In this document: in pieces, positions 1 through 64,000 of the stretch
Layout of the letters: each line of letters opens with the position of its first letter
How positions within the stretch are numbered: the stretch's first letter is position 1
Origin: a virus
Lineage: Duplodnaviria > Heunggongvirae > Uroviricota > Caudoviricetes
DNA length: 64,000 nucleotides
Reading direction: 5' to 3' (one strand)
IMG/VR virus record: IMGVR_UViG_3300029705_000019
Made by a program: the position numbers and the translations under genes
The notes under the pieces: model-generated
What the model saw: only the letters and a program-made list of their open reading frames with translations
Databases searched by the model: none
What the model was told of the DNA's origin: nothing

Positions 1-388
1 ATATTCCTGAGTTTCATTGTTCCAGATATAGTCACAATTTTTATCAGTGACCATATAAATTACTGTGGGATCACCAGGAACATTTTTAATCAATGTAGCA
101 TAATAGCCGTAACGTTCATAAGTAACAGCATTCTCGTTAAGTACTTTCTCGCTCAATTGTTCAACAGTATCTTCAAGAGCAGAGATACGAGTTTCATCCC
201 AGCTGTTTGCAGCAATAGGGTTCATTACACCATTAAGATAAATATATATCTCAACAGTGTCTGTTGTTACATACCACGCACCTTCAACTCTCTTCTCTTC
301 AGCAAGAATAAGATTACCGTCGCTATCAAACAAAGATGAACTTAAACCACTATAAATTTTGAAATCCATATTTAAGTTCTCCTCTTAA

Positions 389-1090
389 TCAAAATGTTGA
401 ATACTTTATACTGTCTTTTGCATCCACTTCCTCTTTAGTATAGTAACCTGAAAGATCTGTTGGAGTTACGTCATCAATTGTAATAAATCCACTGTCGTTT
501 TCAAGTTCACTTACTTTAGTAACAGGTGTTGGAATATCAGATTTCTTTGCATAATCAACAAGATCTGTTTCAGTTAAAAACGCAAGATCATTCTCAAGCT
601 CACTTACTTTTGTTGGAACTTCGGGAATTTCAATTGCATCTACTGCGTTTTGAATTGCGGAATCTGTTTCAGTCTTTGTGTAATATGCAGAAAGATCTAC
701 GTCAGTGTCAGAAAGCTGAGCTTCTGCAATTTTTTGAGTTACAAATTCTTCGGTAGCATAACCATCAAGAGATGGAATTACAATACCTGCAATTGCAGCT
801 TCAAGCTCCTCTTTTGTTGCAAATGTTGACACATCAGGAATTTCGATAGCTGAAATTGCAGCAGCAAGCTGCTCTTCAGTTACAAACTTCGATGTATCAA
901 CATCATTAATTTTGTAAAGCCACAATGTTTCAGGCGCTTCAAACTTTGGTAAGCAAACAAATACTTCAGCTGTATCATTTGTTAGATACCAATAACCATT
1001 TACAAGTTTATCATGAGGTAATTTTGGAGAACCATCCTCATTGAACAAACTTGCATATTGACCTCGAAGAATCTTAAATTCAGTAGCCAT
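389..1090 (-). CDS. Putative fibre-type virion protein with short repeats
   Basis: Repeats DLS(A/G)YYTKxExD, (F/Y)ATxEx(L/V) and TKVSELENDxxF are typical of Firmicutes phage fibre proteins. Ends in SIKYSTF. Confidence 0.6.
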   Translation of the reverse strand: MATEFKILRGQYASLFNEDGSPKLPHDKLVNGYWYLTNDTAEVFVCLPKFEAPETLWLYKINDVDTSKFVTEEQLAAAISAIEIPDVSTFATKEELEAAIAGIVIPSLDGYATEEFVTQKIAEAQLSDTDVDLSAYYTKTETDSAIQNAVDAIEIPEVPTKVSELENDLAFLTETDLVDYAKKSDIPTPVTKVSELENDSGFITIDDVTPTDLSGYYTKEEVDAKDSIKYSTF

Positions 1091-1116
1091 TAATTTAATT
1101 TCCTCTCTTATTATTT

Positions 1117-2121
1117 TTAGAATGTGTCATAGTTCATTGAATCAGGTGTTGTACTTTCAATCTGATTAGTTACTTCTTGCTGAACGATGTTCTGTACATC
1201 CTGATTTGTTACAAATGTTTGCTGAGCTGACTCCTGAGTAACATATGTGCTTTCAGCGACCTCATGTGTAAGATAGGTACTATTTGCAACTTCTTCTGTA
1301 ATGAAATTTTCAGTTACATTAGTTACAAATTCTTCAGTCACATAGTTTTTCTGCTCAAGAGATTCATTAGTAACATATGTAGTAGAAAGATGCTCCTCAG
1401 TAACATAATTCTGTTGTGTTAAATATTCGTTTGTAACAAAATTACTCACGTCCGGAATATCACTTTTCTTTGCATACTCAGAAAGATCAACTTCACCACC
1501 TAACTGTGCGTTTGCCACTGCTTCTGCAATAGCTGCATCAGTTTCAGCTTTGTTATAAACATCAGCTGCATTTGCTTTGTTATCAACAGCGGTGCTAAGA
1601 TCCTTGATTGCATCGCTATTATCAGCAATGGCAGTATTAAGGGCATCAATTGATGCTTCACTTCTATCTGCCTCTTCAATAACAGCTTCTAACTGAGTCT
1701 GAATATCTTCTTGAGTACTTTTTAACGAGTCAATCGTTTCATCTAATTCTGAAACAGTCGACTCAACTTCATCTAATCTATTATTTATCTCTGTGAGGTC
1801 AACACTTGGGGCAGAGCCACCACCGTTAACACTCTGTTCATCAAAGATTGTGTAAAGATATACATCATTGAGATTAGTTACTTGAACTAATGTGCCAGCT
1901 GTATACATCCAACCAGGCTCTTTGAAGTACTTATCAGTAGTAAAATCATTAGTTATTCTGTAAATATAATTAATGTTTTGAAAAGATGGAGAGGGTAAAT
2001 CTTCAAAAGAAATTGCACCACCGAACTTCAGATTTTCACTATCTCGTTCGTCAATGTAATCTTTGATTAAGCCATCATAGTAGACTAGACCATCCCAATC
2101 AACATATTTCAACTTTGCCAT
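1117..2121 (-). CDS. Putative fibre-type virion protein (coiled coil plus YVTxE repeats)
   Basis: N-terminal KYVDWDGLVYYDGLIKDY motif, central coiled coil, tandem (Y/F)VTxE repeats. Ends in SMNYDTF, like the neighbouring gene. Confidence 0.6.
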   Translation of the reverse strand: MAKLKYVDWDGLVYYDGLIKDYIDERDSENLKFGGAISFEDLPSPSFQNINYIYRITNDFTTDKYFKEPGWMYTAGTLVQVTNLNDVYLYTIFDEQSVNGGGSAPSVDLTEINNRLDEVESTVSELDETIDSLKSTQEDIQTQLEAVIEEADRSEASIDALNTAIADNSDAIKDLSTAVDNKANAADVYNKAETDAAIAEAVANAQLGGEVDLSEYAKKSDIPDVSNFVTNEYLTQQNYVTEEHLSTTYVTNESLEQKNYVTEEFVTNVTENFITEEVANSTYLTHEVAESTYVTQESAQQTFVTNQDVQNIVQQEVTNQIESTTPDSMNYDTF

Positions 2122-2159
2122 ATTAGTTTGTCTCTCCCTATGAATTAATTATATATAAT

Positions 2160-4568
2160 TCATTGAATTGGTGCATTACCACCATCAATAAATTCAACAG
2201 CCAACATCTGTTCAAGCTGATTAATCAGCTGTGAAGTTTTCTCTTCTACAAGTGAATCAACATAAGTTTTTGATACGGCTGCATTTGTTGTAAATCTTGT
2301 TGTTGATTCTGATAATATAATATTACCAACAGCATCTCTTTGAACAACAGCATTTTCAACTGGTTCTGTTGAAACTGATAATGATCCAAGTGTATCCCCT
2401 GTTTGTGTAAATACTTGTGCTGTCTTAGTTGTCGGTAATACAACTACATATTCATCAGTTGTTTTTAATTCATCAATCTGTGATTGTAGATTTTCATCGA
2501 TTAGTTTTAATTCATCAATTGATCTATTTATTGATTCATCCGCCAAAGTATGATTGGATGATGTTTTACTTAATTCATCAATTTCAACTTGAAGTCTATC
2601 AATCTCAAGTTGTTTAGAATTTATTTTATCATCAACAACTTGTATTTGATTTTTAACAGATTCAACATCTAAATTAGTTTTATCAACTTTATCATTTACG
2701 ACAACAACAGATTCTTTTACTTCATCAATGTCATTTTGAACACCAACAATGAGTAAGTTAATATAAAGAATACTTTGTTCAATATCGTAAACATCTTGTT
2801 GAATATCAATTATTTTTGTTGTCTGAGCACTAAGTGCATCTTCAATTTTTTCAAGTCTCGAATTGATTAATGTAATCGCCGCAACACGTCTGTTGAATTC
2901 ATCACTTATTAATGTGGATAGGATGTCATCGCGTTTAATTGAATCATTTTCAACATCTTTAATATCAGCTGCTAAACGATTTCTAACTTCAACGAGAGTA
3001 TCTCTTAAATCAACACATTCTTGGAATAATGTTTTTTCAACTGAAATGGCACGATCACGTTCAGCATCCATTGAGGATTGTATGCTACTGCATTGTGTAT
3101 CTCTTTGATTAATTTCAGTTGTTAATCTATTATTAAGAGTAGTTACATCAGAGCGGATGTCAGAAACAACTTGTGAGTGAGTATTATTCAATCGAACAAC
3201 ATCATTTGTTAACTCTCTTAATCTATTTACTTCCTCAACTAAAGCATTACATTGTTCTCTAATTTCAACATCTACAGCTTCTGATCTATTGATTTCAAGA
3301 TTAAGTTTACCTGATAATGTTTCAATTGAGTTGTTTGTTGTAGCAACATCATTCTTAATAGATTGAATATTGATACTGTTTTCTGTTGTTTGTTTTGTTA
3401 AATTGTCAATAGACTTTTTTAACTTTTCAGATGAAGATGTGAACTGGTCAAGCTCTTCAAGTTTTGCTAATTGACTATTAATAGTACTGATTTGAGTCTG
3501 TACTTCTTGATAGCCATTTGATACATCATCAGCAAGATTTACAAAATCATCACTTAATTCATCAACATCATCACGAACAGAACTAATACTAGTATTAAAC
3601 TCTTGTACGCTTGAATTAATGCTGTTAACTGATGTTCTTAAATTTGATACATCAGCTGTATTTTTCTGAACAGTCTTTGTAACATCACTAACTGATTGAT
3701 TAATTGAGCTAATATTAGTTTTTATATCAGCTACTTCAGTTTGTAAAACAATATCTGCAGAAGCACGTGTATTCTTTTCTGATTCTAAATCATTGCAGAG
3801 CTGCGCATCAGCTTTTTCACGAGCTGTTGTTTCTTCTGCAAGTTTTTCACTGAGAGCTTTATCAATATTGTTAGCGATATTCGATTCAACAACAGTTATC
3901 TTATTTTCAAGATTTTGTTCAGATGTCTGAGCTCGTTGAGATTCATCAACAATCTGTTTTCTAATATCAGATTCAGCAACTAGTGCTCTTTGAATTTCAT
4001 CATTAAGTTTTTGCTGAATTAGCTGTTCAAATTCAAGAGTTTTAATTGATAAATCATTCAATAGATTCAAACTGTTTGTTGCTTCGGATTTTCTTGCAAT
4101 GATCTCTTTAGTAAGATCTTCGATTATTTTCTTTTCAGCTGCAACAGCTCGTTTAATTTCTTTATCAAGCTCTGTTTCAAGTTTTGTTTCAACATCTACT
4201 GTAAACTGATGTTCTTCGCTCAATTCGCGAACAAACTCGTTTTGAGCACGAACAAGATCTCGTGCAAGAATTTCAAGCTCAGCAAGAACATATTTTTTAT
4301 GTTTCGCTGTATCTTCAATTTCAGCATGAAGTTCTTGAGTTAACTCTTGAATCTTTGCATAGTTTCTTGCACCTTTATCTCCCGGGTATGCTTTGTGAGC
4401 AACTGTTCCAAGAGCTGAATCCCATCTTACTTCACCAGTGATAATTCTATTTTCATTATCAACATTAATAGTAAGTGATTCAGTGGTTCCACCAACATAT
4501 GTATTTTTTGACGTTGGTTTATTTAATTTACCAAAAAGATATTCATTGTTATTTGAGGCCATACTCAA
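2160..4568 (-). CDS. Long coiled-coil structural protein (fibre/whisker-like)
   Basis: 802 aa, heptad-rich, repeated ExxRAxxAE motifs, AYPGDKG near the N-terminus and an IDGG tail; sits in a structural operon. Confidence 0.55.
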   Translation of the reverse strand: MSMASNNNEYLFGKLNKPTSKNTYVGGTTESLTINVDNENRIITGEVRWDSALGTVAHKAYPGDKGARNYAKIQELTQELHAEIEDTAKHKKYVLAELEILARDLVRAQNEFVRELSEEHQFTVDVETKLETELDKEIKRAVAAEKKIIEDLTKEIIARKSEATNSLNLLNDLSIKTLEFEQLIQQKLNDEIQRALVAESDIRKQIVDESQRAQTSEQNLENKITVVESNIANNIDKALSEKLAEETTAREKADAQLCNDLESEKNTRASADIVLQTEVADIKTNISSINQSVSDVTKTVQKNTADVSNLRTSVNSINSSVQEFNTSISSVRDDVDELSDDFVNLADDVSNGYQEVQTQISTINSQLAKLEELDQFTSSSEKLKKSIDNLTKQTTENSINIQSIKNDVATTNNSIETLSGKLNLEINRSEAVDVEIREQCNALVEEVNRLRELTNDVVRLNNTHSQVVSDIRSDVTTLNNRLTTEINQRDTQCSSIQSSMDAERDRAISVEKTLFQECVDLRDTLVEVRNRLAADIKDVENDSIKRDDILSTLISDEFNRRVAAITLINSRLEKIEDALSAQTTKIIDIQQDVYDIEQSILYINLLIVGVQNDIDEVKESVVVVNDKVDKTNLDVESVKNQIQVVDDKINSKQLEIDRLQVEIDELSKTSSNHTLADESINRSIDELKLIDENLQSQIDELKTTDEYVVVLPTTKTAQVFTQTGDTLGSLSVSTEPVENAVVQRDAVGNIILSESTTRFTTNAAVSKTYVDSLVEEKTSQLINQLEQMLAVEFIDGGNAPIQ

Positions 4569-4573
4569 TCACC

Positions 4574-4945
4574 TCACTCAAGAATAAAGAATTGCTGTTT
4601 TGGTAAAACAGTATCAACATCATAATCATCTGGATCTTCAGAATTGAATCTCTGTAACTTTACTTGATAATAATACTTGCCAGGAAGGACACACTGTGTA
4701 TCTTTTGGTCTGAATTTGAAAACAACATTACCATTCTCATCAACATCCTCATAAGTACACTTTTTTCTAATGAGTGCATTTTCAAATGGTTGATTAGGTT
4801 CCATAATGCCCATATAAATAATGTCTGTTGGTTCCAATTCATAAAACATCGGTTCAAGATTTGTACCAAAATTTATAATCACAGGTATCTCAAATGAGTC
4901 ACCACGATTCACTGTTATGATGCCGTTATAAGTAATGTTAAACAT
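4574..4945 (-). CDS. BppU N-terminal-like Ig-fold baseplate/fibre attachment protein
   Basis: ITVNRGDSFEIPV...FRPKDTQCVLPGKYYYQVKL pattern resembles BppU_N domains; recognised by eye. Confidence 0.5.
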   Translation of the reverse strand: MFNITYNGIITVNRGDSFEIPVIINFGTNLEPMFYELEPTDIIYMGIMEPNQPFENALIRKKCTYEDVDENGNVVFKFRPKDTQCVLPGKYYYQVKLQRFNSEDPDDYDVDTVLPKQQFFILE

Positions 4946-4960
4946 GATGTAGTTCCTCCA

Positions 4961-5425
4961 TTACTTCTTTTTCTTAAACAATGATGCAATCTCATCAAAT
5001 GAAACAGTTCCAATTTCATTGCCATCTTCATCAAATAAAGTATCAATATCATCTTTATCTGCAACATCATTATCTGTTGTCTCAAATAGTGTTTCAACTT
5101 CACCTTTTGTTACAGCGGAAGGTTTCTGATTCTTTGTAAAAAGAGTTGCAATTTCATCTTTACTAACTGATTCTGGTTTTTGTTTTGGTTCAAACAATGT
5201 ATTGATATCATCCTTTGTTGTGGTAACATCACGATGAGATCCGTCAAACAATGATTCCACTTCGGCTTGACCTACGGGTGGAAACAATGTGTATTGACCG
5301 TTGTCACCAACACCAACAACATGACCAACTTCAGTAGCAGATGCATCAGGCATGTTGTTTGCAATTGATGAGATAGATTCAATCTTACTGTAAGCTGATA
5401 ATCTTGCTCTTAATTTAATATCCAT
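4961..5425 (-). CDS. Structural protein with six tandem xxK(D/E)(D/E)IxxLF repeats
   Basis: Repeats VGQAEVESLF, TTKDDINTLF, VSKDEIATLF, VTKGEVETLF, ADKDDIDTLF and VSFDEIASLF are visible in the translation. Confidence 0.6.
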   Translation of the reverse strand: MDIKLRARLSAYSKIESISSIANNMPDASATEVGHVVGVGDNGQYTLFPPVGQAEVESLFDGSHRDVTTTKDDINTLFEPKQKPESVSKDEIATLFTKNQKPSAVTKGEVETLFETTDNDVADKDDIDTLFDEDGNEIGTVSFDEIASLFKKKK

Positions 5426-5438
5426 TTCTTATCTCCCC

Positions 5439-6086
5439 TTATTTAACAGTAAGACTGCCATCAGTCACATCAAAAATTGTAAACATTGTTTCATCGTTGA
5501 AAACTTTCACTGAACAGTAGTAAATTCCTCTGGGTAAACTACATGATAATTCTCGGTCAATGCTAAATATAATTTGTGGTGAACCTGCGTAAATTTTTTT
5601 GCACAGTGGTTCCATTCTGAAATTATACAACGTGACCTCAACTTGTTTATCAGCAAGATAATCGGCAGCTGTTACATAAACACTCTTGTCACCATTAAGT
5701 GGATATGTAAATTCAGCATCTTGCTGCCATACATATTCTCGACGAATGTTACTCACACAGGTCCACGAAATGAGGTCAATAATATTATACAGCTTCTGAC
5801 CAACTCTGCCCTTTGTTGATGTTGTTGGTTTCTGACCGCTTGCCTTATACAGGATAGCGTCTGATTCAACTGTTACTTCACCATCAATATTGAATTCCAG
5901 ATTCAATGTTTCACCATAACGCCAAAAATAACCAATCAGCTCACCTTTAACATTGTAGTCTTCATAAGGTTTACTTGCATCAACTGGATCAAGTTTGCAA
6001 TCATTTAGTTTTTGAGGAAATGCTTTTATTAGATTGTTTGGAGTATAATTATCAGCAATATCGTGATAATTCAAAAACATACTCAT
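5439..6086 (-). CDS. Hypothetical structural protein, first gene of the fibre operon
   Basis: Clean ORF downstream of a late-type TGTATA motif (about 6119-6130). C-terminal LPRGIYYCSVKV Ig-like strand. Confidence 0.5.
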   Translation of the reverse strand: MSMFLNYHDIADNYTPNNLIKAFPQKLNDCKLDPVDASKPYEDYNVKGELIGYFWRYGETLNLEFNIDGEVTVESDAILYKASGQKPTTSTKGRVGQKLYNIIDLISWTCVSNIRREYVWQQDAEFTYPLNGDKSVYVTAADYLADKQVEVTLYNFRMEPLCKKIYAGSPQIIFSIDRELSCSLPRGIYYCSVKVFNDETMFTIFDVTDGSLTVK

Positions 6087-6342
6087 AACAAACTGCCTCC
6101 TCTTGAATAAAATTTATTCAGTTATATACAAAATATTATACATGAAGTATCAATTGTTACTTCCGTTTGTTTTCTGCAAATAATAAAAGAAAACTCATCC
6201 ATTGTACAATAAAAGAGCAAGGCCTTTAACAGGCGACATACTTGATAATATAAAAATATTACCATCACATCAAAAACCTGAAAAAGGCCTTTTTCTTGTT
6301 GTAGTTGTGGAGAGTTTTCAATATGTAAACATTGATGTAAGA

Positions 6343-7374
6343 TTAATCTTCCGGATCATCAAATGCATCCATGAATGTCTTTTTAATCTTTGACTTCATA
6401 TAAGTTAATCCTCGACTATCAAGGATGTTATATAACTTATCAAGATGATCTTTAAGCGGTAAAGTTGAGTCTTTTGCTGCATCCGTAATAGCTCTGTTCA
6501 CTAACTTTTCTACATCTCTATCATTTATACGCTTTTCAACTTCTTTGTTGATTCTATTGAGTCTCTTTCTATACTGTTTACAGAAATCAGCTGGCATTAC
6601 GTCTTCAAGAGTATAGCCAATGTCATTGAAATATTCTTCAACCATCATTGGATACATTGTGCCAGCCTGAGGAACTTCAATTGAGAATACATATTTCCAA
6701 CGAGACTGACTATTCCGTCTTGGATTCGGTCCAGAATACTTAAACTTGTACAATTCACAGATTTCTTTGATCTGATCAAAAGCTGTAAGTACTTCTGTAG
6801 TTTTACCATCTTCACCCTTAACATATTGAGGGTCAGCATAGAGCTCAATATATTTACCATTTCCTGAAGTGGCAACCTGAGGTGTAATTTGCTCTTCTGA
6901 TTCAGGATTTGCATTCTTATATTTATCCTGACTTACTCGCTGGAACTTACGAAGTTTGCCACCAAGCGGATTAAGTGGCTTTGGCCAACAGTCAGTTACA
7001 AGACCATAGATGAAATCAAACATATCGTAATCAAGATAATCATCTTCATCGTCATCTTCATATACTTTGTTCGCTCTACCATCTTTAACAGGCTGAGTTA
7101 CATCGAAATCATCAAGTGCTTCATCGAGCACAAGTTTTGCAGTATACTCATTTTCAGGTTGCTTACCTTCGTCAGGATTATCGGTAATAACCTCTTCAGC
7201 TTTCTTTTCAAGATCTTCTTTAACTTCATCAATGTGCTCTGTTGCTTTCTCACTTGCGGAATAAGCATCAGCCATCACAATGTTCATCTCACCAACGACA
7301 TCAACATTGTCGTTCTCATTCTCAACAACTCTTTTGAGATTTTCAATTGACTCATCAATTGTTCGTCTTTTCAT
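6343..7374 (-). CDS. Acidic protein, putative internal head protein
   Basis: Starts MKRRTIDES, very acidic, and follows the ferritin-like gene in the same operon. Confidence 0.45.
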   Translation of the reverse strand: MKRRTIDESIENLKRVVENENDNVDVVGEMNIVMADAYSASEKATEHIDEVKEDLEKKAEEVITDNPDEGKQPENEYTAKLVLDEALDDFDVTQPVKDGRANKVYEDDDEDDYLDYDMFDFIYGLVTDCWPKPLNPLGGKLRKFQRVSQDKYKNANPESEEQITPQVATSGNGKYIELYADPQYVKGEDGKTTEVLTAFDQIKEICELYKFKYSGPNPRRNSQSRWKYVFSIEVPQAGTMYPMMVEEYFNDIGYTLEDVMPADFCKQYRKRLNRINKEVEKRINDRDVEKLVNRAITDAAKDSTLPLKDHLDKLYNILDSRGLTYMKSKIKKTFMDAFDDPED

Positions 7375-7385
7375 TTACTTATTCC

Positions 7386-7934
7386 TCACATTTCATCATC
7401 AATGTCAGAGATTGTACAAATATCATCAGCTACGTTTGGTGCACTAGCAGATTGTTCAGGGGTATCCCATGATTGAACAGGGAGAACACCACCAACTAAA
7501 CCAAGTTGTGACTTACCTTCACGTTCACCATGTTCAATATATGCCACATTAGGGGAAATCTGCTTAAGAATTTCCTGCAGCTGGCCAACATGTTTATTTT
7601 CCTCGGCAACAATGTCATTAATTACATTTACAAACGCATCATACTGTGAATTATGAGCAGATTCATATTTTAGTGTTGCTACAACAGAATTGTAATAATC
7701 AATTGTTTTCCACTCATCATTGATGGCTGCAATCAACATTCCTGCAACACCTTTATCAGACCCCTCATGCGGACCTTCAAGCATATCTTCTCCAACGGAA
7801 GGAATATACTCTGGAGCAGAAAAATCATCATCATAAAGATCAAAACCATCAGGTGTATGTGTTACTTTTGTAGGTTTAGCAATATCAAATGAATCCATGG
7901 CAGACTCACTGAGAGTTAATTTCTTAAATTTCAT
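7386..7934 (-). CDS. Ferritin/rubrerythrin-like four-helix protein with a capsid-targeting-like N-terminus
   Basis: AINDEWKTIDYY...DIVAEENKHVGQL supplies the ExxxxxxY/ExxH di-iron-type ligands. Starts MKFKKLTLSES. Confidence 0.55.
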   Translation of the reverse strand: MKFKKLTLSESAMDSFDIAKPTKVTHTPDGFDLYDDDFSAPEYIPSVGEDMLEGPHEGSDKGVAGMLIAAINDEWKTIDYYNSVVATLKYESAHNSQYDAFVNVINDIVAEENKHVGQLQEILKQISPNVAYIEHGEREGKSQLGLVGGVLPVQSWDTPEQSASAPNVADDICTISDIDDEM

Positions 7935-8004
7935 TTTCTATTTACCTCAAACAACTTTGTACATATATATTAAATACAATTAAAAGTAACTCATGATAAA
8001 AATC

Positions 8005-8451
8005 TTACAGTTGATTTATGGAAATAATTTCTGCATTGTTCCACTTATCAGCTGTTTTACTATCATTCTGTTTCATTCTCAAATATTGTTCTGCATATTT
8101 CGATGCTTCATTAAAGCTATTTGCTTCAATCATAACTTCAACTTGAGAATCATCATCAAACGAGTCATCTACTTCATCAACAGCTAACTGATAAACAACA
8201 GCCCAAGTACCGCTTGCTTCCTCATCTGTTTCGATAATAGTTCTCTCTTCTGCTTCATTTAATCGGAACAATGAAGTTGTATCACTCATAACATTATCTA
8301 ATTTTTCAATGAGCTTTTCTTGAGACGATGCGGAATATTTATGACCATTATAAATTGCTTCATATAATACTGAGCCATAATGTTCTGTAGTAAATATCCA
8401 AGCACCTTTATATGCAGTTAAATCACTGTTATTTGAAAGATCTACTGTCAT
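8005..8451 (-). CDS. Hypothetical protein
   Basis: Full ORF abutting the upstream gene. Confidence 0.6.
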   Translation of the reverse strand: MTVDLSNNSDLTAYKGAWIFTTEHYGSVLYEAIYNGHKYSASSQEKLIEKLDNVMSDTTSLFRLNEAEERTIIETDEEASGTWAVVYQLAVDEVDDSFDDDSQVEVMIEANSFNEASKYAEQYLRMKQNDSKTADKWNNAEIISINQL

Positions 8452-9579
8452 TTATCTACCCTCATAGTAAACGATAGATTCTGATTCAGGGTCATAATAG
8501 TATTCATGTTTTACTTTATCAGTTGTATCAAGTTCATGCAAACGAATTAAACGAGGATCGGGTTCTCCATCATCACTAAAGAGTGGTAGCTCGCCACGCA
8601 TAAACTTACCAATAATATCAAGTCTGTCAATTTCATCCTGAGAATTGTTTTCAATTGCTTCTTCAATGTTGCCACCTTCAGATTCATATTCCTCAATTCT
8701 ACGAACAAAATCAGCACAGCTTACTTCGCCCTCTCGATCCTCAATGAAGTTTTCAAGATAACGAATCATATAACCATCAATATCAGCATTATGAATACCA
8801 ATTGCTTGGAAATCGGCTTCAATTCTTTCTGCCTTCTTAACCGCAAGTTTAAGTGCGTTCTCAAGATCAAGAATAGTTGCAAGTACAAGTTCTTTTCTTG
8901 TTTCGTACTTTTCCGTGCCAACTTCAAGATCTTCTGTAATAGCTGTTGCAAGATTAAGTGAATCATCAACAGAGACAGTTAAGAAGGAAGTGTCATTATC
9001 TTCGGGTGTAATAATTGCTTGACCCACTTCATCAATATCAACAAAATATTTATAGTTGTTATTTTCTGAAAGCATATTTGCAGTGAGAGTAATTGTAAAT
9101 GTCTTAACACCATCCAACAAAGTAGATCTACCATCATTTGTTGATACACGCTTAATATCAATAAAACGTGTACTTGTATCATTGGGTGTCATAACAATCT
9201 GTCCAACTTCATCGATCTGTGTTACAAAGTCGAACGAATAATGTTCAGCTTCTCTAAACATTTTAACTTCAACATTTATTGTTTCTGTTGATGTGTTAGT
9301 ATCAAGCTCAATATCTTCTTCAATTGACTTCATTGAATGCTCACCTGTCTTTGTAAAACGAACATATGCGTCATCGTTACTAACAAAATCAATATAGTCT
9401 GATTCTTCACATTCAAAAGACTTAACATCTTCATACTTATTCATTGCATCTCTGAGTCTAATTTTATTTACCTGAGGAATACCCGTGGCTTCGCAATCAT
9501 AAGCATAGTCAATATTCATTGTCATCTTCTCAATTTCCATTGCAGGACGCTTGAACGTAATAACAAATAATTTGCTCAT
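8452..9579 (-). CDS. Hypothetical acidic protein with an internal duplication
   Basis: Internal repeat QIDEVGQIVMTPND / DIDEVGQAIITPED. Early-type promoter at about 9672-9703. Confidence 0.6.
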   Translation of the reverse strand: MSKLFVITFKRPAMEIEKMTMNIDYAYDCEATGIPQVNKIRLRDAMNKYEDVKSFECEESDYIDFVSNDDAYVRFTKTGEHSMKSIEEDIELDTNTSTETINVEVKMFREAEHYSFDFVTQIDEVGQIVMTPNDTSTRFIDIKRVSTNDGRSTLLDGVKTFTITLTANMLSENNNYKYFVDIDEVGQAIITPEDNDTSFLTVSVDDSLNLATAITEDLEVGTEKYETRKELVLATILDLENALKLAVKKAERIEADFQAIGIHNADIDGYMIRYLENFIEDREGEVSCADFVRRIEEYESEGGNIEEAIENNSQDEIDRLDIIGKFMRGELPLFSDDGEPDPRLIRLHELDTTDKVKHEYYYDPESESIVYYEGR

Positions 9580-9703
9580 CTACTATTTTCCTTTTCACGA
9601 ATTATTGTTTTTAAGTAATATCTAGTGCTTGCTTAAAAAAGTAAGCACTAGACAATTACTTCTTTATATCTATATTATATATTATACTGTTTGATTAATC
9701 AAC

Positions 9704-11470
9704 TTAAATATTTGCAGAGACGTAATCTAAATAATGTTTTCCGTCTGATTCGTTACTAAAGTATAACCAAAGATTTGAATTGATTGTTTGAGCTACAAGC
9801 TCAATTCCATCAACTGTATACTTTGTAGGTACCTCAGGAACCATCCATGTGGAATTGTCATAAACAGTTGGATCAAAGTACCATTCTGAGTCAATATAAC
9901 AAACAAGGTCATCAGGTTTCTTTAATCCAAGAACACGAGCTGTTTGCTTCAATTCTCTCATGTTTCTTTCAAACTCGCTATCTTCCATGTTACCAAACAT
10001 ACCTTCGATAACAGAATCGCCATAAATGAAATCATAACTTTTGTTATAATCTTCATCGAGATTCTCATCATCTTCTTCAACAAAATCGATAGCAAGATCT
10101 TTTGAAATTGTCCAGCCTTGTGCATGTTTATCATAACGATCTTTTTCCACATCTGTTACCCAATAATATTCATCAGAATAATTTGGATCACAAACATAGA
10201 GCTCACCGTACGCACCAAAGTCAATTAAATCGCCAGGTCCAACTTCATAACTATAAACACGCTCATTGATGCACTTTTCTTCAATCATTTTTTCCATAAG
10301 ATTTTTGCTCTTTGCAGATTTAATCCACTGAGTAATGTAATAAGTTGCTTTCGGTCCTGCCTTTACACTATATCGTTTAACATTATCAATAGTTAATACT
10401 GAGGAGGGATCCTTAACTACATTGCCTTCTTGATCAATAACCTGCATGCCTGTCATCTGAGCAAGTTGTGTAAACTTTGTAACATCATCTGCTGTAATAG
10501 TTAATTTCTTCTTTGTCTCATCTTCGCTGTTTGTAGATACCTCAGCTTGTGGCTCATTAACAGGTTCTTCATTCTTTCCTTTTTTCTTATCCATCTTTGA
10601 TTGCTTTGCCTTGTCTTTTTCCTCTTTTGCTTTTACAGCTGCCTCTGCTTTTGATGCATCCCAAGAATAAGCATCAACTAGTTTTGTATTGTATCCAGGC
10701 TCCATTTTCTGGTGACTACTACGCATATCTTCAGCACCACGTCTCACAAGTGTTCCATCAGGCTTAGTCACAATTGCGTTGTACCACTGCGCATACTTTG
10801 GATCTGTTACATCCGTGATACTTCCGAAAGTGTTACGCCATGTGTTCCAATCCATTGCTTTAAAATATTCACCAGCTGGATAAAATTCATTATTTTTTGC
10901 AGAGATATCAAAATCACGTGCAAGAACAACTTGAGCACTTCTTACCTGTTTCTTAATCGTGTTATCAGTGTCAGCCATTGTTCTCTTAACAGCATTGTCA
11001 GGATCAAATTTATTCTGAATACCACGCCACATTTTCTTTAACGGGCCCTCATCGAGTTTTTCCTCATTAAACTGTTTTGTTGAATATTTTTTCATTGCAT
11101 CTGCATCATTGTTTGCTTTAACTTCTGCAACAGAATTGTTGTTATTATCAACAACTTTATAAGATCCATCAGCTTTTGCAACAAGATTATCTTCCGATGT
11201 TTTTGAAACAACTCTTTCACCTGTTTCAAGTTTAACATCTTCAGTCATTGTTGATGAATAAATAGGTACAAAGATTCTCTTAAAACCAGCTCTTGGAACA
11301 TTAAACCATTCCTCACGAGCTGCGTCTTGATCTTCATAACAAGTTGCATTATGAGGATCTGTTACCCAACCATCGGTAACATTCCACCATTGTCTTTTGC
11401 CATTATTTGTAACACCAACGATACAGTATAAAGTTGGCTCAACAGATTCATTCAGTTGTCTAATCTTCAT
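9704..11470 (-). CDS. Multi-module protein, putative internal head polyprotein
   Basis: Starts MKIRQLNES, has several internal (L/I/M)xE sites between modules, and has the late-type motif CAGTTAAATATACA at 11504-11517. Confidence 0.5.
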   Translation of the reverse strand: MKIRQLNESVEPTLYCIVGVTNNGKRQWWNVTDGWVTDPHNATCYEDQDAAREEWFNVPRAGFKRIFVPIYSSTMTEDVKLETGERVVSKTSEDNLVAKADGSYKVVDNNNNSVAEVKANNDADAMKKYSTKQFNEEKLDEGPLKKMWRGIQNKFDPDNAVKRTMADTDNTIKKQVRSAQVVLARDFDISAKNNEFYPAGEYFKAMDWNTWRNTFGSITDVTDPKYAQWYNAIVTKPDGTLVRRGAEDMRSSHQKMEPGYNTKLVDAYSWDASKAEAAVKAKEEKDKAKQSKMDKKKGKNEEPVNEPQAEVSTNSEDETKKKLTITADDVTKFTQLAQMTGMQVIDQEGNVVKDPSSVLTIDNVKRYSVKAGPKATYYITQWIKSAKSKNLMEKMIEEKCINERVYSYEVGPGDLIDFGAYGELYVCDPNYSDEYYWVTDVEKDRYDKHAQGWTISKDLAIDFVEEDDENLDEDYNKSYDFIYGDSVIEGMFGNMEDSEFERNMRELKQTARVLGLKKPDDLVCYIDSEWYFDPTVYDNSTWMVPEVPTKYTVDGIELVAQTINSNLWLYFSNESDGKHYLDYVSANI

Positions 11471-11503
11471 ACAAATATAAACCTCGTCAAATTGATTTGA
11501 ATA

Positions 11504-11518
11504 CAGTTAAATATACAT
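11504..11518 (-). promoter_or_regulatory. Putative late promoter TGTATATTTAACTG
   Basis: Identical 14-mer at 17351-17364, with variants near 6120, 15055, 16540 and 24720, upstream of structural, lysis and MKxxxLxE genes. Confidence 0.6.
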
Positions 11519-11580
11519 GATAATCATAAATAAAACACCATGATTAGTTTCATGGTGTTTTAATTTGTAAACTTATAAAA

Positions 11581-12627
11581 TCACTGTTTAATGAAGAAGT
11601 ATGGATCGGCAGACATTAAACTATATCCATGATCAGGATATGCATTTGGGTCAGTTGACTCATAATCCATTACATAGTAAATCTTTGTTTGATTACAAAC
11701 AGGGTAATAAGTTATAGTTGCTGTGCTTGTACTGCTTGAATATGACCATCCGCATGTCCATCCAAGAATTCTATTCGGTGCAGATGGAGATGTTATCCAA
11801 ACACCATTTTGAATTTGACTTGCATAGGAGTTCAAGCCATAAGCTGTGCCACTTGCAATCGGAGTTGCCAATGAGGCGTAACCAACATATCCTGATGTTG
11901 AGTCTTCTGTGAAATAGTATTTTTCATACGAATTAAAGATTGAAAGAGATGTTGATGCAGAACTACCACTGAAAGTAGTTGTTAGTGCTCCGCCATCAGT
12001 GTTGTAGTCAATACCGGGTCCAAGACTATATGCTTTCCATCTGTAGGTTGAAGATGATTCTCCACCTGTTGAAGTTCCTAACGGATGCCATATACCATTA
12101 ATATATGTAAACCCAGAGCCAGTTGGCGAGATTGAAGTTTCATCAGATGTGTATGTAGCTTCACAAGATAACAAATAGAAATCAGCAGAAGCAGAATCAC
12201 CATAAGTACCGTCTGGGTACATATACGGAACAAATGATATATAAATGCGCGAATTATTTACAACGTCATTCAGTGATGTCGCGTTAATAATTGATTGTAT
12301 AGTTTCTTTATCGACAGTGTACACTGGCGTAAGTAAGTCGGTACTAAATACACATTTGCCGCCAACATAGTACAACAATTGACAATGATCGAAGGCCTCA
12401 TCATATGATGCATCACCGAGAATAAAACTTAGTGAAAATGTTAACTGTGTTATGCTTTCTCCGGATGGTATGTCATTGAAATTAAAATAGTATGAGACAC
12501 AAATAAACTCATCAGTGTTGAATGTTACTTTATCACTTTCGTCAACACCAACAAGTTTGCTTAAATCATCCGTTGGTGAAGAACCATTATCAATGTTATA
12601 CCTTGATGGATAATATACAGTTGACAT
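11581..12627 (-). CDS. Tagged variable protein A (internal GFTYINGIWHPL tag; C-terminal AYPDHG...FFIKQ)
   Basis: Carries the conserved tag internally. Own ATATACATCGA motif at about 12671; terminator-like hairpin at about 11531-11562. Confidence 0.7.
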   Translation of the reverse strand: MSTVYYPSRYNIDNGSSPTDDLSKLVGVDESDKVTFNTDEFICVSYYFNFNDIPSGESITQLTFSLSFILGDASYDEAFDHCQLLYYVGGKCVFSTDLLTPVYTVDKETIQSIINATSLNDVVNNSRIYISFVPYMYPDGTYGDSASADFYLLSCEATYTSDETSISPTGSGFTYINGIWHPLGTSTGGESSSTYRWKAYSLGPGIDYNTDGGALTTTFSGSSASTSLSIFNSYEKYYFTEDSTSGYVGYASLATPIASGTAYGLNSYASQIQNGVWITSPSAPNRILGWTCGWSYSSSTSTATITYYPVCNQTKIYYVMDYESTDPNAYPDHGYSLMSADPYFFIKQ

Positions 12628-12668
12628 AACGTAATAACTCCCTCACAATAAAATAATTTTTTATAAAA

Positions 12669-12710
12669 ATATATACATCGAAGAAAGTATGATGCTCGAT
12701 GTATAATTAA
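12669..12710. promoter_or_regulatory. Back-to-back CGATGTATA motifs of the divergent cassette pair A/B
   Basis: ATATACATCGA...TCGATGTATAAT inverted pair; the motif sits about 40-50 nt upstream of nearly every cassette start. Confidence 0.65.
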
Positions 12711-12742
12711 ATATAAAAAATTTCTGTTTTGAGGGTAAATAA

Positions 12743-13291
12743 ATGAGTGTAAACACAGTAACTTTTTATCCAACGACCTTTTCAGCAAACGCAAGTACTC
12801 CGTCATACATTTCTAGTAGATCAACGTCAGGGAGCTCAGGAACATCGAATTATAGTTATACGGTTAAAGCATATACACAAGCATCTTATCTGAATGTTGT
12901 AATTACTGCACAATTTTTGTCACTAGATATCCCAAGTGATGCTATTATTACAAATGTTGAATGGGGTGTTGATGATATTACTTGTCCAACAAATGATATA
13001 ACAATTCTTGGTCAGATTTCGATAGGTGGTATGTCCTCACAGATGACATACCACCCAGCATGGGATCTGTGGGTAAACTCAGGCACTGATGGAATGTCGA
13101 ATCCGTTTGATTGTGAGTTAACTAATATAGCTACAGCTGCTATGGGATTTACAATTTCAGGAAGCAACCAGACTGCAACTACAAAAACGTTCACTATAAA
13201 AGCTCCATGGATAAAATTAACATATGAAGCGGAAGACCCAACAAGATGGGTTATGATCAATGGTGTTTGGGAACCGCTTGTAACAATGTAA
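12743..13291 (+). CDS. Tagged variable protein B (C-terminal WVMINGVWEPL)
   Basis: GAGG SD, TCGATGTATAAT upstream, and a hairpin terminator at about 13308-13345. Confidence 0.7.
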   Translation: MSVNTVTFYPTTFSANASTPSYISSRSTSGSSGTSNYSYTVKAYTQASYLNVVITAQFLSLDIPSDAIITNVEWGVDDITCPTNDITILGQISIGGMSSQMTYHPAWDLWVNSGTDGMSNPFDCELTNIATAAMGFTISGSNQTATTKTFTIKAPWIKLTYEAEDPTRWVMINGVWEPLVTM

Positions 13292-13363
13292 AATTATTGA
13301 ATATAATAAAGCCGCTACACAATGAATGTGCAACGGCTTTATTTTTTTATTTTATTAAGGAGC

Positions 13364-14404
13364 TTACTCTGCGTTAGTTTCAACAGTTGAAGAAGTTTTT
13401 GTCATCATGGGTGATACAACTTTATAAAGGTCACGAACAACTACATAAGAGTCTTCCACATTCTTAGCGCCCTTTTCTTCAAGCTTTGCCTTTACTTTGT
13501 TATCTTCAGGCAATGAATCATAAACATCTTTCACACCATCAAGAACAACAAGAATTTCAGGAAGTCGTTTGATAACAGCCATCAGCTTTGGACCAGCTGC
13601 TTTTGCAATAGAAACAGCTGCTGTAACAAAACTTTCATCAAGATCATCATCGTAATCAAACATATCTTTATCATCACTGTCTTCAAGCTCAACATCATCG
13701 TCATATTCCATCTCAACACCATCTTCGAGCTTTGAAGTGTCACCATAAAGAATATTCATACTTTTAATAACGGAATCTTTGATAAAAATCTTATCGTCAA
13801 TTTCCATATCATCATCGTATTCGTTTACAAAATCATCATGCATATCATATCCCTCCTCAACAGATTTCTTTTGTTTAATATTTTGCAATAAATTATAAAC
13901 ACCTTTTGCAGCAATGATAAGTGGATTGATTGTTAACAAACTAACAATTCCACCAACAACATTGTCTGGTAAAATTGCAACAATAGCAGCAATAATTTCA
14001 ACAATAGGTGTAGGTTCAATTAGTGCAACAGCTGTTAGTGCTGTTGTTATGATTGCCTTTGCTGTTGCTGGATTTTCTTTACAAACTTTACTTATATCAA
14101 CAGCGTCAAGAAATTCACCGAAGGTCATTGAATCAGATGCATCGACACCTGTTTCTTTTGTTAGTTCTTCTTTTGTAGAGTCAGATAACTTAATATTATC
14201 AGCTTTCTTTGCAACAACATCAAGAGCAATTTCAACCTTATCATCAGGAACATTATTCATAACAGTTGCAACTGTGTTACTAAATTCTTTTTTATTATCA
14301 TTTGCAATAACTTCAAGAGACTGTTCCATTGCGTCATATGTTTCACGCTGTGTTTCTTCAAAGAGCAAACGCTCATATTGTTCAGTTAGTTTATGAAATT
14401 TCAT
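13364..14404 (-). CDS. Putative internal head protein with a hydrophobic helical segment
   Basis: Starts MKFHKLTEQ. Acidic, with a central hydrophobic stretch and internal VEE/LDE sites. Confidence 0.45.
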   Translation of the reverse strand: MKFHKLTEQYERLLFEETQRETYDAMEQSLEVIANDNKKEFSNTVATVMNNVPDDKVEIALDVVAKKADNIKLSDSTKEELTKETGVDASDSMTFGEFLDAVDISKVCKENPATAKAIITTALTAVALIEPTPIVEIIAAIVAILPDNVVGGIVSLLTINPLIIAAKGVYNLLQNIKQKKSVEEGYDMHDDFVNEYDDDMEIDDKIFIKDSVIKSMNILYGDTSKLEDGVEMEYDDDVELEDSDDKDMFDYDDDLDESFVTAAVSIAKAAGPKLMAVIKRLPEILVVLDGVKDVYDSLPEDNKVKAKLEEKGAKNVEDSYVVVRDLYKVVSPMMTKTSSTVETNAE

Positions 14405-14424
14405 ATTTTTAGTTTACCTTTTCG

Positions 14425-14982
14425 TTATGTTTGCTCATCAAGAGTTCGAGCTGTATTTATGAAAATCTGTTTTAGTTGACCATCAATATTAAATCTATCC
14501 GCATTTGTTTCAATGCTCTTCAATAGATTACCATCATTGTGTCTCAAAGTTGAAGCTTTCCAGTCACAAAACATTTCAATAATATCAATTAACGTCATAT
14601 CATTTATTCCATTAACAAAATGTTCAGGATGATGACGATTGTTTGCATAATGATGTTCTAATGCTGGTTTCATATCTTCAAGATTTTGATTATACTCTTC
14701 ACTACCGTAACTACATACACTTAACTTCGGTGTATATTCTGCAAATATTTCAACCTCAGGAGTTTCTAACTTTGATGCGTCATGATACACACCTCTGAGA
14801 TCTAATCTGTCAATCATGAATCTAATATACTTACGTACATTCTCAATATGTTTTTGTGTTTCAACTTGGCATTCAGCAACAGTTAAAACTGGTATCTCTT
14901 CCTGCTCAAGTTGTTGAATTGATGCAGAGTCACTCAAAAGTGGAGCAAGTGTTTTATCTGTGTGTTGTGAGTTAATTTCCAT
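14425..14982 (-). CDS. DUF5662-like HD-type protein
   Basis: HDASKL...LEHHYANNRHHPEHF...MTLIDIIEMFCDWKA motifs match this common phage family, from memory. Confidence 0.65.
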   Translation of the reverse strand: MEINSQHTDKTLAPLLSDSASIQQLEQEEIPVLTVAECQVETQKHIENVRKYIRFMIDRLDLRGVYHDASKLETPEVEIFAEYTPKLSVCSYGSEEYNQNLEDMKPALEHHYANNRHHPEHFVNGINDMTLIDIIEMFCDWKASTLRHNDGNLLKSIETNADRFNIDGQLKQIFINTARTLDEQT

Positions 14983-15145
14983 TTTACAATAAACACTCCG
15001 TTTTCTTTGTTGTGGCTTCAGTTAAAAATACAACTCAAATGAGTCATATATGTTTAAATATACATGGAACACACCAGTTAACAAATAAACACAAAAATAG
15101 CAGTCTTGAAAGACTGCTATTTTTAAACGGAAGTGTTTTTTTTGT

Positions 15146-15433
15146 TTATTCAGCGATTTCTTCAGAAATTTCGCTTGATTCAATCTTCTCTTCAGGAACA
15201 GCTGAAGATTCTTTCTTTTGGAATGCAATAACAGCATCAGTGATAAGACGTGCAATATCAACAGCACCTTCACCAAAGATGTATGCAACAGCAGCAGTTA
15301 CAACACCATCGAGTGCCATAACAACTTCTGATGTAAGTGTCTCATCAAAAAGTGCAACCAAGATTGATGCAGCAGCTGCAATAATAGCAGCCCACAGCTT
15401 TCTGGAAGACAACTTTGCTTTAATTGTTTGCAT
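15146..15433 (-). CDS. Holin-like membrane protein
   Basis: KLSSRKLWAAI start, two transmembrane segments, lies in the lysis cassette. Confidence 0.6.
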   Translation of the reverse strand: MQTIKAKLSSRKLWAAIIAAAASILVALFDETLTSEVVMALDGVVTAAVAYIFGEGAVDIARLITDAVIAFQKKESSAVPEEKIESSEISEEIAE

Positions 15434-15459
15434 TGGACTAATACCTCTTATTATTTAAT

Positions 15460-15828
15460 TCAGCAATCAATATGAATTGAATTCTTCTTTATCTTCTCTT
15501 TGTTTTCAACTTTTGACTTGTTAAAGTAACATGCCAAAATTGTTGCAAATGCTGCCCAAGCTGGAGTTATAATAGCTGTTAAATATGGAAGTGCTCCAGA
15601 AAACTTTTCAGTAATCGCAAGCTCGGCAAGATTAACAACTTTAAATGATAATAGCATAACCATCGGGTAAACAATTAAAATGTTTGCAAGAACAATCCAT
15701 TTAGAAAATTCAAACTTTTTCTTTTCAGGTTGTTCTTTCTTTTGTTGCGATTTTTGTTGATTAGACCCTTGCCTCATTTGTGGTGTCCGTTGTGCTTGAG
15801 GTCGGGATCTATTTGGTTGATTGTTCAT
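15460..15828 (-). CDS. Two-TM membrane protein of the lysis cassette (holin-like)
   Basis: KFEFSKWIV...YFNKSKVEN with two hydrophobic helices; overlaps the endolysin stop. Confidence 0.5.
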   Translation of the reverse strand: MNNQPNRSRPQAQRTPQMRQGSNQQKSQQKKEQPEKKKFEFSKWIVLANILIVYPMVMLLSFKVVNLAELAITEKFSGALPYLTAIITPAWAAFATILACYFNKSKVENKEKIKKNSIHIDC

Positions 15829-16499
15829 TGGAGTGTACCCAATGCTCTGTAGATGAAGACGAGCATTTGTTCTCTAGTACAGTTGTCACGCAATTTATAA
15901 TTGCCATGTTCATCTCCGTACAATATACCGTTAGCGACTGCCCATTCAACAGCTTCACGAGCCCAATCAGCCGGTTCATTGTCAAACTCAGCTGTTGAAT
16001 TATCAACGATTTCTTTATCATAGTTGTTCATTGGTATAGTCTCCTCTCCAATAAGATATGGAAGTGGATCAATCGGAATATCATTGTATTCAAGCTGGAA
16101 ATGTAGATGCGCACCAGTTGAATAACCTGTAGAACCCATATAACCAAGTTGTTCACCAGCTGTAACCTGTTGACCAACTTCAACACAAATACTTCCATAT
16201 TTCATGTGATAGTATTCTGTTGTAAATCCATTACCATGATCAATTACAACATAGTTACCTCTTGATTGAGATTTTGAGAATCCTGTTACAGTGTCAACAA
16301 CCTTTGTAACAACTCCATCCCAAGCTGCACCAATTCCAGATAGTGCGCTCCATCCGAGCCAACAAGTAAGGTCAATACCCTTGTGTGCACCATTACCTTG
16401 ACCTGTTACTGGATCAACTCTGTAACCGAACGGAGAAGTCACTAACAATGTTGAACCTTCGGTCATAATAGGTAATACAGATTCAATTGTTGAAGCCAT
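15825..16499 (-). CDS. Endolysin: M23 peptidase plus C-terminal SLH-like domain
   Basis: HKGID, YYHM and STGAHLHF M23 motifs; WAREAVEWAVANGILYG...TREQMLVFIYR SLH motif. Confidence 0.85.
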   Translation of the reverse strand: MASTIESVLPIMTEGSTLLVTSPFGYRVDPVTGQGNGAHKGIDLTCWLGWSALSGIGAAWDGVVTKVVDTVTGFSKSQSRGNYVVIDHGNGFTTEYYHMKYGSICVEVGQQVTAGEQLGYMGSTGYSTGAHLHFQLEYNDIPIDPLPYLIGEETIPMNNYDKEIVDNSTAEFDNEPADWAREAVEWAVANGILYGDEHGNYKLRDNCTREQMLVFIYRALGTLQ

Positions 16500-16589
16500 T
16501 TTACTAATTCTCCTTTTCGTTATACTTTATGGTAATATATACAATAATTATAGGGGCTAATTTTCTTAGCCCCCATAATCTTAATGTGT

Positions 16590-17207
16590 TTATGAATTGT
16601 ATCCGCGAATGTCTTCTAAGAATGATTTATTCTTAACACGATGCTCGTACGCGTCACGAATTACTTTCATTGAAATTTCTGTTTCGCCATTTTTACGATT
16701 GTGCAATTTTAACATTGCCTCATATTCATCATACTCTTTAATTATTCTATTAAATAACTCACGTGAGACAACTGCATCATCCTTTGATACAAGAGTTGCA
16801 AAATCAAGAATACCTCTACGATGCTGATTAAGATATAACTCTACTGTTATTTCATTATTCTTATCGATTGCATCTTTTAATGCAAGAACATCATTAACTG
16901 TTTTGTCATAAACAATAGCTCTTGAGTTTACCCAACTCATCCATGCATCTCGTTTTGCAATGTTATCGGCACTATAGTGTGTATTTACTTCTTCCAGTAA
17001 TAATTCCACCTTACGAAGAAGCTCATCTTTTGCTTTCTTTTCTTCCTTTTTGCGTTTGAAGAATTTTCTGATCTTCATCCATTCTGGAACTATTTTTCCA
17101 CACAACTCAATTATCTCACCAATAGCTTGTAAAACGATCCAAGCAACTAAAATACCGGAAGTAATTATAAGTGGTAGCCCAAGCATTTCAACTAATTTCT
17201 CAAACAT
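16590..17207 (-). CDS. Lysis-region membrane-anchored protein
   Basis: N-terminal TM segment and ILDFA...IIKEYDEYE...NG pattern common next to Firmicutes phage lysins. Confidence 0.5.
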   Translation of the reverse strand: MFEKLVEMLGLPLIITSGILVAWIVLQAIGEIIELCGKIVPEWMKIRKFFKRKKEEKKAKDELLRKVELLLEEVNTHYSADNIAKRDAWMSWVNSRAIVYDKTVNDVLALKDAIDKNNEITVELYLNQHRRGILDFATLVSKDDAVVSRELFNRIIKEYDEYEAMLKLHNRKNGETEISMKVIRDAYEHRVKNKSFLEDIRGYNS

Positions 17208-17376
17208 TTCTTACATACCTCTCTTTACACTTGAAGTAAAGAGAAGATATTTACATGCAATAGTAATCATTTCTAATCATCTTACTCCAATATTTATTTA
17301 TTATTTTCAATAGAGGTAACTGATTATCAATCATTTATACCTATTCCATACAGTTAAATATACAATAAGAATTGTT

Positions 17377-18453
17377 TTAAATAGAGACACCGAATTCACC
17401 TGCAATGAATCGTGCAATCTCCTCAGCTGATTCACAACGAGCTTCAGAACCATTTCTAAATACTACATGTACACTTCCGTTTGCTGTTCTTAAAGAACCC
17501 TTCTTTGTAACATCATTTGGACCTGTTGCTTCAAAGGAACAACCTTGTTCGCCACCTATGATAGTATAAGTGTCATTCTGGAAATATTCAATCCAATTTT
17601 TTTCGCCAAGTTTATCAACGTCAAGGAAATCTGCAACTTGCCAAGATAACTTATCAAGATCTAGTTTATAACCAAACGATTCATCAAGCTGTAACTTGTT
17701 AACATTTACATCAACATAATCATCAGCATCACCAACTTTAACAGTTGCAATATCACCTTTGCGTCCAACAATGATACCACGTTTTGGAGGATTGTCATCA
17801 ATGTGAGTAACAAGTTTACCAACAGTGAATTCATCCTCATTGCCCTCATCAAGCTCTTCTTTACAAAGCATTTTCTGAGCATCATCAACACTAATCTGGT
17901 AAGGTTTGTTATCAACATCATCAGTAACAATCAACCATTTATCCCAGCTCATCTGATTTGCTCTTACAGTGCCCTTGTTACCATTGTCAAGTCTGATCTT
18001 ATCACCAATAGTAAATCTATGTGGCTTTTTATCGAAAAGACTTTCTTCGATTTCGTAATCAAGTTCTTCAAATATGCTGTAAGCTTTTGCAAGTGCATCT
18101 GCATACGCCTTTGCATATATCCGACCATTCATATAGCCATCATGAAGTCTATACATTAGATCAGCAATGTCATCTTCATAACGTTGAATTCTAAATTCAG
18201 CGGAGTCAAGATAATCTTCTTTAAAATTTTCAGAAAGGTTTCCTGCCTTAAACATTCTAATAGCTTGTTCATCTGTTTCAGCTTCACCCTTATCGTAACC
18301 ACGATTAATCCCACCAATGCATACACCAGAGCTATTAAATGCTGTCCAGCCTCTTCCACTATTGGCATGAATCAAATAATCTCCGCGTGAATTCTTACAT
18401 AGAACCCTCTCATTTGAGTTGTTGTAATCTTCGTTAAGCTTCTTTATTTTCAT
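17377..18453 (-). CDS. Multi-module protein, putative internal head polyprotein
   Basis: Starts MKIKKLNED. Small SH3/KOW-like modules (FTIGDKIRL, FTVGKLVTH) are separated by LSE, IEE and LDE sites. Confidence 0.5.
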   Translation of the reverse strand: MKIKKLNEDYNNSNERVLCKNSRGDYLIHANSGRGWTAFNSSGVCIGGINRGYDKGEAETDEQAIRMFKAGNLSENFKEDYLDSAEFRIQRYEDDIADLMYRLHDGYMNGRIYAKAYADALAKAYSIFEELDYEIEESLFDKKPHRFTIGDKIRLDNGNKGTVRANQMSWDKWLIVTDDVDNKPYQISVDDAQKMLCKEELDEGNEDEFTVGKLVTHIDDNPPKRGIIVGRKGDIATVKVGDADDYVDVNVNKLQLDESFGYKLDLDKLSWQVADFLDVDKLGEKNWIEYFQNDTYTIIGGEQGCSFEATGPNDVTKKGSLRTANGSVHVVFRNGSEARCESAEEIARFIAGEFGVSI

Positions 18454-18456
18454 TTC

Positions 18457-20487
18457 TTATACTCCTCTTGCTTGTTTAAGAATTTCAACTTCTTTTGGCT
18501 CAATTGATCTGTAAAATTCATAATGATGTTCGGATGAATAACAATCAGAATCTGACTCGCCAATCTCTTCTGTATATGTTGAAATGCCAATGCCTCTATC
18601 AATGAAGAAATCTCTTACAAGAACGTCACAATATAAATGTTCGTGTTTCCAATCTCCGTCATATATACGAATTATAATTTCATCATCTGAGCGATCAATT
18701 TCATCACACATATATCTAACATGTTTATCTGGGTGATTACTGAAGAACTTAACAAGCTCGTCATAATACTTTGTAATGTTCTTTTCATCGACATTTTCAT
18801 AAAGATCTTCATCGCCTTCGTCACAAAGAGGACAAGTACCCATATCATTTAGATAATTATTGCACTTATCACAACGCTTATGCTCAGGTTTGAAATCATA
18901 TTCATCTTCGACTTCAAGCTTCTTTTTATTATGCATCTTTTTCCAAATCATTGCAATTTGAGCATCTGTATACTTGTCATATTTATAATAAGTTTTGCCC
19001 GCAGCTTTTAGATCAGCAATCATCTGATCACGAGATGCTTCATTCAATTCTTTGTAATCTTCAGCCATGGGTCCATTCGGATTTGTTGAAGGGCTTTCAG
19101 AAGGATTGTTCATTGTGTTGAACATTGCAACGTTGTGCTCAACATCACCTGCATCTTTAACCAGCTTCTTTTTCGAAGACTCGTTGAAATCATTATCGAT
19201 GTATCTTACTTTGCCATCATTACAAACAGCCTTGATAAAGAAATTTCCTGCCCCACAATGATCTTCTCCGAAGGTCTTTGCCTCAGCAAAAGAATCTCTT
19301 TGGCCAATCATTTTTCCATGTTCAGAAGGACTTTTTGGTGCTGCATAGATCTGATAAAACTGAATCTTGTAATTCTTTTTATCTTCGTTGATCTGCTCAC
19401 CATTTTTCCATTTAATGTCACTTGATGGATTCATTACGTCATCATACTTAACATAGAATACTTTATCTGGATTCTCAATTGAAGCTTGTTTTGCCTTTTC
19501 TTCAGCCTCAGCAGATGTTGCATTGAAATAATCGTTATGAAGAACATAACCATTATCAAACTCTGTTGTACAAGCAATTCTCTTCTGAGCTTTATCTGCA
19601 TCAAATGCTTCATCAACATCATTCTGCTCTGCTTCATAAGCTGCAGTTGATCTATTATATTCTTTCTTCAATCTTCCATAATAAGTATTGAAATCGTACT
19701 CCATCGGATCATCTTCTGCAATTGAAGGATGCTTCTGATTGAACTCATAATGTTTTTCAAAATACTCAATCAAGATTTCTGAGCATTCATACTCGCAATC
19801 AATACCCATCTTCACACCATCAAGAAGATCGGACCAGCTATCAGATAAAAGTTTATCTTCAGGGAACTTGTAAATCTCCTCAAACTCAACTAAAAACTCA
19901 ATAAACTGTTCAAGAGCTCTTTGCAAATTAGATACTCTATACTCAGTTAAAGGCATCGGGAATGATGACAAACCTTTTGAATGTTTTCGATGATAAGAAG
20001 CTCTCTTTTCGAGCTCATTCTTTTCAGCTGCTTCATTGATAACATTTCCATCTTCATCTGTTTCTTTAACATCGATAATCTCAGACTCAACATACACTGT
20101 GAAGCGCATATCTCTTGAATTTGCCCAAACTTCACCAGGACCATAAGTAAAGCCGTGCATCTCAGTATACTCAGTACCATCAAAAAGTTCAGCTGTATAC
20201 TTAACATTATTAAATTGAGACATAATTGAATTTATCAAGTCTTCAATTTTATCTCTTGACTTTGTTGTCCCAATCCAACAATTAAGAACAACTGCACAGT
20301 TATCAGGATAATCAGTGTCATAATCAAAATCAACAATTTCAGAATGAGAACTAAATTCTTTAATAATGTCTGATCTTATATCACGATTTACTTCATCTAA
20401 ATTGTCCTTGTTGATTTCAATAAGATCGTTATCAAGATCATACTCAAAATTCAAACAAATTGAAACAGAAAAATAATTAATATTCAT
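18457..20487 (-). CDS. Large acidic multi-module protein
   Basis: 676 aa with recurring INE, LTE, FNE, LNE and LYE junctions and a small CxxC-CxxC zinc-finger module. Confidence 0.5.
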   Translation of the reverse strand: MNINYFSVSICLNFEYDLDNDLIEINKDNLDEVNRDIRSDIIKEFSSHSEIVDFDYDTDYPDNCAVVLNCWIGTTKSRDKIEDLINSIMSQFNNVKYTAELFDGTEYTEMHGFTYGPGEVWANSRDMRFTVYVESEIIDVKETDEDGNVINEAAEKNELEKRASYHRKHSKGLSSFPMPLTEYRVSNLQRALEQFIEFLVEFEEIYKFPEDKLLSDSWSDLLDGVKMGIDCEYECSEILIEYFEKHYEFNQKHPSIAEDDPMEYDFNTYYGRLKKEYNRSTAAYEAEQNDVDEAFDADKAQKRIACTTEFDNGYVLHNDYFNATSAEAEEKAKQASIENPDKVFYVKYDDVMNPSSDIKWKNGEQINEDKKNYKIQFYQIYAAPKSPSEHGKMIGQRDSFAEAKTFGEDHCGAGNFFIKAVCNDGKVRYIDNDFNESSKKKLVKDAGDVEHNVAMFNTMNNPSESPSTNPNGPMAEDYKELNEASRDQMIADLKAAGKTYYKYDKYTDAQIAMIWKKMHNKKKLEVEDEYDFKPEHKRCDKCNNYLNDMGTCPLCDEGDEDLYENVDEKNITKYYDELVKFFSNHPDKHVRYMCDEIDRSDDEIIIRIYDGDWKHEHLYCDVLVRDFFIDRGIGISTYTEEIGESDSDCYSSEHHYEFYRSIEPKEVEILKQARGV

Positions 20488-20715
20488 TTATCGTTCTCCA
20501 ATATATTTTCAATAACATAATCTTTGGACCTTTTTATAAATATGTTTTCTAAAGTGCTGAATGAAAAAATTAACTTTTAAGATGAATTGAATATAGGGGG
20601 ATTTATTAAATTCCCCTCCTCATAAATATATTATGTAATAATATATTTATTTATTAGTATATATAATCATTAGTTACTTCTTAGGAAACCTTATCTTAGG
20701 TTTCCAACGATAAGG

Positions 20716-21078
20716 TCATTCTAGTTCGTTCTCTACAACAACAAGTTTATCTTCATTTTTATACTCAGGTATGTCGGCTAGATGATAGATTACATTCTTT
20801 ATTTTTCCATCATGATATTGGTATTCACGTTTCAAGTAACCTGATTCCTCAAGCTGATTTAATGCACTTCTAATTGAAGTAACACCTTCCTTACGATTTT
20901 TAGCGATTAGTTCAGCTGTAAAATACCAATCATCTGGTTGTCTCCACATATACAACCATAATCCAAGACTTTTGAACGACAACGAAGGATCATCCACAAT
21001 ACTATTATCAAGCTGAGTATAATTTCTATTATAATGTTTTTGTGTCTTTGCCATGTTGTTTCTCCAGGTTAAGTTCAT
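20716..21078 (-). CDS. Helix-turn-helix protein resembling the N-terminus of phage replication initiators
   Basis: NYTQLDNSIVDDPSLSFKSLGLWLYMWRQPDDW...SIRSALNQLEESGYL winged-HTH pattern. Confidence 0.65.
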   Translation of the reverse strand: MNLTWRNNMAKTQKHYNRNYTQLDNSIVDDPSLSFKSLGLWLYMWRQPDDWYFTAELIAKNRKEGVTSIRSALNQLEESGYLKREYQYHDGKIKNVIYHLADIPEYKNEDKLVVVENELE

Positions 21079-21265
21079 TCTTATATTGAGTCATTAATTC
21101 ATCAACTTTTGGCGTGTGCTCAAAATAGAAAACAAGTTTTGTTTCATTTATGAAATCTTTGTGCGGTGCAATTCTTCTTAATTTGCAATCACGTGAAAGT
21201 AGAAAATTTGCAAGTTTACGACTCATTATAGCCATATCCTTGTTCATTAGAGCACAGTCCTCCAT
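21029..21265 (-). CDS. Small conserved phage protein (DUF5659-like)
   Basis: SRKLANFLL...PHK...VFYFE pattern. Early promoter at about 21300-21330. Confidence 0.45.
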   Translation of the reverse strand: MEDCALMNKDMAIMSRKLANFLLSRDCKLRRIAPHKDFINETKLVFYFEHTPKVDELMTQYKNELNLEKQHGKDTKTL

Positions 21266-21388
21266 TAGTATTACATTCTATAGTAAGTTATACAATTGTT
21301 ATTATAATGTAAATACTAAGAATCTTCAATACATTAAAATAATAAAGGCTGTTAGTTTAGTAACAGCCTTTATTGTCTATTTTACTGA

Positions 21389-21664
21389 TTACGGATTGAG
21401 TATTACTTTATCCGAAAAGTACTGAGCGTTATCGTTATAGTTCCAGCATTCTCTACTAGTCATAATAAATTCAATAACTTCTACTGCATCAACTTCATTT
21501 ACCGTAGGAGTTACAGGATCAGTTTCATCCGGATTTACAGGGTTAATTAACGTTTCCTCATTATTTGTAATGTCACTGCTTTCATTGTTAACATCGATTG
21601 TTACACAACCCGCTAAAGACATCATCATGACGAGTGCAATAATCATGGCCAATAAATTTTTCAT
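21389..21664 (-). CDS. Predicted lipoprotein
   Basis: MKNLLAMIIALVMMMSLAGC signal peptide with a lipobox. Confidence 0.6.
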   Translation of the reverse strand: MKNLLAMIIALVMMMSLAGCVTIDVNNESSDITNNEETLINPVNPDETDPVTPTVNEVDAVEVIEFIMTSRECWNYNDNAQYFSDKVILNP

Positions 21665-21815
21665 CTTTTATTTTCCTCCAAAATTGTATTTTGTTGATAT
21701 TCAGCACAACCTGCACAATTAGTTGTGCAAGGTGCAAGCATTAGGGTATATAAATTATTTAACGAAGTATATTCGCCTTTATTTGCCTTCGTTTCCTCCA
21801 CAGATGTGGATGGTT

Positions 21816-22118
21816 TTACTTTGTAAAATCATATATTGGAATGTAAAGAGTTTGTCCAGGATAAATGAGCGAGGTACATTCGGATCTAGTTTGAATATCT
21901 TTGATGACATATGTATTATCAATGTGGTTCCAACCATTTGAAAGACTGCCAAGGTACCACAAGGAATCACCTTCATCAACTTTTACAGTGAAATAATCAA
22001 CTGGCATTGGTCTAAGCTCAATATCACCAGCTTCAACTTTATTAATGAAAACAAGACCGCTAATACAAATAGTTGAGATAAGAATGAGAACTGATACCAT
22101 TATGTAAAATCTTTTCAT
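21816..22118 (-). CDS. Membrane-anchored LysM protein (YneA-like architecture)
   Basis: N-terminal TM segment, then VKVDEGDSLWYL...LIYPGQTLYIP LysM motif. Confidence 0.7.
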   Translation of the reverse strand: MKRFYIMVSVLILISTICISGLVFINKVEAGDIELRPMPVDYFTVKVDEGDSLWYLGSLSNGWNHIDNTYVIKDIQTRSECTSLIYPGQTLYIPIYDFTK

Positions 22119-22209
22119 TTTTAATAACCTCTTCTTTCCTTTTCTACATATATATTATAATATAAAAAGCAGAGATAATCAACTATCTCTGCTTTTTACA
22201 ACTGTTATT

Positions 22210-23981
22210 TTATTCAGATATATTACCCTCATTTTCTATATTTTCCTTATAACCGTATTCACCAGGGCATGTTACATACAATTCATATCCTCTAAAATGT
22301 TCATTGGAAATGCTCAATTGATTTCTTTTTACAATGTACTTACTGATAGGTTCAAATCCGCCAACAACAAAAGGATAATCACCTTTGGTGTACATTATCC
22401 AAGTACATTCACCAGCTGCACGTTGATGTTTTCCAACATAAGTACGGTAAAACTTTTCAGGGTCAACATCAATGTTAAATTCATCTTTGATTCTTTTAGC
22501 TAAGAGAGTGACAGTTGAAGAGGCCATCAAGGACACACTCCTTTTGGATCTTTGTCTCTGATAAACCAGATCGTTTCGCAGTGTTTACATCTTACGATCC
22601 AGCTTCCCGATGTCGTGTCTTCTTGTTTGATTGTAACATCAGTTTTTCTTACATATGTATGACATCCTGTACAATATGTCCATGTGTCGTCAAATTCTTG
22701 TTCGATTCTCTCAAGATAAGATCTAAACATTTTCATCTTTTGTAAGAATTGCTCAGGATTGTCTATGTCAAACTCTTTACGAAAATCATCAAAGTAGATC
22801 ATGGTTTAGAATTCCTTTCCGCTGCGCAACGAGGACACAGAGTTCCATAGTTTTCATCCTCAACCCAATCTTTTGTTTCAGCTTTCAACTTCTTGATTCT
22901 ATCAGGAGAATACCAGCCTGAATAATTAGCAATAGCTAAACATTTGAGACATTTAACTTCACACCAGATAAGATTCTTCATAGATTACCTCACTATTCCA
23001 CGTTGTAGTACATTTCAGGATGAATAGCTCTTAAAACCGTTTGTCCAAAGAAATCATTTTCTAGCTTTACAACATAGTTAGCATATTCATCTTTGTAGTC
23101 TAAACATTCATGAACTGAAATACCCTCACCAATTCTTTTACCGATTGTGTCTTCACGGTGAAGAAGGATAAATACAGCATAACCGTTTAGATTTGATCCA
23201 CAATCTTTGTGAACTTGTGCAAGAGTTTTTCCGATTGGATCATACAAAAACATATCACATAGTCTCCTTCTTAACAAGAAGATAGTCAGTGTCAATATCT
23301 TCAATTTTAGGGCTACGGTTGATTGTATATTCAGTTTCTTTAAGTAATTCTTCGAGATGAGCAACATCAATTGCACAAGATCTGTAGGAAGGGCTACCTG
23401 CCGTTTTATAATTACATTCAATAAGTGCAATATCAAACGCTCCATTCATGACAGATGCACGACTTGCCCAGATATAGCCCTTACTGTGTCCATAATGTTC
23501 ATCTGCAAGTTGTTCACAACCGTAAGTGAAAATTCCTTCAATGTTAGTCTTCTTAACAAAGAGTCTGCTGTTACCGCTTACTTTCGACAAAACATCATCA
23601 CCGGAAACAAGTTCTTTGTCTCCGATAATATAAACAGCTTGACAAATTCCATCCCGAATACCATCGATTTTCAACATTGTTGCTTCCCTCCAACTTCTTT
23701 TTACAGTAATATTATAATATATTTTAACAGTTTAATCAACTATAAAATAAGCGGCATATTTCTATGCCGCTTATTTTTCTTATTTATTGTTTGAAAACTT
23801 GCCACGGGTATTTTAGGAATTCTATTGATGACTCCTCTTGTCTGGATGCAAGTACTGCATTTATCTTGATCTTCTTGTTTGTAAAACCAGTTACTTCTCC
23901 AAGAAGCAATTCAGCATATTTACCATCAGCTGCTACAACTTTGTCACCAATTTGTAATTCTTTTCCAACACAATCTAACAT
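22210..23981 (-). other. Block of small early hypothetical ORFs (22210-22536, 22527-22802, 22799-22981, about 22993-23250, 23255-23677, 23784-23981)
   Basis: Overlapping start/stop junctions, GGAG/GAGG SD sites and early promoters; several have CxxC motifs. Confidence 0.6.
23711..23742 (-). promoter_or_regulatory. Representative early sigma70/sigmaA-type promoter AGTTGA(T/A)-N~17-TATAAT
   Basis: The motif recurs about 15 times upstream of small ORF operons, e.g. near 9700, 22180, 37615, 40280, 44020, 45420, 47410, 49840, 53910, 57510, 58550, 58815, 61170 and 62560. Confidence 0.8.
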
Positions 23982-24042
23982 AATTGTTTTATCTCCAAAT
24001 AATAGATGAATATGTTAATTATTATATTATTTATTATATGAT

Positions 24043-24675
24043 TTATTTAGTAATTGTAATCTTAATTTTTCTAACAACAAATTTACTAATGGATTGATCG
24101 TACACAACAACCGGTATGTCTGATGTTGATCCAAGAGTTCTTGGATCAACATTTAACTCATGCAATATTTGATGCATCGAGTTGGGTAGATTTGAGTTTC
24201 CTTTATATAGAATACCAGAATTAATTCGTGGATCAACAGCTGTTTCATTTCCTTCAGGATGATGAAGATAACACTTATAATTTTTATACTCTTTAAAAAC
24301 ACCGTCGTTAGAAGCTTCTTTAACAAATCTTCTTTTCGATTTACCTCTTAATGAACTATTCGTTGTCACTAAGAGGTGTAATTGATTTTTCATGGCTTCT
24401 TTTTTATCAACATTAGGAACAATTTTTGTAATATTTACACTTGCATTAGTTACAATATCTTTCCAATTTTTATCTACTGATTCATGTCCATCAACATTAC
24501 CAGTTGAAAATAGTTTTCTTACAACTCCATTTGAATCTGATTTATCTATCTGTTGATTATTATTCAATATCAAATAAATAAAATCATTTTTTGTTGTTCC
24601 ATTATCATTATATGTAAATTCAACTCTATGATACTTTTCTTCATTCAATACATTTTCAACAATTCTAAATTTCAT
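24043..24675 (-). CDS. Protein with a capsid-targeting-like N-terminus (start revised to MKFRIVE)
   Basis: GAGG SD lies upstream of the ATG at 24675; late-type TTGTATAT at about 24717-24724. Confidence 0.5.
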   Translation of the reverse strand: MKFRIVENVLNEEKYHRVEFTYNDNGTTKNDFIYLILNNNQQIDKSDSNGVVRKLFSTGNVDGHESVDKNWKDIVTNASVNITKIVPNVDKKEAMKNQLHLLVTTNSSLRGKSKRRFVKEASNDGVFKEYKNYKCYLHHPEGNETAVDPRINSGILYKGNSNLPNSMHQILHELNVDPRTLGSTSDIPVVVYDQSISKFVVRKIKITITK

Positions 24676-24934
24676 ATATAAATGAAACCTCACATTGATA
24701 AGTTAATATGTAAATGATATACAAGATAACTATTATCAGGCGAAAAATTACTATTAGATTACTCTCTAAAATCTTTCACAGACTTCTCTCTCTTCATCAA
24801 TATTAGATACTCCATCATTGATGATAAAATCTGATATGTGTTATTAACAAATTGTACTGTGTTATCATTTGAAGTATATAAGTCACGATGTATATATTTT
24901 TATATGATATAAAAATATAAGGAGATTATCTATC

Positions 24935-25567
24935 TTGAGTACTACAATTCGATTGTATCCAACTAATCACTATGCTTATACTTCAAGCAGTTCTGTCGCC
25001 AATGTTAACAACGCAACAGACTTATATGGTGATGGTTCAAGCTCAAGCGGTGTTGTTGCTACAGCACCATTGGGTTATGCAACATCGTTAGGATATACAT
25101 TTGATCTATCATCAATTCCGTCAACAGCAGTGTTTACTGATGTTGTATTCTATACTCTCTTTCAATGCCGTGGCAGTTTAGCTGATGTTGCAACAAATGA
25201 GTTCAATTCATCAACAGTTATGTTGTTACTTAATGATTTGGGGTTTGAATCTTATAACATTGATGCCATTCAACAAGGAAATTACAACCAATCTGAAGCT
25301 TATGAGACATATAGTAGGTCAGGACAAATTATTATAAATAAATCACTAAAATCTTATGTTGAAGAACTGGTTCTTGATGGCGTGAATATGCCAAGTATAT
25401 CAATTGAATACTTTATAGATGCAACATCAAGTTCAAATGCTGCTTCTGATTTACAGATGTATGTGAACACTTTGTATGTTGAAGTAACTTATGAAGATGC
25501 AACAGCTCCTGACTCTGACGCAGGTGGATTTATTTTCATCGATGGTGCTTGGTGCCCAATTAATTAA
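24935..25567 (+). CDS. Tagged variable protein C (C-terminal GGFIFIDGAWCPIN)
   Basis: AGGAG SD, TTG start, CACGATGTATAT upstream. Paralogous to A and B through the xVEVTYE strand before the tag. Confidence 0.7.
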   Translation: MSTTIRLYPTNHYAYTSSSSVANVNNATDLYGDGSSSSGVVATAPLGYATSLGYTFDLSSIPSTAVFTDVVFYTLFQCRGSLADVATNEFNSSTVMLLLNDLGFESYNIDAIQQGNYNQSEAYETYSRSGQIIINKSLKSYVEELVLDGVNMPSISIEYFIDATSSSNAASDLQMYVNTLYVEVTYEDATAPDSDAGGFIFIDGAWCPIN

Positions 25568-25647
25568 CATCTTTCAATAACTGTATTAATTTAATAGCAG
25601 TAAGAAAAACTTGCTGTGTAAAATACAACATTGAGGTGTGAATAATT

Positions 25648-25689
25648 ATGTGGATTTTCATCAATGGTGCATGGGTACAAATTGGTTAA
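25648..25689 (+). CDS. 13-aa minigene MWIFINGAWVQIG consisting only of the tag
   Basis: ATG TGG ATT TTC ATC AAT GGT GCA TGG GTA CAA ATT GGT TAA, with GAGGTG SD 9 nt upstream and a terminator directly downstream. Confidence 0.6.
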   Translation: MWIFINGAWVQIG

Positions 25690-25705
25690 TTATTTGTATC
25701 ACAAC

Positions 25706-25737
25706 AAAAAGCGCTGATTTTATTCAGCGCTTTTTTT
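25706..25737. terminator. Bidirectional intrinsic terminator
   Basis: AAAAA-GCGCTGA...TCAGCGC-TTTTTTT between convergent cassettes D and E; near-identical copy at 28435-28468. Confidence 0.8.
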
Positions 25738-25753
25738 ATTTATGAATTTTTAG

Positions 25754-26644
25754 TTACGCAAGCGGGAACCAGGCTCCATCAATTGACACATATCCATAAG
25801 GTTGTTTTCCAATATGATAAATATCAGTGTACACATATCCTGAGTATACGATGCCACTAGAGGAAGTTAGCTGAATTGCATTTCTTGCTCTAAACTGAAT
25901 CTTACCCTTGTCTACGTTAATCGTGTGGGAAAATATATAATTTGGAAGAGATGCAACACTATATGAACATCTTGTCCATGTTGATTGATCATAGCTGTAT
26001 TCAACTTCAGCAAATTTACTAGTTGCTACAATACTATTAAAACCGGTTGGTTGTGATATTGTGAAACTGATAGTAGTGTCTTTCTTAAGGTTTTCTGATG
26101 GATTAATGTCAACACGAAGGGGAGCTGGAACATTATCAGCAAAATTTTTGTTAAATGTAAATTTTACAGCATCATAACCAAGGCCTGTTGATTGTGCAGA
26201 AACTGTAGTTCTTCCATAACAACTATAATGTTGTGTTGTTAGTGAACTTGGAATGAGACCTGAGTTCCATAAAAGAAGAGTGTTTTCACCACTATTTAAT
26301 TTATTAGTAATTGTGTATGTTTGTGTGTAATAAATACTGTCAACTGCCCATGATTGAAGTGTTTCATACTGCCAAGTTGGAAAAACATTACTTCCCCATG
26401 TTATGACATAGTTTGAACTGTTTACAGTAACACCAGAAGAATACATTGTTCCATAAACAGTGTACTTTGGTTCTTTAATATGTGCTAAACCGTTGAAGAG
26501 CGTACCCTGAGAACCTGCCTTTGTTTCACATATCAAGGTATTCGGCGATTCATAGTAAATTGTATAATACAAGGGATAAACACTACCACCACTAGCAGGC
26601 ATGTTTTGAGTACATGTCCAGCTTAAAATTGCAATTCGAGCCAT
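25754..26644 (-). CDS. Tagged variable protein E (FN3/Ig-like C-domain; YGYVSIDGAWFPLA)
   Basis: Paralog of K (EVEYSYDQSTW / EVQYSYDGSTW; DKGKIQFRARN / DKGGIQFRARN). AATACATCGA upstream. Confidence 0.7.
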   Translation of the reverse strand: MARIAILSWTCTQNMPASGGSVYPLYYTIYYESPNTLICETKAGSQGTLFNGLAHIKEPKYTVYGTMYSSGVTVNSSNYVITWGSNVFPTWQYETLQSWAVDSIYYTQTYTITNKLNSGENTLLLWNSGLIPSSLTTQHYSCYGRTTVSAQSTGLGYDAVKFTFNKNFADNVPAPLRVDINPSENLKKDTTISFTISQPTGFNSIVATSKFAEVEYSYDQSTWTRCSYSVASLPNYIFSHTINVDKGKIQFRARNAIQLTSSSGIVYSGYVYTDIYHIGKQPYGYVSIDGAWFPLA

Positions 26645-26764
26645 AAGTTACTATAACTCCTTTTATTTCATAAAATTATTTTATAGTAATAAATACATCG
26701 ATAAATTAATGCAACAATAGGAATGATATATATATTATGTCATAATCAAGTTTTAAATATCTAT

Positions 26765-26806
26765 AAAAATAGTGCTGATTTTTAATTATAATCAGCACTA
26801 TTTTTT
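26765..26806. terminator. Bidirectional terminator
   Basis: AAAAATAGTGCTGATT...AATCAGCACTATTTTT hairpin. Confidence 0.75.
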
Positions 26807-26847
26807 ATTTACTTTTTACGGTGTGGTGTCAACACAAGAACTATTGT

Positions 26848-26976
26848 TTATGTACTATCTTGATCTGGTATTCTATACCATATACCATTATTATATACAT
26901 ATTCAGTGCTGTCTATCTCAAAGTTTGCAACTATACCTGCATATCCTGAGGCTGAACCACCTTCGCCATCTATCGA
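26848..26976 (-). pseudogene. Startless 3' remnant of a tagged gene (...STEYVYNNGIWYRIPDQDST*)
   Basis: Hand translation of the minus frame, closed upstream by TAA at 26977-26979; ends just before the hairpin at 26765-26806. Confidence 0.5.
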
Positions 26977-27139
26977 TTATGCGTTATCTCCAATACCAGA
27001 AAATGGATATACAAACGGTATTTATCTGTACATTTATGATTGCTATGTTGATGTTACGTATGAAGAAACTGAATCAACACCAATTCAGGATAATGGTGCA
27101 TATGTATTCATTGATGGTGTGTGGCAGCCACTGGGTTAA
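26906..27139 (+). pseudogene. 3' remnant of a C-like tagged gene (...CYVDVTYEE...GAYVFIDGVWQPLG*)
   Basis: Aligns with the C-terminal part of 24935-25567. No convincing SD or promoter motif; followed by a terminator. Confidence 0.6.
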
Positions 27140-27155
27140 ACAGATTAAAAATAGT

Positions 27156-27195
27156 AAATGCTCCCTATGATATTTCTATCATAAGGAGCATTTTT
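27156..27195 (+). terminator. Terminator after remnant G
   Basis: AAATGCTCC(C)TATGATA...TATCATAAGGAGCATTTTT hairpin. Confidence 0.7.
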
Positions 27196-27251
27196 ATAGT
27201 TACGATGTATAATATTCTATAATGAATTTTTATTACGGAGTGATAACATAG

Positions 27252-28421
27252 ATGGCATGTAGTGCAAAATGTAAAATTCTTGAAGCCACAGGCTCTATCG
27301 GTGGTAATTATACTACAATTATTATATCAAAAGGTACACTAACTTTATCCTCATCCACAAGTTATTCAGTGAATCCACAATTTGCCACTGACGCCGATGA
27401 TTACGATACATTTGTATCGTTAGGCACAAAAACTGTTACATCAAGTGGTGTTTCATGGACATTCACACCTCAATCAGGAAATGTTAACGGTATTAGATTT
27501 CGGGATTCCAGTGGTAACTTGATGACAGTGTCACTATATACGTCATCAACAAGACCACAACTACCTACATATATTACATATGGATACGCTGCAGGATCTT
27601 CAGGTTACTATGATAGCGACATTGTTTGGACTGAAACTGATATGACAGCAGGATCAGATAGTTCTACATACTTTCAATGTACATTTAATTACACAGTTCC
27701 ATATGAAGAGTGGGCTAACGCAACAATCAGATATGAAAACAACGGGACATTAACTGTTACAAATAGTATTGACGTATACCAATTACAAATTTATGTAAAT
27801 GGAGTACTTGTTGGTACACTTTCTGATGCAAATACAAGTTATACCGGTAAGTATGTTTCATATGATCCAATCAGTGTTCAGCTTTTGCTTTATAATTCTT
27901 CTACGTATTATCCTCTAAAAATCACTGGATATCCCGCAATGACTGCGGGAACAATGTTTTCATACTGTACGAGCGGTTCACCAATTTTTATTAAAAACAT
28001 ATGGCACGAGGAACCTATTCCTTATGTTCCGATGCTTGTTGCAATGAATCCATCCACTGATGTTTCTTGCGGAGATACTGTTTCCGTGTCTTGGTTAGCA
28101 TCTCATCCAACTTCGACAAATTCTCCTGTAACATATACACATACAGTTGAAGTGAGTGTTGATGAAGGAGAATATGTATCAATTCAAACAATTAATAGTT
28201 CTAATGGAAACAGTATTGAATATGTAATTCCTGATGATTGTTCGACAGTAAAATTTAGAGTTAGAAACAATGCTGCAAATATAAGCCTTATGGGTGTAAC
28301 AAGCGACTGGGCACGAAGCTCAGACTATAGAGAATCAAGCACATATTCAATACTAACAAATGTAGTACTTAATTCTTACGGTTATGTAAATATTGATGGT
28401 AGTTGGCACGCTTTATCATGA
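27252..28421 (+). CDS. Tagged variable protein H (FN3-like C-domain; YGYVNIDGSWHALS)
   Basis: GGAG SD and TACGATGTATAAT upstream. Paralog of I and J. Confidence 0.75.
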   Translation: MACSAKCKILEATGSIGGNYTTIIISKGTLTLSSSTSYSVNPQFATDADDYDTFVSLGTKTVTSSGVSWTFTPQSGNVNGIRFRDSSGNLMTVSLYTSSTRPQLPTYITYGYAAGSSGYYDSDIVWTETDMTAGSDSSTYFQCTFNYTVPYEEWANATIRYENNGTLTVTNSIDVYQLQIYVNGVLVGTLSDANTSYTGKYVSYDPISVQLLLYNSSTYYPLKITGYPAMTAGTMFSYCTSGSPIFIKNIWHEEPIPYVPMLVAMNPSTDVSCGDTVSVSWLASHPTSTNSPVTYTHTVEVSVDEGEYVSIQTINSSNGNSIEYVIPDDCSTVKFRVRNNAANISLMGVTSDWARSSDYRESSTYSILTNVVLNSYGYVNIDGSWHALS

Positions 28422-28434
28422 ATATCAAATAAAT

Positions 28435-28468
28435 AAAAAAAGCGCTGAATTTACTCAGCGCTTTTTTT
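28435..28468. terminator. Bidirectional terminator between H and I
   Basis: AAAAAAAGCGCTGA...TCAGCGCTTTTTTT. Confidence 0.8.
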
Positions 28469-28478
28469 ATTTATGTTT

Positions 28479-29723
28479 TTACATAACCGAGTGCCATTCT
28501 CCGTTAATATATACATACCCACACCCTTGTTCAGTTGATTCTGTATTACCTTCTGGATAGTATACTGCTGACTCTTTCCACGGAGAGGTATACTGATAAA
28601 TAACTGATCCATCTGTTGGTGCATTTGCATTGGTTGCCTTTACATAAGCTCTAAATTGTACACTGTAACATTGTTCAGGAATTTGATATGAATACATACC
28701 GTTATTCGCACTTGATGATTTTATATTAACATATTCAGCACCATCAACTTTTGCTTGAAGTTGAACTACAACATCTGTTGCATTTGGTGTACTAGTTGTC
28801 CATTCTAGATAATACTTTTCTCCGCATAAATAACTTGAGGATCCTGTTAATTTTAAGTTCAAAGAGTTTACTAAAGCACCACCAACAGAATTTCTATTTC
28901 TTCTCATCAATAGGACACTGTTAGTTGTGTCTGATACATATCCTCCCCACGTGTTTGAACTGTAACTCAGTTCAAAAACACTGTTTGAATCAAGTCCTAC
29001 ATCACGTCGACGTAAACTGATTACTACGTCAGAATCTCCAACATTAAAAGAGCGTGAACTAATAGTGGGAGTATTGAGTGTCACCGGAGAAGAGACACTT
29101 GTACCACTTACATAAACATCAAGTGTGCAATAGTCGGATACATAATATGTCTCACCATTTTCGGTACCTGAAAATTTACCAGAAATAAAGACATTGCTAC
29201 CTTGTCTACTTAAAGAGAGTTTACCATAGACCCACTCAGTTCCATAATATGTACCTCTAACAATGATCTCAGCACTTGGAGCAATTGTATTACTAAAGGT
29301 GTAACCAGCAAACCTTCCGCTTCCCTCAGTCCATGTGAATGCATATGCGCCAACTCCTCCATAAGGACTCATTGTGACACCATGAACTATTGACCCATTA
29401 TTATTGGTCGATGTAATTGTACTCATCTCACCAATGATTGAGTTTAATGGGTAAGAACCATTTGCAAAACTAATTTGTTGTGTTGCGTTGTCTTTGATAT
29501 AATTGCTAAAGTCCCATGTTGTTCCTGAACTTGTAATGGTTTGAAGGCCAAGATTATAGGTTGATGTTCCATTATCATATTGAGGATTCAACGAGGCAGT
29601 ACCTGAATCAATGAAGACAGTTAACTTTCCTGAATCAATTATAATGCGGTAATTCGTGGTGATGCTATTTGCAGAATAGCTCAATGAATAGTCAAGAATT
29701 TTTGAACATTTTGCATAAACCAT
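28479..29723 (-). CDS. Tagged variable protein I (FN3-like C-domain; CGYVYINGEWHSVM)
   Basis: Shares N-terminal strands (IISKGTLTL / IIDSGKLTV; TSSGVSWTF / TSSGTTWDF) and the C-domain with H. ATATACATCG upstream. Confidence 0.75.
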   Translation of the reverse strand: MVYAKCSKILDYSLSYSANSITTNYRIIIDSGKLTVFIDSGTASLNPQYDNGTSTYNLGLQTITSSGTTWDFSNYIKDNATQQISFANGSYPLNSIIGEMSTITSTNNNGSIVHGVTMSPYGGVGAYAFTWTEGSGRFAGYTFSNTIAPSAEIIVRGTYYGTEWVYGKLSLSRQGSNVFISGKFSGTENGETYYVSDYCTLDVYVSGTSVSSPVTLNTPTISSRSFNVGDSDVVISLRRRDVGLDSNSVFELSYSSNTWGGYVSDTTNSVLLMRRNRNSVGGALVNSLNLKLTGSSSYLCGEKYYLEWTTSTPNATDVVVQLQAKVDGAEYVNIKSSSANNGMYSYQIPEQCYSVQFRAYVKATNANAPTDGSVIYQYTSPWKESAVYYPEGNTESTEQGCGYVYINGEWHSVM

Positions 29724-29899
29724 AAAGTTGCATACCTCCTGTGATAAAAAAATTTCATTACAGAATAATATACATCGTGCTGCATAAAAATATACCTACG
29801 AGATAGTTGATTTCAAATAAGTCGATGTATGATTAACTATAAAAGTTAATTATATTTATGGAGAAATCTTAAATAATAACAATATAATAAATTCGATAA

Positions 29900-29932
29900 T
29901 AAAAAAGCTCTGCATATAAATGCAGAGCTTTT
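29900..29932. terminator. Bidirectional terminator
   Basis: AAAAAAGCTCTGCAT...ATGCAGAGCTTTT; a related stem (AAAGCTCTGA...TCAGAGCTTT) lies at about 31858-31892. Confidence 0.75.
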
Positions 29933-29965
29933 ATTGTTTATTAATGTTAGATACCAGGGAGTAAC

Positions 29966-30034
29966 TTATTCAGTTTGTTTAACATACCGTTTATCATCTT
30001 GTACCAAGATATCAGGGTAAGGTATCAAAGTGGT
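29966..30034 (-). pseudogene. In-frame vestige after the stop of gene J (TTLIPYPDILVQDDKRYVKQTE*)
   Basis: Same frame as J directly after its TGA; resembles the C-terminus of gene M (AYPDNGIHTDGKWYVKQT). Confidence 0.5.
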
Positions 30035-30769
30035 TCAGCTTAGTAATGGAAACCAAACACCATCTATACTGACGTATCCATATGAGTCCTTGATAAAACT
30101 AAATGTATCAGTATATATAGTTGGGGAAATACCTGTTAGCCCAGAAGGGGTGTATGCTTCTGCGTATACACTAAATTTTACTGTTGAGCATTCTGGGATA
30201 TTAAAGCCGTAAGATGTTGATGTTGTCGAACTTGTAATTGGAATATAATCTGCACCATCAATACTAACTTTTGGGTAATATCGTACGCTTCCCTCTGACG
30301 CAGTTGATGTTGACCATGATAATATTACATTGTCCCCAATATTAAATACCTCTGGTGTCACACTGATTGATTCTGGTGTTGTAACAGTTGGACTTACAGC
30401 AGTCCATGTTAATGTAGTTGTAGATCCACCATGACCTTCCGCTAACGTAGATGTAACACCATCACCGAGTTCCATCATATGCATTGAAGAACCACTGACA
30501 GTCATTGTGTTGGTTCCGACTACTTCTTTGTAACTCCCTACAATCCCAGTACCCATCAAGCCTGTATATGAACCGTTGGAGTCAGGGAGTGATACATATG
30601 TTGTTGTTCCGTTTGTTGTGACGGTAAGATCTATGGTTGCGCCATCGTTGATATATTGATCGTATAATGAATTAACTGAGAGCTTGATATATCCATTTGC
30701 AATAGTAAATGTTACACAGTAGTAGCCCTCTGATGGACTAGATTTTTCTGAAGTAAATTGACATAACAT
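30035..30769 (-). CDS. Tagged variable protein J (FN3-like C-domain; YGYVSIDGVWFPLLS)
   Basis: C-domain VSIDGADYIPI...IPECSTVKF matches H and I. Variant motif ATATACTTCG upstream. Confidence 0.7.
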   Translation of the reverse strand: MLCQFTSEKSSPSEGYYCVTFTIANGYIKLSVNSLYDQYINDGATIDLTVTTNGTTTYVSLPDSNGSYTGLMGTGIVGSYKEVVGTNTMTVSGSSMHMMELGDGVTSTLAEGHGGSTTTLTWTAVSPTVTTPESISVTPEVFNIGDNVILSWSTSTASEGSVRYYPKVSIDGADYIPITSSTTSTSYGFNIPECSTVKFSVYAEAYTPSGLTGISPTIYTDTFSFIKDSYGYVSIDGVWFPLLS

Positions 30770-30855
30770 TTTTATAGTGCCTACTTTCTATAATGATATA
30801 CTTCTATATTATTATATACTTCGTAGCACAATAAAAATAAAGGGCTAATATAATA

Positions 30856-31794
30856 TTAGCCCTTTAATGGATTCCAAGTACCATCAATGAAAACATATCC
30901 AGGAGGAAGAACTCCAATAGGAATTTCATCGGTGTAGATATAGTCAGAATAGAATGTTTCACGTGTAGTTGTACCACCAACTACTCCAGTAGTATATGAA
31001 ATAATTACATAGTTTCTTGCACGGAACTGAATACCACCTTTATCAATATTAACAGTTGTATAATATCGACGTATACTTGGTAGAAGTGCAACATATAAAC
31101 TACAATTTGACCATGTAGACCCATCATAGCTATATTGGACTTCGTTTCCATATGAGGTTAATCCTGAATTCCAGTTTGGTGTTTGTGATAGTTCTACATC
31201 AATTGTTGTTCCATTTTCAACTTTTGTTGTTGAATATGTTGTATCAATTCTTAACGGTGGTAAACATTTTCCAACCTGTGAACCAACAAATGTGAAGTTT
31301 GTTTCATTATAACCAGTAATTGAACTAGTGCTATCTGTGATTGATACTCCAAGTGCACGTTGAGGGAAGTCCCATACAGCACCCTTACTAACAAGACCCT
31401 CCCATGTAGTAAAAAATGTAACAGTGTTTGTTCCACTTGAAATACCATCTGTTATTGTGTATGTTTGTGTATTAGCAGTTGCATGCCAACTTTGATACGT
31501 TTGATAGGACAAAGGACTATACAATGGATTTAATGATTCATAGTTTTTATGAGCAGTTATCACATATGCTTTATTATTAACAAGAATACCGGACAGGACT
31601 CTTGTTTCGTGATTCTCATATGTTGGTACACCCTGGAAACCGTAAGCACTTCCTGACCAGGTTGATGTAATTTCAAGGGTATTTGGATATGTGTAATATA
31701 GTTCACAAGTAACATATCCAAGTCCACCTCCTGAAGCTGTATTTCCTTGTTGTACATCTAGTATCCAACCCGCTAACAATATTTTTTCAGCCAT
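30856..31794 (-). CDS. Tagged variable protein K (start revised to MAEKILL; PGYVFIDGTWNPLKG)
   Basis: Paralog of E. GAGG SD upstream of the ATG at 31794; ATATACATCAA upstream. Confidence 0.7.
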   Translation of the reverse strand: MAEKILLAGWILDVQQGNTASGGGLGYVTCELYYTYPNTLEITSTWSGSAYGFQGVPTYENHETRVLSGILVNNKAYVITAHKNYESLNPLYSPLSYQTYQSWHATANTQTYTITDGISSGTNTVTFFTTWEGLVSKGAVWDFPQRALGVSITDSTSSITGYNETNFTFVGSQVGKCLPPLRIDTTYSTTKVENGTTIDVELSQTPNWNSGLTSYGNEVQYSYDGSTWSNCSLYVALLPSIRRYYTTVNIDKGGIQFRARNYVIISYTTGVVGGTTTRETFYSDYIYTDEIPIGVLPPGYVFIDGTWNPLKG

Positions 31795-31907
31795 AAACAA
31801 TTTTATCCTCATCATTTAATCTATATAAAAGTATATACATCAAAGGAGATAAAAATAAAAAGCTCTGAGCCTAAATGATTCAGAGCTTTTTATTTTTATC
31901 TATTTCA

Positions 31908-32858
31908 TTATTCAATCGGTGTCCAAATTCCATCAATCATTATATAACCGTAACATGATGAGGATTCTTCTACAATTTCTTCCATTTCCACTATTACAAT
32001 GTCACTTGTTGCTGTACAATATGCAGCACTGTCATCGAATTCTTGAGCGTAAGCGTCATGAAACTCAGCAACATAGTACACTGATGCACCAATGGTATCT
32101 TCAGGCATATAATCAGTGAAGAAATAGCCATACCAAAAACCATCTGTTGATGTATCAAGTATTTCAGCTGTATATGATGATTCTCCTATTTGTTTCATAT
32201 ATCTTGTTATCTTTGTAACATATATTAATTCTTCATCAGCTTCGCTTGCCCATAACTTAATTTCTGCTGATTTACCTGAGTACAGTGTGGGTACATCAAA
32301 CGCAGCCGACGGCGGATTATTTAATGGTAAATTTGTTAATCTAAAATTTACATTATAAAAAGACTGTGCATACGAGTTTGATGTTAATATTCTATATATG
32401 TTATTACTTGTACTAGGAATGTAATCTATTGAGGGATTCTCAGACGCTTCGCTACCATCTGCATAGTACCAACTTGCTGATATATCAACATAACTAGAAA
32501 ATGATCCTGGAGTCCTATCAAAAAAGTGATAAGAAAAATTTTCAGAAGAGATATACGTTCCGCTATCAATAGTTATTGTTTCTGTTTCATAATTATATAC
32601 GTTTGGTCCACAAATATATTTGATAGTTATTTCTATATTTCGTTCGACGTCATCTGTGTTATATACTGGTGTACGATTGAAATTAAAGTTAAAATTCATG
32701 AAATGACTATCAGAACCTGAAGCTGTTTTTTCTACATTGAAATCACATTCAACATATGAATAATTATCTGTATCATTTGATCTGAATATTAATCTAGAAC
32801 TATCATCCTTTACATATGGAACACTAGCACCACTGTTATACGAAGTAACATTCGACAT
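31908..32858 (-). CDS. Tagged variable protein L (YGYIMIDGIWTPIE)
   Basis: GGAG SD, ATATACATCG at about 32904, Ig-like C-terminal region, own terminator. Confidence 0.7.
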   Translation of the reverse strand: MSNVTSYNSGASVPYVKDDSSRLIFRSNDTDNYSYVECDFNVEKTASGSDSHFMNFNFNFNRTPVYNTDDVERNIEITIKYICGPNVYNYETETITIDSGTYISSENFSYHFFDRTPGSFSSYVDISASWYYADGSEASENPSIDYIPSTSNNIYRILTSNSYAQSFYNVNFRLTNLPLNNPPSAAFDVPTLYSGKSAEIKLWASEADEELIYVTKITRYMKQIGESSYTAEILDTSTDGFWYGYFFTDYMPEDTIGASVYYVAEFHDAYAQEFDDSAAYCTATSDIVIVEMEEIVEESSSCYGYIMIDGIWTPIE

Positions 32859-33028
32859 ATATTAAAATCTCCATCTATCTATAAAAAATTTAATTATAGA
32901 TAAATATACATCGTTCTATAAACTATAAGCTATCAAGAATGTATTCTTTTTATCTATTTGTATAATCTTAACTAACACTCGATGTATAAAAAACTATATA
33001 AATTAGATTAAAATTGAGGTAAAACAAT

Positions 33029-33616
33029 ATGTCAAATGGTGGTTATGTTTATGTAAGTTCTGATGCAGCATGGCATCCTCTATACCCAAGTGGACCAACA
33101 ATTGTGTGGGATGTGTATAATGTTGATACTCTTTATTATGATGCATCAAGTGTGCAGTCATACAGTGCAATATTCGATCTCGATGATAATAGATATGTTA
33201 TTGTAGACAGGCTTGTTTATTCTCCATTTATAGCTTCTGACGGAACTCCATATGCATATGAGATTCCTAACTATGATACTTTATCCAATTATGAAATGAC
33301 GAGAGATGAACTTTTTAATTCCTACTCCAAAGGAACTCTTTCTCCAGGTTATGTATTACGACGCACTGAATATTCTAATGGTGATGGTGAGTATTTAGAA
33401 GAAGGATTCTACTGGCAATTACTTGGATGGTTTGTTTCTACTACTTCATCAGGTTTTGGATCTAGTAAGAGATTGTATGTCAATTACTATGCGTATTCTT
33501 CAACTCCAACAAATGTGAAAGGTTCATGGATACAAGCTATTGAATCAACAAATTCAAGTGCCTATCCTGATAACGGTATACACACTGATGGTAAGTGGTA
33601 TGTGAAACAAACATAA
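33029..33616 (+). CDS. Tagged variable protein M (N-terminal GGYVYVSSDAAWHPL; C-terminal AYPDNG...WYVKQT)
   Basis: GAGGT SD, CTCGATGTATAA upstream, terminator at about 33617-33653. Confidence 0.7.
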   Translation: MSNGGYVYVSSDAAWHPLYPSGPTIVWDVYNVDTLYYDASSVQSYSAIFDLDDNRYVIVDRLVYSPFIASDGTPYAYEIPNYDTLSNYEMTRDELFNSYSKGTLSPGYVLRRTEYSNGDGEYLEEGFYWQLLGWFVSTTSSGFGSSKRLYVNYYAYSSTPTNVKGSWIQAIESTNSSAYPDNGIHTDGKWYVKQT

Positions 33617-33653
33617 AAATAAGCTTCGCGCTTAAATGTGCGAAGCTTATTTT
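33617..33653. terminator. Bidirectional terminator closing the cassette array
   Basis: AAATAAGCTTCGC...GCGAAGCTTATTT. Confidence 0.75.
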
Positions 33654-33747
33654 ATTATTCTGCATATTTCATAATATTTCCAAGCGTATCCAACTAAAAT
33701 GATTACTGCTATTATAAGTGCCGCTATGAAACTAAAAATTATTTGTT

Positions 33748-36700
33748 TCAATCTTTTACTTCAACCAATTCAAATTTAACAACTTCGAGTTTACTATGTT
33801 TACCTTTGTTTGAGGAATACTTTGGATGCTCTTTGTCTGCATAATATTGATTATAGTAATCAACAGCAGACTGTGCATTACCGAGTTTGTCCCAGTATTT
33901 TCTTTTTGGATTTGTAATATCAGATACTAACTTACCTGTGGCTATTTCACGAGCTGCATAAAGGTAAATTTTCTTTTTGTTTATTTCGTCACTCGATGAA
34001 ATAGGAACTGCTGTTGTTTCGTAGGAGGGTGTAATGATTCCACAAGCTTCTTTAAGTTTTGAGTGACAGTTATCACATAACCAAACCTTATCCTCATCTA
34101 CAATACGTGCCTTTGGATTCTCTAACTTGTGACAAACAAGACATCTCCTTGTTGGAAAACCCACACTTAGGTTAGATATAGGTGCAAGAATGGATTCGTC
34201 GTCTCTAAACGTATTTTCCATATTTATGTCTCCTTCCGGTGTTGAATAACTACTCAATTATTTTTACCTCATTACCGAATTCGTCAAATAGAATTGAAGC
34301 AAGATAGCATCCAATGGTACCATCAACAATATCGGTTTCTGTTTCATCAAGATTATAATACCAAGTATAATATCTATCACATCCGAGATCACTCAATGAC
34401 TGTCGAATAGCATTTGACCAATGATGACTTCCTGTATCAAAGCTAATAATATCAGTTTCTTCATCATAGATATACCACATACTGTCATAAGCCTTGATGA
34501 GATACTTTCTCATTAACTCTGCAAAATATTTACTTTTAAAGACTTTTCGGTAAAAGCTTCTTTCTGTAACATTTATCAGATTTACATTACCACAAGCTTC
34601 TGCAATTGTGTTCAGAATATATTCATCATTGTAATAATTACCAAGTTTTTCTTTGATGATACGATATACATCAGAAACATCTTCAGCTGTTCCAATTAAT
34701 CTATCATAATCATTACAGTTCTCACAGTATAAGCTATACTTCTCTTCTGTTTTTATTTCAATTTCGCCAAGATGCGTATCATATATGTAGTACATTTAAT
34801 AGTCTTCCTTAATCTGCCATTTCTTATATCCAAGATCTTGTTTTGCTCTTACACGAGCAGCTTTACATTTGTCTTCCGACCAATATTCATCTCTAATAGC
34901 ATATCTGATATCTTTGAAAACAAGACCCATTTCCTCACATGTTTCCTTAATACGAGATGCAAGATGTTTACCTGACATCTCTTTACCACTTGCATCAAGA
35001 TGTGGTGCGCTTCTCGGTACTGTGAACAACATAATGATGCCATCATCAGTGTCTTCAAACTTATCAACGACAACACCCATTTCACACCATGTGATGTACA
35101 TTCCCTTTGCAATGTTACTGTTAAACAAGATTATCTCCTCCAAAATAAATATGAAATCCTAACCAATGAATTTCCATCCATGGTTCATCAGGCCAAATAG
35201 CTGAATGACTAAACATTATAGTGGGTATCAAATAAAACAAGCTGAAATCAATTTCAAATTCCATTAATCATCAACTCCGTTTTTACAAATTGATTCTCCA
35301 CCAAAATTACTATCATTTTCAACGCAGTCAAAATGTTTAAGATCAGTAAACTCATCCTCAATCAATGTAAGAGGATAATTAGCATTCATATAACAATAAT
35401 AACTATTTGTAGTAGTGTCATAAACAATATCACCACTCACTAGGTTATCGATATCAACTTGCTGTGTAATAAGCTCTTTCCGTTTTTCACGAATTTGTAA
35501 TTTCAGTTGATTGATAAGTAAATGAGCCGCATGAAGCTGGTTATCAAGCTGTTTTAATTCTTCTGTGTATTCTGTTGATACAGCTCTAAATTTGAAACAA
35601 TTCATTTATTTGTGACAGCCTTTCTAATAACGTTTTCACTCAAATCTGGATTAACAATGGACTCCACCCCACCATACCAATCTTCGGATGGAATATCATC
35701 TTCTGTAAAACCCTGTTTACTTAGCCAACTAGAAATAATATAGTCGTAATGATTAAATTTGGCATCTGCAGATGTTCTTTGTTTCAGTGCATAATCAATA
35801 TATGCAGGCAGTTTCATCTTACAACACCTCCATTACGATACTTGATCCATTCTTCATTTCTTTTAATAGAATCAAGATATAACTGAAAAGAAGACTTCAT
35901 GGCTTTATCAAGTTTTTCACCATAAATGATTTCAAATTCAGCAATCGCATCATCCATAGTTTTAGCTTCAAGAGGCATATCCCAACAACCTGTAGAACCC
36001 CAAGTATAAACTTGTTCCGGTTTATATCGGCGTTTAATTTCCTGCTGAGTCCATCTTTTAGTGTAAGTTGGGATGTGACAAATATAGTAATCACTATGGT
36101 TATTGATACACAGATCAGTTCTACTAGGTGTATAGCATCCACCGTCCTCATAGGCTGTTGTATCTTCTCTGCTCCACTTAATATCAGCTGTGTTGTATGC
36201 ACTCCATTCCCAACGATTCCAATCCATCATATAGATATTGTTATGAAATATATTGTTCAGCTTTTCATAAACACCTACAACATCAATCCACAGTTTTTCG
36301 GATTCAAATATAACAGTTATAGCTCTTAAAAACTTCTTTTCATCGTAATGTTTTACTTCTATGTCAATAATAGTAATATCATTACTAACTGTTTCAAAAA
36401 CAGCGTTGATAACTTCTGTTGTTTCAAGCTCTACTTTACTATAGAGTCTCACATATTGTTTCATTCTTTGTCACTCCATTCAGTAATATGTCTACCACAT
36501 TCAGGGCAATACTTCGGTTTATAGATACCAACTGTGTCCCACATATTGATTTTATCATTCCATGCTCTCATTTCAATTCTTGGACCCTGATGAAAACCAC
36601 AACTGTACATTATGGAGTAGCCTCTTTCAACATCTCCTACTGTTGAAGAATGAAAGTCAGTATCAGGATCAAGATCATGCTGAGTGCGACAACTTGCGCA

Positions 36701-39603
36701 ATACCAACAAACATCTTTTCTCAATTCTTTGTGCTTGCAGGGTTCTAAACAAGGTTCTAAAACAGGCATCGGCTCAGACCAATCACTAAACTTTTTACAA
36801 CAGTCAAGTTCTGAATCATAATGTTCACAATCAATAGCCACTTACTTCTTATTCTCCTTATCAATATCCGGTGGAATGTTTACTTCTAGTTCCATGAGAG
36901 TGGGAAGGAGATACCATAAACAATACCATCCATTTCTCATTTTAATTGCAAGTAACGTTATGCAAATAAAACAAATCATTCTTAACAAAGTGTACATAAT
37001 AATATGTAATTTGATAATTGACTTCATACAATCTCCTCTGCAAAAGAGAAGTTAACAAAAATTCTTAGACCGTCATCAATCCATTCGTAATCAACAACTT
37101 CATTTCGTTGCTGATATTCCTCAAGCATCTGTTTAGCATCATCCTCTGTGTAGATAAAGTCAAGCAAGTTAGGTCTGTTAACAGGAATAAACAACCACAT
37201 AATTAAACCTCTTTTCTATGCAACTTTTCAAATTCATCACGAAGTACATATGTAAATAGAGACTTAGGTTCGTACAGATGGAATGTTGGAAGAGTTCTTG
37301 TATTCTTGTCAAGCTGTATAAGAGCTTCTTCAGTCCATTTATGGTCTCCTCTACGAGCAGAAAATCTGTAGCTCCAATTTAACCATGCATCGGATTGTAG
37401 CACACCAATCCTGCCACAAGTTGTGCAATATGTACCAATTGATGTATTTAACATTGATTTATATCCATCAACACTATCATAGATAATATCTGATGCCTCA
37501 TACACACAGGGCTGATAAGTATGTTTACATGCTCTTTTCTTCGGCATAACAACTCCTCTTTCAGGTATTTTATTTTCTACATTAATATTATAATGTATAA
37601 GTTGTAAAACTTCAACTTGAATTGTTAGTTTTACATATAAAAGCTCGCCTATGCGCTTTAATTGTGCAAGGCGAGTCGTAAGAGGTAATAATTTATATTA
37701 GTGAAATTGTTTCAATTGTGACTGGTCAAGTTTTATCCACATCTGTGGAGAAAGTTGTGGCAGTTTTATTGAGCCATCTCTTAGTTTCAAAAGAAGAGAT
37801 GTAATGATGGTCACAAAATTCAGCAAAGGGACAGCCGTTCTTTTCACAATTAGAAATAGAGGGCATCAAGCAGATGTGCTCACGCATAAGTGCTTCAACA
37901 ACATCTTCTTTGTGTTCTACAATCTTTTCAAACAAGACATCAAGATTAGTTTTCATCTTCCACAATCTCACACTTTTCTTCATAGATGTTGTACTTTTTC
38001 TTGAGTTCAATCCATGCCGGAATGTTATCCCAGATAACCTCGCCACGGTAAATACACTTCTTCATCAATACTTTTTCAACTTCTTCCGCAAATTCTTTTA
38101 TCAAAGAAAGGTCAGAGTTGAGATTATTGATACAGTTAATAACATCTCCAACATAGTAAACATTTTCTATGTCAACGCCATTCTCATATACCATTCTTGG
38201 AGTGTCATAAGTTCCATTATCGAATACTCCATTTATGTCAGAAAACCACATCGGAAGCTGCTTGATTGCATCGATGGCATCTGATTTACGAATCATATCG
38301 TTATGTTCCATTTCCACATATCCTCTTTGTCTTTGTTGTTAATAAGTCTACAACAATTTATACATTCATCACTAAAGATGAAATGAATACAATTTTTACA
38401 TTTTGGCTCAATAGGTTTATGTTTAACAAGAATATTAATTGTGTCCGCTTCTGTAATTGATAGAGGAACTGTTCCAAAGATCTTACTAATCTTACAATTA
38501 ATATATTTTTGAGGTAACTTCCAAGCCATACCACGCCAGAAACAATACTTAGAACCTTCTGTTGTTTGAATCCATAATGCAACTATTTCATTGTGACTGA
38601 AAAGATTATCAATGGCGTGTTTTAATTTCATCTTTAGCTCCTTGATAGTTTTTCTTTAACATATTGATTCTTATAAACAGTTCTTTGTCATCAATGAATC
38701 CATTAAAAAATTCTGTCATAATTTTATCAAGTTCATTGAAAAATACTTTATTAGGTATCTCACCAACAACGGCGTCAACTGCAATAGCCTCAGCTACATC
38801 CAGACCAATCAGATCTCCGTAATCATTGTAACATAACCTGCCGTCAGGTCTGATAACCCAACAATAGTCATTTGTAATATCATCACCTGTCCGTTTATTA
38901 ATAACACGATACTTAATCTGCATCTTCATTGTTCTCCATTTCATGTACTGTTCCACAAAAGAACCATCCCATTGATTCAATCCAATTAGTAAAGTACTGC
39001 ATAAATTTATCAGAATCAATATCTGGCTGTGTTTCAACAAAGCCAATAATTTTTGTATAATTGGTACCCTCAATTGGCATAAATCTCACACACTTATCGG
39101 GCTCAACTGTAGTGCAATCACTAGCACCGTTTTGACATTCGTCACACCTCGGGCATCTCTCGATCATTCAAACAACACCTCCACCAGTTTCTCAGCAAGC
39201 TGAACAAGATGCTGAATTTCAAGCTCAGACATTAACATAATTTCGTTAAGGGAGAACGTCTGAAAAATTGCATAGAATGGATCATACCATCCTTGAAAAA
39301 ACATTTCATTACTTTTGTCAAACATTGACTTATAATAAGCAATAAGTTCTTCTTTGTACTTCATAAATCTTATTCTCCCATAAGTTTCTTGATAAGATCA
39401 TCAAGAGAAATAGAATATGTACAACATTTATTAATTGGTGTGATATAGATATGTGAAGGAACATCAATGCCGCATTGCTGTTCAATTAGCTGAATGTAAT
39501 GACCCTCAGCTGTTACAATTTCAATACCATGAGATTTCTTTTCATTACTAAATCTTTCTTCATATGTTCTATTATTAAATTTCTTCTGCGCTCTGTACTT
39601 CAT
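33748..39603 (-). other. Dense block of about 17 small early hypothetical ORFs
   Basis: Tightly packed minus-strand ORFs with ATGA-type overlaps and SD sites, many Cys-rich; no family recognised. Confidence 0.6.
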
Positions 39604-39833
39604 TATACAATACCATCCGTCTCAACAAAATTAACAGTGATTTCAGGATTATAGGTTTTGAATATGGTTGTATATTTTTCAACCAATGTACCATGATAAC
39701 CAATCATAGGACCCGGCATATCTGTATAGATATTAAGAATGTTTCTTTTATAACTAAAAAGAACAAAGTGGTTAATATGAGCATCAGCTTTCCATTCTTT
39801 TATAATCTTTGTAATAGTATTTCTTGTCAACAT
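39603..39833 (-). CDS. Small KH-domain-like protein (ribosomal S3-type KH)
   Basis: IYTDMPGPMIGYHGTLVEKY resembles the IxTxRPGxxIGxxG GxxG loop. Confidence 0.5.
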   Translation of the reverse strand: MLTRNTITKIIKEWKADAHINHFVLFSYKRNILNIYTDMPGPMIGYHGTLVEKYTTIFKTYNPEITVNFVETDGIV

Positions 39834-40312
39834 TATTCAATTACCTCCTTGACACTGATTCTATATTCATCAACATCATATGTTTCAATAACATTATATC
39901 TTGACATAAATTCAACAAGAGAAACTTCTTTATCAACTTTAACGATGTACTCATTGTGGGTTGTATAGTATTCTTCGATTTGATACATTGTGTTGATTGT
40001 TGAACCAATGATTGCAAAGGCAGCAATTATGTAAATAAATATTTGAAAAGATTTATTTCTTTTTACTTGCCAATGATACTTAAGTAGGAACCAACAAAAC
40101 CAAACAACAAAGCCACAAATAATCATCAGAAAGAGTGATAATGCAATGGTGGTAAACAGACTTGATTCTCTACAAAGTATAGTTTCAAGAATTGTGATTC
40201 CCTGTATCATACTTAATTTCCTCCGTAAGTAACATTGCTTTATTTTACAATATAATTATAATGTAAAATAACTGTTTAATCAACTAAAAAGAAGCGGTTA
40301 TCAATCGCTTCT

Positions 40313-40661
40313 TTATTTTGATATCCACCTTCCACTTTTTTCGTCAACATCAAACCTTGGCTGATAATACTCGCTTAATGGTGACTGTCTTTTGTCAAGT
40401 GTCACATCTTCATCTTTTTCTTTTGCTAATTTAATAATTTTTTCTACATACTGCAATTCGTCTATCTTTTTTTTCGAGTTCTCTTATATACTCAATTGTA
40501 AACTCAATTCCCTCATTATGATTAAAGATTCTGTAACTGTCTTCCTTAGCTCCAGCAAATCTATAATTAACGGTATAACGATTCGGAGAAAATAATTCGG
40601 CACTCTTATAATTTCTTAATAACTGCCCTATGTAAAGTCTTCTTGCATCCAATTTTAACAC
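40313..40661 (-). pseudogene. Gene apparently frameshifted at an A8 tract
   Basis: Removing one A from the A8 run (T8 at 40467-40474) joins ...IRELEKK to IDELQYVEKIIKLAKE...GRWISK*, which ends right at a terminator. Confidence 0.45.
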
Positions 40662-41346
40662 CTCACAAAATATGTTTTATATCTTTATCAATTCTCTTGT
40701 ATTGTCCAACCACACGCCACCTTCGTAAAACGATGGCTTATAAGTTTTCATTCTGATTTCTTCGTCATAAAAAATCTTTGGATTGTTTTTGAAGAACTTA
40801 ATTCCTTCTTCTTCCGTCTCGAATTCTTTATCGTATTCGTAGAAAAAGAACCTCTTATTAGTCACAAACCAACTGTCCAAGTCGGGACAGTGTGCAATAA
40901 TCCAAGTTGGAAACTCTGTGTTAAAATTATATTCTTTTGGAAGTTCTACATAATCAATCATAATTCACCTCATAAAATTCGTATTTTATTCAAGGCTTAT
41001 GCCGTACTCTTTGGCAACTTCTATCAAATCGTTCTTCCAGACGCTAACGGTGTGTTCGTCAAACTTTATATTTGCATATAGCTTTTCAAAAATTTCTTTT
41101 GCGACATCAGCCTCTTTGCAGTAGCCTTTGGCAACCATTTTTTCTGCAACATAGTCATAGTCAACAGTCTTTTCATCTGTCTCTATTTCTGCCCACACAT
41201 TGAAAGACATACACTCTTCCAAGTCGGCTGACATAATGGCTTCTCGTTTTTCTCTTGCAAGCTGCTCTTTAGGAATGCCTCTTATGAGCCAATCGGTAGT
41301 TTTTATATTTTCCTTGTTCATATACTCACCTCATAAAATACGCTTT

Positions 41347-41625
41347 TTAATCTAGTCTATCCTTCCATTCAGAATACAAAAGCGGAGTGCCATCTGTATC
41401 AAGCATTACTGTTAGACCGCCTTTATTAGCTGCGTGATAACAAACATACATTACATCTGTAACATCTTCTTTGTAAATGCTCATACGGCTTCCAGAACTG
41501 ATTCTTGTGAATGTATAATCTGTAGCATTTTCATCAAATTCTCTTGATTTGCTTACAGTGTTACATCCTGTCAAAATAAACACTGCAATTATACAAACTA
41601 ACATAGTCGCAATACATCTTTTCAT
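41347..41625 (-). CDS. Predicted lipoprotein (DUF6440-like)
   Basis: ILTGC lipobox; DVTDVMY...GGLTVMLDTDGTPLLY pattern. Confidence 0.55.
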   Translation of the reverse strand: MKRCIATMLVCIIAVFILTGCNTVSKSREFDENATDYTFTRISSGSRMSIYKEDVTDVMYVCYHAANKGGLTVMLDTDGTPLLYSEWKDRLD

Positions 41626-42155
41626 ATATCTTTACCTCTTTAAAATATTCTTTTATGTGTTACTCATTTTCTTCAAACAGTCATTCCAACCTGCACAATA
41701 ATCATATTCATCAGCATAGTGAAAGCCTATTTTCTTTTCTGGAATCTTTCTCAGCGGACACCAATTTGGTCTACCATCATTGTCAAACTTATTGTGGTCG
41801 TAATAGTTGTCTACTTCCATATTCTCAATGCCACAGAACTTTACTCCATCAATCTTATATCTGCTATCATAATCTTTTGTATGGCAACAATCACAAAAGA
41901 AACAACTCTTTGGAAGCGATTCTACAAAATATTTCATATTAACTACCTCTTAAAACTTCATTTTTATTTGCCTACTTCAATCTTCCCATATAAGAATATT
42001 CACCACAGTTCGGACACTTTGCTCTACGCTTGCAGAACCAATGAAACGGAGTGTGCCAAACCCAATCAAACCAATTCTTATAAGTTATAAGTGCTCCGCA
42101 CTTGGGACAAATTACTTTTACTTCTTTCATATCTTTACCTCTTAAAACTCTATTT

Positions 42156-42344
42156 TTATTTGCATCTTCTATTCCAAAGACTAATCATATATGCTTTATA
42201 TCCACTTACGATGACATCTTTAGGAGAACAAAAACCTTTTGCTGATGGAATTGTAGCAAGGCACTTAGTACAATATGGACGCATTTTTCTTTCATGCCAT
42301 TTTGCTTCACCACCACAAAAAGGACAGTTATCAATTTTGTACAT
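42156..42344 (-). CDS. Lar-family (restriction alleviation)-like zinc-ribbon protein
   Basis: CPFCGGEA...CTKC...WNRR pattern. Confidence 0.55.
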   Translation of the reverse strand: MYKIDNCPFCGGEAKWHERKMRPYCTKCLATIPSAKGFCSPKDVIVSGYKAYMISLWNRRCK

Positions 42345-42384
42345 AACTACTACCTCTTAAAATTTTATTTTTTATGTATACAAC

Positions 42385-43155
42385 TCACTTTTCTTCTCCT
42401 ACAATCTTAATCTTATAGCCTAACTGTTTTTCAATGTCTGCAATGGTTAATTCTTTTGCAGGTATATTTTCCTTAGCTAACTTTTCAAACCACCGATCGA
42501 CCATGCGCATACCATCAGCTAACCAGCTGTCCTTTGACTCTTCAACATAAGTTCTTGTTTTATCAACAGCATGACGTAGTTCATGAACAGGAACAAGATC
42601 TATGTGCTTCTTAAAATATACTTCAGGGTCGTGACATAAAATGATATCAACAGTGTTCAGCTTGTGTAAGTAACCAAGAATAAGAGTCAATACAAATCTA
42701 AAGTTAGTTGCACAATAGTTATCATAATCCTTATGAGGCTTCATAAGCATACTGTTACAGAATGAGTCTAGTCTAAGAATACATGCATTATGGTTTGTTT
42801 TAAAATTATTGATTGTATGGACAAGAGCTTCATTGACCATCTTAGTGTTGTACCCAAGGTACTGCATATCTTTTTCAACATGTTCTTCTGCTTGGGTTGC
42901 GTTATACATGAAGAAACCCCAGTTATGATCTGTATACAGTTTATTGATAAACATCTCCAGCATAGATACATAATCATTTTCAGCTGTTGATTCATTACAA
43001 GCACAGATAGTATTAGTAGCAGGTCCTTTGTTAAAAATGTTCTTCATAGAAGTTTCCTCCGTACAATAATTTTTACATAGAGGTGAACAAGGTTTTTCTA
43101 GAACCTTTTCGTCATGTTTACAATAACAATTCCAAACATTATGAATACAGCTCAT
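42385..43155 (-). CDS. Hypothetical protein with a C-terminal KELTIADIEKQLGYKIKIV tail
   Basis: Tail shared with the upstream neighbour. Confidence 0.6.
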   Translation of the reverse strand: MSCIHNVWNCYCKHDEKVLEKPCSPLCKNYCTEETSMKNIFNKGPATNTICACNESTAENDYVSMLEMFINKLYTDHNWGFFMYNATQAEEHVEKDMQYLGYNTKMVNEALVHTINNFKTNHNACILRLDSFCNSMLMKPHKDYDNYCATNFRFVLTLILGYLHKLNTVDIILCHDPEVYFKKHIDLVPVHELRHAVDKTRTYVEESKDSWLADGMRMVDRWFEKLAKENIPAKELTIADIEKQLGYKIKIVGEEK

Positions 43156-43550
43156 TTTACATCACCCACTATTTTGATTTTATAGCCTAGTTCTTTTTCT
43201 ATTTCTTTAACAGTCATTTCTTTAACAGGCTCAATATATGTTCCTTCAAATACAAATCTAATATATTGTTCATCGGGGAAGATATTGATGTCATATTCAT
43301 ATTTTCTTTTATCTGTATTATATCCGCTGATAGCATCTTTTAGATCAATTCTAAGTTTGCTAACTTGATGTTCAGGAATTGTATAATCCTTTCTTTTTAA
43401 AGCACGTGTTAATCCGAACCAACTTTTAGGGACAACTACAGATGCTCTGATTGTTTTATCATGATCAATAAAACCTTGAATAATTGTTTTTTCTATTTTA
43501 CTAAAAATATAGCCTTCAATGAATTCATCTGTTTTAGGTGTTATCGGCAT
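43152..43550 (-). CDS. Hypothetical protein with a C-terminal KEMTVKEIEKELGYKIKIV tail
   Basis: Tail shared with the downstream neighbour. Confidence 0.6.
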   Translation of the reverse strand: MPITPKTDEFIEGYIFSKIEKTIIQGFIDHDKTIRASVVVPKSWFGLTRALKRKDYTIPEHQVSKLRIDLKDAISGYNTDKRKYEYDINIFPDEQYIRFVFEGTYIEPVKEMTVKEIEKELGYKIKIVGDVK

Positions 43551-43554
43551 ATAA

Positions 43555-45361
43555 TTAATACTCTCCTTCTAATGCAATCATAGCAGCATATGATGTAAAC
43601 GCTTCACGAACTGCACACCCGTAATCATTATTGTTACCACACTCAAAGATTCCTTCAACAATATTTTCTTTGAAGTCATATGTTCTCCAACATGTTTCCC
43701 ACAACCATGTAGTCTTATCCTCATCCATGTGGATTCTGATTGTTGGTTGCACAGTGTCACAAGGAAGCTGCTGAGCATAGTATTCAATCGTATCTTCGAT
43801 ATCAGGCAAGGTAAACTTTGGATCTCCTGACCAAAGATCATGTGCTAATTCAATACATGCTTCTTTGTCTTCAACAAGATTACGTTGGTCAAAAACAATC
43901 TTTGTGTCATAAGCAAATCTTGTTTCTCTAGTAATAACAAATACGTTCATAAATACCTCACAAACAGAAATATTCTCTATGCTACTATAATTATATAATA
44001 ACATAGAGAATTAATCAACTTTTCTTATTTATAAAATGGTATCCACCACAATTTCCACAAGCAACATTGTAAGTACCATTTCCGTTATTGATAATTTTAT
44101 GATCAGCTGTTTTAACATATGTGTGACAATGTGCACAATATGTCCATTCATTTGAAACTTCTTGACGTACTTTTCCGATAAAATTTTCTAACATAGATAA
44201 CAATTTGAATTTGTCCTCAGGTTCAAGTGTATCTACTTTTGCCCTAACAATATCAATTGTTTCCATACAAAATTTTGTCACATCGGGAGTATCTTCTTCT
44301 ATATCTTCAGGGAGTTTATTGCACAATCTTTTTTCTTTATGTGTTGCTTGATAAAGAAGTATCTGTTGCTTCGCAGCAACCATCCTTCTTGTAATTGGAT
44401 CCAGTTCCATTTTGTTTAGCTCCTATAAACATATGTGTTAAAAAATGAAGATGACAATCACCAGAATATTCGCATTTAGAACAACTATCTGAAGAATATT
44501 GACATATTGCGTGATAACATTCAGGTTTGTCCCTTTGTGTTTGAGCAGTTAAATTATTATCCATCATACTCTTCCTCAGGCAACTTATTACCAATAGTTA
44601 ATTTATAGATCTGCTGTAATTCCCAATCAGGAATGTGTCTATGTTTAAGAAGGGAATGCAACATTATGATCTTAGAATATACTTCATCAAAGTTTTGATC
44701 TTTTTCAACGTCATCAAACTTATGAACCTGATAAAGGGAATTGAGTAAACAAAGGGCATCTTCGTAATCAAGGTCAATAGTTGCTCTTCTTGTTGTAGTA
44801 TCAAGATTCTTAATTATAATCATGACAAATCCTCCAACAATATAATTTTTCTCTTAGAATTTTTCGGATCTGTTCTGATCATTTTAATTTTTGCATTTTT
44901 ATACTCATGTAAATCTCTTCCTTTATAAACAGAAGGAAGCACATCAAAACATTCTCCAATAGGTTTTTGCTTCAAGTACTCTTTTAATGTCATCTTGTAC
45001 CTCTCTTTATAATCTGTAGAGCATGATATGCTAACAAATTCTGACAAATAGTTTGAGGCAATTCATTAAAGGGACAATTGTTACAATCTTCTACTTGATG
45101 TGTGTTACTTAACTGACAACATTCAAGAGCTTTGATAACATCTGAATCTTTAACAAGTGATTTGTTTTCTTCCTTTTTCTGTTTCGATTCTGCTGTTATA
45201 GCTTCAAGCTCTTCTTCAGCATATCTTTGAAATCTATCTTTTTGCAGCCTAACTACCGCATAACATTTCTGTAACCTGATATCCTGTTCAACTGCTACAA
45301 TCATTCCAGTACCTTCTGGTGTTTTAACTAAGTAACCAATTTTTTCAACATTAAGAATCAT
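43555..45361 (-). other. Block of small early hypothetical ORFs
   Basis: Packed minus-strand ORFs with early promoters at about 43990-44020 and 45385-45425. Confidence 0.55.
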
Positions 45362-45483
45362 CTTATCACCTATTCAATTATATTCTTCAATAATATTATA
45401 TAATGTACAAACAGTTTAATCAACTATAAAAATAGCGCTGCAACATTTTTTTGCAGCGCTATTTTATTTAGACATATATAAAC

Positions 45484-46137
45484 TTAGTAGTCAATTCCAA
45501 GCATATTCATTATTTCCTCAGTAATGTTGTAAACTCTGTCACGAACAAAAATTGCTGGGAATTCTCCTACTTCATCTCCACAATCAACGAGTTCAACAAG
45601 AGCAAACTCATCAAGAGCATCTAGATATCTGTCTCGAGCAATCAACCAGCAAACATGTTTGCATCCCGGATCCACTTCTTCACATTTAACTAGATATTCT
45701 GCGAGCTCTGGGTCGTCCATTGAACGAATAGCGTCTTCATCGTTTCCTCTAATATAATATTTATCAATATTGAAATAGTCATGAACTGACTCGGTCATCG
45801 AAAGTTTAGCAGTTACCTGTGCCCAGTAGTTTGTCCATGTAACACCACGAGAGCCATGGCTCTTTACAAGTTTAACAGACCATGAAGGTTCCTGTTTTCT
45901 TACGATAGATGCAAAAGCTTCAAATTTTTCTTTTACTGCTTTTACATACTCTTCGATGTCATCGTTGTGTCCGTAATCCCAACCAAGATAAACATTTACA
46001 CGAATTCCGTTATCAGTTGCTTTAGTGCTTCTTACTTCAGGCTCTGTGTCATCTCCTGTAGAAGTAAACTTTGACCATTTGGACCAATCACCCATTCCAA
46101 GAAAGTTAGCGCAATAACCACATTTCTTTTCTGTCAT
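45484..46137 (-). CDS. Hypothetical, possibly chimeric protein
   Basis: A short CGYCANFLGMGDW start switches abruptly to an unrelated module; internal LSMTES site. Confidence 0.45.
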   Translation of the reverse strand: MTEKKCGYCANFLGMGDWSKWSKFTSTGDDTEPEVRSTKATDNGIRVNVYLGWDYGHNDDIEEYVKAVKEKFEAFASIVRKQEPSWSVKLVKSHGSRGVTWTNYWAQVTAKLSMTESVHDYFNIDKYYIRGNDEDAIRSMDDPELAEYLVKCEEVDPGCKHVCWLIARDRYLDALDEFALVELVDCGDEVGEFPAIFVRDRVYNITEEIMNMLGIDY

Positions 46138-46556
46138 ACACTCTTTACCAACGCTGCAATCTTTGACTTATCAAAACGATTGCCAACTTCCTTTACGGTA
46201 AGACCAATAAGCTTACCAACATTTGGTTCTGTTTGTTTAAGTCTCTTAATAATGTTGATTACTTCCTCTTCACTCATCTGTTTTGGCATATACTGTTCAA
46301 GCTCGTCAACAATAAACTGAGCTTCAGCGTATTCATCATCACCAATAGAATATATGTTGAGAAGATCTTTACGTTCTTTATATTCCTTAACAACGAGATC
46401 AGTAATCTGTTCATCAGTAAGAGGCAATTCATAATTGCCAGATTTTTCAGCTATCAAGATTCTCTGTTTCAGGTACTCGTAACACGTTCTCTTTTCCGTA
46501 TCTCTGTTCTTGAACGCTGTCTTCCAATTGTTGTTGATTATTTCCTTCAAGCTCAT
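46134..46556 (-). CDS. yqeY: GatB/YqeY domain protein
   Basis: MSLKEIINNNWKTAFKNRD...LEQYMPKQMSEEEV...GKLIGLTVK...D...IAALVK matches the YqeY fold pattern. Confidence 0.75.
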   Translation of the reverse strand: MSLKEIINNNWKTAFKNRDTEKRTCYEYLKQRILIAEKSGNYELPLTDEQITDLVVKEYKERKDLLNIYSIGDDEYAEAQFIVDELEQYMPKQMSEEEVINIIKRLKQTEPNVGKLIGLTVKEVGNRFDKSKIAALVKSV

Positions 46557-46627
46557 CTTTCAATTTCTCCTCTGTATCTATTTCAATTATTGGATAAATA
46601 ATTCTTGCTTTAACGCGTTTGTAATTA

Positions 46628-47349
46628 TCATTCAACATCATATGTAAATTGTTCACTAAATTCCGGAACATAAAAGATTTCATATTTGTAATTTTTCATA
46701 CGAGATGCACAAATTTGTGCTCTAAAGGATGTTGGTGTTTCATCAATAAACAATATCTTTGATGTACCACCATTAAATGATTCAATTGAGTGCTGAACCC
46801 ATTCAGCTGCCATTGTATAGTTTTTGAAACAAAATAAATGGATGTATGTCCACGGCTTAAATCCATATTTATATCGAATAAGATACATTACTTATTTAAC
46901 TCCTTCATAACAGCATAATAGTCTCCATCAAATGCATCAGGTCCACAAAGCAACAAGAGATTTTTAGCTGCATCATTTCCGTACATATAAGAATAACCTA
47001 TGATATCAGATCTATTGAGAGTATGCTTCTTCTCATCTTTACGATATTTTGCTGCCATAAGCACATCACACCGACAATCAGCAAGAAGCTCCTTGAGATT
47101 CAAATTAAGTTCATTCAGTTCGTTAATCTCTTTGCTCTGCATCTTGATAAGATTACAGGACAACAGATCAACTTCCTGAGCATTTTTGATAATTGATTCA
47201 TTTCTATCATTTTGTGACTCAAGATACTCAATGTAGTCTGCAATACGTCTAAATAGTTCCTGAAGAGCATCATTGAAAGTGCCAATTTCAGAAAGGTGGC
47301 GAAGTCTTCTTACATACTCAGTTCCAATAGTACGATCAAACATAAACAT
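46628..47349 (-). other. Two hypothetical ORFs (46628-46888, 46888-47349)
   Basis: Overlapping ORFs behind an early promoter at about 47380-47413. Confidence 0.55.
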
Positions 47350-47452
47350 ATTAGTAACCTCAATTCTTTTATCTTCACATATATTATATAATAAACAGTT
47401 TGAATAATCAACTAAAAAGCGCAGTTACAATTAAATGCAACTGCGCTAAAAT

Positions 47453-48088
47453 TTATTTGTTATGTTCATGATGTACAAAGTAATCATCATACTCACCAGC
47501 AATGACCTTCAAAAGATTAAGATCAAATCCGGTATTACAATAATACAATGTAAAGTACTTAGTAGGAACTTCATCCACTAACCATACACCGTTGTCAGAA
47601 AGAAAGAACTTGTATCCATCTTTATACATCTGCTCAGCACTTACAATAAGTATAACTGTACCAGCACCATGTCTCAAACCAACTGTGTAAGCTGTGTCAA
47701 CATCTTTGCTCAAATGTACATACTGTCGCGACTTAGAGACAATGCCCTTCTCCATAATGCTATCCAGGTACTTTGTTGAGGTGCCATGAAAAAGTAGCTC
47801 AGGAGGCTGTTGTGCTTCTAGCCCTAAGTCAACTGGAAAGCTGTGTCCTTGCACCGCTCTAATCTTTGTATGGTCGTTGTTGTAACTATAACGCTGCTTA
47901 TCGTTTGTCTCAACAATTGTGTCTAAGTCAGTTACTGTAAAGTCACCGTACTTTTTATTAAGGTAAGCTACTAGCTCGTCTACTTGTGCGTAACCATATT
48001 TATCAAGTGACAAGTTTGCTGCTTCAGGTTTATGTCTTAGTACTAAACTAATAAACTTACTTATACCTTTATAATCCATTAGTTTCAT
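47453..48088 (-). CDS. kptA: RNA 2'-phosphotransferase (Tpt1/KptA)
   Basis: ISKFISLVLRH, KQRY, IRAVQGHS, LFHGT, RQYVHLS and NGVWLVDEVP are the canonical Tpt1/KptA motifs. Confidence 0.93.
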   Translation of the reverse strand: MKLMDYKGISKFISLVLRHKPEAANLSLDKYGYAQVDELVAYLNKKYGDFTVTDLDTIVETNDKQRYSYNNDHTKIRAVQGHSFPVDLGLEAQQPPELLFHGTSTKYLDSIMEKGIVSKSRQYVHLSKDVDTAYTVGLRHGAGTVILIVSAEQMYKDGYKFFLSDNGVWLVDEVPTKYFTLYYCNTGFDLNLLKVIAGEYDDYFVHHEHNK

Positions 48089-48103
48089 TCCTATTAAAAT
48101 AGT

Positions 48104-48763
48104 TTAACTACACCACGCAGAAGAACTAAAGTATGTGTCACCAATGTAAAATTCATCAACAGCACCCTGCCACTGATGATAGTACCAAGCTCGGAAAAAT
48201 AAAATATCTCTATCAAGCGTGCTACCATTAAGATAAATGTTGTTAACAATTTCACGAATTTCGTCCGTGGTAGTTGAACAATGAATAAGCTTCGCAGGTG
48301 TAAACTGATTCTTTTGATAAATAACTTCTGTTAATGTATTCGGAAAAGCTCTTGACTCAAGTCTATTAAAAATAACTTCAGCAACTCTTACCTTGCATTC
48401 ATAAGGTTCAGCACCAGCCTCAAGATATACTAAAATAGCAAGCTCTTCAAGCTCCTGTTCAGTTACATTATATGTACTGTAATATGGTTCAGCTGTCGGT
48501 ACATTTTCAACAGTAAAATTATCACATGTTGTTTCTTCAACAACAGCTGTTTCAACTGGTTCTGTTTCAATTAAATGAGCAACCTCTTCATATTTAATAG
48601 GAGCAAGTGGCTGTTCAGGATTTTCTGACTCAATCACTGCCACTGTGTTACAGCTTGTTGTCTCATATGTAACAGGTTCACTATCAGGTACTGTTGTAAC
48701 AGCTGACGTTGCACTTATAAATAAGATGGATGTCAATACTGTTGCTATCGCTTTCTGTATCAT
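48104..48763 (-). CDS. Secreted cell wall hydrolase, SleB/Hydrolase_2 family
   Basis: Signal peptide, then LAILVYLEAGAE...VAEVIFNR...FPNTLTEVIYQKNQFT. Confidence 0.85.
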   Translation of the reverse strand: MIQKAIATVLTSILFISATSAVTTVPDSEPVTYETTSCNTVAVIESENPEQPLAPIKYEEVAHLIETEPVETAVVEETTCDNFTVENVPTAEPYYSTYNVTEQELEELAILVYLEAGAEPYECKVRVAEVIFNRLESRAFPNTLTEVIYQKNQFTPAKLIHCSTTTDEIREIVNNIYLNGSTLDRDILFFRAWYYHQWQGAVDEFYIGDTYFSSSAWCS

Positions 48764-48963
48764 AAAAAATATTCTCCAATCGTTATTTTTACATATACTA
48801 TTATATATGTTATCTTATGATTGTTCAACTTTCTACTTTAACAATAAAATAATGAAGTGAAACTTTTTGTCATTGTGCTTCACTTCATTATATATTTTTT
48901 AACAGTTAACTTTTATGACCGATCAATTTAGCGCAATGAGTTGAACTTTGTTAAACAGTTTTC

Positions 48964-50898
48964 TTATTCAGTTTTATTTTTTCTAAATCGTTTCTTAAGC
49001 TCAGCTTTTTGTTCTTCAGTATAACTTCTAGTTGTTGCTATACGGAAGGTTAGTAGATTTAAATCAGTTTCAAATATAAGTTGATTTACTTTTCCACTTT
49101 TACTATCATAGTTGTTCTTATAGTAATAACATATATAATGATCAGGGTCTCTTTTCATTATATTTTTCAATCTTGTTATTACTGTTATATCACTTGTTTC
49201 TATTCTGATTTTTTTATCAGTTCTTAACCAGTTTATGCATGTTTCTTGCTCACTTTTTACTGTGCAGATTTGTGGAAAACTATCAACTGTTACAATTGTT
49301 TTATCATCCATTACTTAACCATTAGCACATTTTCGAGAGTGATGTTCTGAATAGTTGCAGGTTTCTTGTCCTCAGAGAAGTAAGACTTGATTGCATACTT
49401 CTTAACAGTTTCTTTATCAACTACAGAAGTATTACCTTCATTATCAGTCATGATGTATGTTGCGTTAACATGAGCACCTTTATTAATCGGAGCCACAACA
49501 AGATAATCTTTTCCTGTTTTTGTATTGTGTTTGATACGATCTTTAACTACCCATTCCCAATTTGTTTCCTTGGGAGTATAATTTTCAGAGAGAGTGACAC
49601 CTTCAATGTTCTTGTACTTAACACCTGTTCTTGTTGTAGTATCAACAATCTTGAAAATTGTAATACCTTCTTTAAGTGCATCAGCAGCCATCTTTACTTT
49701 GCTGATGTATCTCACTCTAAAAAATCTGCCACCGGGAATACTCTTGATCTTTTCAATGATGGTTTCTGTCTTCATGTTAGATTCCTCCGAGTTATTTTAT
49801 TTTACATATTAATTATAATATAACAGTTGTACTTAATCAACTTAAAACTTAAGATAGGATGTAATCATAATCTTTAATGGCCTTCACAAGATTTTCGGGC
49901 ATTGTATATTCAGATCCGTTTGTTGACAAACCAGTAAATCCAATATGAGTCCATCTACTACGTGTTAGACCCTTTTTCTTATCATCAACATAAGCAGTTG
50001 AAACACTGATGGCTTCTTCCACTAATCTATTAATTAGATCATTTATATCCGCATCTAGTTCAACTTTTAATTCACCCTCAACACGACTTGCAGGTTTCTT
50101 TGTTTTCATCCAGTACGAATATGCTTTCTTAATATAGTCACTCATCTTTGTACAATCATTATAGTAGTCAGGATAAAAATATAATTTAATTGGTTCATCC
50201 AATTTTTTAAGACCAGTGATTCTTGTTCTTCCCCAGTAATCATTTTCCATTATTGGTTCATACCATTGATAAAGTTCACCAAGATAAACATTTGTTTGAG
50301 TTGTGGTACAGTATGTATTACCAACAACAAATCTTGATGTTTTACCACGACTCATTGTTTTTCTTCTTGTCATATCACTAACAGCCTGTTGGTAAGCTTC
50401 CATCTTCTCAGAAAGCATTCCGACACCACCCTTGCATCTTGCAAAGAATAAAGGTTCTTGGACAACTCCATTTACAACTGTTGTATTTCTTAACACATCA
50501 AGAAGTAAATCAGCGGCAATACCGATAATAAATGATTTATCATCTTTTGTTACTTTACAATTCCAAAAACTAAGTTTACCACCTTGTGAACTTCCTTCAG
50601 CACTTGCTAGTAACTCAAGCGTAAATCCTCTGTTATCAAATTCATGAACAACACCCTTGTGTTCCACTAAATGATCATATTCCCGTGTTTCTGGATTATA
50701 AGTTCCATATTCAGTCCATTCAGCCCAACGTAGTGCTGTTTTAAGCTGTTTTTTGTTTGTGGGATCCACAAGATATCCTTGCACAGCATCTTCATCACTG
50801 CTATACTTTAATTTTTGGTATGAGCGTAATTCTTTTGCTACTATTATTACTTTTTCAAATAGTTTCCATCCAACATAGTTATCAGACATAAATTTCAA
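48964..50898 (-). other. Hypothetical ORFs (48964-49311, 49311-49775, 49849-50898)
   Basis: Clean ORFs with an early promoter at about 49812-49842; no family recognised. Confidence 0.55.
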
Positions 50899-51060
50899 CC
50901 TCCATTACGATTATAACAGTTCCGTCTTCCTCGATACTATACTCAACAAAATCGGGCCTTTGTTTTATTTGTTCAAGATAATGTAAAGCACATTCCATGG
51001 TTACAATTTCATTATTATGATTGGATACATTTGTGGGTATTCTTATCTGAGCAAAACATT

Positions 51061-51780
51061 TCATCTGTGGTGCCTTTTCTTTTTACGTTCTGTTGCGATA
51101 TCAATTGTAGTTCTATGTACGGTTTTAACATCTGCAAGCAATCCATGTTTTAACAGTTCATTCATTGATACAGGTGTATAATCGATAACATCCGAACAAA
51201 CATTTAAGTGGTCGGGTCTAAAATGCCCTTTATGGTCATGACCATGAATGTTAAAAAAGCCATCAATGTGTAGTGGCTCATGAGAGAGTATCAATTTCTC
51301 TCCAATAATCAACGGACCTTCATACACTTCATCAAATAAACTGTTGTCTATTGTTGCTTCAAGATATGTGAAAGGCCTATCCCGAAGATCAAAACAGTCT
51401 TCCTCAATTGTTATTTTGTAATTTGGATATTCATCTCTCAATTCTTTGTAAACAGATTCTTTTGTGTAAACATCATCGCTGAATTTTTTACGCAATTTTG
51501 TTCTTTTATACTTAGTTGCACCTTTATCATGATTGCCACAAATCAACACTTTATAACCGCGAAGTTTACGAACATACTCAATGTCTCCAACATCACCAAG
51601 AATAATCAGAGTGTCTTTTTTCCCTACGTATTTGTTAATTCTTGCAACCTGTTCTTCAGCTGTTGGTCTATTAATACCTTTTGATAATTCAGAATCATTG
51701 AAATGAGGATCAGAATAGATCCAGACACTTTGATTGCACCACATGCGGTTAAACAACTCATAAACGCCACTTAATGCCAT
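51061..51780 (-). CDS. Calcineurin-like metallophosphoesterase
   Basis: SDPHF, LGDVG, GNHD, LSHEP and NIHGHDH motifs. Confidence 0.85.
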   Translation of the reverse strand: MALSGVYELFNRMWCNQSVWIYSDPHFNDSELSKGINRPTAEEQVARINKYVGKKDTLIILGDVGDIEYVRKLRGYKVLICGNHDKGATKYKRTKLRKKFSDDVYTKESVYKELRDEYPNYKITIEEDCFDLRDRPFTYLEATIDNSLFDEVYEGPLIIGEKLILSHEPLHIDGFFNIHGHDHKGHFRPDHLNVCSDVIDYTPVSMNELLKHGLLADVKTVHRTTIDIATERKKKRHHR

Positions 51781-52699
51781 GTTATCCTCACAGTTTAAAT
51801 AACAGATATAAACATATACCAGCCAGAATGATAGCTACAACACCAGCAACAAGTATATCCATTAATCAAAATCTTCTTTCAAAATTACGTAATCATCTGT
51901 TACTTCAACAATTTCATAATGATTAAGAATGTCGTTGAAGTTAACATCATCAGAAATTAAGCATTTATATTCTATGTAATCAATATCATTGGTAATTATG
52001 AGCTGATTCAGTTAGAATTTGCGCCACCAAGTATAGCACAAACTGTCATAAAAATCATAAAACTAAAAAGTATGCAGTAAAATAAATGTTCTTTTAGCAA
52101 AAACTTTATCAAGCTAAACATGAGGACAGCTATAAATCCTGCAATGATACAACAAATAATCATATTATTTTTATAGTGAATATACTCAGAAAGTATATGT
52201 ATTCCATCAATCATTTTTATCTTACTCCTTGAAGAATATTACTTAATCGTTCTTTAAGATCTTGATAAGCCTTTACTTTTCCAAAATTTGCATCATACTC
52301 TTCAATAATAATCTTTGCATCGATATACTCAATTAGATATTTTATTTCATCTGCCTCAACATAATTATCAAGATTAATGTGGTCAACACCGTTAACAGCT
52401 TCGCAAGCCCACTCAAGATTGTTACCAACAAGTAGTTTATCAGCATTTAGCTTTCGAATAATCTCTGTTGTATTTGCATAAATTCTCATAGAATACCTCT
52501 TTTATTTAACAGTTTAAAATTCAGGATGATGCAATCTTTTGGAACATTATACTCATCATGAAGAAAATCCTTGAGACGACTAAGTTCATCAGAGTTGTTA
52601 ATCTTCTTCATCCGTGCAATACTACATGTTCCATACACGGTTGAGGAACTCCATGTATTTTCCATTTTCTGAAACATATATACAACATGATAAACATAC

Positions 52700-53164
52700 T
52701 TAAATTTTGTCTTCTTCAACTTGAGTACCTCTCAACTTCTTTTTAATTTGTAACTTACGAAATTCTAAACTATTAACAATAATATTAGCAATTTGTGCGT
52801 TTTTAATTTTTCGTGCACACATCATACATGGTTCAGGGCATTCAATTTCTACACCGTTTTCAAATCCTGCAAGGTACAGCGTTGCTCCAATAGCATTACG
52901 ACCTGCTTGACTGATTGCATTATCTTCAGCATGAACAGCCATGCATTTTTCATACTGTTCACCATGAGGAATGTTATGCTCTTCACGCCAACAAGTTCCG
53001 ATATCACAACAGTTTTCTTCACCACGAGCAGACCCATTGTAACCGGTTGCAACAATTTGATCATCTTTGACAATCACAGCCCCATACTGTCTTCTTAAAC
53101 ACGTTGAGCGCTGTGCAACAGCTTTAGCAATACCAAGATAATATTCATCCTTTGTAATTCTCAT
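52700..53164 (-). CDS. dCMP deaminase (ComEB-like)
   Basis: STCLRRQYGAVIV, TGYNG, HAEDNAI and PCMMC zinc deaminase motifs. Confidence 0.88.
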   Translation of the reverse strand: MRITKDEYYLGIAKAVAQRSTCLRRQYGAVIVKDDQIVATGYNGSARGEENCCDIGTCWREEHNIPHGEQYEKCMAVHAEDNAISQAGRNAIGATLYLAGFENGVEIECPEPCMMCARKIKNAQIANIIVNSLEFRKLQIKKKLRGTQVEEDKI

Positions 53165-54190
53165 TTATTCCTCCGAAATCATTACCATAGATCAAGTATC
53201 ATTAGCAGCATGATTATTGAAACACCACTGTCAGGAATTCAATCATTCTTCAGTTGATATTTCATACATCATTGTTATGTTTTTCGTAGTTATTGATTGG
53301 TTCTATTCCTTTAAGTTTTAGTAACTCACCACAAAAAGCATCAAGTATCTCTTCAAGATACACTGTTTTATTATCTTTAACTGAATAAACAGTTAATACA
53401 GAAATATCTTCTGTGATACCAAAACACGCAAGAGTATTCTTATACAGTTCTTCAGCTGTCATGGCCACAAACCCTCCACGACAGAATCATTGATCTCAAC
53501 ACAGCTACAATCGAATCTAAGTTTTGTGGTAAATGGTCTATGTTGTTTAACATAGATGAAAAGTTTTCTTGTTGATTCAAACTCGTTTTCTGCACAGATT
53601 TTGATAGTAACATGTTCATCTTCAAAACCACAGTCTGTTTCAATGCAGCAATCAAATATATAAAGTTTCATTACTTGTTTTCCTCATCATATCAAACTTC
53701 TTCTACTTCAACTATATGATAACGGGAACCCATTACTTCCTTAAAGCATTTTCTTGCCTCACGCTTATTATCAGCATAGATAGTTGTGTGTTCATGAAAA
53801 CCATCCATCATGTAAGTAACGATAAATTTCCTGCTGATCATTGTTAAATCCTCCGGAAGTATTATTTTTATTACACATATATTATAATGTATAACTGTTG
53901 ATTAATCAACTAAAAAGCGCAATTACAAAATGCAATTGCGCAAATTTCAATATTCAAAATTCATTGATAGTAGGTATGGGTTCATCGTGAACAACTTCTG
54001 CAATAATCACAACAGAATCGTGTATATTGATGGCTTGCCAATTTTCAATTGTTGCTTCTGGATGAGTTTCAATGAAATTATTCAAATGTGTGTAAGCTGA
54101 AACAATACTTTTGCATGATGTACCGTTATATGCTATATATTCTATTGTTTCAGAAAATTGATAGAACGTTCTCCTCAACACCTGTCTCCC

Positions 54191-55585
54191 TTATTTAACA
54201 AACGTGGTTGGTGCAAATTTATTCTTTATAACAGAACTCAGTTCCTTCTTAAGTGCTTTATATTTACGAGTTAGGAATTCATAGATGTCATTCTTATCTG
54301 CTTCAAGATCAGTAATTTCATTCTTAAGATCAAGAATTTCCTGTGCATGTTCCTTTGTAAGGTAAGACAGAGGCTTTTGCAATACTTTGCTCGAGATGTC
54401 ACCATCTACCTTATACTTTGATTGGATGTATTCAAGTGCACCCGTACTATCAAGGTCAAACAGGCTCTTAAGAGCGTTTGTTTTTTTCATCTCCTCGATG
54501 ATTTCAAGAACTCGAAGTTTGATTCGGAGTTGTTCAAGCTGTTTAGAAATTCTATTTTGATGTGTTTCAATGAGAAACTCAATATTAGATTTTACAACCT
54601 TATTGAAACTACATGGAACATAAATCTTATCCTCATCAAAGAATGCCATGTTATATGTTTCAGAAGACTGAAGCTTTGTATAAAGACGTTTAAAAATTTC
54701 CTTCATATCGCACTGTTTATGAGGAACCTTTTCAATTACAAATTTAATTTCTTCAGCTGACTCATCTCTAAGATCCACCTTGTCAAGTAGGATTTCTTTT
54801 TCAATAATTTTACGAACATGATCTACTGTTTTTGTTTTTGGAAGTCCAGTAATAGTAATAACGTTTGTTGCATCAATAGTCATTCTTGGAGCTGTTCTGA
54901 TACTACCTTTACCTGTTTCAAGAACATTATTCCACTCATCAATACTTGAAAGAATATCAATTTCAAGATTGGGCTTCGGATACTTTTTTGGCTTGTAGTC
55001 AATATCTTTTGCAGCAAGAATTTCAAGATAGTAGTCAATCATGCCGTTGATATCAATTGTTGGAATGTTCAATGTAGGAAGTCCAGACGGAATGCCACTA
55101 CTACCGTTGATAAAGCAAAGAGGTAACAACGCGGGAAGAGCTTTTGGCTCTGGCTTATCAATCTCTCCAGGAACCATTTCAACATATTCAACACCATCAC
55201 AAAGAAGATGTTCTGCAAGAGTAGATAACTTACCCTCAATATATCTGTCAGCTGATGCCTCAATATTACGAGAACTGTCTCCCCAGTTACCCTGAGTATC
55301 CATCATTTTCAGCTTATTACCATTCTCTCCAAGCTGAACAATAACTCCAGATACGGATGTAGGATGAGGATGGTATGGAAGAGCAAATGCTGCAAGCTCA
55401 GCAACTTTTACCTTTTTACTTGTACCATTCTGATACATCCCGTAAATTGCTCTTCTATAGCTACTCTTCAGTCCATCATAAATCTGAGGGTAGCTTCTTC
55501 CTTGGGCCACATACTTAGAATAATGTGTGTAGTTCTTTTTTGCAAGTTCAGTTGCATCAATTGTATCAAGTACAGCCATCAACAA
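54191..55585 (-). CDS. Type IIA DNA topoisomerase subunit A (GyrA/ParC family, no C-terminal pinwheel)
   Basis: DGLKSSYRRAIY, YHPHPTS, QGNWG, ASADRY (catalytic Tyr) and LLPLCFINGSSGI. At 464 aa it has no room for a gyrase CTD. Confidence 0.88.
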   Translation of the reverse strand: MLMAVLDTIDATELAKKNYTHYSKYVAQGRSYPQIYDGLKSSYRRAIYGMYQNGTSKKVKVAELAAFALPYHPHPTSVSGVIVQLGENGNKLKMMDTQGNWGDSSRNIEASADRYIEGKLSTLAEHLLCDGVEYVEMVPGEIDKPEPKALPALLPLCFINGSSGIPSGLPTLNIPTIDINGMIDYYLEILAAKDIDYKPKKYPKPNLEIDILSSIDEWNNVLETGKGSIRTAPRMTIDATNVITITGLPKTKTVDHVRKIIEKEILLDKVDLRDESAEEIKFVIEKVPHKQCDMKEIFKRLYTKLQSSETYNMAFFDEDKIYVPCSFNKVVKSNIEFLIETHQNRISKQLEQLRIKLRVLEIIEEMKKTNALKSLFDLDSTGALEYIQSKYKVDGDISSKVLQKPLSYLTKEHAQEILDLKNEITDLEADKNDIYEFLTRKYKALKKELSSVIKNKFAPTTFVK

Positions 55586-57447
55586 TCACCTCTTTCAATA
55601 ATTCCAAGATCCGTTAACAGATCTCGTTTACCTTCAGATGAACCTAAGATTCGGTTAAATTCTTCCACATCACTGGGATACTGAATCTGTAAAGTATTTC
55701 TTGTTTCAGGATTAACAAGGAAGTGCTTCAACTGATCATTTTGCATTTCTCCGAGACCTTTGAATCTTGTAGGAGTTACACCTTTTGGGATATCCTCGAC
55801 ACGGTTACACCATCCGTAATTCTTTTCGCTCGTTCCCCAACAATATAAGGGCGGAAGTGCAATGTATACTCTGCCTTGTTTAACCATATCAGGGAACATG
55901 TTAATAAATACTGAAAGAATCAAACAGTTAATCTGTTCCCCGTCAGGATCAGCATCGGCCGCGATTACAACCTTGTCGTATCTTGATTTACTTGCATCGC
56001 AGGCAGCCCCAATTCCACAACCCATAGCATTTGCAATATCACAGATTTCAGCATTCTTAACTGCGTCCTTTACAGACTTATTAGTAATGTTTAGTATCTT
56101 ACCACGTAAAGGAAGAACAGCTTGTTTTTCAATGTTTCGTGTAAACAAGAATGGACCCATTGCGGAGTTACCTTCCACAATAAATAGCTCTGTATCTTTT
56201 CTCTTTCTAGAAGTACATTCAACCAGTTTAGATACAACAGATCTTCTACGAATATTGTCTTCTCCATCATTGTTAACTTTGATAAGAGAACTGATTTCTT
56301 TTCGAGATAAAAGAGTATTCTGAGCTACCCTATATTCTTCAAATCTTTTAATAAGTTGCTGTGCAATAACAATATTATCTTCCAGGTAGCGACTAAATTG
56401 CGACTTGAATAAGCCCATTAGTTCTTCGAAATATTTTTTATTTACTACTAACTTTTCTTTTGTTTGTGAAGAGAATTCAGGGTGTGCAATAAAGACTGCA
56501 CATACAGCACGAAGTCCGATAAGAAAGTCGTTGTTATGAAGTTCAACAGAGGGTTTAATGTTTTTATGAGATTCGATAAATTCTTTCCATGTTTGAATTA
56601 TAGTTCTTGATAATTCTTGAACATGTGTGCCTCCCAGATAATTGCTTAGCAAATTAGTGTATCCAAAATATCTATCTGATGTATCTGAGGTATATCTTAT
56701 AGCAACCTTCATTTTTTCTGCAGTTGTAGCAATAACCTCGATGGGTTGTACACTTACATATGTGCTTAACTTATCACTTTCTTCTTTGATAAGATCAAAC
56801 ATACTTGCATCAGTTTTAATTTCTTCATCATCAACAATGAGTCTTGCTCTGAATCCAAGTGCGCTTGCAATACGACATCTATCTTTGATAAAATCCACAG
56901 GAATTTTTTTACTGTGAAACATTTTTGGGTTAGGAATGAACTCAACTAAAGTTCCGTTATGTTCCTTAGAACCTTTTTCATAGGAAATATCAACAACATC
57001 GTTACCGTAAGCTTGTGCTTCAACTACATTACCATTACGATAAGATACTAATCTAATTTCATTAGATAAAGCATTTGTAATAGTTAATCCAAGACCATTA
57101 AGACCTGAAGAATAATTGTAAGAGGAATTATCAAATTTACCTCCACTATTTGCTTTAGTAATAAGAATTTCCAGAGTTTCTTTTTCTTGTCCACTTTCTA
57201 GCTTCTTTTTACCATGAGGAATTCCTCTTCCAAAGTCTCGTACTGAATATTTATTTAATTTTGTATCAATTCTTACAACAAGTTCATCACTGAATCCAGC
57301 TTGAACTTCATCAATTGCATTGTCAAATACTTCGCTTAGAAGTTGTCTTGGGTCATTACCTTCACCAATATACATCCCACGGCGAAGTTTCATATGCTCA
57401 AGATCTGACAACACTTGAATTGATTCGGAAGTATATTCTTTTGACAT
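55579..57447 (-). CDS. Type IIA DNA topoisomerase subunit B (GyrB/ParE family)
   Basis: LRRGMYIG, EVFDNAIDE, DFGRGIP, GGKF, GLNGLG, ELFIVEGNSA, PLRGKILN, DADPDG and RFKGLGEM. Confidence 0.93.
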   Translation of the reverse strand: MSKEYTSESIQVLSDLEHMKLRRGMYIGEGNDPRQLLSEVFDNAIDEVQAGFSDELVVRIDTKLNKYSVRDFGRGIPHGKKKLESGQEKETLEILITKANSGGKFDNSSYNYSSGLNGLGLTITNALSNEIRLVSYRNGNVVEAQAYGNDVVDISYEKGSKEHNGTLVEFIPNPKMFHSKKIPVDFIKDRCRIASALGFRARLIVDDEEIKTDASMFDLIKEESDKLSTYVSVQPIEVIATTAEKMKVAIRYTSDTSDRYFGYTNLLSNYLGGTHVQELSRTIIQTWKEFIESHKNIKPSVELHNNDFLIGLRAVCAVFIAHPEFSSQTKEKLVVNKKYFEELMGLFKSQFSRYLEDNIVIAQQLIKRFEEYRVAQNTLLSRKEISSLIKVNNDGEDNIRRRSVVSKLVECTSRKRKDTELFIVEGNSAMGPFLFTRNIEKQAVLPLRGKILNITNKSVKDAVKNAEICDIANAMGCGIGAACDASKSRYDKVVIAADADPDGEQINCLILSVFINMFPDMVKQGRVYIALPPLYCWGTSEKNYGWCNRVEDIPKGVTPTRFKGLGEMQNDQLKHFLVNPETRNTLQIQYPSDVEEFNRILGSSEGKRDLLTDLGIIERGDC

Positions 57448-57527
57448 CTGTTACTCCTTAATAAAATTATCTGTCAACAGTTATATTATAATGACCATTG
57501 ACAGATAATCAACTATAAATCTACTAT

Positions 57528-58493
57528 TTACTGAACATTTGCTCCAACACGCTTCAAAAGTGCATCGAGAATAGGATGACCGTAAATAATTCTTTCAAAA
57601 TTTCTTTCCTGATAGGTGGAAGTATTACGCTGAGGAGAACTATGATCAATGAAATCAGCTGCACCATTCAATACACCCCATGCAGTGTTTCTGAACTTTT
57701 CAATATCGGGCATATAATATGCAACCATGAATTCTGTCTTTGCCTTCTGCATGTTTGCTTTTGCTCTTTCAGGAGAATCTTCATTGATGGGGAACATCTC
57801 ATTAACAATATCTCTAATCTCATCGTTGTTAAGAGAAACATTTGCAAGTCTTTCTGCAACCACTGCAAGTTCGTCCATATACTTTTCTGCAAGTCCGAGA
57901 GTTTCCTGAGCTTCATGGAGCTTATTTTCCATCTTACCCATGTGTTTGCAGGTCCACATTCTTTTTGCACTACTAAGTGCAAGATTCAACGTATTCTGAC
58001 AAACAACTCGTGTAGGAGTCATCGCTACTTTAACAGCGCCACTGCCATCAAATGTATTAGTGAAACAAATATAATTATCAAATGTGTCATCCAGAATCTT
58101 TCGTTCAGGAAGCTTTGCAAGAAGAAATACACTTTTTCCATTACGAAGACTACCAGCTGTCTCATATTTAACGTCATCACCGATGAGTGCATCAGTAAAT
58201 GAGAAAGCATCTTCATTCTGAACAACACGATATTTATCAGTTACAACACCGAGCACGCTGTTGTCTTTGTCTCGTGTATTAGCAACATAACCAGGAATCT
58301 TGATGCCCTCACTTGTAAAAATTTCGCGACCTTCAACTCGCCAATCAAGTTCGGCAGCCTTAAGAGCTTCTGCAGAAGTCATGTAGTTTGCAACAGGTAC
58401 TCCAAGACCGTGCCACGGAACAAAGCGTCCATTCTGTTCATTGCTTACGTATGCGAGCGTTTCGACCTCATGTGCCATATTATTTTCCTCCAA
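57528..58493 (-). CDS. DUF932 phage/plasmid-like protein
   Basis: PWHGLG, LGVVTDKYRVVQN, ETAGSL and TPTRVVCQNTL motifs. Confidence 0.85.
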   Translation of the reverse strand: MEENNMAHEVETLAYVSNEQNGRFVPWHGLGVPVANYMTSAEALKAAELDWRVEGREIFTSEGIKIPGYVANTRDKDNSVLGVVTDKYRVVQNEDAFSFTDALIGDDVKYETAGSLRNGKSVFLLAKLPERKILDDTFDNYICFTNTFDGSGAVKVAMTPTRVVCQNTLNLALSSAKRMWTCKHMGKMENKLHEAQETLGLAEKYMDELAVVAERLANVSLNNDEIRDIVNEMFPINEDSPERAKANMQKAKTEFMVAYYMPDIEKFRNTAWGVLNGAADFIDHSSPQRNTSTYQERNFERIIYGHPILDALLKRVGANVQ

Positions 58494-58839
58494 AAATAAT
58501 TGATTTATTTTACATTAATATTATAATATGAAACTGTTATTTATTCAACTTACTTCATAATAAAACCAGCAATTTCGTTCATTCGTACTGAAAAATTCCT
58601 AAATGTAATCATTCCCTGTGTATCATCACAAAGGCCATTTGCCATCTCGGTACGTAACGCATTGATTACTACCATTTCTTCTTTATCTACTTTTAATTTG
58701 TACTTACCGATAGCACCACTCTTGAAGAATACCTTCAGTTTGATTGTTTTTCTCATACCTGACACCTGCATTTCTTTTTATATACATATTATAATATAAC
58801 AGTTAAATATAATCAACTTAAAATTAAAGGCCGGTTTGT

Positions 58840-59520
58840 TTACTGGCCTGTAATCTTATGAATTAAGTCATATATTTGTTTCCAATTATCAACACGATAA
58901 ATATTTTTATAATTATCAACGTCAAAGCTCAAATTGTGAGGGCTTGTCATCAATATGCCTGTATAGTTACCAACAATGTTATGAGGACCATCATCTATGA
59001 GAATATCACAATTGATTAACTGTTTATTGTTACAAATAATAAGATTATTTTTATCAATAAACGGAAAATATTTGAATAGAACATTTTCAAATTTGTAAGC
59101 AAGTGTTTTATAGTGTGAACTCGTTACAATATAAAATTGATAACCTTCATCAATTATTTTCTTGATGTACTCAATAGCGTCCTCCATCGGCTTAACTGTT
59201 TTCCACATGTTCTCTTCAAACAGCGGTGCAAAGATTTGCTCATCTGTTAAGAATGGATAGTAAGTTCCAATATACCAATCGTGAACATCGTTGTAATCAA
59301 CATAAACATTATACTGATTATTCAACCACTCAATCCATGACCTTAATAGGTATTCAATCGTGTCATCCATGTCACAAGCTATTATGTAATCGCATGGCTT
59401 TTTGTTTTCTTTTGTTGTAAGATTACCGAGTACATTACAAAAGAATGACTCACCACAATTTAGACATTCTGTAACTAAACTTGGATTACTATAACCACAT
59501 TTATTACACTTACTACTCAT
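58840..59520 (-). CDS. 5'(3')-deoxyribonucleotidase (HAD family) with an N-terminal zinc ribbon
   Basis: IACDMDDTI, YIVTS, ILIDDGPHN and SPHN motifs; CxxC...CxxC N-terminus. Confidence 0.82.
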   Translation of the reverse strand: MSSKCNKCGYSNPSLVTECLNCGESFFCNVLGNLTTKENKKPCDYIIACDMDDTIEYLLRSWIEWLNNQYNVYVDYNDVHDWYIGTYYPFLTDEQIFAPLFEENMWKTVKPMEDAIEYIKKIIDEGYQFYIVTSSHYKTLAYKFENVLFKYFPFIDKNNLIICNNKQLINCDILIDDGPHNIVGNYTGILMTSPHNLSFDVDNYKNIYRVDNWKQIYDLIHKITGQ

Positions 59521-59716
59521 TTTAATCCCTCTATAACAATTACAACAACACCAGAAACAACAAATGCTCTTTTAACAGTGTATTCTACTTCAAAATTTTC
59601 AATGAAAAAATCAAGAATTGTTCCATTGAATAAAATAGTTGCAGTTTCACTATCATCATGCTTTTCAACACGAATCCAAGTTTTTGCATCAAATATATCT
59701 ATAAAGTCAAATATAC

Positions 59717-60073
59717 TCATACTTCGGTCCATCCGTTTTTCTGAATTATTCTTCGCATATTTTCTACGCCGACAGGATTCATTGAATGAATATGAAATTT
59801 CGTATCAGTACCTTCTCCACCGCATAACCACTCAAACCAGTCGAGAAGTCTAATGTAGTCACCACCATCAGAAGCATAGTCACCTGCGTCATAGTCAAGG
59901 TCAATCAGTTCGATTTTTAGTGTCCAATCAGGATTCCCACTTTCAATTGACTTTGCTAGTCTAAATACGCTACGACTAATAGCGGTCTTGGCTTCTTCAA
60001 CACTCTTACACCAAACATATCCTTCAGGTGCGGGTCTTACATCATCTATCCACAGTTTCATATATATTACCAA
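59717..60073 (-). CDS. Cyclic-phosphate-processing receiver-like domain protein
   Basis: KLWIDDVRPAP...IDLDYDAG...IHSMNPVG pattern of the receiver-like family linked to RNA repair systems. Confidence 0.7.
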   Translation of the reverse strand: MVIYMKLWIDDVRPAPEGYVWCKSVEEAKTAISRSVFRLAKSIESGNPDWTLKIELIDLDYDAGDYASDGGDYIRLLDWFEWLCGGEGTDTKFHIHSMNPVGVENMRRIIQKNGWTEV

Positions 60074-61122
60074 CCTTACTTACTACAAATTCCTCGAATT
60101 TACTGTTATCAAACCAGTAAACTTCATCACCATGATGTATTTCTGATCTAAGATAATCTTCACCATTAAAATTAATCAAGATATCTTTCAACTGCTCAAT
60201 TAACTGTTGTTGTTCTTCAATTAGTTCAGCTGCCTCTTGATTAAGTGTGTCACTAAACAACCCACGTCTTAGTAGTTTAACAATATGTTTTTTATCAAGT
60301 TTCATCGTTCCACCTCATTTTTGACATATAACTAACAGGAACAGATTCATTTTCAAAGTATTTTTTCAAAAAATTCTTTTGTTCATCTTGCAAAAAGTTC
60401 TTCCACCAAATATAATATTCTTTGTTGCCAAGCTGAGATATAGTAATTGATACCCATCCGCCGTTTACAAGAATTTCATCAGCTCTATGTTCAGTGTGAA
60501 TCAACTCACGAGCCATTGCGATGTGCTCATAAACAGCACATTCATAGAAATCACCTGTCGGTGATAACCATCCAGTAGGTAAGTTAAACAAAATGTACCT
60601 CCCATTATTTATTCATAGTTGTAATGAGGTGTTCATATGCCAATTCAGCTTGATCCTTGTTAATAAAATTGTAACATTCTTCTGTAATTTCTTTAGGAAC
60701 CCATGAGCCATGATATTTTGTATGTTTGTAAATATTGTAAGTATCAAAAATTTTAACAAGAGATACTTCAACATTTATTAAACAATCATTACCAAATCTC
60801 TCAAACCGTTTTGTCTGTAATATCTCCATCTTGCTTACCTCGTCCAATCAATCATGTAACTATACAAAACATCTGTGTAATCATACATACTTTTCAACTG
60901 TTTACACTTCCTTGCTATAGTTAGCGCTGTCGTTCGGTCAACAAATGTGCCATCATCAAGTAAGAATCCCTCTTCAACTTCATATTTATCTGGCTGAGCC
61001 TGAAGATACCAACCATAAGCTTCGGCATAATATGTGTAACATGTGGTATGATCATAAGCATGTACAATTCTAGTATCAACTGTTTCAACAGGTGTTGCTT
61101 TAATAGCAGCAAATTTAATCAT
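60042..61122 (-). other. Four small hypothetical ORFs (60042-60305, 60295-60591, 60605-60847, 60835-61122)
   Basis: Overlapping ORFs behind an early promoter at about 61143-61173. Confidence 0.55.
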
Positions 61123-62011
61123 ATTCAGTACCTCCTTATATATATTATATTGATGTTGTTTGATTTTTCAACTATAAAATAAAAATAGCTATTGATGAAA
61201 CGGCATCAATAGCTATTACAAAAGAAAGGAGGTCAAAACCCGCAACACAATACCGAAACGCAGGTTGATTATGGAGGAAAGGACAACTCCATAATAGATC
61301 ATACAATTGCAAATTGACCTTCATCATACATAACTTATTAAGAACATTATTAACATATACTCACTTGAATCTGAGCAATGAGGAGCGACCTCACGCTTTT
61401 CAAATGGATTTTATTAACCATGGCCGCCATGTACATTTCAGTTAAATAATAAAATCGAACAGCACCTACAATCAATATGTAGGAAATTTCACGGAGCTTC
61501 AGATTTGATAAGAATCTTTAACTAAACTTTCTGTTAAAGAAATTAATCTATTATAATCCACATGCCGCTAATTTCACCAACAATTCTTGTTATAGCCTCT
61601 CACGAGACATCAAGTGGAACACTTCCTTTGAGAACCGGGTCGTTAGTTTCTCACGCCAACAACCGCTGGTGAGATGTATTACTACAGAGCTTCTTGTCGT
61701 GCCAAGAATGTTGTTGTTTATGCAAATAATCGTTATGCAACATTAACCACAGCTGTGCTTTTCCTTATGAGCCAGTAAACCTATTTATTCAAAACTTATT
61801 CATAGGTCTCTAATACTTTGTACACCATCGCATACATTTCTTATTTCGTGGTTAAGTCTCAGCCATCACGCAAGATGTCATACACTGAGTTATTTAACAA
61901 TTATATAATCTATTATGAAGTTGTCAATGAACTTATGTTAATTTATACCTTATCTAGTTCTCAGCAACTTAGCAATGCGCTCATTGCCAAGAACTAAGCT
62001 ATGGTAATTGA

Positions 62012-62086
62012 TGGAGCTCCGTAAGAATTACGATATCTTGACCTCTCGCTTACAAGGCGAGCGCTCTGCCTCTGAGCTAACGGAGC
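62012..62086 (-). tRNA. tRNA-Thr(TGT) with an atypical T-loop
   Basis: Acceptor GCTCCGT/ACGGAGC, anticodon arm CTCGC-CTTGTAA-GCGAG, encoded CCA; T-loop region reads ATCGTAA. Confidence 0.85.
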
Positions 62087-62158
62087 AAATTCATTTCGTT
62101 TCGAGTTTGGTAGGTCAAAACGCTTTGTCAATTAAGACTATACCTTTAAGCACCTATC

Positions 62159-62236
62159 TGGTTGCGGAAGGAAGATTCGAACTTCAGATAAATTTTTGGT
62201 TATGAGCCAAATGTGTTACCGTTACACTATTCCGCG
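62159..62236 (-). tRNA. tRNA(CAT), initiator-like (C1:A72 mismatch)
   Basis: CGCGGAA...TTCCGCA-ACCA, anticodon arm TTTGG-CTCATAA-CCAAA, 8-nt variable region. Confidence 0.82.
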
Positions 62237-62266
62237 ATATTGTTTACTATATTATATACATTATAG

Positions 62267-62503
62267 TTACGTTGTTTTAATGGTGTTGTTGTAAATCTTT
62301 CTATATTCTTTAATAGTAGATTTATTACAACTTGAATAAAGATCTTCGTTGATCGTTCCGTCTTGTTCCCACTGACAATGTGGACAAATTGAATAATCAT
62401 TGAATGTTTCATTACCACAAACAGGACATTTGATTATACGGTACCCATTATCAAGTTGTTCATTGATATCATTCAAAGAGTAAACATCAGTTAATCTTTT
62501 CAT
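62267..62503 (-). CDS. Cysteine-rich CPCC-like protein
   Basis: CPVCGNET...YSICPHCQWEQDG...CN...EYRK pattern. Confidence 0.7.
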   Translation of the reverse strand: MKRLTDVYSLNDINEQLDNGYRIIKCPVCGNETFNDYSICPHCQWEQDGTINEDLYSSCNKSTIKEYRKIYNNTIKTT

Positions 62504-62564
62504 TGATTAATTACCTCCACCATTTACTACATATATTATAATATGTAAAGTGGAATTGTTCAAC

Positions 62565-62936
62565 TTATTTTCCTTCAGGAATTTCACCCATGTATTTTAC
62601 TGCTTTATCAGTATTATACTCTCTTAATGTTTTTCTATGTACTGTTATAAGAATTGGCTCTGCATTGCGCCATCCATAAACGACAAAATCGCCTGTCTCA
62701 ACATTATATTTTGCATAACGTGTTCTTTGATCTTTTTCACTTGGTGTTGTTTCATAACCAAGTATCTTTTTATGATCAACAGGTGTTTTTGCAAGGGTAT
62801 CACCAATATGTTCATACTCATCAGGTGAAATTTTTGGAAACTGACGCTCTTTTACTACATGTTTTTTATGATGCTCTTCTCTACTAAGATCCGATGAAAA
62901 TTTTTCATCTAAATCATCAATACGTTTGAACTTCAT
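62565..62936 (-). CDS. Putative RNase toxin-like protein with a capsid-targeting-like N-terminus
   Basis: Starts MKFKRIDDLDE. HHKKHV..RQF..ISPDEYE...AKYNVETGDFVV...LITVH recalls HxxKH polymorphic-toxin RNases. Confidence 0.4.
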   Translation of the reverse strand: MKFKRIDDLDEKFSSDLSREEHHKKHVVKERQFPKISPDEYEHIGDTLAKTPVDHKKILGYETTPSEKDQRTRYAKYNVETGDFVVYGWRNAEPILITVHRKTLREYNTDKAVKYMGEIPEGK

Positions 62937-62991
62937 TGTTCTTGTTTACTCACTTTTGATTCAAACTGATAAATATATCGGGTAATGAAAT

Positions 62992-63144
62992 TGGTGCCCG
63001 TGGAGAGACTTGAACTCTCGACCACATGATTAAAATGGTGCCTGACGGAAGACTCGAACTTCCATTTCTCTTGGTTATTAACCTTGAATTCCTACCATTG
63101 AATGAGTCAGACGTCATGTGCTCTACCAACTGAGCTACACGAGC
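62992..63144 (-). tRNA. tRNA-Lys(TTT) split between C32 and U33 by a 77-nt insert
   Basis: The 5' part (63113-63144, 32 nt) and 3' part (62992-63035, 44 nt) join into a perfect 76-nt cloverleaf with loop CTTTTAA and CCA. Confidence 0.9.
63036..63112 (-). tRNA. Nested tRNA-like element (anticodon AAT, defective anticodon stem)
   Basis: GTCTGAC/GTCAGGC acceptor, ATTC/GAAT D-stem, GGAAG-TTCGAGT-CTTCC T-arm and ACCA end; anticodon stem CAAGG/CCAAG has two A-A mismatches. Confidence 0.85.
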
Positions 63145-63250
63145 ATAAACAGTTGACTCTTTAATCCGCTTCTGTCAGTTAAGATCGTGTTTACATCAAA
63201 CACTCTGCGATAACTTGAGTCATTAAGTTTGTTCCACAACAGAACTTCGA

Positions 63251-63328
63251 TGGTGACGCCTGGGGGATTTGAACCCACCGAATGCAGCCGTGAAAGGGCT
63301 GTGACTTTGACCGCTTGTCGAAGGCGCC
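63251..63328 (-). tRNA. tRNA-Glu(TTC)
   Basis: GGCGCCT/AGGCGTC acceptor, CAGCC-CTTTCAC-GGCTG anticodon arm, TTCAAAT T-loop and CCA. Confidence 0.92.
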
Positions 63329-63905
63329 ATAATATCGGTTTAGTTTTGGCGCAAACCGCTAATTTGTCTAAATCGCACTTCTAAACTTTATCGTTGTTTT
63401 GCATTACTATCCAGTTCCTTAAAGTCTTCGGAATCAAGACTACAGCTTTTCTACCTGTTGACATACGGCAAATGTATGGATTTTCACCACGATTTGTTAT
63501 CAAGGTTTTTCACTTGTTTCCACGTGTTAGGCCTGGTATATATCAACCATTTGACATATCAAGTTTGAAATGTTACGCGAGTGATGTATATTGCAGACCA
63601 GCCCTGGGTAGAGTCGAACTACTCAAATAGCAAGAATTGAACTTGTTATTCACCATCACTCAGCTACTTACCGTTTCACTTTGTAACATTATGTATAAAC
63701 AATCAGATAAACTGATATTGTTTTCGGACGGTACGCCATTATTTATACTCATAAACGTACCAAATGAGTTCGTCAGCATGCAACGAGCGTGTTTCTATTC
63801 CACACAGCAAAGTCACCAGATATTGAGTTTATGTTGTTACTCAACGTCTTGAGCTGTAAGCACAATTCAAAACCCTATTACTGTTATTTCAAAAACCATA
63901 AGCTT

Positions 63906-63969
63906 TGGCTCTCCGTGTTGGGCTCGAACCAACGACACCATACTGCTCTACCGACTGAGCTAACGGAGA
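63906..63969 (-). tRNA. 64-nt tRNA-like gene lacking the anticodon arm (Asn-like body)
   Basis: TCTCCGT/ACGGAGA acceptor, GCTC-AGTCGGTA-GAGC D-arm, GTTGG-TTCGAGC-CCAAC T-arm and GCCA end; only 11 nt lie between the D- and T-stems. Confidence 0.75.
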
Positions 63970-64000
63970 ATATATAAAATAGGCTGTTTCTCAAATTCCA

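Follow-up and report, generated by a model that had tools for sequence, protein, structure and literature searches.

The 205-kb genome of an uncultured gut jumbo phage (G000; IMGVR_UViG_3300029705_000019) was found to carry, at two loci, ten intact genes and at least three remnants that have in common a 12-residue peptide, referred to in the following as the tag, with the consensus [GA][YFW][VI]x[IV][DN]GxWx[PAS][LIV]. The bodies of the encoded proteins are very different, beta-rich and of a binding type, and the 12-residue hairpin is the only element common to all of them. Each cassette is an independent promoter–gene–terminator unit, and the units lie in mixed orientation (Table 1; positions refer to the window, the whole 64,000-nucleotide stretch of DNA that was analysed). 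The explanation that we prefer, to which we give roughly an even chance, is a lineage-specific expansion of late-type, beta-rich proteins of the fibre, adhesin or decoration kind, in which a foldon-type hairpin would form trimers and might also provide an attachment point. The sequencing runs listed as carrying the phage are all DNA runs from faeces metagenomes, with no RNA run among them.

The ORF translations agreed with the initial annotation, which had placed the tag at the ends of C, E, H, I, J, K and L, a variant at the start of M, and further copies in A and B. The tag lies 2–4 residues before the stop codon, at the extreme C-terminus, in B, C, E, G, H, I, J, K and L; it is internal in A, and the N-terminal variant in M has a two-residue insertion. 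The domain that follows the variant in M is related to the C-terminal half of A.

Table 1. Tag-bearing genes, remnants and associated elements at the two loci of the phage genome.
Feature	Position	Strand	Length	Tag or terminal peptide	Promoter box	Remarks
Gene A	11581-12627	-	348 aa	GFTYINGIWHPL (internal, residues 172-183)	CGATGTATA, 12672-12680 (-)	B/C-type N-domain, M-type C-domain
Gene B	12743-13291	+	182 aa	RWVMINGVWEPLVTM	CGATGTATA, 12697-12705 (+)	Terminator downstream
Gene C	24935-25567	+	210 aa	GFIFIDGAWCPIN	24886-24894	
Minigene	25648-25689	+	13 codons	MWIFINGAWVQIG		GAGGTG Shine-Dalgarno site; followed by bidirectional terminator 25706-25735; probably the remaining 3' end of a lost cassette
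Gene E	25754-26644	-	296 aa	GYVSIDGAWFPLA	Variant CGATGTATT, 26692-26700 (-)	N-domain, FN3-like domain, tag
Remnant	about 26848-26976	-		EYVYNNGIWYRIPDQDST		No promoter; own terminator about 26768-26806; tag HMM 25.0 bits
G	26906-27139	+	77 aa	AYVFIDGVWQPLG		No promoter box; terminator 27156-27193
Gene H	27252-28421	+	389 aa	GYVNIDGSWHALS	27203-27211	Beta-rich N-part, FN3-like domain, tag
Terminator of H and I	28429-28474					Bidirectional, common to both genes
Gene I	28479-29723	-	414 aa	GYVYINGEWHSVM	29769-29777 (-)	H paralog
Orphan box and terminator	29823-29932	+			CGATGTATG	No ORF between; terminator also serves J on the minus strand; taken as an empty or decayed slot
Gene J	30035-30769	-	244 aa	GYVSIDGVWFPLLS	Variant CGAAGTATA, 30815-30823 (-)	FN3-like domain, tag
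Gene K	30856-31815	-	319 aa (ORF)	GYVFIDGTWNPLKG	Variant TGATGTATA, 31834-31842 (-)	E paralog; start probably the eighth codon (MAEKILL..., matching E), giving 312 aa; database entry P0007 has 312 aa
Gene L	31908-32858	-	316 aa	GYIMIDGIWTPIE	32905-32913 (-)	Orphan body
Gene M	33029-33616	+	195 aa	GYVYVSSDAAWHPL (N-terminal variant)	32980-32988 (+)	Terminator 33616-33653

A six-frame regular-expression search of the whole 205-kb genome matched the tag only at the cassettes and remnants. A tag HMM found 11 sites at 22–25.5 bits, all within the two loci, and the next-best site in six-frame translations of 612 kb from three phage genomes scored 7.7 bits; the pattern is therefore not due to chance. 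The tag codons vary at synonymous sites, indicating that the peptide, rather than a DNA site, is under selection. Outside this phage, degenerate DNA scans of IMG/VR and JGI metagenomes for the strict tag gave no matches, and looser scans gave isolated hairpins, many of them unrelated (e.g., a YVWIDGYWYP family), with no second array among the matches listed. No match to the cassettes came from 50,697 phage records searched by megablast and tblastn, and in word-index searches with E and M the phage itself was the sole match. The metagenome contigs carrying E are 99.99–100% identical and represent the same strain, so they allow no strain comparison.

In the 205 kb there are seven exact copies of the 9-mer CGATGTATA, each of them 43–52 nt upstream of the start of A, B, C, H, I, L or M, and E, J and K have one-mismatch versions. 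The region contains 14 terminator-like hairpins, compared to 4.0 ± 2.3 in shuffled sequences. These results bear out the earlier description of a separate promoter motif and terminator for each gene. The proposal that the TGTATA core of the motif matches the putative late promoter stood in part: the core is found 41–56 nt upstream of the major capsid gene, the gene for a 2338-aa virion-type protein and that for an M23-SLH peptidase, making late expression of the cassettes plausible, but the exact 9-mer is found only at cassettes. We regard CGATGTATA as an extended form of the TGTATA box that is cassette-specific rather than a general late promoter. Judging from the core, the cassette genes are probably expressed late.

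The paralog sets that had been suggested were recovered by blastp. E and K are 36% identical (E = 5e-49), H matched I with E = 2e-19, and H/J and I/J gave E-values of 1e-10 to 1e-11. A–C and C–G were also linked; the placement of B with A and C is weak (E = 7e-4). Residues 153–209 of C and 19–76 of G align with 36% identity (E = 1e-11), and on this alignment G is best described as a 3' remnant of a C-like gene, not a full gene.

The FN3/Ig-like C-domain that had been noted in several proteins was confirmed as an FN3-like domain common to five bodies, those of E, K, H, I and J. An exhaustive hmmsearch with profile A2 matched multi-FN3 proteins over profile positions ≈10–110, and Pfam fn3 sits on the A2-matched regions of P0025, P0037, P0081 and P0101. 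The cassette proteins themselves fell below Pfam fn3, and none of them reached any Pfam family at E ≤ 1. Searches of Pfam, PHROGs and NCBIfam with all cassette proteins gave nothing above noise except for J, whose FN3 part is matched by a PHROG of unknown function. The S/T/Y/G/N content of the bodies is 42–51%, compared to a background of 31%. The initial picture of a conserved, portable beta-hairpin-type peptide on otherwise divergent beta-rich bodies is supported.

Structural look-alikes in the ESM Atlas, which serve as leads only, included CBM96 for C (0.87), Phage_tail_C for M (0.77) and, for H, Ig/PKD-like structures with TM < 0.35. An AlphaFold2 model of A, made from a five-row alignment, had a mean pLDDT of 47 and drew the tag as a hairpin at low confidence; it was too poor for a fold search or for placing the packing of the hairpin. 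A possible homology of C or A to the N-domain of P0127 was not significant by BLASTP and was dropped.

The foldon is the trimerisation and folding nucleus of T4 fibritin (Wac), and not a docking plug. Like the tag, it is a short beta-hairpin whose first strand has an aromatic residue and Val, followed by a [DN]-G turn, a second strand with Trp and a hydrophobic end, and like most of the tags it usually sits at the very end of its protein, a phage fibre in this case. When the ten tags were compared by hhalign with the T4 foldon plus five modules of the fibre L010, which was found via a DNA pattern derived from the tag and of which one module in five matches by construction, the two aligned in register over 21 columns with 96.2% probability (E = 2.6e-9). 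Against the T4 foldon alone, the probability was 62.7% (E = 7e-5). As controls, the choline-binding repeats of Cpl-1 gave 9% over 8 columns, and the triple-hairpin module described below gave 4%. In the alignment, the tags and the foldon have Y, V, [DN]G, W and L at matching places of the hairpin.

L010 is a collagen-repeat fibre (IMG/VR 3300041016_000422) that matches Pfam Fibritin_C with 28.6 bits (cut-off 21). Its consensus, D-A-P-x-D-G-x-P-Y-I-R-x-N-x-x-W-E-P-L, has the core Y-[IV]-x-[IL]-[ND]-x-x-W-x-P-L in common with the tag, including the W-x-P-L end. L010 has five tandem modules in one long trimeric fibre, whereas the phage array has one per protein on unrelated globular bodies. Protein P0188 of the same genome is a coiled-coil fibre with an Mtd_N-like N-terminus and an internal ...GDVYV...EFVFDGSEWVEFG insert of tag-like pattern. 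Foldon motifs are also internal and duplicated in JS98-type fibritins (PMC3797505).

The likeness to the foldon is limited to the hairpin. The tag represents about 12 of the 27 residues and has no C-terminal 3-10 turn; it sits on beta-sandwich bodies, whereas the T4 foldon follows a coiled coil, and on ten or more paralogs per genome rather than on one whisker gene. No cassette protein reached Pfam Fibritin_C (PF07921), even at E ≤ 1. A complete 27-residue foldon unit was absent, the tags ending 2–4 residues past W-x-P-L, and the 8–10 residues before the tag, which would be the N-terminal arm of a foldon, are not conserved. A three-copy complex prediction of the FN3-plus-tag fragment of H gave a score of 0.00, which is evidence neither way.

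In light of these comparisons, the tag is more likely to be a foldon-type clamp of three chains than a new docking plug, as far as its sequence can tell. Whole promoter–gene–terminator units would have expanded by birth and death in this lineage. Their products would be made in the cytoplasm as beta-rich proteins whose bodies include the FN3-like domain and presumably other Ig- or CBM-like sandwiches, and we infer for them a virion location and a binding function. The 12-residue peptide and the ≈8 residues before it, which are loosely Pro/Gly/Asp-rich, could constitute a minimal foldon-type hairpin, in which strand 1 bears the aromatic and beta-branched residues and strand 2 bears Trp and Pro-Leu, with the [DN]-G turn between them. 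Three chains would then each supply one hairpin to a small three-fold knot, and this knot would nucleate trimer assembly and set its register, the part played by the foldon in T4 fibritin. A knot of this kind would account for the three places in which the hairpin is found: C-terminal, between two domains, as in A, and N-terminal, as in M. The assembled knot may also be the surface that holds the proteins on the particle.

Several points argue against trimerisation as the whole function. FN3 and Ig-like bodies have no inherent need to be trimeric, and a tag that only trimerises would leave the virion attachment of ten unrelated N-termini unexplained. Taken alone, the foldon hairpin is a monomer, and a hairpin with nothing added may therefore be insufficient for trimerisation. 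Furthermore, hydrophobic residues are conserved on each of the two faces of the hairpin, Y/W/P on one and V/I/L on the other; something besides a three-fold core must therefore cover it.

The last observation suggests a partner surface, as would be expected if the hairpin were an address peptide inserted non-covalently into one acceptor on the capsid, neck or baseplate, carrying interchangeable heads whether trimeric or not. We consider this unlikely. The tag is the only element common to the unrelated bodies, the promoter box is exclusive to the cassettes, and where a phage has a set of receptor-binding proteins, the module conserved among them usually serves as the virion anchor, all of which would fit an address peptide. 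Multi-protein receptor-binding sets with a common anchor domain include CBA120 TSP1–4, G7C and phiK64-1, and T4 Hoc-type decoration proteins consist of Ig domains, with a C-terminal capsid-binding domain as the anchor in Hoc. These systems resemble the array in having several divergent binding proteins per phage with one conserved module and Ig/FN3-type domains displayed on the particle. However, an anchor in the known systems is usually an N-terminal domain of about 100 residues and upwards, compared to which 12 residues is a very small sole anchor, and the genes are usually in operons, unlike the individually promoted and terminated cassettes in mixed orientation. We identified no acceptor for the tag, and its best sequence relative, the foldon, is a self-association motif. 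A dockerin-type module, a duplicated calcium-binding segment of about 60–70 residues, had no Pfam match in the cassette proteins.

An analogy for an address peptide comes from G001, the nearest large relative, whose capsid protein is 81% identical. The array is wholly absent from G001, including by tag-HMM search, in agreement with the expectation that cassette content varies among relatives. The remnants (the minigene, the minus-strand remnant and G) and this absence are evidence of turnover. In G001, the genome searched with the A6 profile, this profile found three proteins with a different, widespread triple-hairpin C-terminal module (the P0127 family), which forms the C-terminus of Flg_new (Listeria-Bacteroides repeat) phage proteins and also occurs in other large phages. 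At least 60 proteins keep this C-terminus at 60–80% identity, although their bodies differ widely. One gene of this family lies at the end of a tail-fibre cluster, and two are in the hypervariable block of G001, with the giant virion protein on one side and the portal gene on the other. As with the tag, a short C-terminus built of hairpins is highly conserved while the bodies vary greatly. The module differs in consisting of three tandem 13-residue hairpins (Y-I-D-N-G-T-S-W-D-x-Y) with a longer D-N-G-T-S turn, and was not detectably homologous to the tag or to the foldon (hhalign 0.3%), so that the parallel is one of analogy only. The module has no description in Pfam, NCBIfam or PDB, and its model (pLDDT 87.7) matched nothing in the PDB by fold or sequence. 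No small protein with a GRIFFKK-type C-terminus, a possible partner of the kind encoded beside the triple-hairpin genes, was found in G000.

The array lies at the border of an early-type small-gene region, outside the head and tail operons. This location would suit proteins that are not virion parts and act in or on the infected cell, for example by binding wall or S-layer glycans, as decoys or in superinfection exclusion, with the hairpin as a single wall-binding repeat or oligomerisation tag. The tag has the G-[YW]-V-x-x-[DN]-G-x-W spacing of the choline-binding (CW_binding_1) repeats of Cpl-1, LytA and the TcdA CROPs, its profile weakly matched, among PDB chains, those of the TcdA CROP and of cell-wall-binding repeats (summed E = 0.011), and the M23 peptidase with its SLH domain makes wall targeting part of the biology of the phage. 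Even so, we see only a slim chance for such a role. The choline-binding repeats act in tandem, in arrays of 20-residue units (GW...W-Y-Y hairpin), whereas the tag is a single 12-residue copy with no Pfam match, and the hhalign comparison with Cpl-1 was poor. Neither a signal peptide nor a membrane or hydrophobic segment was found in any cassette protein, which argues against export, and the promoter core is held in common with the capsid gene.

A short peptide common to diverse proteins might also be a signal that loads them into the capsid or onto the scaffold, like the targeting sequence of the T4 internal proteins. This is highly improbable: known capsid-targeting sequences are N-terminal and cleaved by the prohead protease, whereas the tag occurs at either terminus or internally; adhesin-like beta sandwiches make up the bodies, whereas internal proteins are typically small and basic; and the similarity to the foldon points elsewhere.

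A bolder form of the foldon-type explanation, which we think unlikely, combines both functions. The hairpin would be a universal assembly-and-attachment handle that trimerises whichever beta-sandwich binding domains gain it, whether at one of their ends or between them, possibly as mixed trimers, and clips them onto one virion socket, giving a jumbo phage a plug-in adhesin repertoire renewed by birth and death; the triple-hairpin module would then be convergent.

Should the hairpin by itself be enough to make trimers of beta-sandwich domains, no shorter natural clamp of the foldon type would be known, and the hairpin would be useful as a tag in protein engineering. The array indicates how a large gut phage may build and turn over a candidate host-binding repertoire without a diversity-generating retroelement or invertase, by duplication and decay of whole expression units in which only a promoter box and a hairpin are conserved throughout. 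Sister phages use another hairpin module in a similar way, which suggests that the use of short hairpins as C-terminal handles for swappable adhesins may be general in this group of phages.

Ten intact genes in the window (A, B, C, E, H, I, J, K, L and M) encode proteins with a common 12-residue tag, consensus [GA][YFW][VI]x[IV][DN]GxWx[PAS][LIV]. The portal, prohead protease and major capsid genes of this 205,166 bp phage genome lie about 25–30 kb outside the window, past its left end. In B, C, E, H, I, J, K and L, the tag is found at the C-terminus, 2–4 residues before the stop; in A it is internal, linking a B/C-type domain to an M-type domain, and in M it is N-terminal, as a variant with a two-residue insertion. 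The shared tag on variable proteins described in the initial annotation is real: a six-frame regular expression search of the whole genome found it only at the cassette loci, and an HMM built from it, run against the six-frame translation (612 kb) of this phage plus two relatives, gave 11 sites at 22–25.5 bits, with the runner-up at 7.7 bits. Mean pairwise identity inside the tag was 55%, while most of the cassette bodies, unlike the tag, could not be aligned with one another. Synonymous positions of the tag codons differ freely between copies, showing that conservation applies to the peptide and not to a recombination site.

Each gene was also found, as previously proposed, to have its own promoter motif and terminator. 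The exact 9-mer box CGATGTATA occurs seven times in the 205 kb, each copy preceding a cassette start codon by 43–52 nt, and E, J and K have versions with one mismatch. The region contains 14 terminator-like hairpins, compared to 4.0 ± 2.3 in shuffled sequences. The accompanying claim that the cassette promoter core matches a late promoter held only in part. The TGTATA core was found 41–56 nt ahead of the genes for the major capsid protein, a 2338-aa virion-type protein and the M23–SLH peptidase, and of a small number of further genes, a frequency roughly double the background. Its location upstream of the capsid and other virion-type genes makes a late promoter plausible, whereas the full CGATGTATA box is cassette-specific.

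Three decayed copies of the tag are present: a 13-codon minigene coding for the tag alone, a minus-strand stump that lacks a promoter and retains its own terminator, and the remnant G, which corresponds to the final third of a gene resembling C. What looks like an emptied cassette slot consists of an orphan promoter box with a terminator after it. Several terminators in the region are near-copies of one another (table), with arms AAAAAGCGCTGA...TCAGCGCTTTTT and AAAAGCTCTG...CAGAGCTTTT, consistent with duplication of whole units.

Coordinates of the features discussed in the text
Feature	Sequence	Position	Remark
Intact tag-bearing genes	window	24.9–33.6 kb; 11.6–13.3 kb	
Orphan promoter box, then terminator	window	29.8–29.9 kb	
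Near-copy bidirectional terminators of different cassettes	window	28429–28474; 25706–25735; 29903–29932; ~31850–31890	
M23–SLH peptidase	window	15825–16499(-)	Peptidase_M23 domain fused to SLH domain
Single-base difference	window	14960	window differs from stored genome record
Coiled-coil fibre, 669 aa	own genome, outside window	170433–172442	L040:4434–6443
Collagen-repeat phage fibre	L010 (IMG/VR 3300041016_000422)	1933–3525(-)	
Triple-hairpin genes	G001 (IMG/VR 3300022753_000036)	21599–23023; 72424–74250; 74261–75730	
Small GRIFFKK/GQLFF-type proteins	G001	21026–21562; 71889–72347	
Small GRIFFKK/GQLFF-type protein	L091	11394–11648	
Hypervariable block	G001	65.3–75.7 kb	
Hypervariable block	own genome	180.2–186.7 kb	

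The bodies include the paralog sets E/K, H/I and J, all five of which share a domain of about 100 residues. In an exhaustive profile search, this domain matched FN3 repeats of many multi-domain proteins, and Pfam fn3 was located on the matched regions. These matches for E, K, H, I and J confirm the FN3/Ig-like domain suggested earlier for several cassette proteins. Among 1.8 billion representative proteins, the tag part of the profile was covered only by the phage's own five. No family was detectable for the bodies of A/B/C, L and M, for which resemblances in the ESM Atlas (CBM96-like and Ig-like) serve as leads only. All bodies are rich in S/T/Y/G/N (42–51%, against a 31% background) and poor in charged residues, and signal peptides and membrane segments are absent from all of them. 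Phage fibre and receptor-binding proteins that are synthesized in the cytoplasm typically have this composition.

By sequence, the tag resembles the β-hairpin of the T4 fibritin foldon (AYVRKDGEWVFL in the T4 record), although the foldon has 27 residues and the tag corresponds to the hairpin part only. A degenerate DNA scan of IMG/VR with the pattern Y-V-x-I-[DN]-G-x-W-x-P yielded, besides chance matches, several phage fibre-type proteins with single or tandem hairpins. One of these, L010, is a collagen-repeat fibre with five tandem foldon-like modules (consensus D-A-P-x-D-G-x-P-Y-I-R-x-N-x-x-W-E-P-L) that scored 28.6 bits against Pfam Fibritin_C (cut-off 21), a threshold reached by no cassette protein. 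Profile–profile comparison of the ten tags with the T4 and L010 modules, one of the latter fitting the scan pattern by construction, gave 96.2% (E 2.6e-9) over 21 in-register columns; with the T4 foldon as the only target, it gave 62.7% (E 7e-5). The conserved tag residues coincide with the aromatic, beta-branched, turn and Trp positions of the foldon. A PDB profile search with the tags produced a weak match to choline-binding-type repeats of the same hairpin spacing; as a control, the Cpl-1 choline-binding repeats reached 9% only, despite that spacing. Small repeat proteins of the type PPPPPRV...PGP-YVWIDGYWYP-x-G-x-Y-x-W-H-x-GYW (metagenome loci L098, L111, L131, L136 and others) are an unrelated family that matches the loose tag pattern by chance. 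The AF2 model of the gene A product was too poor for use.

Foldon motifs can also be internal, as in JS98-type fibritins, which have two, one of them internal (PMC3797505). The phage's own coiled-coil fibre, with an Mtd_N-like N-terminus, carries an internal foldon-like insert, LPETAQKGDVYV...EFVFDGSEWVEFG (also given as ...GDVYV...EFVFDGSEWVEFG).

Related large phages were retrieved with the capsid protein. The closest, G001, which is 204 kb long and has 81% capsid identity, shows synteny with the window and contains neither the array nor the A/B pair; metagenome contigs bearing E belong to the same strain as the window's phage, which occurs in animal faeces metagenomes. The M23–SLH fusion points to a host whose S-layer is SLH-anchored, probably a member of the Bacillota. 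G001 encodes three proteins with a C-terminal triple hairpin (...YIDNGTTLEPY.xYIDNGTSWDxY.xYVDNGTSWD...), two of them within a hypervariable block. This block lies between the conserved gene of the giant virion protein and the portal-proximal genes, on the way to the portal gene, and no ORFs inside it are common to G001 and the window's phage; it is likely to be a host-range module. The triple-hairpin module, three tandem 13-residue hairpins of the YIDNGTSWDxY type, is shared at 60–80% identity by at least 60 proteins whose bodies differ widely (P0127, P0129–P0187), most of them Listeria–Bacteroides repeat proteins; on one 155-kb contig, a gene of this kind follows Peptidase_G2 and PTR-type tail-fibre genes. 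AF2 with a 59-row alignment modeled it with confidence as three consecutive hairpins (pLDDT 87.7). The module has no match among PDB solved structures or in Pfam, and is undescribed. Compared with the window's tag it gave 4%, with no detectable relation, and is therefore an analogy and not a member of the tag's family. Even as an analogy, it shows that variable bodies in this phage group repeatedly carry a short, conserved hairpin handle at the C-terminus. At the thresholds used, neither module was found in more distant relatives (capsid 55–63% identical). Small proteins ending in ...LPxAGTxGRIFFKKI or ...GQLFFLKVQE directly adjoin triple-hairpin genes in three independent places and may be a partner or adaptor; the window's genome has no equivalent.

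In the best-supported explanation, the tag is a minimal hairpin of the foldon type and would join three chains, and the cassette genes would form a family, recently expanded and now decaying, for fibre, adhesin or decoration proteins that are expressed late. A foldon-type hairpin explains why the sequences are similar, why the tag is not tied to one position and why it also occurs in the phage's own coiled-coil fibre; pure docking by the tag, a wall-binding role outside the virion and a packaging signal are all less likely. It gives no account of how ten unrelated N-termini are held on the particle, or of the conservation on both faces of the hairpin, and the hairpin knot may therefore double as an attachment surface. 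If so, the docking idea in the initial annotation, in which the tag holds interchangeable adhesin heads on one virion site, would survive in part. Foldon-type C-terminal clamps on phage fibres are already known. The new features are that a bare 12-residue version is the only element common to at least ten expression units, each self-contained, whose bodies are FN3 and other sandwich domains, and that there is evidence of rapid turnover.

What the first reader, a model, noticed from the sequence alone, without database searches (positions are those of the whole stretch)
62992..63144. A tRNA nested inside a tRNA: tRNA-Lys(UUU) with a tRNA-shaped intron at 32/33
Seen: the minus strand holds 32 nt of tRNA-Lys (G1-C32), then a complete 77-nt tRNA-like sequence ending in ACCA, then the remaining 44 nt (U33-A76). 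Removing the insert gives a perfect 76-nt cloverleaf, with no duplication or scar. The insert has a perfect acceptor stem, T-arm and CCA (the part RNase P reads), but its anticodon stem is broken by two A-A mismatches and its anticodon AAT is rare in bacteria. Established: known bacterial tRNA introns are self-splicing group I introns of hundreds of nt, and tRNA-Lys(UUU) is the PrrC anticodon nuclease target that T4 repairs with Pnk/Rnl1. Inference: the insert could be an intron removed by tRNA-processing nucleases (RNase P at its 5' end plus a cut after CCA) and sealed by an RNA ligase. That would keep tRNA-Lys latent or nuclease-proof until spliced. It could instead be a decoy, or an accidental insertion that inactivated the gene.
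Basis: partly seen in the sequence, partly recalled or inferred. Interest (0 to 1): 0.92.

Follow-up and report, generated by a model that had tools for sequence, protein, structure and literature searches.

The report
tRNA-shaped intron in phage tRNA-Lys
The only lysine tRNA gene of a 205-kb gut phage is split in its anticodon loop by a 77-base insert that is itself a complete tRNA shape; related phages carry similar inserts that evolve like real, removable introns, which points to a still unproven way of splicing tRNAs with ordinary tRNA-trimming enzymes plus an RNA ligase.

Summary
Window 63144-62992 (minus strand) reads 32 nt of tRNA-Lys(UUU), then a 77-nt cloverleaf ending ACCA, then 44 nt of tRNA-Lys. 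Removing the insert gives a canonical 76-nt tRNA. It is not a misassembly: six contigs from six samples are identical, and a seventh from another study is nearly so.

This 77-nt insert was found only in this lineage. Syntenic or orthologous Lys genes in relatives are uninterrupted, except in one 213-kb phage, where the same Lys gene carries a different 66-nt tRNA-like insert at 34/35.

The same genome also has tRNA-Leu(UAA) split by a 51-nt acceptor/T-arm mini-helix ending ACCA. That insert belongs to a family in Leu(UAA) and Ile(UAU) genes at two loop positions. Its stems covary strongly (135/144 stem positions paired), and one exact empty-site allele exists. The insert ends are always G1...NCCA (rarely NCAA), so the cut sites appear to be set by the insert.

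Every complete insert-bearing genome encodes an ATP-dependent RNA ligase, but so do insert-free relatives. No spliced RNA was seen.

Lak megaphage tRNA introns (Devoto 2019) are the printed precedent. This scan has noted the class before, on other DNA and in this genome.

Verdict: probable protein-spliced intron; mechanism inferred.

The parts
63113..63144 (-). 5' exon of tRNA-Lys(UUU), nt 1-32: acceptor 5' strand, D arm, anticodon-stem 5' strand and C32
   Evidence: Sequence; Rfam tRNA model positions 1-32; ARAGORN with introns; script
63036..63112 (-). 77-nt tRNA-shaped insert. It has a 7-bp acceptor stem (G1-C72, U2-G71), a D arm with GG, a degenerate anticodon arm (two A-A mismatches; it can instead form GGUU/AACC with a 3-nt loop), a canonical T arm, A73 and CCA
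   Evidence: ARAGORN tRNA-Ile(aat); Rfam tRNA 34.4 bits on the insert alone
62992..63035 (-). 3' exon of tRNA-Lys(UUU), nt 33-76: U33, anticodon UUU, the rest of the anticodon arm, variable loop, T arm, acceptor 3' strand and ACCA
   Evidence: Sequence; Rfam alignment; the joined exons are called a 76-nt tRNA-Lys(ttt)

Best explanation
The 77-nt element is an intervening sequence in a working tRNA-Lys(UUU) gene. It belongs to a class of tRNA-shaped inserts in the anticodon loops of large gut-phage tRNAs. These inserts are removed from the RNA by proteins and ribonucleoproteins, not by self-splicing.

Proposed route:
1. The precursor folds as a cloverleaf inside a cloverleaf.
2. Host RNase P recognises the insert's acceptor/T-arm stack and ACCA, and cuts before its G1. 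This leaves C32 of the 5' exon with a 3'-OH.
3. An endonuclease that measures from the same tRNA-like body cuts directly after the insert's CCA. This leaves U33 with a 5'-phosphate.
4. The two exon halves stay together through the Lys acceptor and anticodon stems. The phage's Rnl5/NgrRnl-like nick-sealing ligase joins them, and the insert is released as a free tRNA-like RNA.

Shown here: the anatomy, the recurrence, the covariation, the insert-defined boundaries, an empty-site allele, and the presence of the ligase.

Inferred: every enzymatic step, and that the Lys insert behaves like the better-sampled mini-introns.

I put the chance that the insert is spliced out by some route at about 0.65. 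I put the chance of this particular route at about 0.5.
For: 1. Anatomy is exact, and the spliced product is a canonical tRNA-Lys.

2. It is the only tRNA-Lys in the genome. AAA is 63% of Lys codons. The phage tRNA set mostly reads A-ending codons through U34 anticodons, and Lys(UUU) fits that set.

3. The same genome has tRNA-Leu(UAA) split at 34/35 by a 51-nt acceptor/T-arm helix ending ACCA.

4. That mini-insert is a family. I found 12 distinct sequences, in Leu(UAA) and Ile(UAU) genes, at 32/33 or 34/35.
- 135 of 144 stem positions are paired, against 49-64 when the partner strand is slid.
- There are 3-6 pair types per variable pair.
- G1-C72, the T-stem closing G-C pair, A73 and CCA are invariant.

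5. The exons also keep cloverleaves through compensatory changes.

6. G027 carries the same Leu gene with identical exons and exactly the 47-nt insert missing.

7. Orthologues of this Lys gene, with the same acceptor and T stems, are uninterrupted in five phages. In G024 the gene is split at 34/35 by a different 66-nt tRNA-like insert. That insert is homologous to a 67-nt insert in a tRNA-Thr(UGU).

8. In every case the insert starts at G1 of a 7-bp stem, follows a pyrimidine, and ends NCCA (twice NCAA). This holds whatever the loop position or the next exon base, so the cut sites appear to be set by the insert.

9. The Lys insert has all the class invariants.

10. Ligase evidence:
- PHROG 'RNA ligase', E 2e-67.
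- Foldseek top hits to Naegleria nick-sealing RNA ligase, E 6e-13, with an N-terminal OB fold resembling tRNA-binding domains.
- A KMHGT motif I is invariant in the family alignment.
- All seven insert-bearing genomes estimated at 92-100% complete have an ATP-dependent RNA ligase.

11. No self-cleaving or self-splicing RNA family matches the insert. None of the seven genomes has an archaeal-type splicing endonuclease.

12. An enzyme that cuts right after CCA exists in nature: T. maritima tRNase Z (PMC3161902).
Against: - No spliced tRNA-Lys was seen. The only RNA-library contig over the gene shows the unspliced layout, and it could be carried-over DNA.
- This 77-nt insert has no detectable relatives and no sequence variation. 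Selection on it cannot be measured, and a recent inactivating insertion is not excluded.
- It is not homologous to the covarying mini-intron family, so the transfer of evidence is by analogy.
- The host is unknown, and most bacterial RNase Z enzymes are inhibited by CCA.
- Six of the seven insert-bearing phages encode no RNase Z-like protein.
- Two inserts in G024 end in CAA, not CCA.
- RNA ligases are just as present in insert-free relatives, so their presence does not discriminate.
- The ligase structure model is mediocre (mean pLDDT 59.7).
- In the minimum-energy fold of the precursor, the outer anticodon stem is replaced by another hairpin (-44.7 kcal/mol against -39.8 for the nested fold).
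Confidence: 0.5

Rival explanations
1. The insert is a real intron, but it is removed by a heal-and-seal route. An unidentified phage or host endonuclease cuts both junctions and leaves 2',3'-cyclic phosphate and 5'-OH ends. The phage polynucleotide kinase and metallophosphoesterase heal the ends and the ligase seals them, as in T4 Pnk/Rnl1 repair or yeast Trl1 splicing. The tRNA shape would serve only as a recognition handle.
For: The genome encodes all three activities:
- an AAA_33/polynucleotide kinase (Pfam E 2e-24, PHROG E 4e-22);
- a calcineurin-like phosphoesterase (E 1e-13);
- an RNA ligase.

A cyclic-phosphate-processing receiver-domain protein lies 3 kb from the gene. No enzyme known to cut after CCA is encoded. 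The CAA-ending inserts argue against strict CCA reading.
Against: No candidate endonuclease was identified. Such repair kits are common in large phages without introns (PMC7824862). The strict G1/7-bp stem/N73-CCA design is just what RNase P reads, and would be unnecessary for a dedicated nuclease. No RtcB is present.
Confidence: 0.15
2. The gene is dead. A tRNA-like sequence landed in the anticodon loop of tRNA-Lys in a recent ancestor of this lineage and inactivated a dispensable gene. The exons look perfect only because too little time has passed.
For: The insert is found only in this lineage. All seven sampled copies are identical or nearly so. Syntenic and orthologous Lys genes elsewhere are uninterrupted. 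No spliced product was seen. Phage tRNA sets turn over fast among the relatives.
Against: - It is the only Lys tRNA, and it reads the phage's main Lys codon.
- A clean insertion with mature tRNA ends, restoring a 7-nt loop, is not what random insertion gives.
- The same design in the Leu gene of this genome is conserved across lineages that have diverged (their ligases are about 50-65% identical). Compensatory changes occur in both exons and insert.
- An orthologous Lys gene split by another insert is also otherwise intact, and no other Lys gene was called in the 16-kb tRNA cluster of that genome that I scanned.
Confidence: 0.2
3. The products are the pieces, not a rejoined tRNA. The locus is a processing cassette. 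It releases the 77-nt tRNA-like RNA as a decoy, regulator or enzyme cofactor, and/or stable tRNA-Lys halves or a nicked tRNA that soak up anticodon nucleases. The Lys exons act as structured leader and trailer.
For: - The insert keeps the acceptor, D, T and CCA features while its anticodon arm is degenerate. This suggests a non-decoding tRNA-like RNA.
- The phage also has a free-standing tRNA-like gene with no anticodon arm and a ROOL RNA next to the cluster, so it invests in tRNA-like and structured RNAs.
- tRNA-like elements are used as processing signals elsewhere, for example MALAT1 mascRNA (my own knowledge).
Against: It does not explain why removing the insert always restores an exact 7-nt anticodon loop of the right tRNA in more than 15 independent cases. 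It also does not explain why the exons covary as tRNAs. An excised functional RNA and a spliced tRNA are not mutually exclusive.
Confidence: 0.1
4. It is an assembly or chimera artefact.
For: The genome is a metagenome-assembled contig.
Against: The 333 nt are identical in six separately assembled contigs from six samples. A DNA-run contig spans the gene with 0 differences, and a contig from another study has 3 differences.
Confidence: 0.01

Closest known systems
'Enigmatic' tRNA introns of Lak megaphages (Devoto et al. 2019, Nat Microbiol, PMC6784885)
   Same: Phage tRNA genes are interrupted in the anticodon loop by short inserts. One of them, in tRNA-Thr(UGU), is predicted to be a tRNA itself. 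Alleles with and without the insert exist. No ribozyme was recognised.
   Different: Those are about 540-kb, alternatively coded Prevotella phages; this is a 205-kb phage read here with the standard bacterial code (table 11). The paper gives no mechanism, no family analysis and no covariation. Here the insert is a full 77-nt cloverleaf with encoded CCA at 32/33 of tRNA-Lys. It sits beside a mini-helix intron in Leu and an Rnl5-like ligase.
Group I self-splicing introns in bacterial and plastid tRNA anticodon loops, e.g. tRNA-Leu(UAA) between U34 and A35 (my own knowledge)
   Same: They interrupt the anticodon loop of bacterial-type tRNAs. The Leu(UAA) 34/35 site is the same one that many of the mini-inserts use. 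They are sporadic and mobile.
   Different: Group I introns are more than 200 nt long with a P1-P9 catalytic core. This insert is 77 nt, has a tRNA fold and matches no intron or ribozyme family. Splicing would need proteins.
Archaeal/eukaryal tRNA introns and split tRNAs (bulge-helix-bulge motif, EndA/Sen endonuclease, RtcB or Trl1 ligase)
   Same: They are short, non-self-splicing tRNA introns removed by an endonuclease and a ligase. The exon halves are held together by the tRNA body.
   Different: No EndA-family endonuclease is present in any of the seven insert-bearing phages. The sites are 32/33, 34/35 and 36/37, not mainly 37/38. The boundaries are defined by a tRNA-like insert rather than by an exon-intron helix. 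The bacterial hosts would lack that machinery.
T4 Pnk/Rnl1 repair of PrrC-cleaved tRNA-Lys, and jumbo-phage RNA repair kits (Iyer et al. 2021, PMC7824862)
   Same: A phage ATP-dependent RNA ligase, a polynucleotide kinase and a phosphoesterase act on broken tRNA anticodon loops. The target tRNA is the same, Lys(UUU).
   Different: That is repair of host-inflicted damage, not removal of a genome-encoded insert. The ligase here is Rnl5/NgrRnl-like with an N-terminal OB domain, not Rnl1.
tRNA-like processing signals cut by RNase P and RNase Z (MALAT1 mascRNA; acceptor/T-arm minihelix substrates of RNase P; my own knowledge)
   Same: A tRNA-shaped element embedded in a longer RNA directs precise cuts at its own 5' and 3' ends. 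An acceptor/T-arm minihelix with RCCA is enough for bacterial RNase P.
   Different: In those cases the flanks are not rejoined. Here the flanks are the two halves of another tRNA.

Membership tests
Canonical tRNA (Rfam RF00005): outer gene | Full-length match to the tRNA covariance model above the gathering score, and a cloverleaf with a 7-nt anticodon loop | tested here: met
   52.6 bits (gathering 29) over model positions 1-71, with the insert treated as a loop insertion. The joined exons are called a 76-nt tRNA-Lys(ttt).
Canonical tRNA (Rfam RF00005): the insert | Match above the gathering score, with an intact anticodon stem able to present an anticodon | tested here: inconclusive
   34.4 bits, above the gathering score of 29, but two of the five anticodon-stem pairs are A-A. 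It has a tRNA shape; a decoding function is doubtful.
tRNA-shaped inserts of phage tRNA genes (Lak-type 'enigmatic' introns; class defined here) | The insert lies in the anticodon loop, and its removal restores an exact 7-nt loop and a cloverleaf | tested here: met
tRNA-shaped inserts of phage tRNA genes (Lak-type 'enigmatic' introns; class defined here) | The insert begins at G1 of a 7-bp acceptor-like stem, has a T arm closed by G-C, and ends with a discriminator base plus CCA | tested here: met
   The insert has G1-C72, a 7-bp stem, a GGAAG/CTTCC T stem, and A73-CCA. The same invariants hold in 12 mini-introns.
tRNA-shaped inserts of phage tRNA genes (Lak-type 'enigmatic' introns; class defined here) | Sequence homology to a known insert family (the CCAGUG/GGCAGCA mini-family or the GUCCUGUA 66-67-nt family) | tested here: not met
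   The insert shares neither motif. It had no match in two pattern scans. Its best identity to any tRNA I fetched is 70%. It shares the design, not the lineage.
tRNA-shaped inserts of phage tRNA genes (Lak-type 'enigmatic' introns; class defined here) | The insert is removed from the RNA and the exons are joined | not testable with these tools
   Only contigs of public runs were available, and no joint 3485->3563 (L041 coordinates) was among those listed. Raw tRNA-seq data are needed.
Group I intron | A catalytic core of more than about 200 nt that Rfam Intron_gpI recognises | tested here: not met
   The insert is 77 nt. The only Rfam match up to E 10 is tRNA.
Archaeal/eukaryal BHB tRNA intron | A splicing endonuclease of the EndA/Sen family is available | tested here: not met
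   PF01974 is absent from all seven insert-bearing phage genomes, while the archaeal control genomes gave matches. The hosts are presumably bacterial and were not examined.
Archaeal/eukaryal BHB tRNA intron | A bulge-helix-bulge motif at the two junctions | not tested
   In the nested fold the junctions lie in a multiloop. I did no formal BHB search.
ATP-dependent RNA ligase, Rnl5/NgrRnl-like (493-aa protein, genome 67348-68829, outside the window) | A nucleotidyltransferase domain with lysine motif I, plus an N-terminal OB domain | tested here: met
   PHROG RNA ligase E 2e-67. Pfam RNA_ligase and the PHA02142 OB fold both match, though below their cut-offs. KMHGT is invariant in 25 homologues. 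Foldseek gives NgrRnl 6vt4 at E 6e-13 and T4 Rnl2 at E 3e-4. The structure model is only moderate.

The most novel reading that the evidence does not exclude
Large gut phages use a third kind of tRNA splicing, neither self-splicing nor BHB-endonuclease based. Mobile introns mimic the top half of a tRNA, or a whole tRNA. The cell's own tRNA end-processing enzymes (RNase P at the 5' end, an endonuclease cutting after CCA at the 3' end) therefore excise them with ligatable ends, and a phage Rnl-type ligase rejoins the anticodon loop. The excised tRNA-like RNA may have a job of its own. The mature-end boundaries may mean that such introns arise when the ligase mis-joins a tRNA-like RNA into a nuclease-cut anticodon loop.
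Probability: 0.45. Interest if true: 0.9.

Novelty: new variant of a known kind. Interest (0 to 1): 0.72.

Why it matters
If these inserts are spliced as proposed, bacteria and their viruses would have a protein- and RNase P-dependent tRNA splicing pathway. That pathway has been thought limited to archaea and eukaryotes. It would use RNase P in a new role and give phage RNA ligases a routine job beyond damage repair.

It would also explain the 'enigmatic' Lak phage introns. It would improve tRNA annotation in phage genomes, since standard bacterial settings here report a spurious tRNA-Ile(AAU) and miss tRNA-Lys and tRNA-Leu.

This genome is a good test case. It holds a full-size insert and a mini-helix insert side by side with one ligase. 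Related phages supply natural empty-site alleles.

Tried and rejected
- BLAST of the region and of an 802-aa protein against deposited phage genomes gave no match.
- The adjacent 123-aa ORF has no relatives in viral contigs. Its homologues elsewhere sit next to uninterrupted tRNAs: Lys(CUU) directly upstream in one lineage, Lys(UUU) followed by Leu(UAG) in another.
- Junction patterns for a CCA-ending insert in tRNA-Lys gave nothing or only chance hits in coding DNA: one search found none, 36 hits in viral contigs and 25 in metagenome contigs.
- Patterns from the insert itself found nothing in viral contigs or genome contigs.
So there is no host clue.
- Public-run contigs listed no joint that removes the insert (only the best-supported joints are shown). 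The joints near the gene are tRNAs of other organisms. Contigs cannot show absence.
- The RNA-library contig with the unspliced layout cannot be told apart from DNA carry-over.
- Sequence and profile searches of the ligase against the PDB found nothing.
- Ligase presence does not separate insert-bearing from insert-free phages.
- No RtcB or T4 Rnl1 family protein is in this genome. RNase Z-like and EndA families are absent.
- Stop codons reported beside the ligase match in G009 were a false alarm. The frame is open across the gap between the two matched pieces, which is a variable protein segment.
- No convincing promoter was found directly upstream of the gene.
- Two odd long tRNA calls in G002/G007, and the 'introns' of 420, 947 and 219 nt called by ARAGORN, were not of this class or were not followed up.

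Full report
**What is there**

On the minus strand, window 63144-63113 is the first 32 nt of a tRNA-Lys(UUU): acceptor strand, D arm, anticodon-stem strand and C32. Window 63112-63036 is a 77-nt sequence that folds as a tRNA and ends in ACCA. Window 63035-62992 is the remaining 44 nt of the tRNA-Lys, from U33 to A76.

- The Rfam tRNA model matches the whole 150 nt at 52.6 bits, with an 83-nt insertion in the anticodon loop.
- The joined exons are called a 76-nt tRNA-Lys with every stem paired.
- The insert alone scores 34.4 bits (gathering score 29). Exactly two A-A mismatches lie in its anticodon stem. That arm can also form GGUU/AACC around a 3-nt loop, so decoding is doubtful.
- The nested double cloverleaf is close to the minimum-energy fold (-39.8 against -44.7 kcal/mol).

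**It is not an artefact**

The window lies in a 205,166-bp, 34.5% G+C virus contig estimated at 92% complete. Six contigs assembled separately from six samples carry the gene and its flanks, 100% identical over 333 nt. A DNA-run contig spans it with no difference. A 221-nt contig from a 2022 RNA library of another study covers exon 1, the whole insert and 25 nt of exon 2, with three differences and no gap. That contig shows the unspliced layout and may be precursor RNA or DNA carry-over. None of the joints listed removes the insert, which contigs could not be expected to show.

**Context in the genome**

The gene sits in a tRNA cluster of 13 ARAGORN calls. Most are U34 anticodons that read A-ending codons. 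It is the only tRNA-Lys, and AAA is 63% of Lys codons.

Two kilobases beyond the window end (genome 99744-99881), a tRNA-Leu(UAA) is interrupted between U34 and A35. The interruption is a 51-nt element made only of a 7-bp acceptor-like stem, a short linker, a T-like arm and ACCA.

About 35 kb away the phage encodes several RNA-end enzymes.
- A 493-aa RNA ligase:
  - PHROG E 2e-67;
  - Pfam RNA_ligase and the PHA02142 OB fold, both below their cut-offs;
  - an invariant KMHGT motif;
  - Foldseek best hits to Naegleria nick-sealing RNA ligase at E 6e-13, then T4 Rnl2;
  - an N-terminal OB fold resembling tRNA-binding domains.
- A polynucleotide kinase, a calcineurin-like phosphoesterase, a Pol-beta-type nucleotidyltransferase and a Thg1-like enzyme.

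There is no RtcB, T4 Rnl1, RNase Z-like or EndA-type protein.

**Relatives: the Lys insert itself**

Relatives found through the topoisomerase gene and through the ORF next to the Lys gene have uninterrupted Lys tRNAs at or near the syntenic place. Junction-pattern scans of IMG/VR and JGI metagenome contigs found nothing or only chance hits. Patterns from the insert found nothing. No tRNA I fetched is more than 70% identical to it. So this 77-nt insert is specific to one lineage and shows no variation. Selection on it cannot be measured directly.

A scan for the 3' exon found true orthologues with identical acceptor and T stems. Five phages carry the gene uninterrupted. One complete 212,924-bp phage (G024) carries it split between U34 and U35 by a different 66-nt tRNA-like insert. 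That insert is homologous to a 67-nt insert in a tRNA-Thr(UGU) of another relative. Compared with the uninterrupted orthologue, the exons here differ by a compensated D-stem pair and by a wholly different but still complementary anticodon stem.

**Relatives: the class**

The Leu mini-insert is a family. I collected 12 distinct sequences from phage contigs. They sit in tRNA-Leu(UAA) at 34/35, in tRNA-Leu(UAA) at 32/33 (the same site as the Lys insert), and in tRNA-Ile(UAU) at 34/35.

- A CCAGUG motif, a GGCAGCA loop, G1-C72, the closing G-C pair of the T stem, A73 and CCA are conserved.
- The other ten stem pairs vary with 2-6 standard pair types each.
- 135 of 144 stem positions are paired, against 49-64 when the 3' partner is slid by one or two positions.
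- The host exons also keep cloverleaves through compensatory changes.
- G027 carries the Leu gene of G009/G010 with identical exons and exactly the 47 nt from G1 to CCA missing, with no scar.
- G024 has further inserts: in a tRNA that reads as Ile(UAU) on my parse (36/37, ending ACCA) and in one that ARAGORN calls Pro(UGG) (ending ACAA).

Across all cases the insert starts at G1 of a 7-bp stem, follows a pyrimidine, and ends three bases after its discriminator. This holds whatever the loop position or the next exon base. The boundaries therefore belong to the insert, not to the exon.

**How it most likely works**

Conserved, covarying inserts in otherwise intact and sometimes unique tRNA genes must be removed. 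They are too small for self-splicing and match no ribozyme family. No BHB endonuclease is present.

The insert keeps what bacterial RNase P reads: the acceptor/T-arm stack, G+1 and RCCA. So the simplest route has three steps.
1. RNase P cuts at the 5' junction.
2. A structure-measuring endonuclease cuts after CCA.
3. The phage ligase directly seals the resulting 3'-OH/5'-phosphate nick.

An enzyme that cuts after CCA is known: T. maritima tRNase Z (PMC3161902).

Every insert-bearing genome estimated at 92-100% complete (7 of 7) has an ATP-dependent RNA ligase, of three different families. Insert-free relatives have ligases too, so this fits the model but does not discriminate.

All enzymatic steps are inferred. 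A heal-and-seal route using the kinase and phosphoesterase is a live alternative. For the Lys insert specifically, a recent inactivating insertion cannot be excluded.

**Comparison with what is known**

The printed precedent is Devoto et al. 2019. They reported Lak megaphage tRNA introns, one of which 'may encode a tRNA', with alleles lacking it. They called them enigmatic and gave no mechanism. Reviews of jumbo phages that I searched do not describe the class. Searches for nested-tRNA terms found nothing relevant.

This scan has noted such inserts before on other DNA (e1-3416708, e1-1614965, e1-3634531, e1-5369805) and in this genome (e1-1865310). I re-derived the genome-specific claims independently.

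The element shares its site with group I introns of tRNA-Leu(UAA). It shares enzyme logic with archaeal/eukaryal tRNA splicing and with T4 tRNA-Lys repair. It fails the defining tests of each of these.

**Verdict**

The intron reading is probable, about 0.65 by any route and about 0.5 for the RNase P, post-CCA cut and ligase route. The nuclease-proofing idea is untested.

This is a new variant of a barely described, mechanistically open class. It differs in being full-size and CCA-ended, at 32/33, in tRNA-Lys, in a non-Lak phage. It is worth an experiment.

Noticed in passing
genome 99744-99881 (L002:9245-9382), 2 kb beyond the window end: tRNA-Leu(UAA) is split at 34/35 by a 51-nt acceptor/T-arm mini-helix ending ACCA. 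It belongs to a covarying family found in at least 12 sequence variants in Leu(UAA) and Ile(UAU) genes of related phages, at 32/33 or 34/35. An exact empty-site allele exists in G027 (L272).
   Followed up: yes
window 63909-63969 (-): A free-standing tRNA-like gene with acceptor stem, D arm, T arm and GCCA end, but no anticodon arm. Rfam tRNA scores it at 42.8 bits; ARAGORN misses it. G024 has similar short tRNA-like hits of 59-64 nt.
   Followed up: partly
window 61297-61913 (-): A full-length ROOL RNA (Rfam RF03087, 144.6 bits) lies directly downstream of the tRNA cluster. A perfect TTGACA-16-TATAAT promoter sits just upstream (L002:13471-13498).
   Followed up: partly
genome 97109-97175 (L002:6610-6676), outside the window: A tRNA-like body (Rfam model positions 4-67, 47.6 bits, anticodon-loop GUU with A33). 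Its acceptor stem is replaced by a longer interrupted hairpin formed with the flanks (CTACGC...GCGTAG). G001 has two similar partial hits.
   Followed up: no
genome 99361-99440 (L002:8862-8941), outside the window: A weak tRNA hit (30 bits) with good acceptor and T arms, an unclear anticodon region and no CCA.
   Followed up: no
L151:8245-8387, L151:14682-14817 and L151:1633-1770 (G024); L143:1828-1964: Further tRNA-shaped inserts occur in relatives:
- Lys(UUU) at 34/35, 66 nt, ending ACAA;
- a tRNA that ARAGORN calls SeC(tca), Ile(UAU) on my parse, at 36/37, 57 nt on that parse (ARAGORN's call is 59 nt), ending ACCA;
- a tRNA that ARAGORN calls Pro(UGG), about 62 nt, ending ACAA;
- Thr(UGU) at 34/35, 67 nt, ending UCCA.

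ARAGORN misnames two of them (Thr and SeC) because the boundary is ambiguous by one or two bases.
   Followed up: partly
L051:4271-4389 and L052:10744-10862 (G002, G007): A 117-119-nt tRNA, probably Asn(GUU), with an insert of about 44 nt between the D arm and the anticodon arm rather than in the anticodon loop. This is a different kind of interruption.
   Followed up: no
L050:5601-6098 and L055:2834-3331 (G001 lineage): A stretch of about 500 nt that ARAGORN calls tRNA-Leu(caa) with a 420-nt intron. It holds three repeats of a GATGCAG..CAGTTACTTC motif with tRNA-fragment-like pieces. It may be a repeat array at a tRNA gene.
   Followed up: no
window 59717-60073 (-), 62267-62503 (-) and 62565-62936 (-): A cyclic-phosphate-processing receiver-domain protein (PF20274, E 1e-16) lies 3 kb from the tRNA-Lys gene. 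A CPCC cysteine-rich protein and a conserved 123-aa ORF of no known family lie directly downstream. The 123-aa ORF keeps its place next to tRNA genes in relatives.
   Followed up: partly
genome 83182-84018 (L040:1183-2019), outside the window: A Thg1-like 3'-5' nucleotidyltransferase (Pfam E 3e-30, PHROG E 4e-91) lies near the tRNA cluster. Its role, if any, in maturing the interrupted tRNAs is unknown.
   Followed up: no
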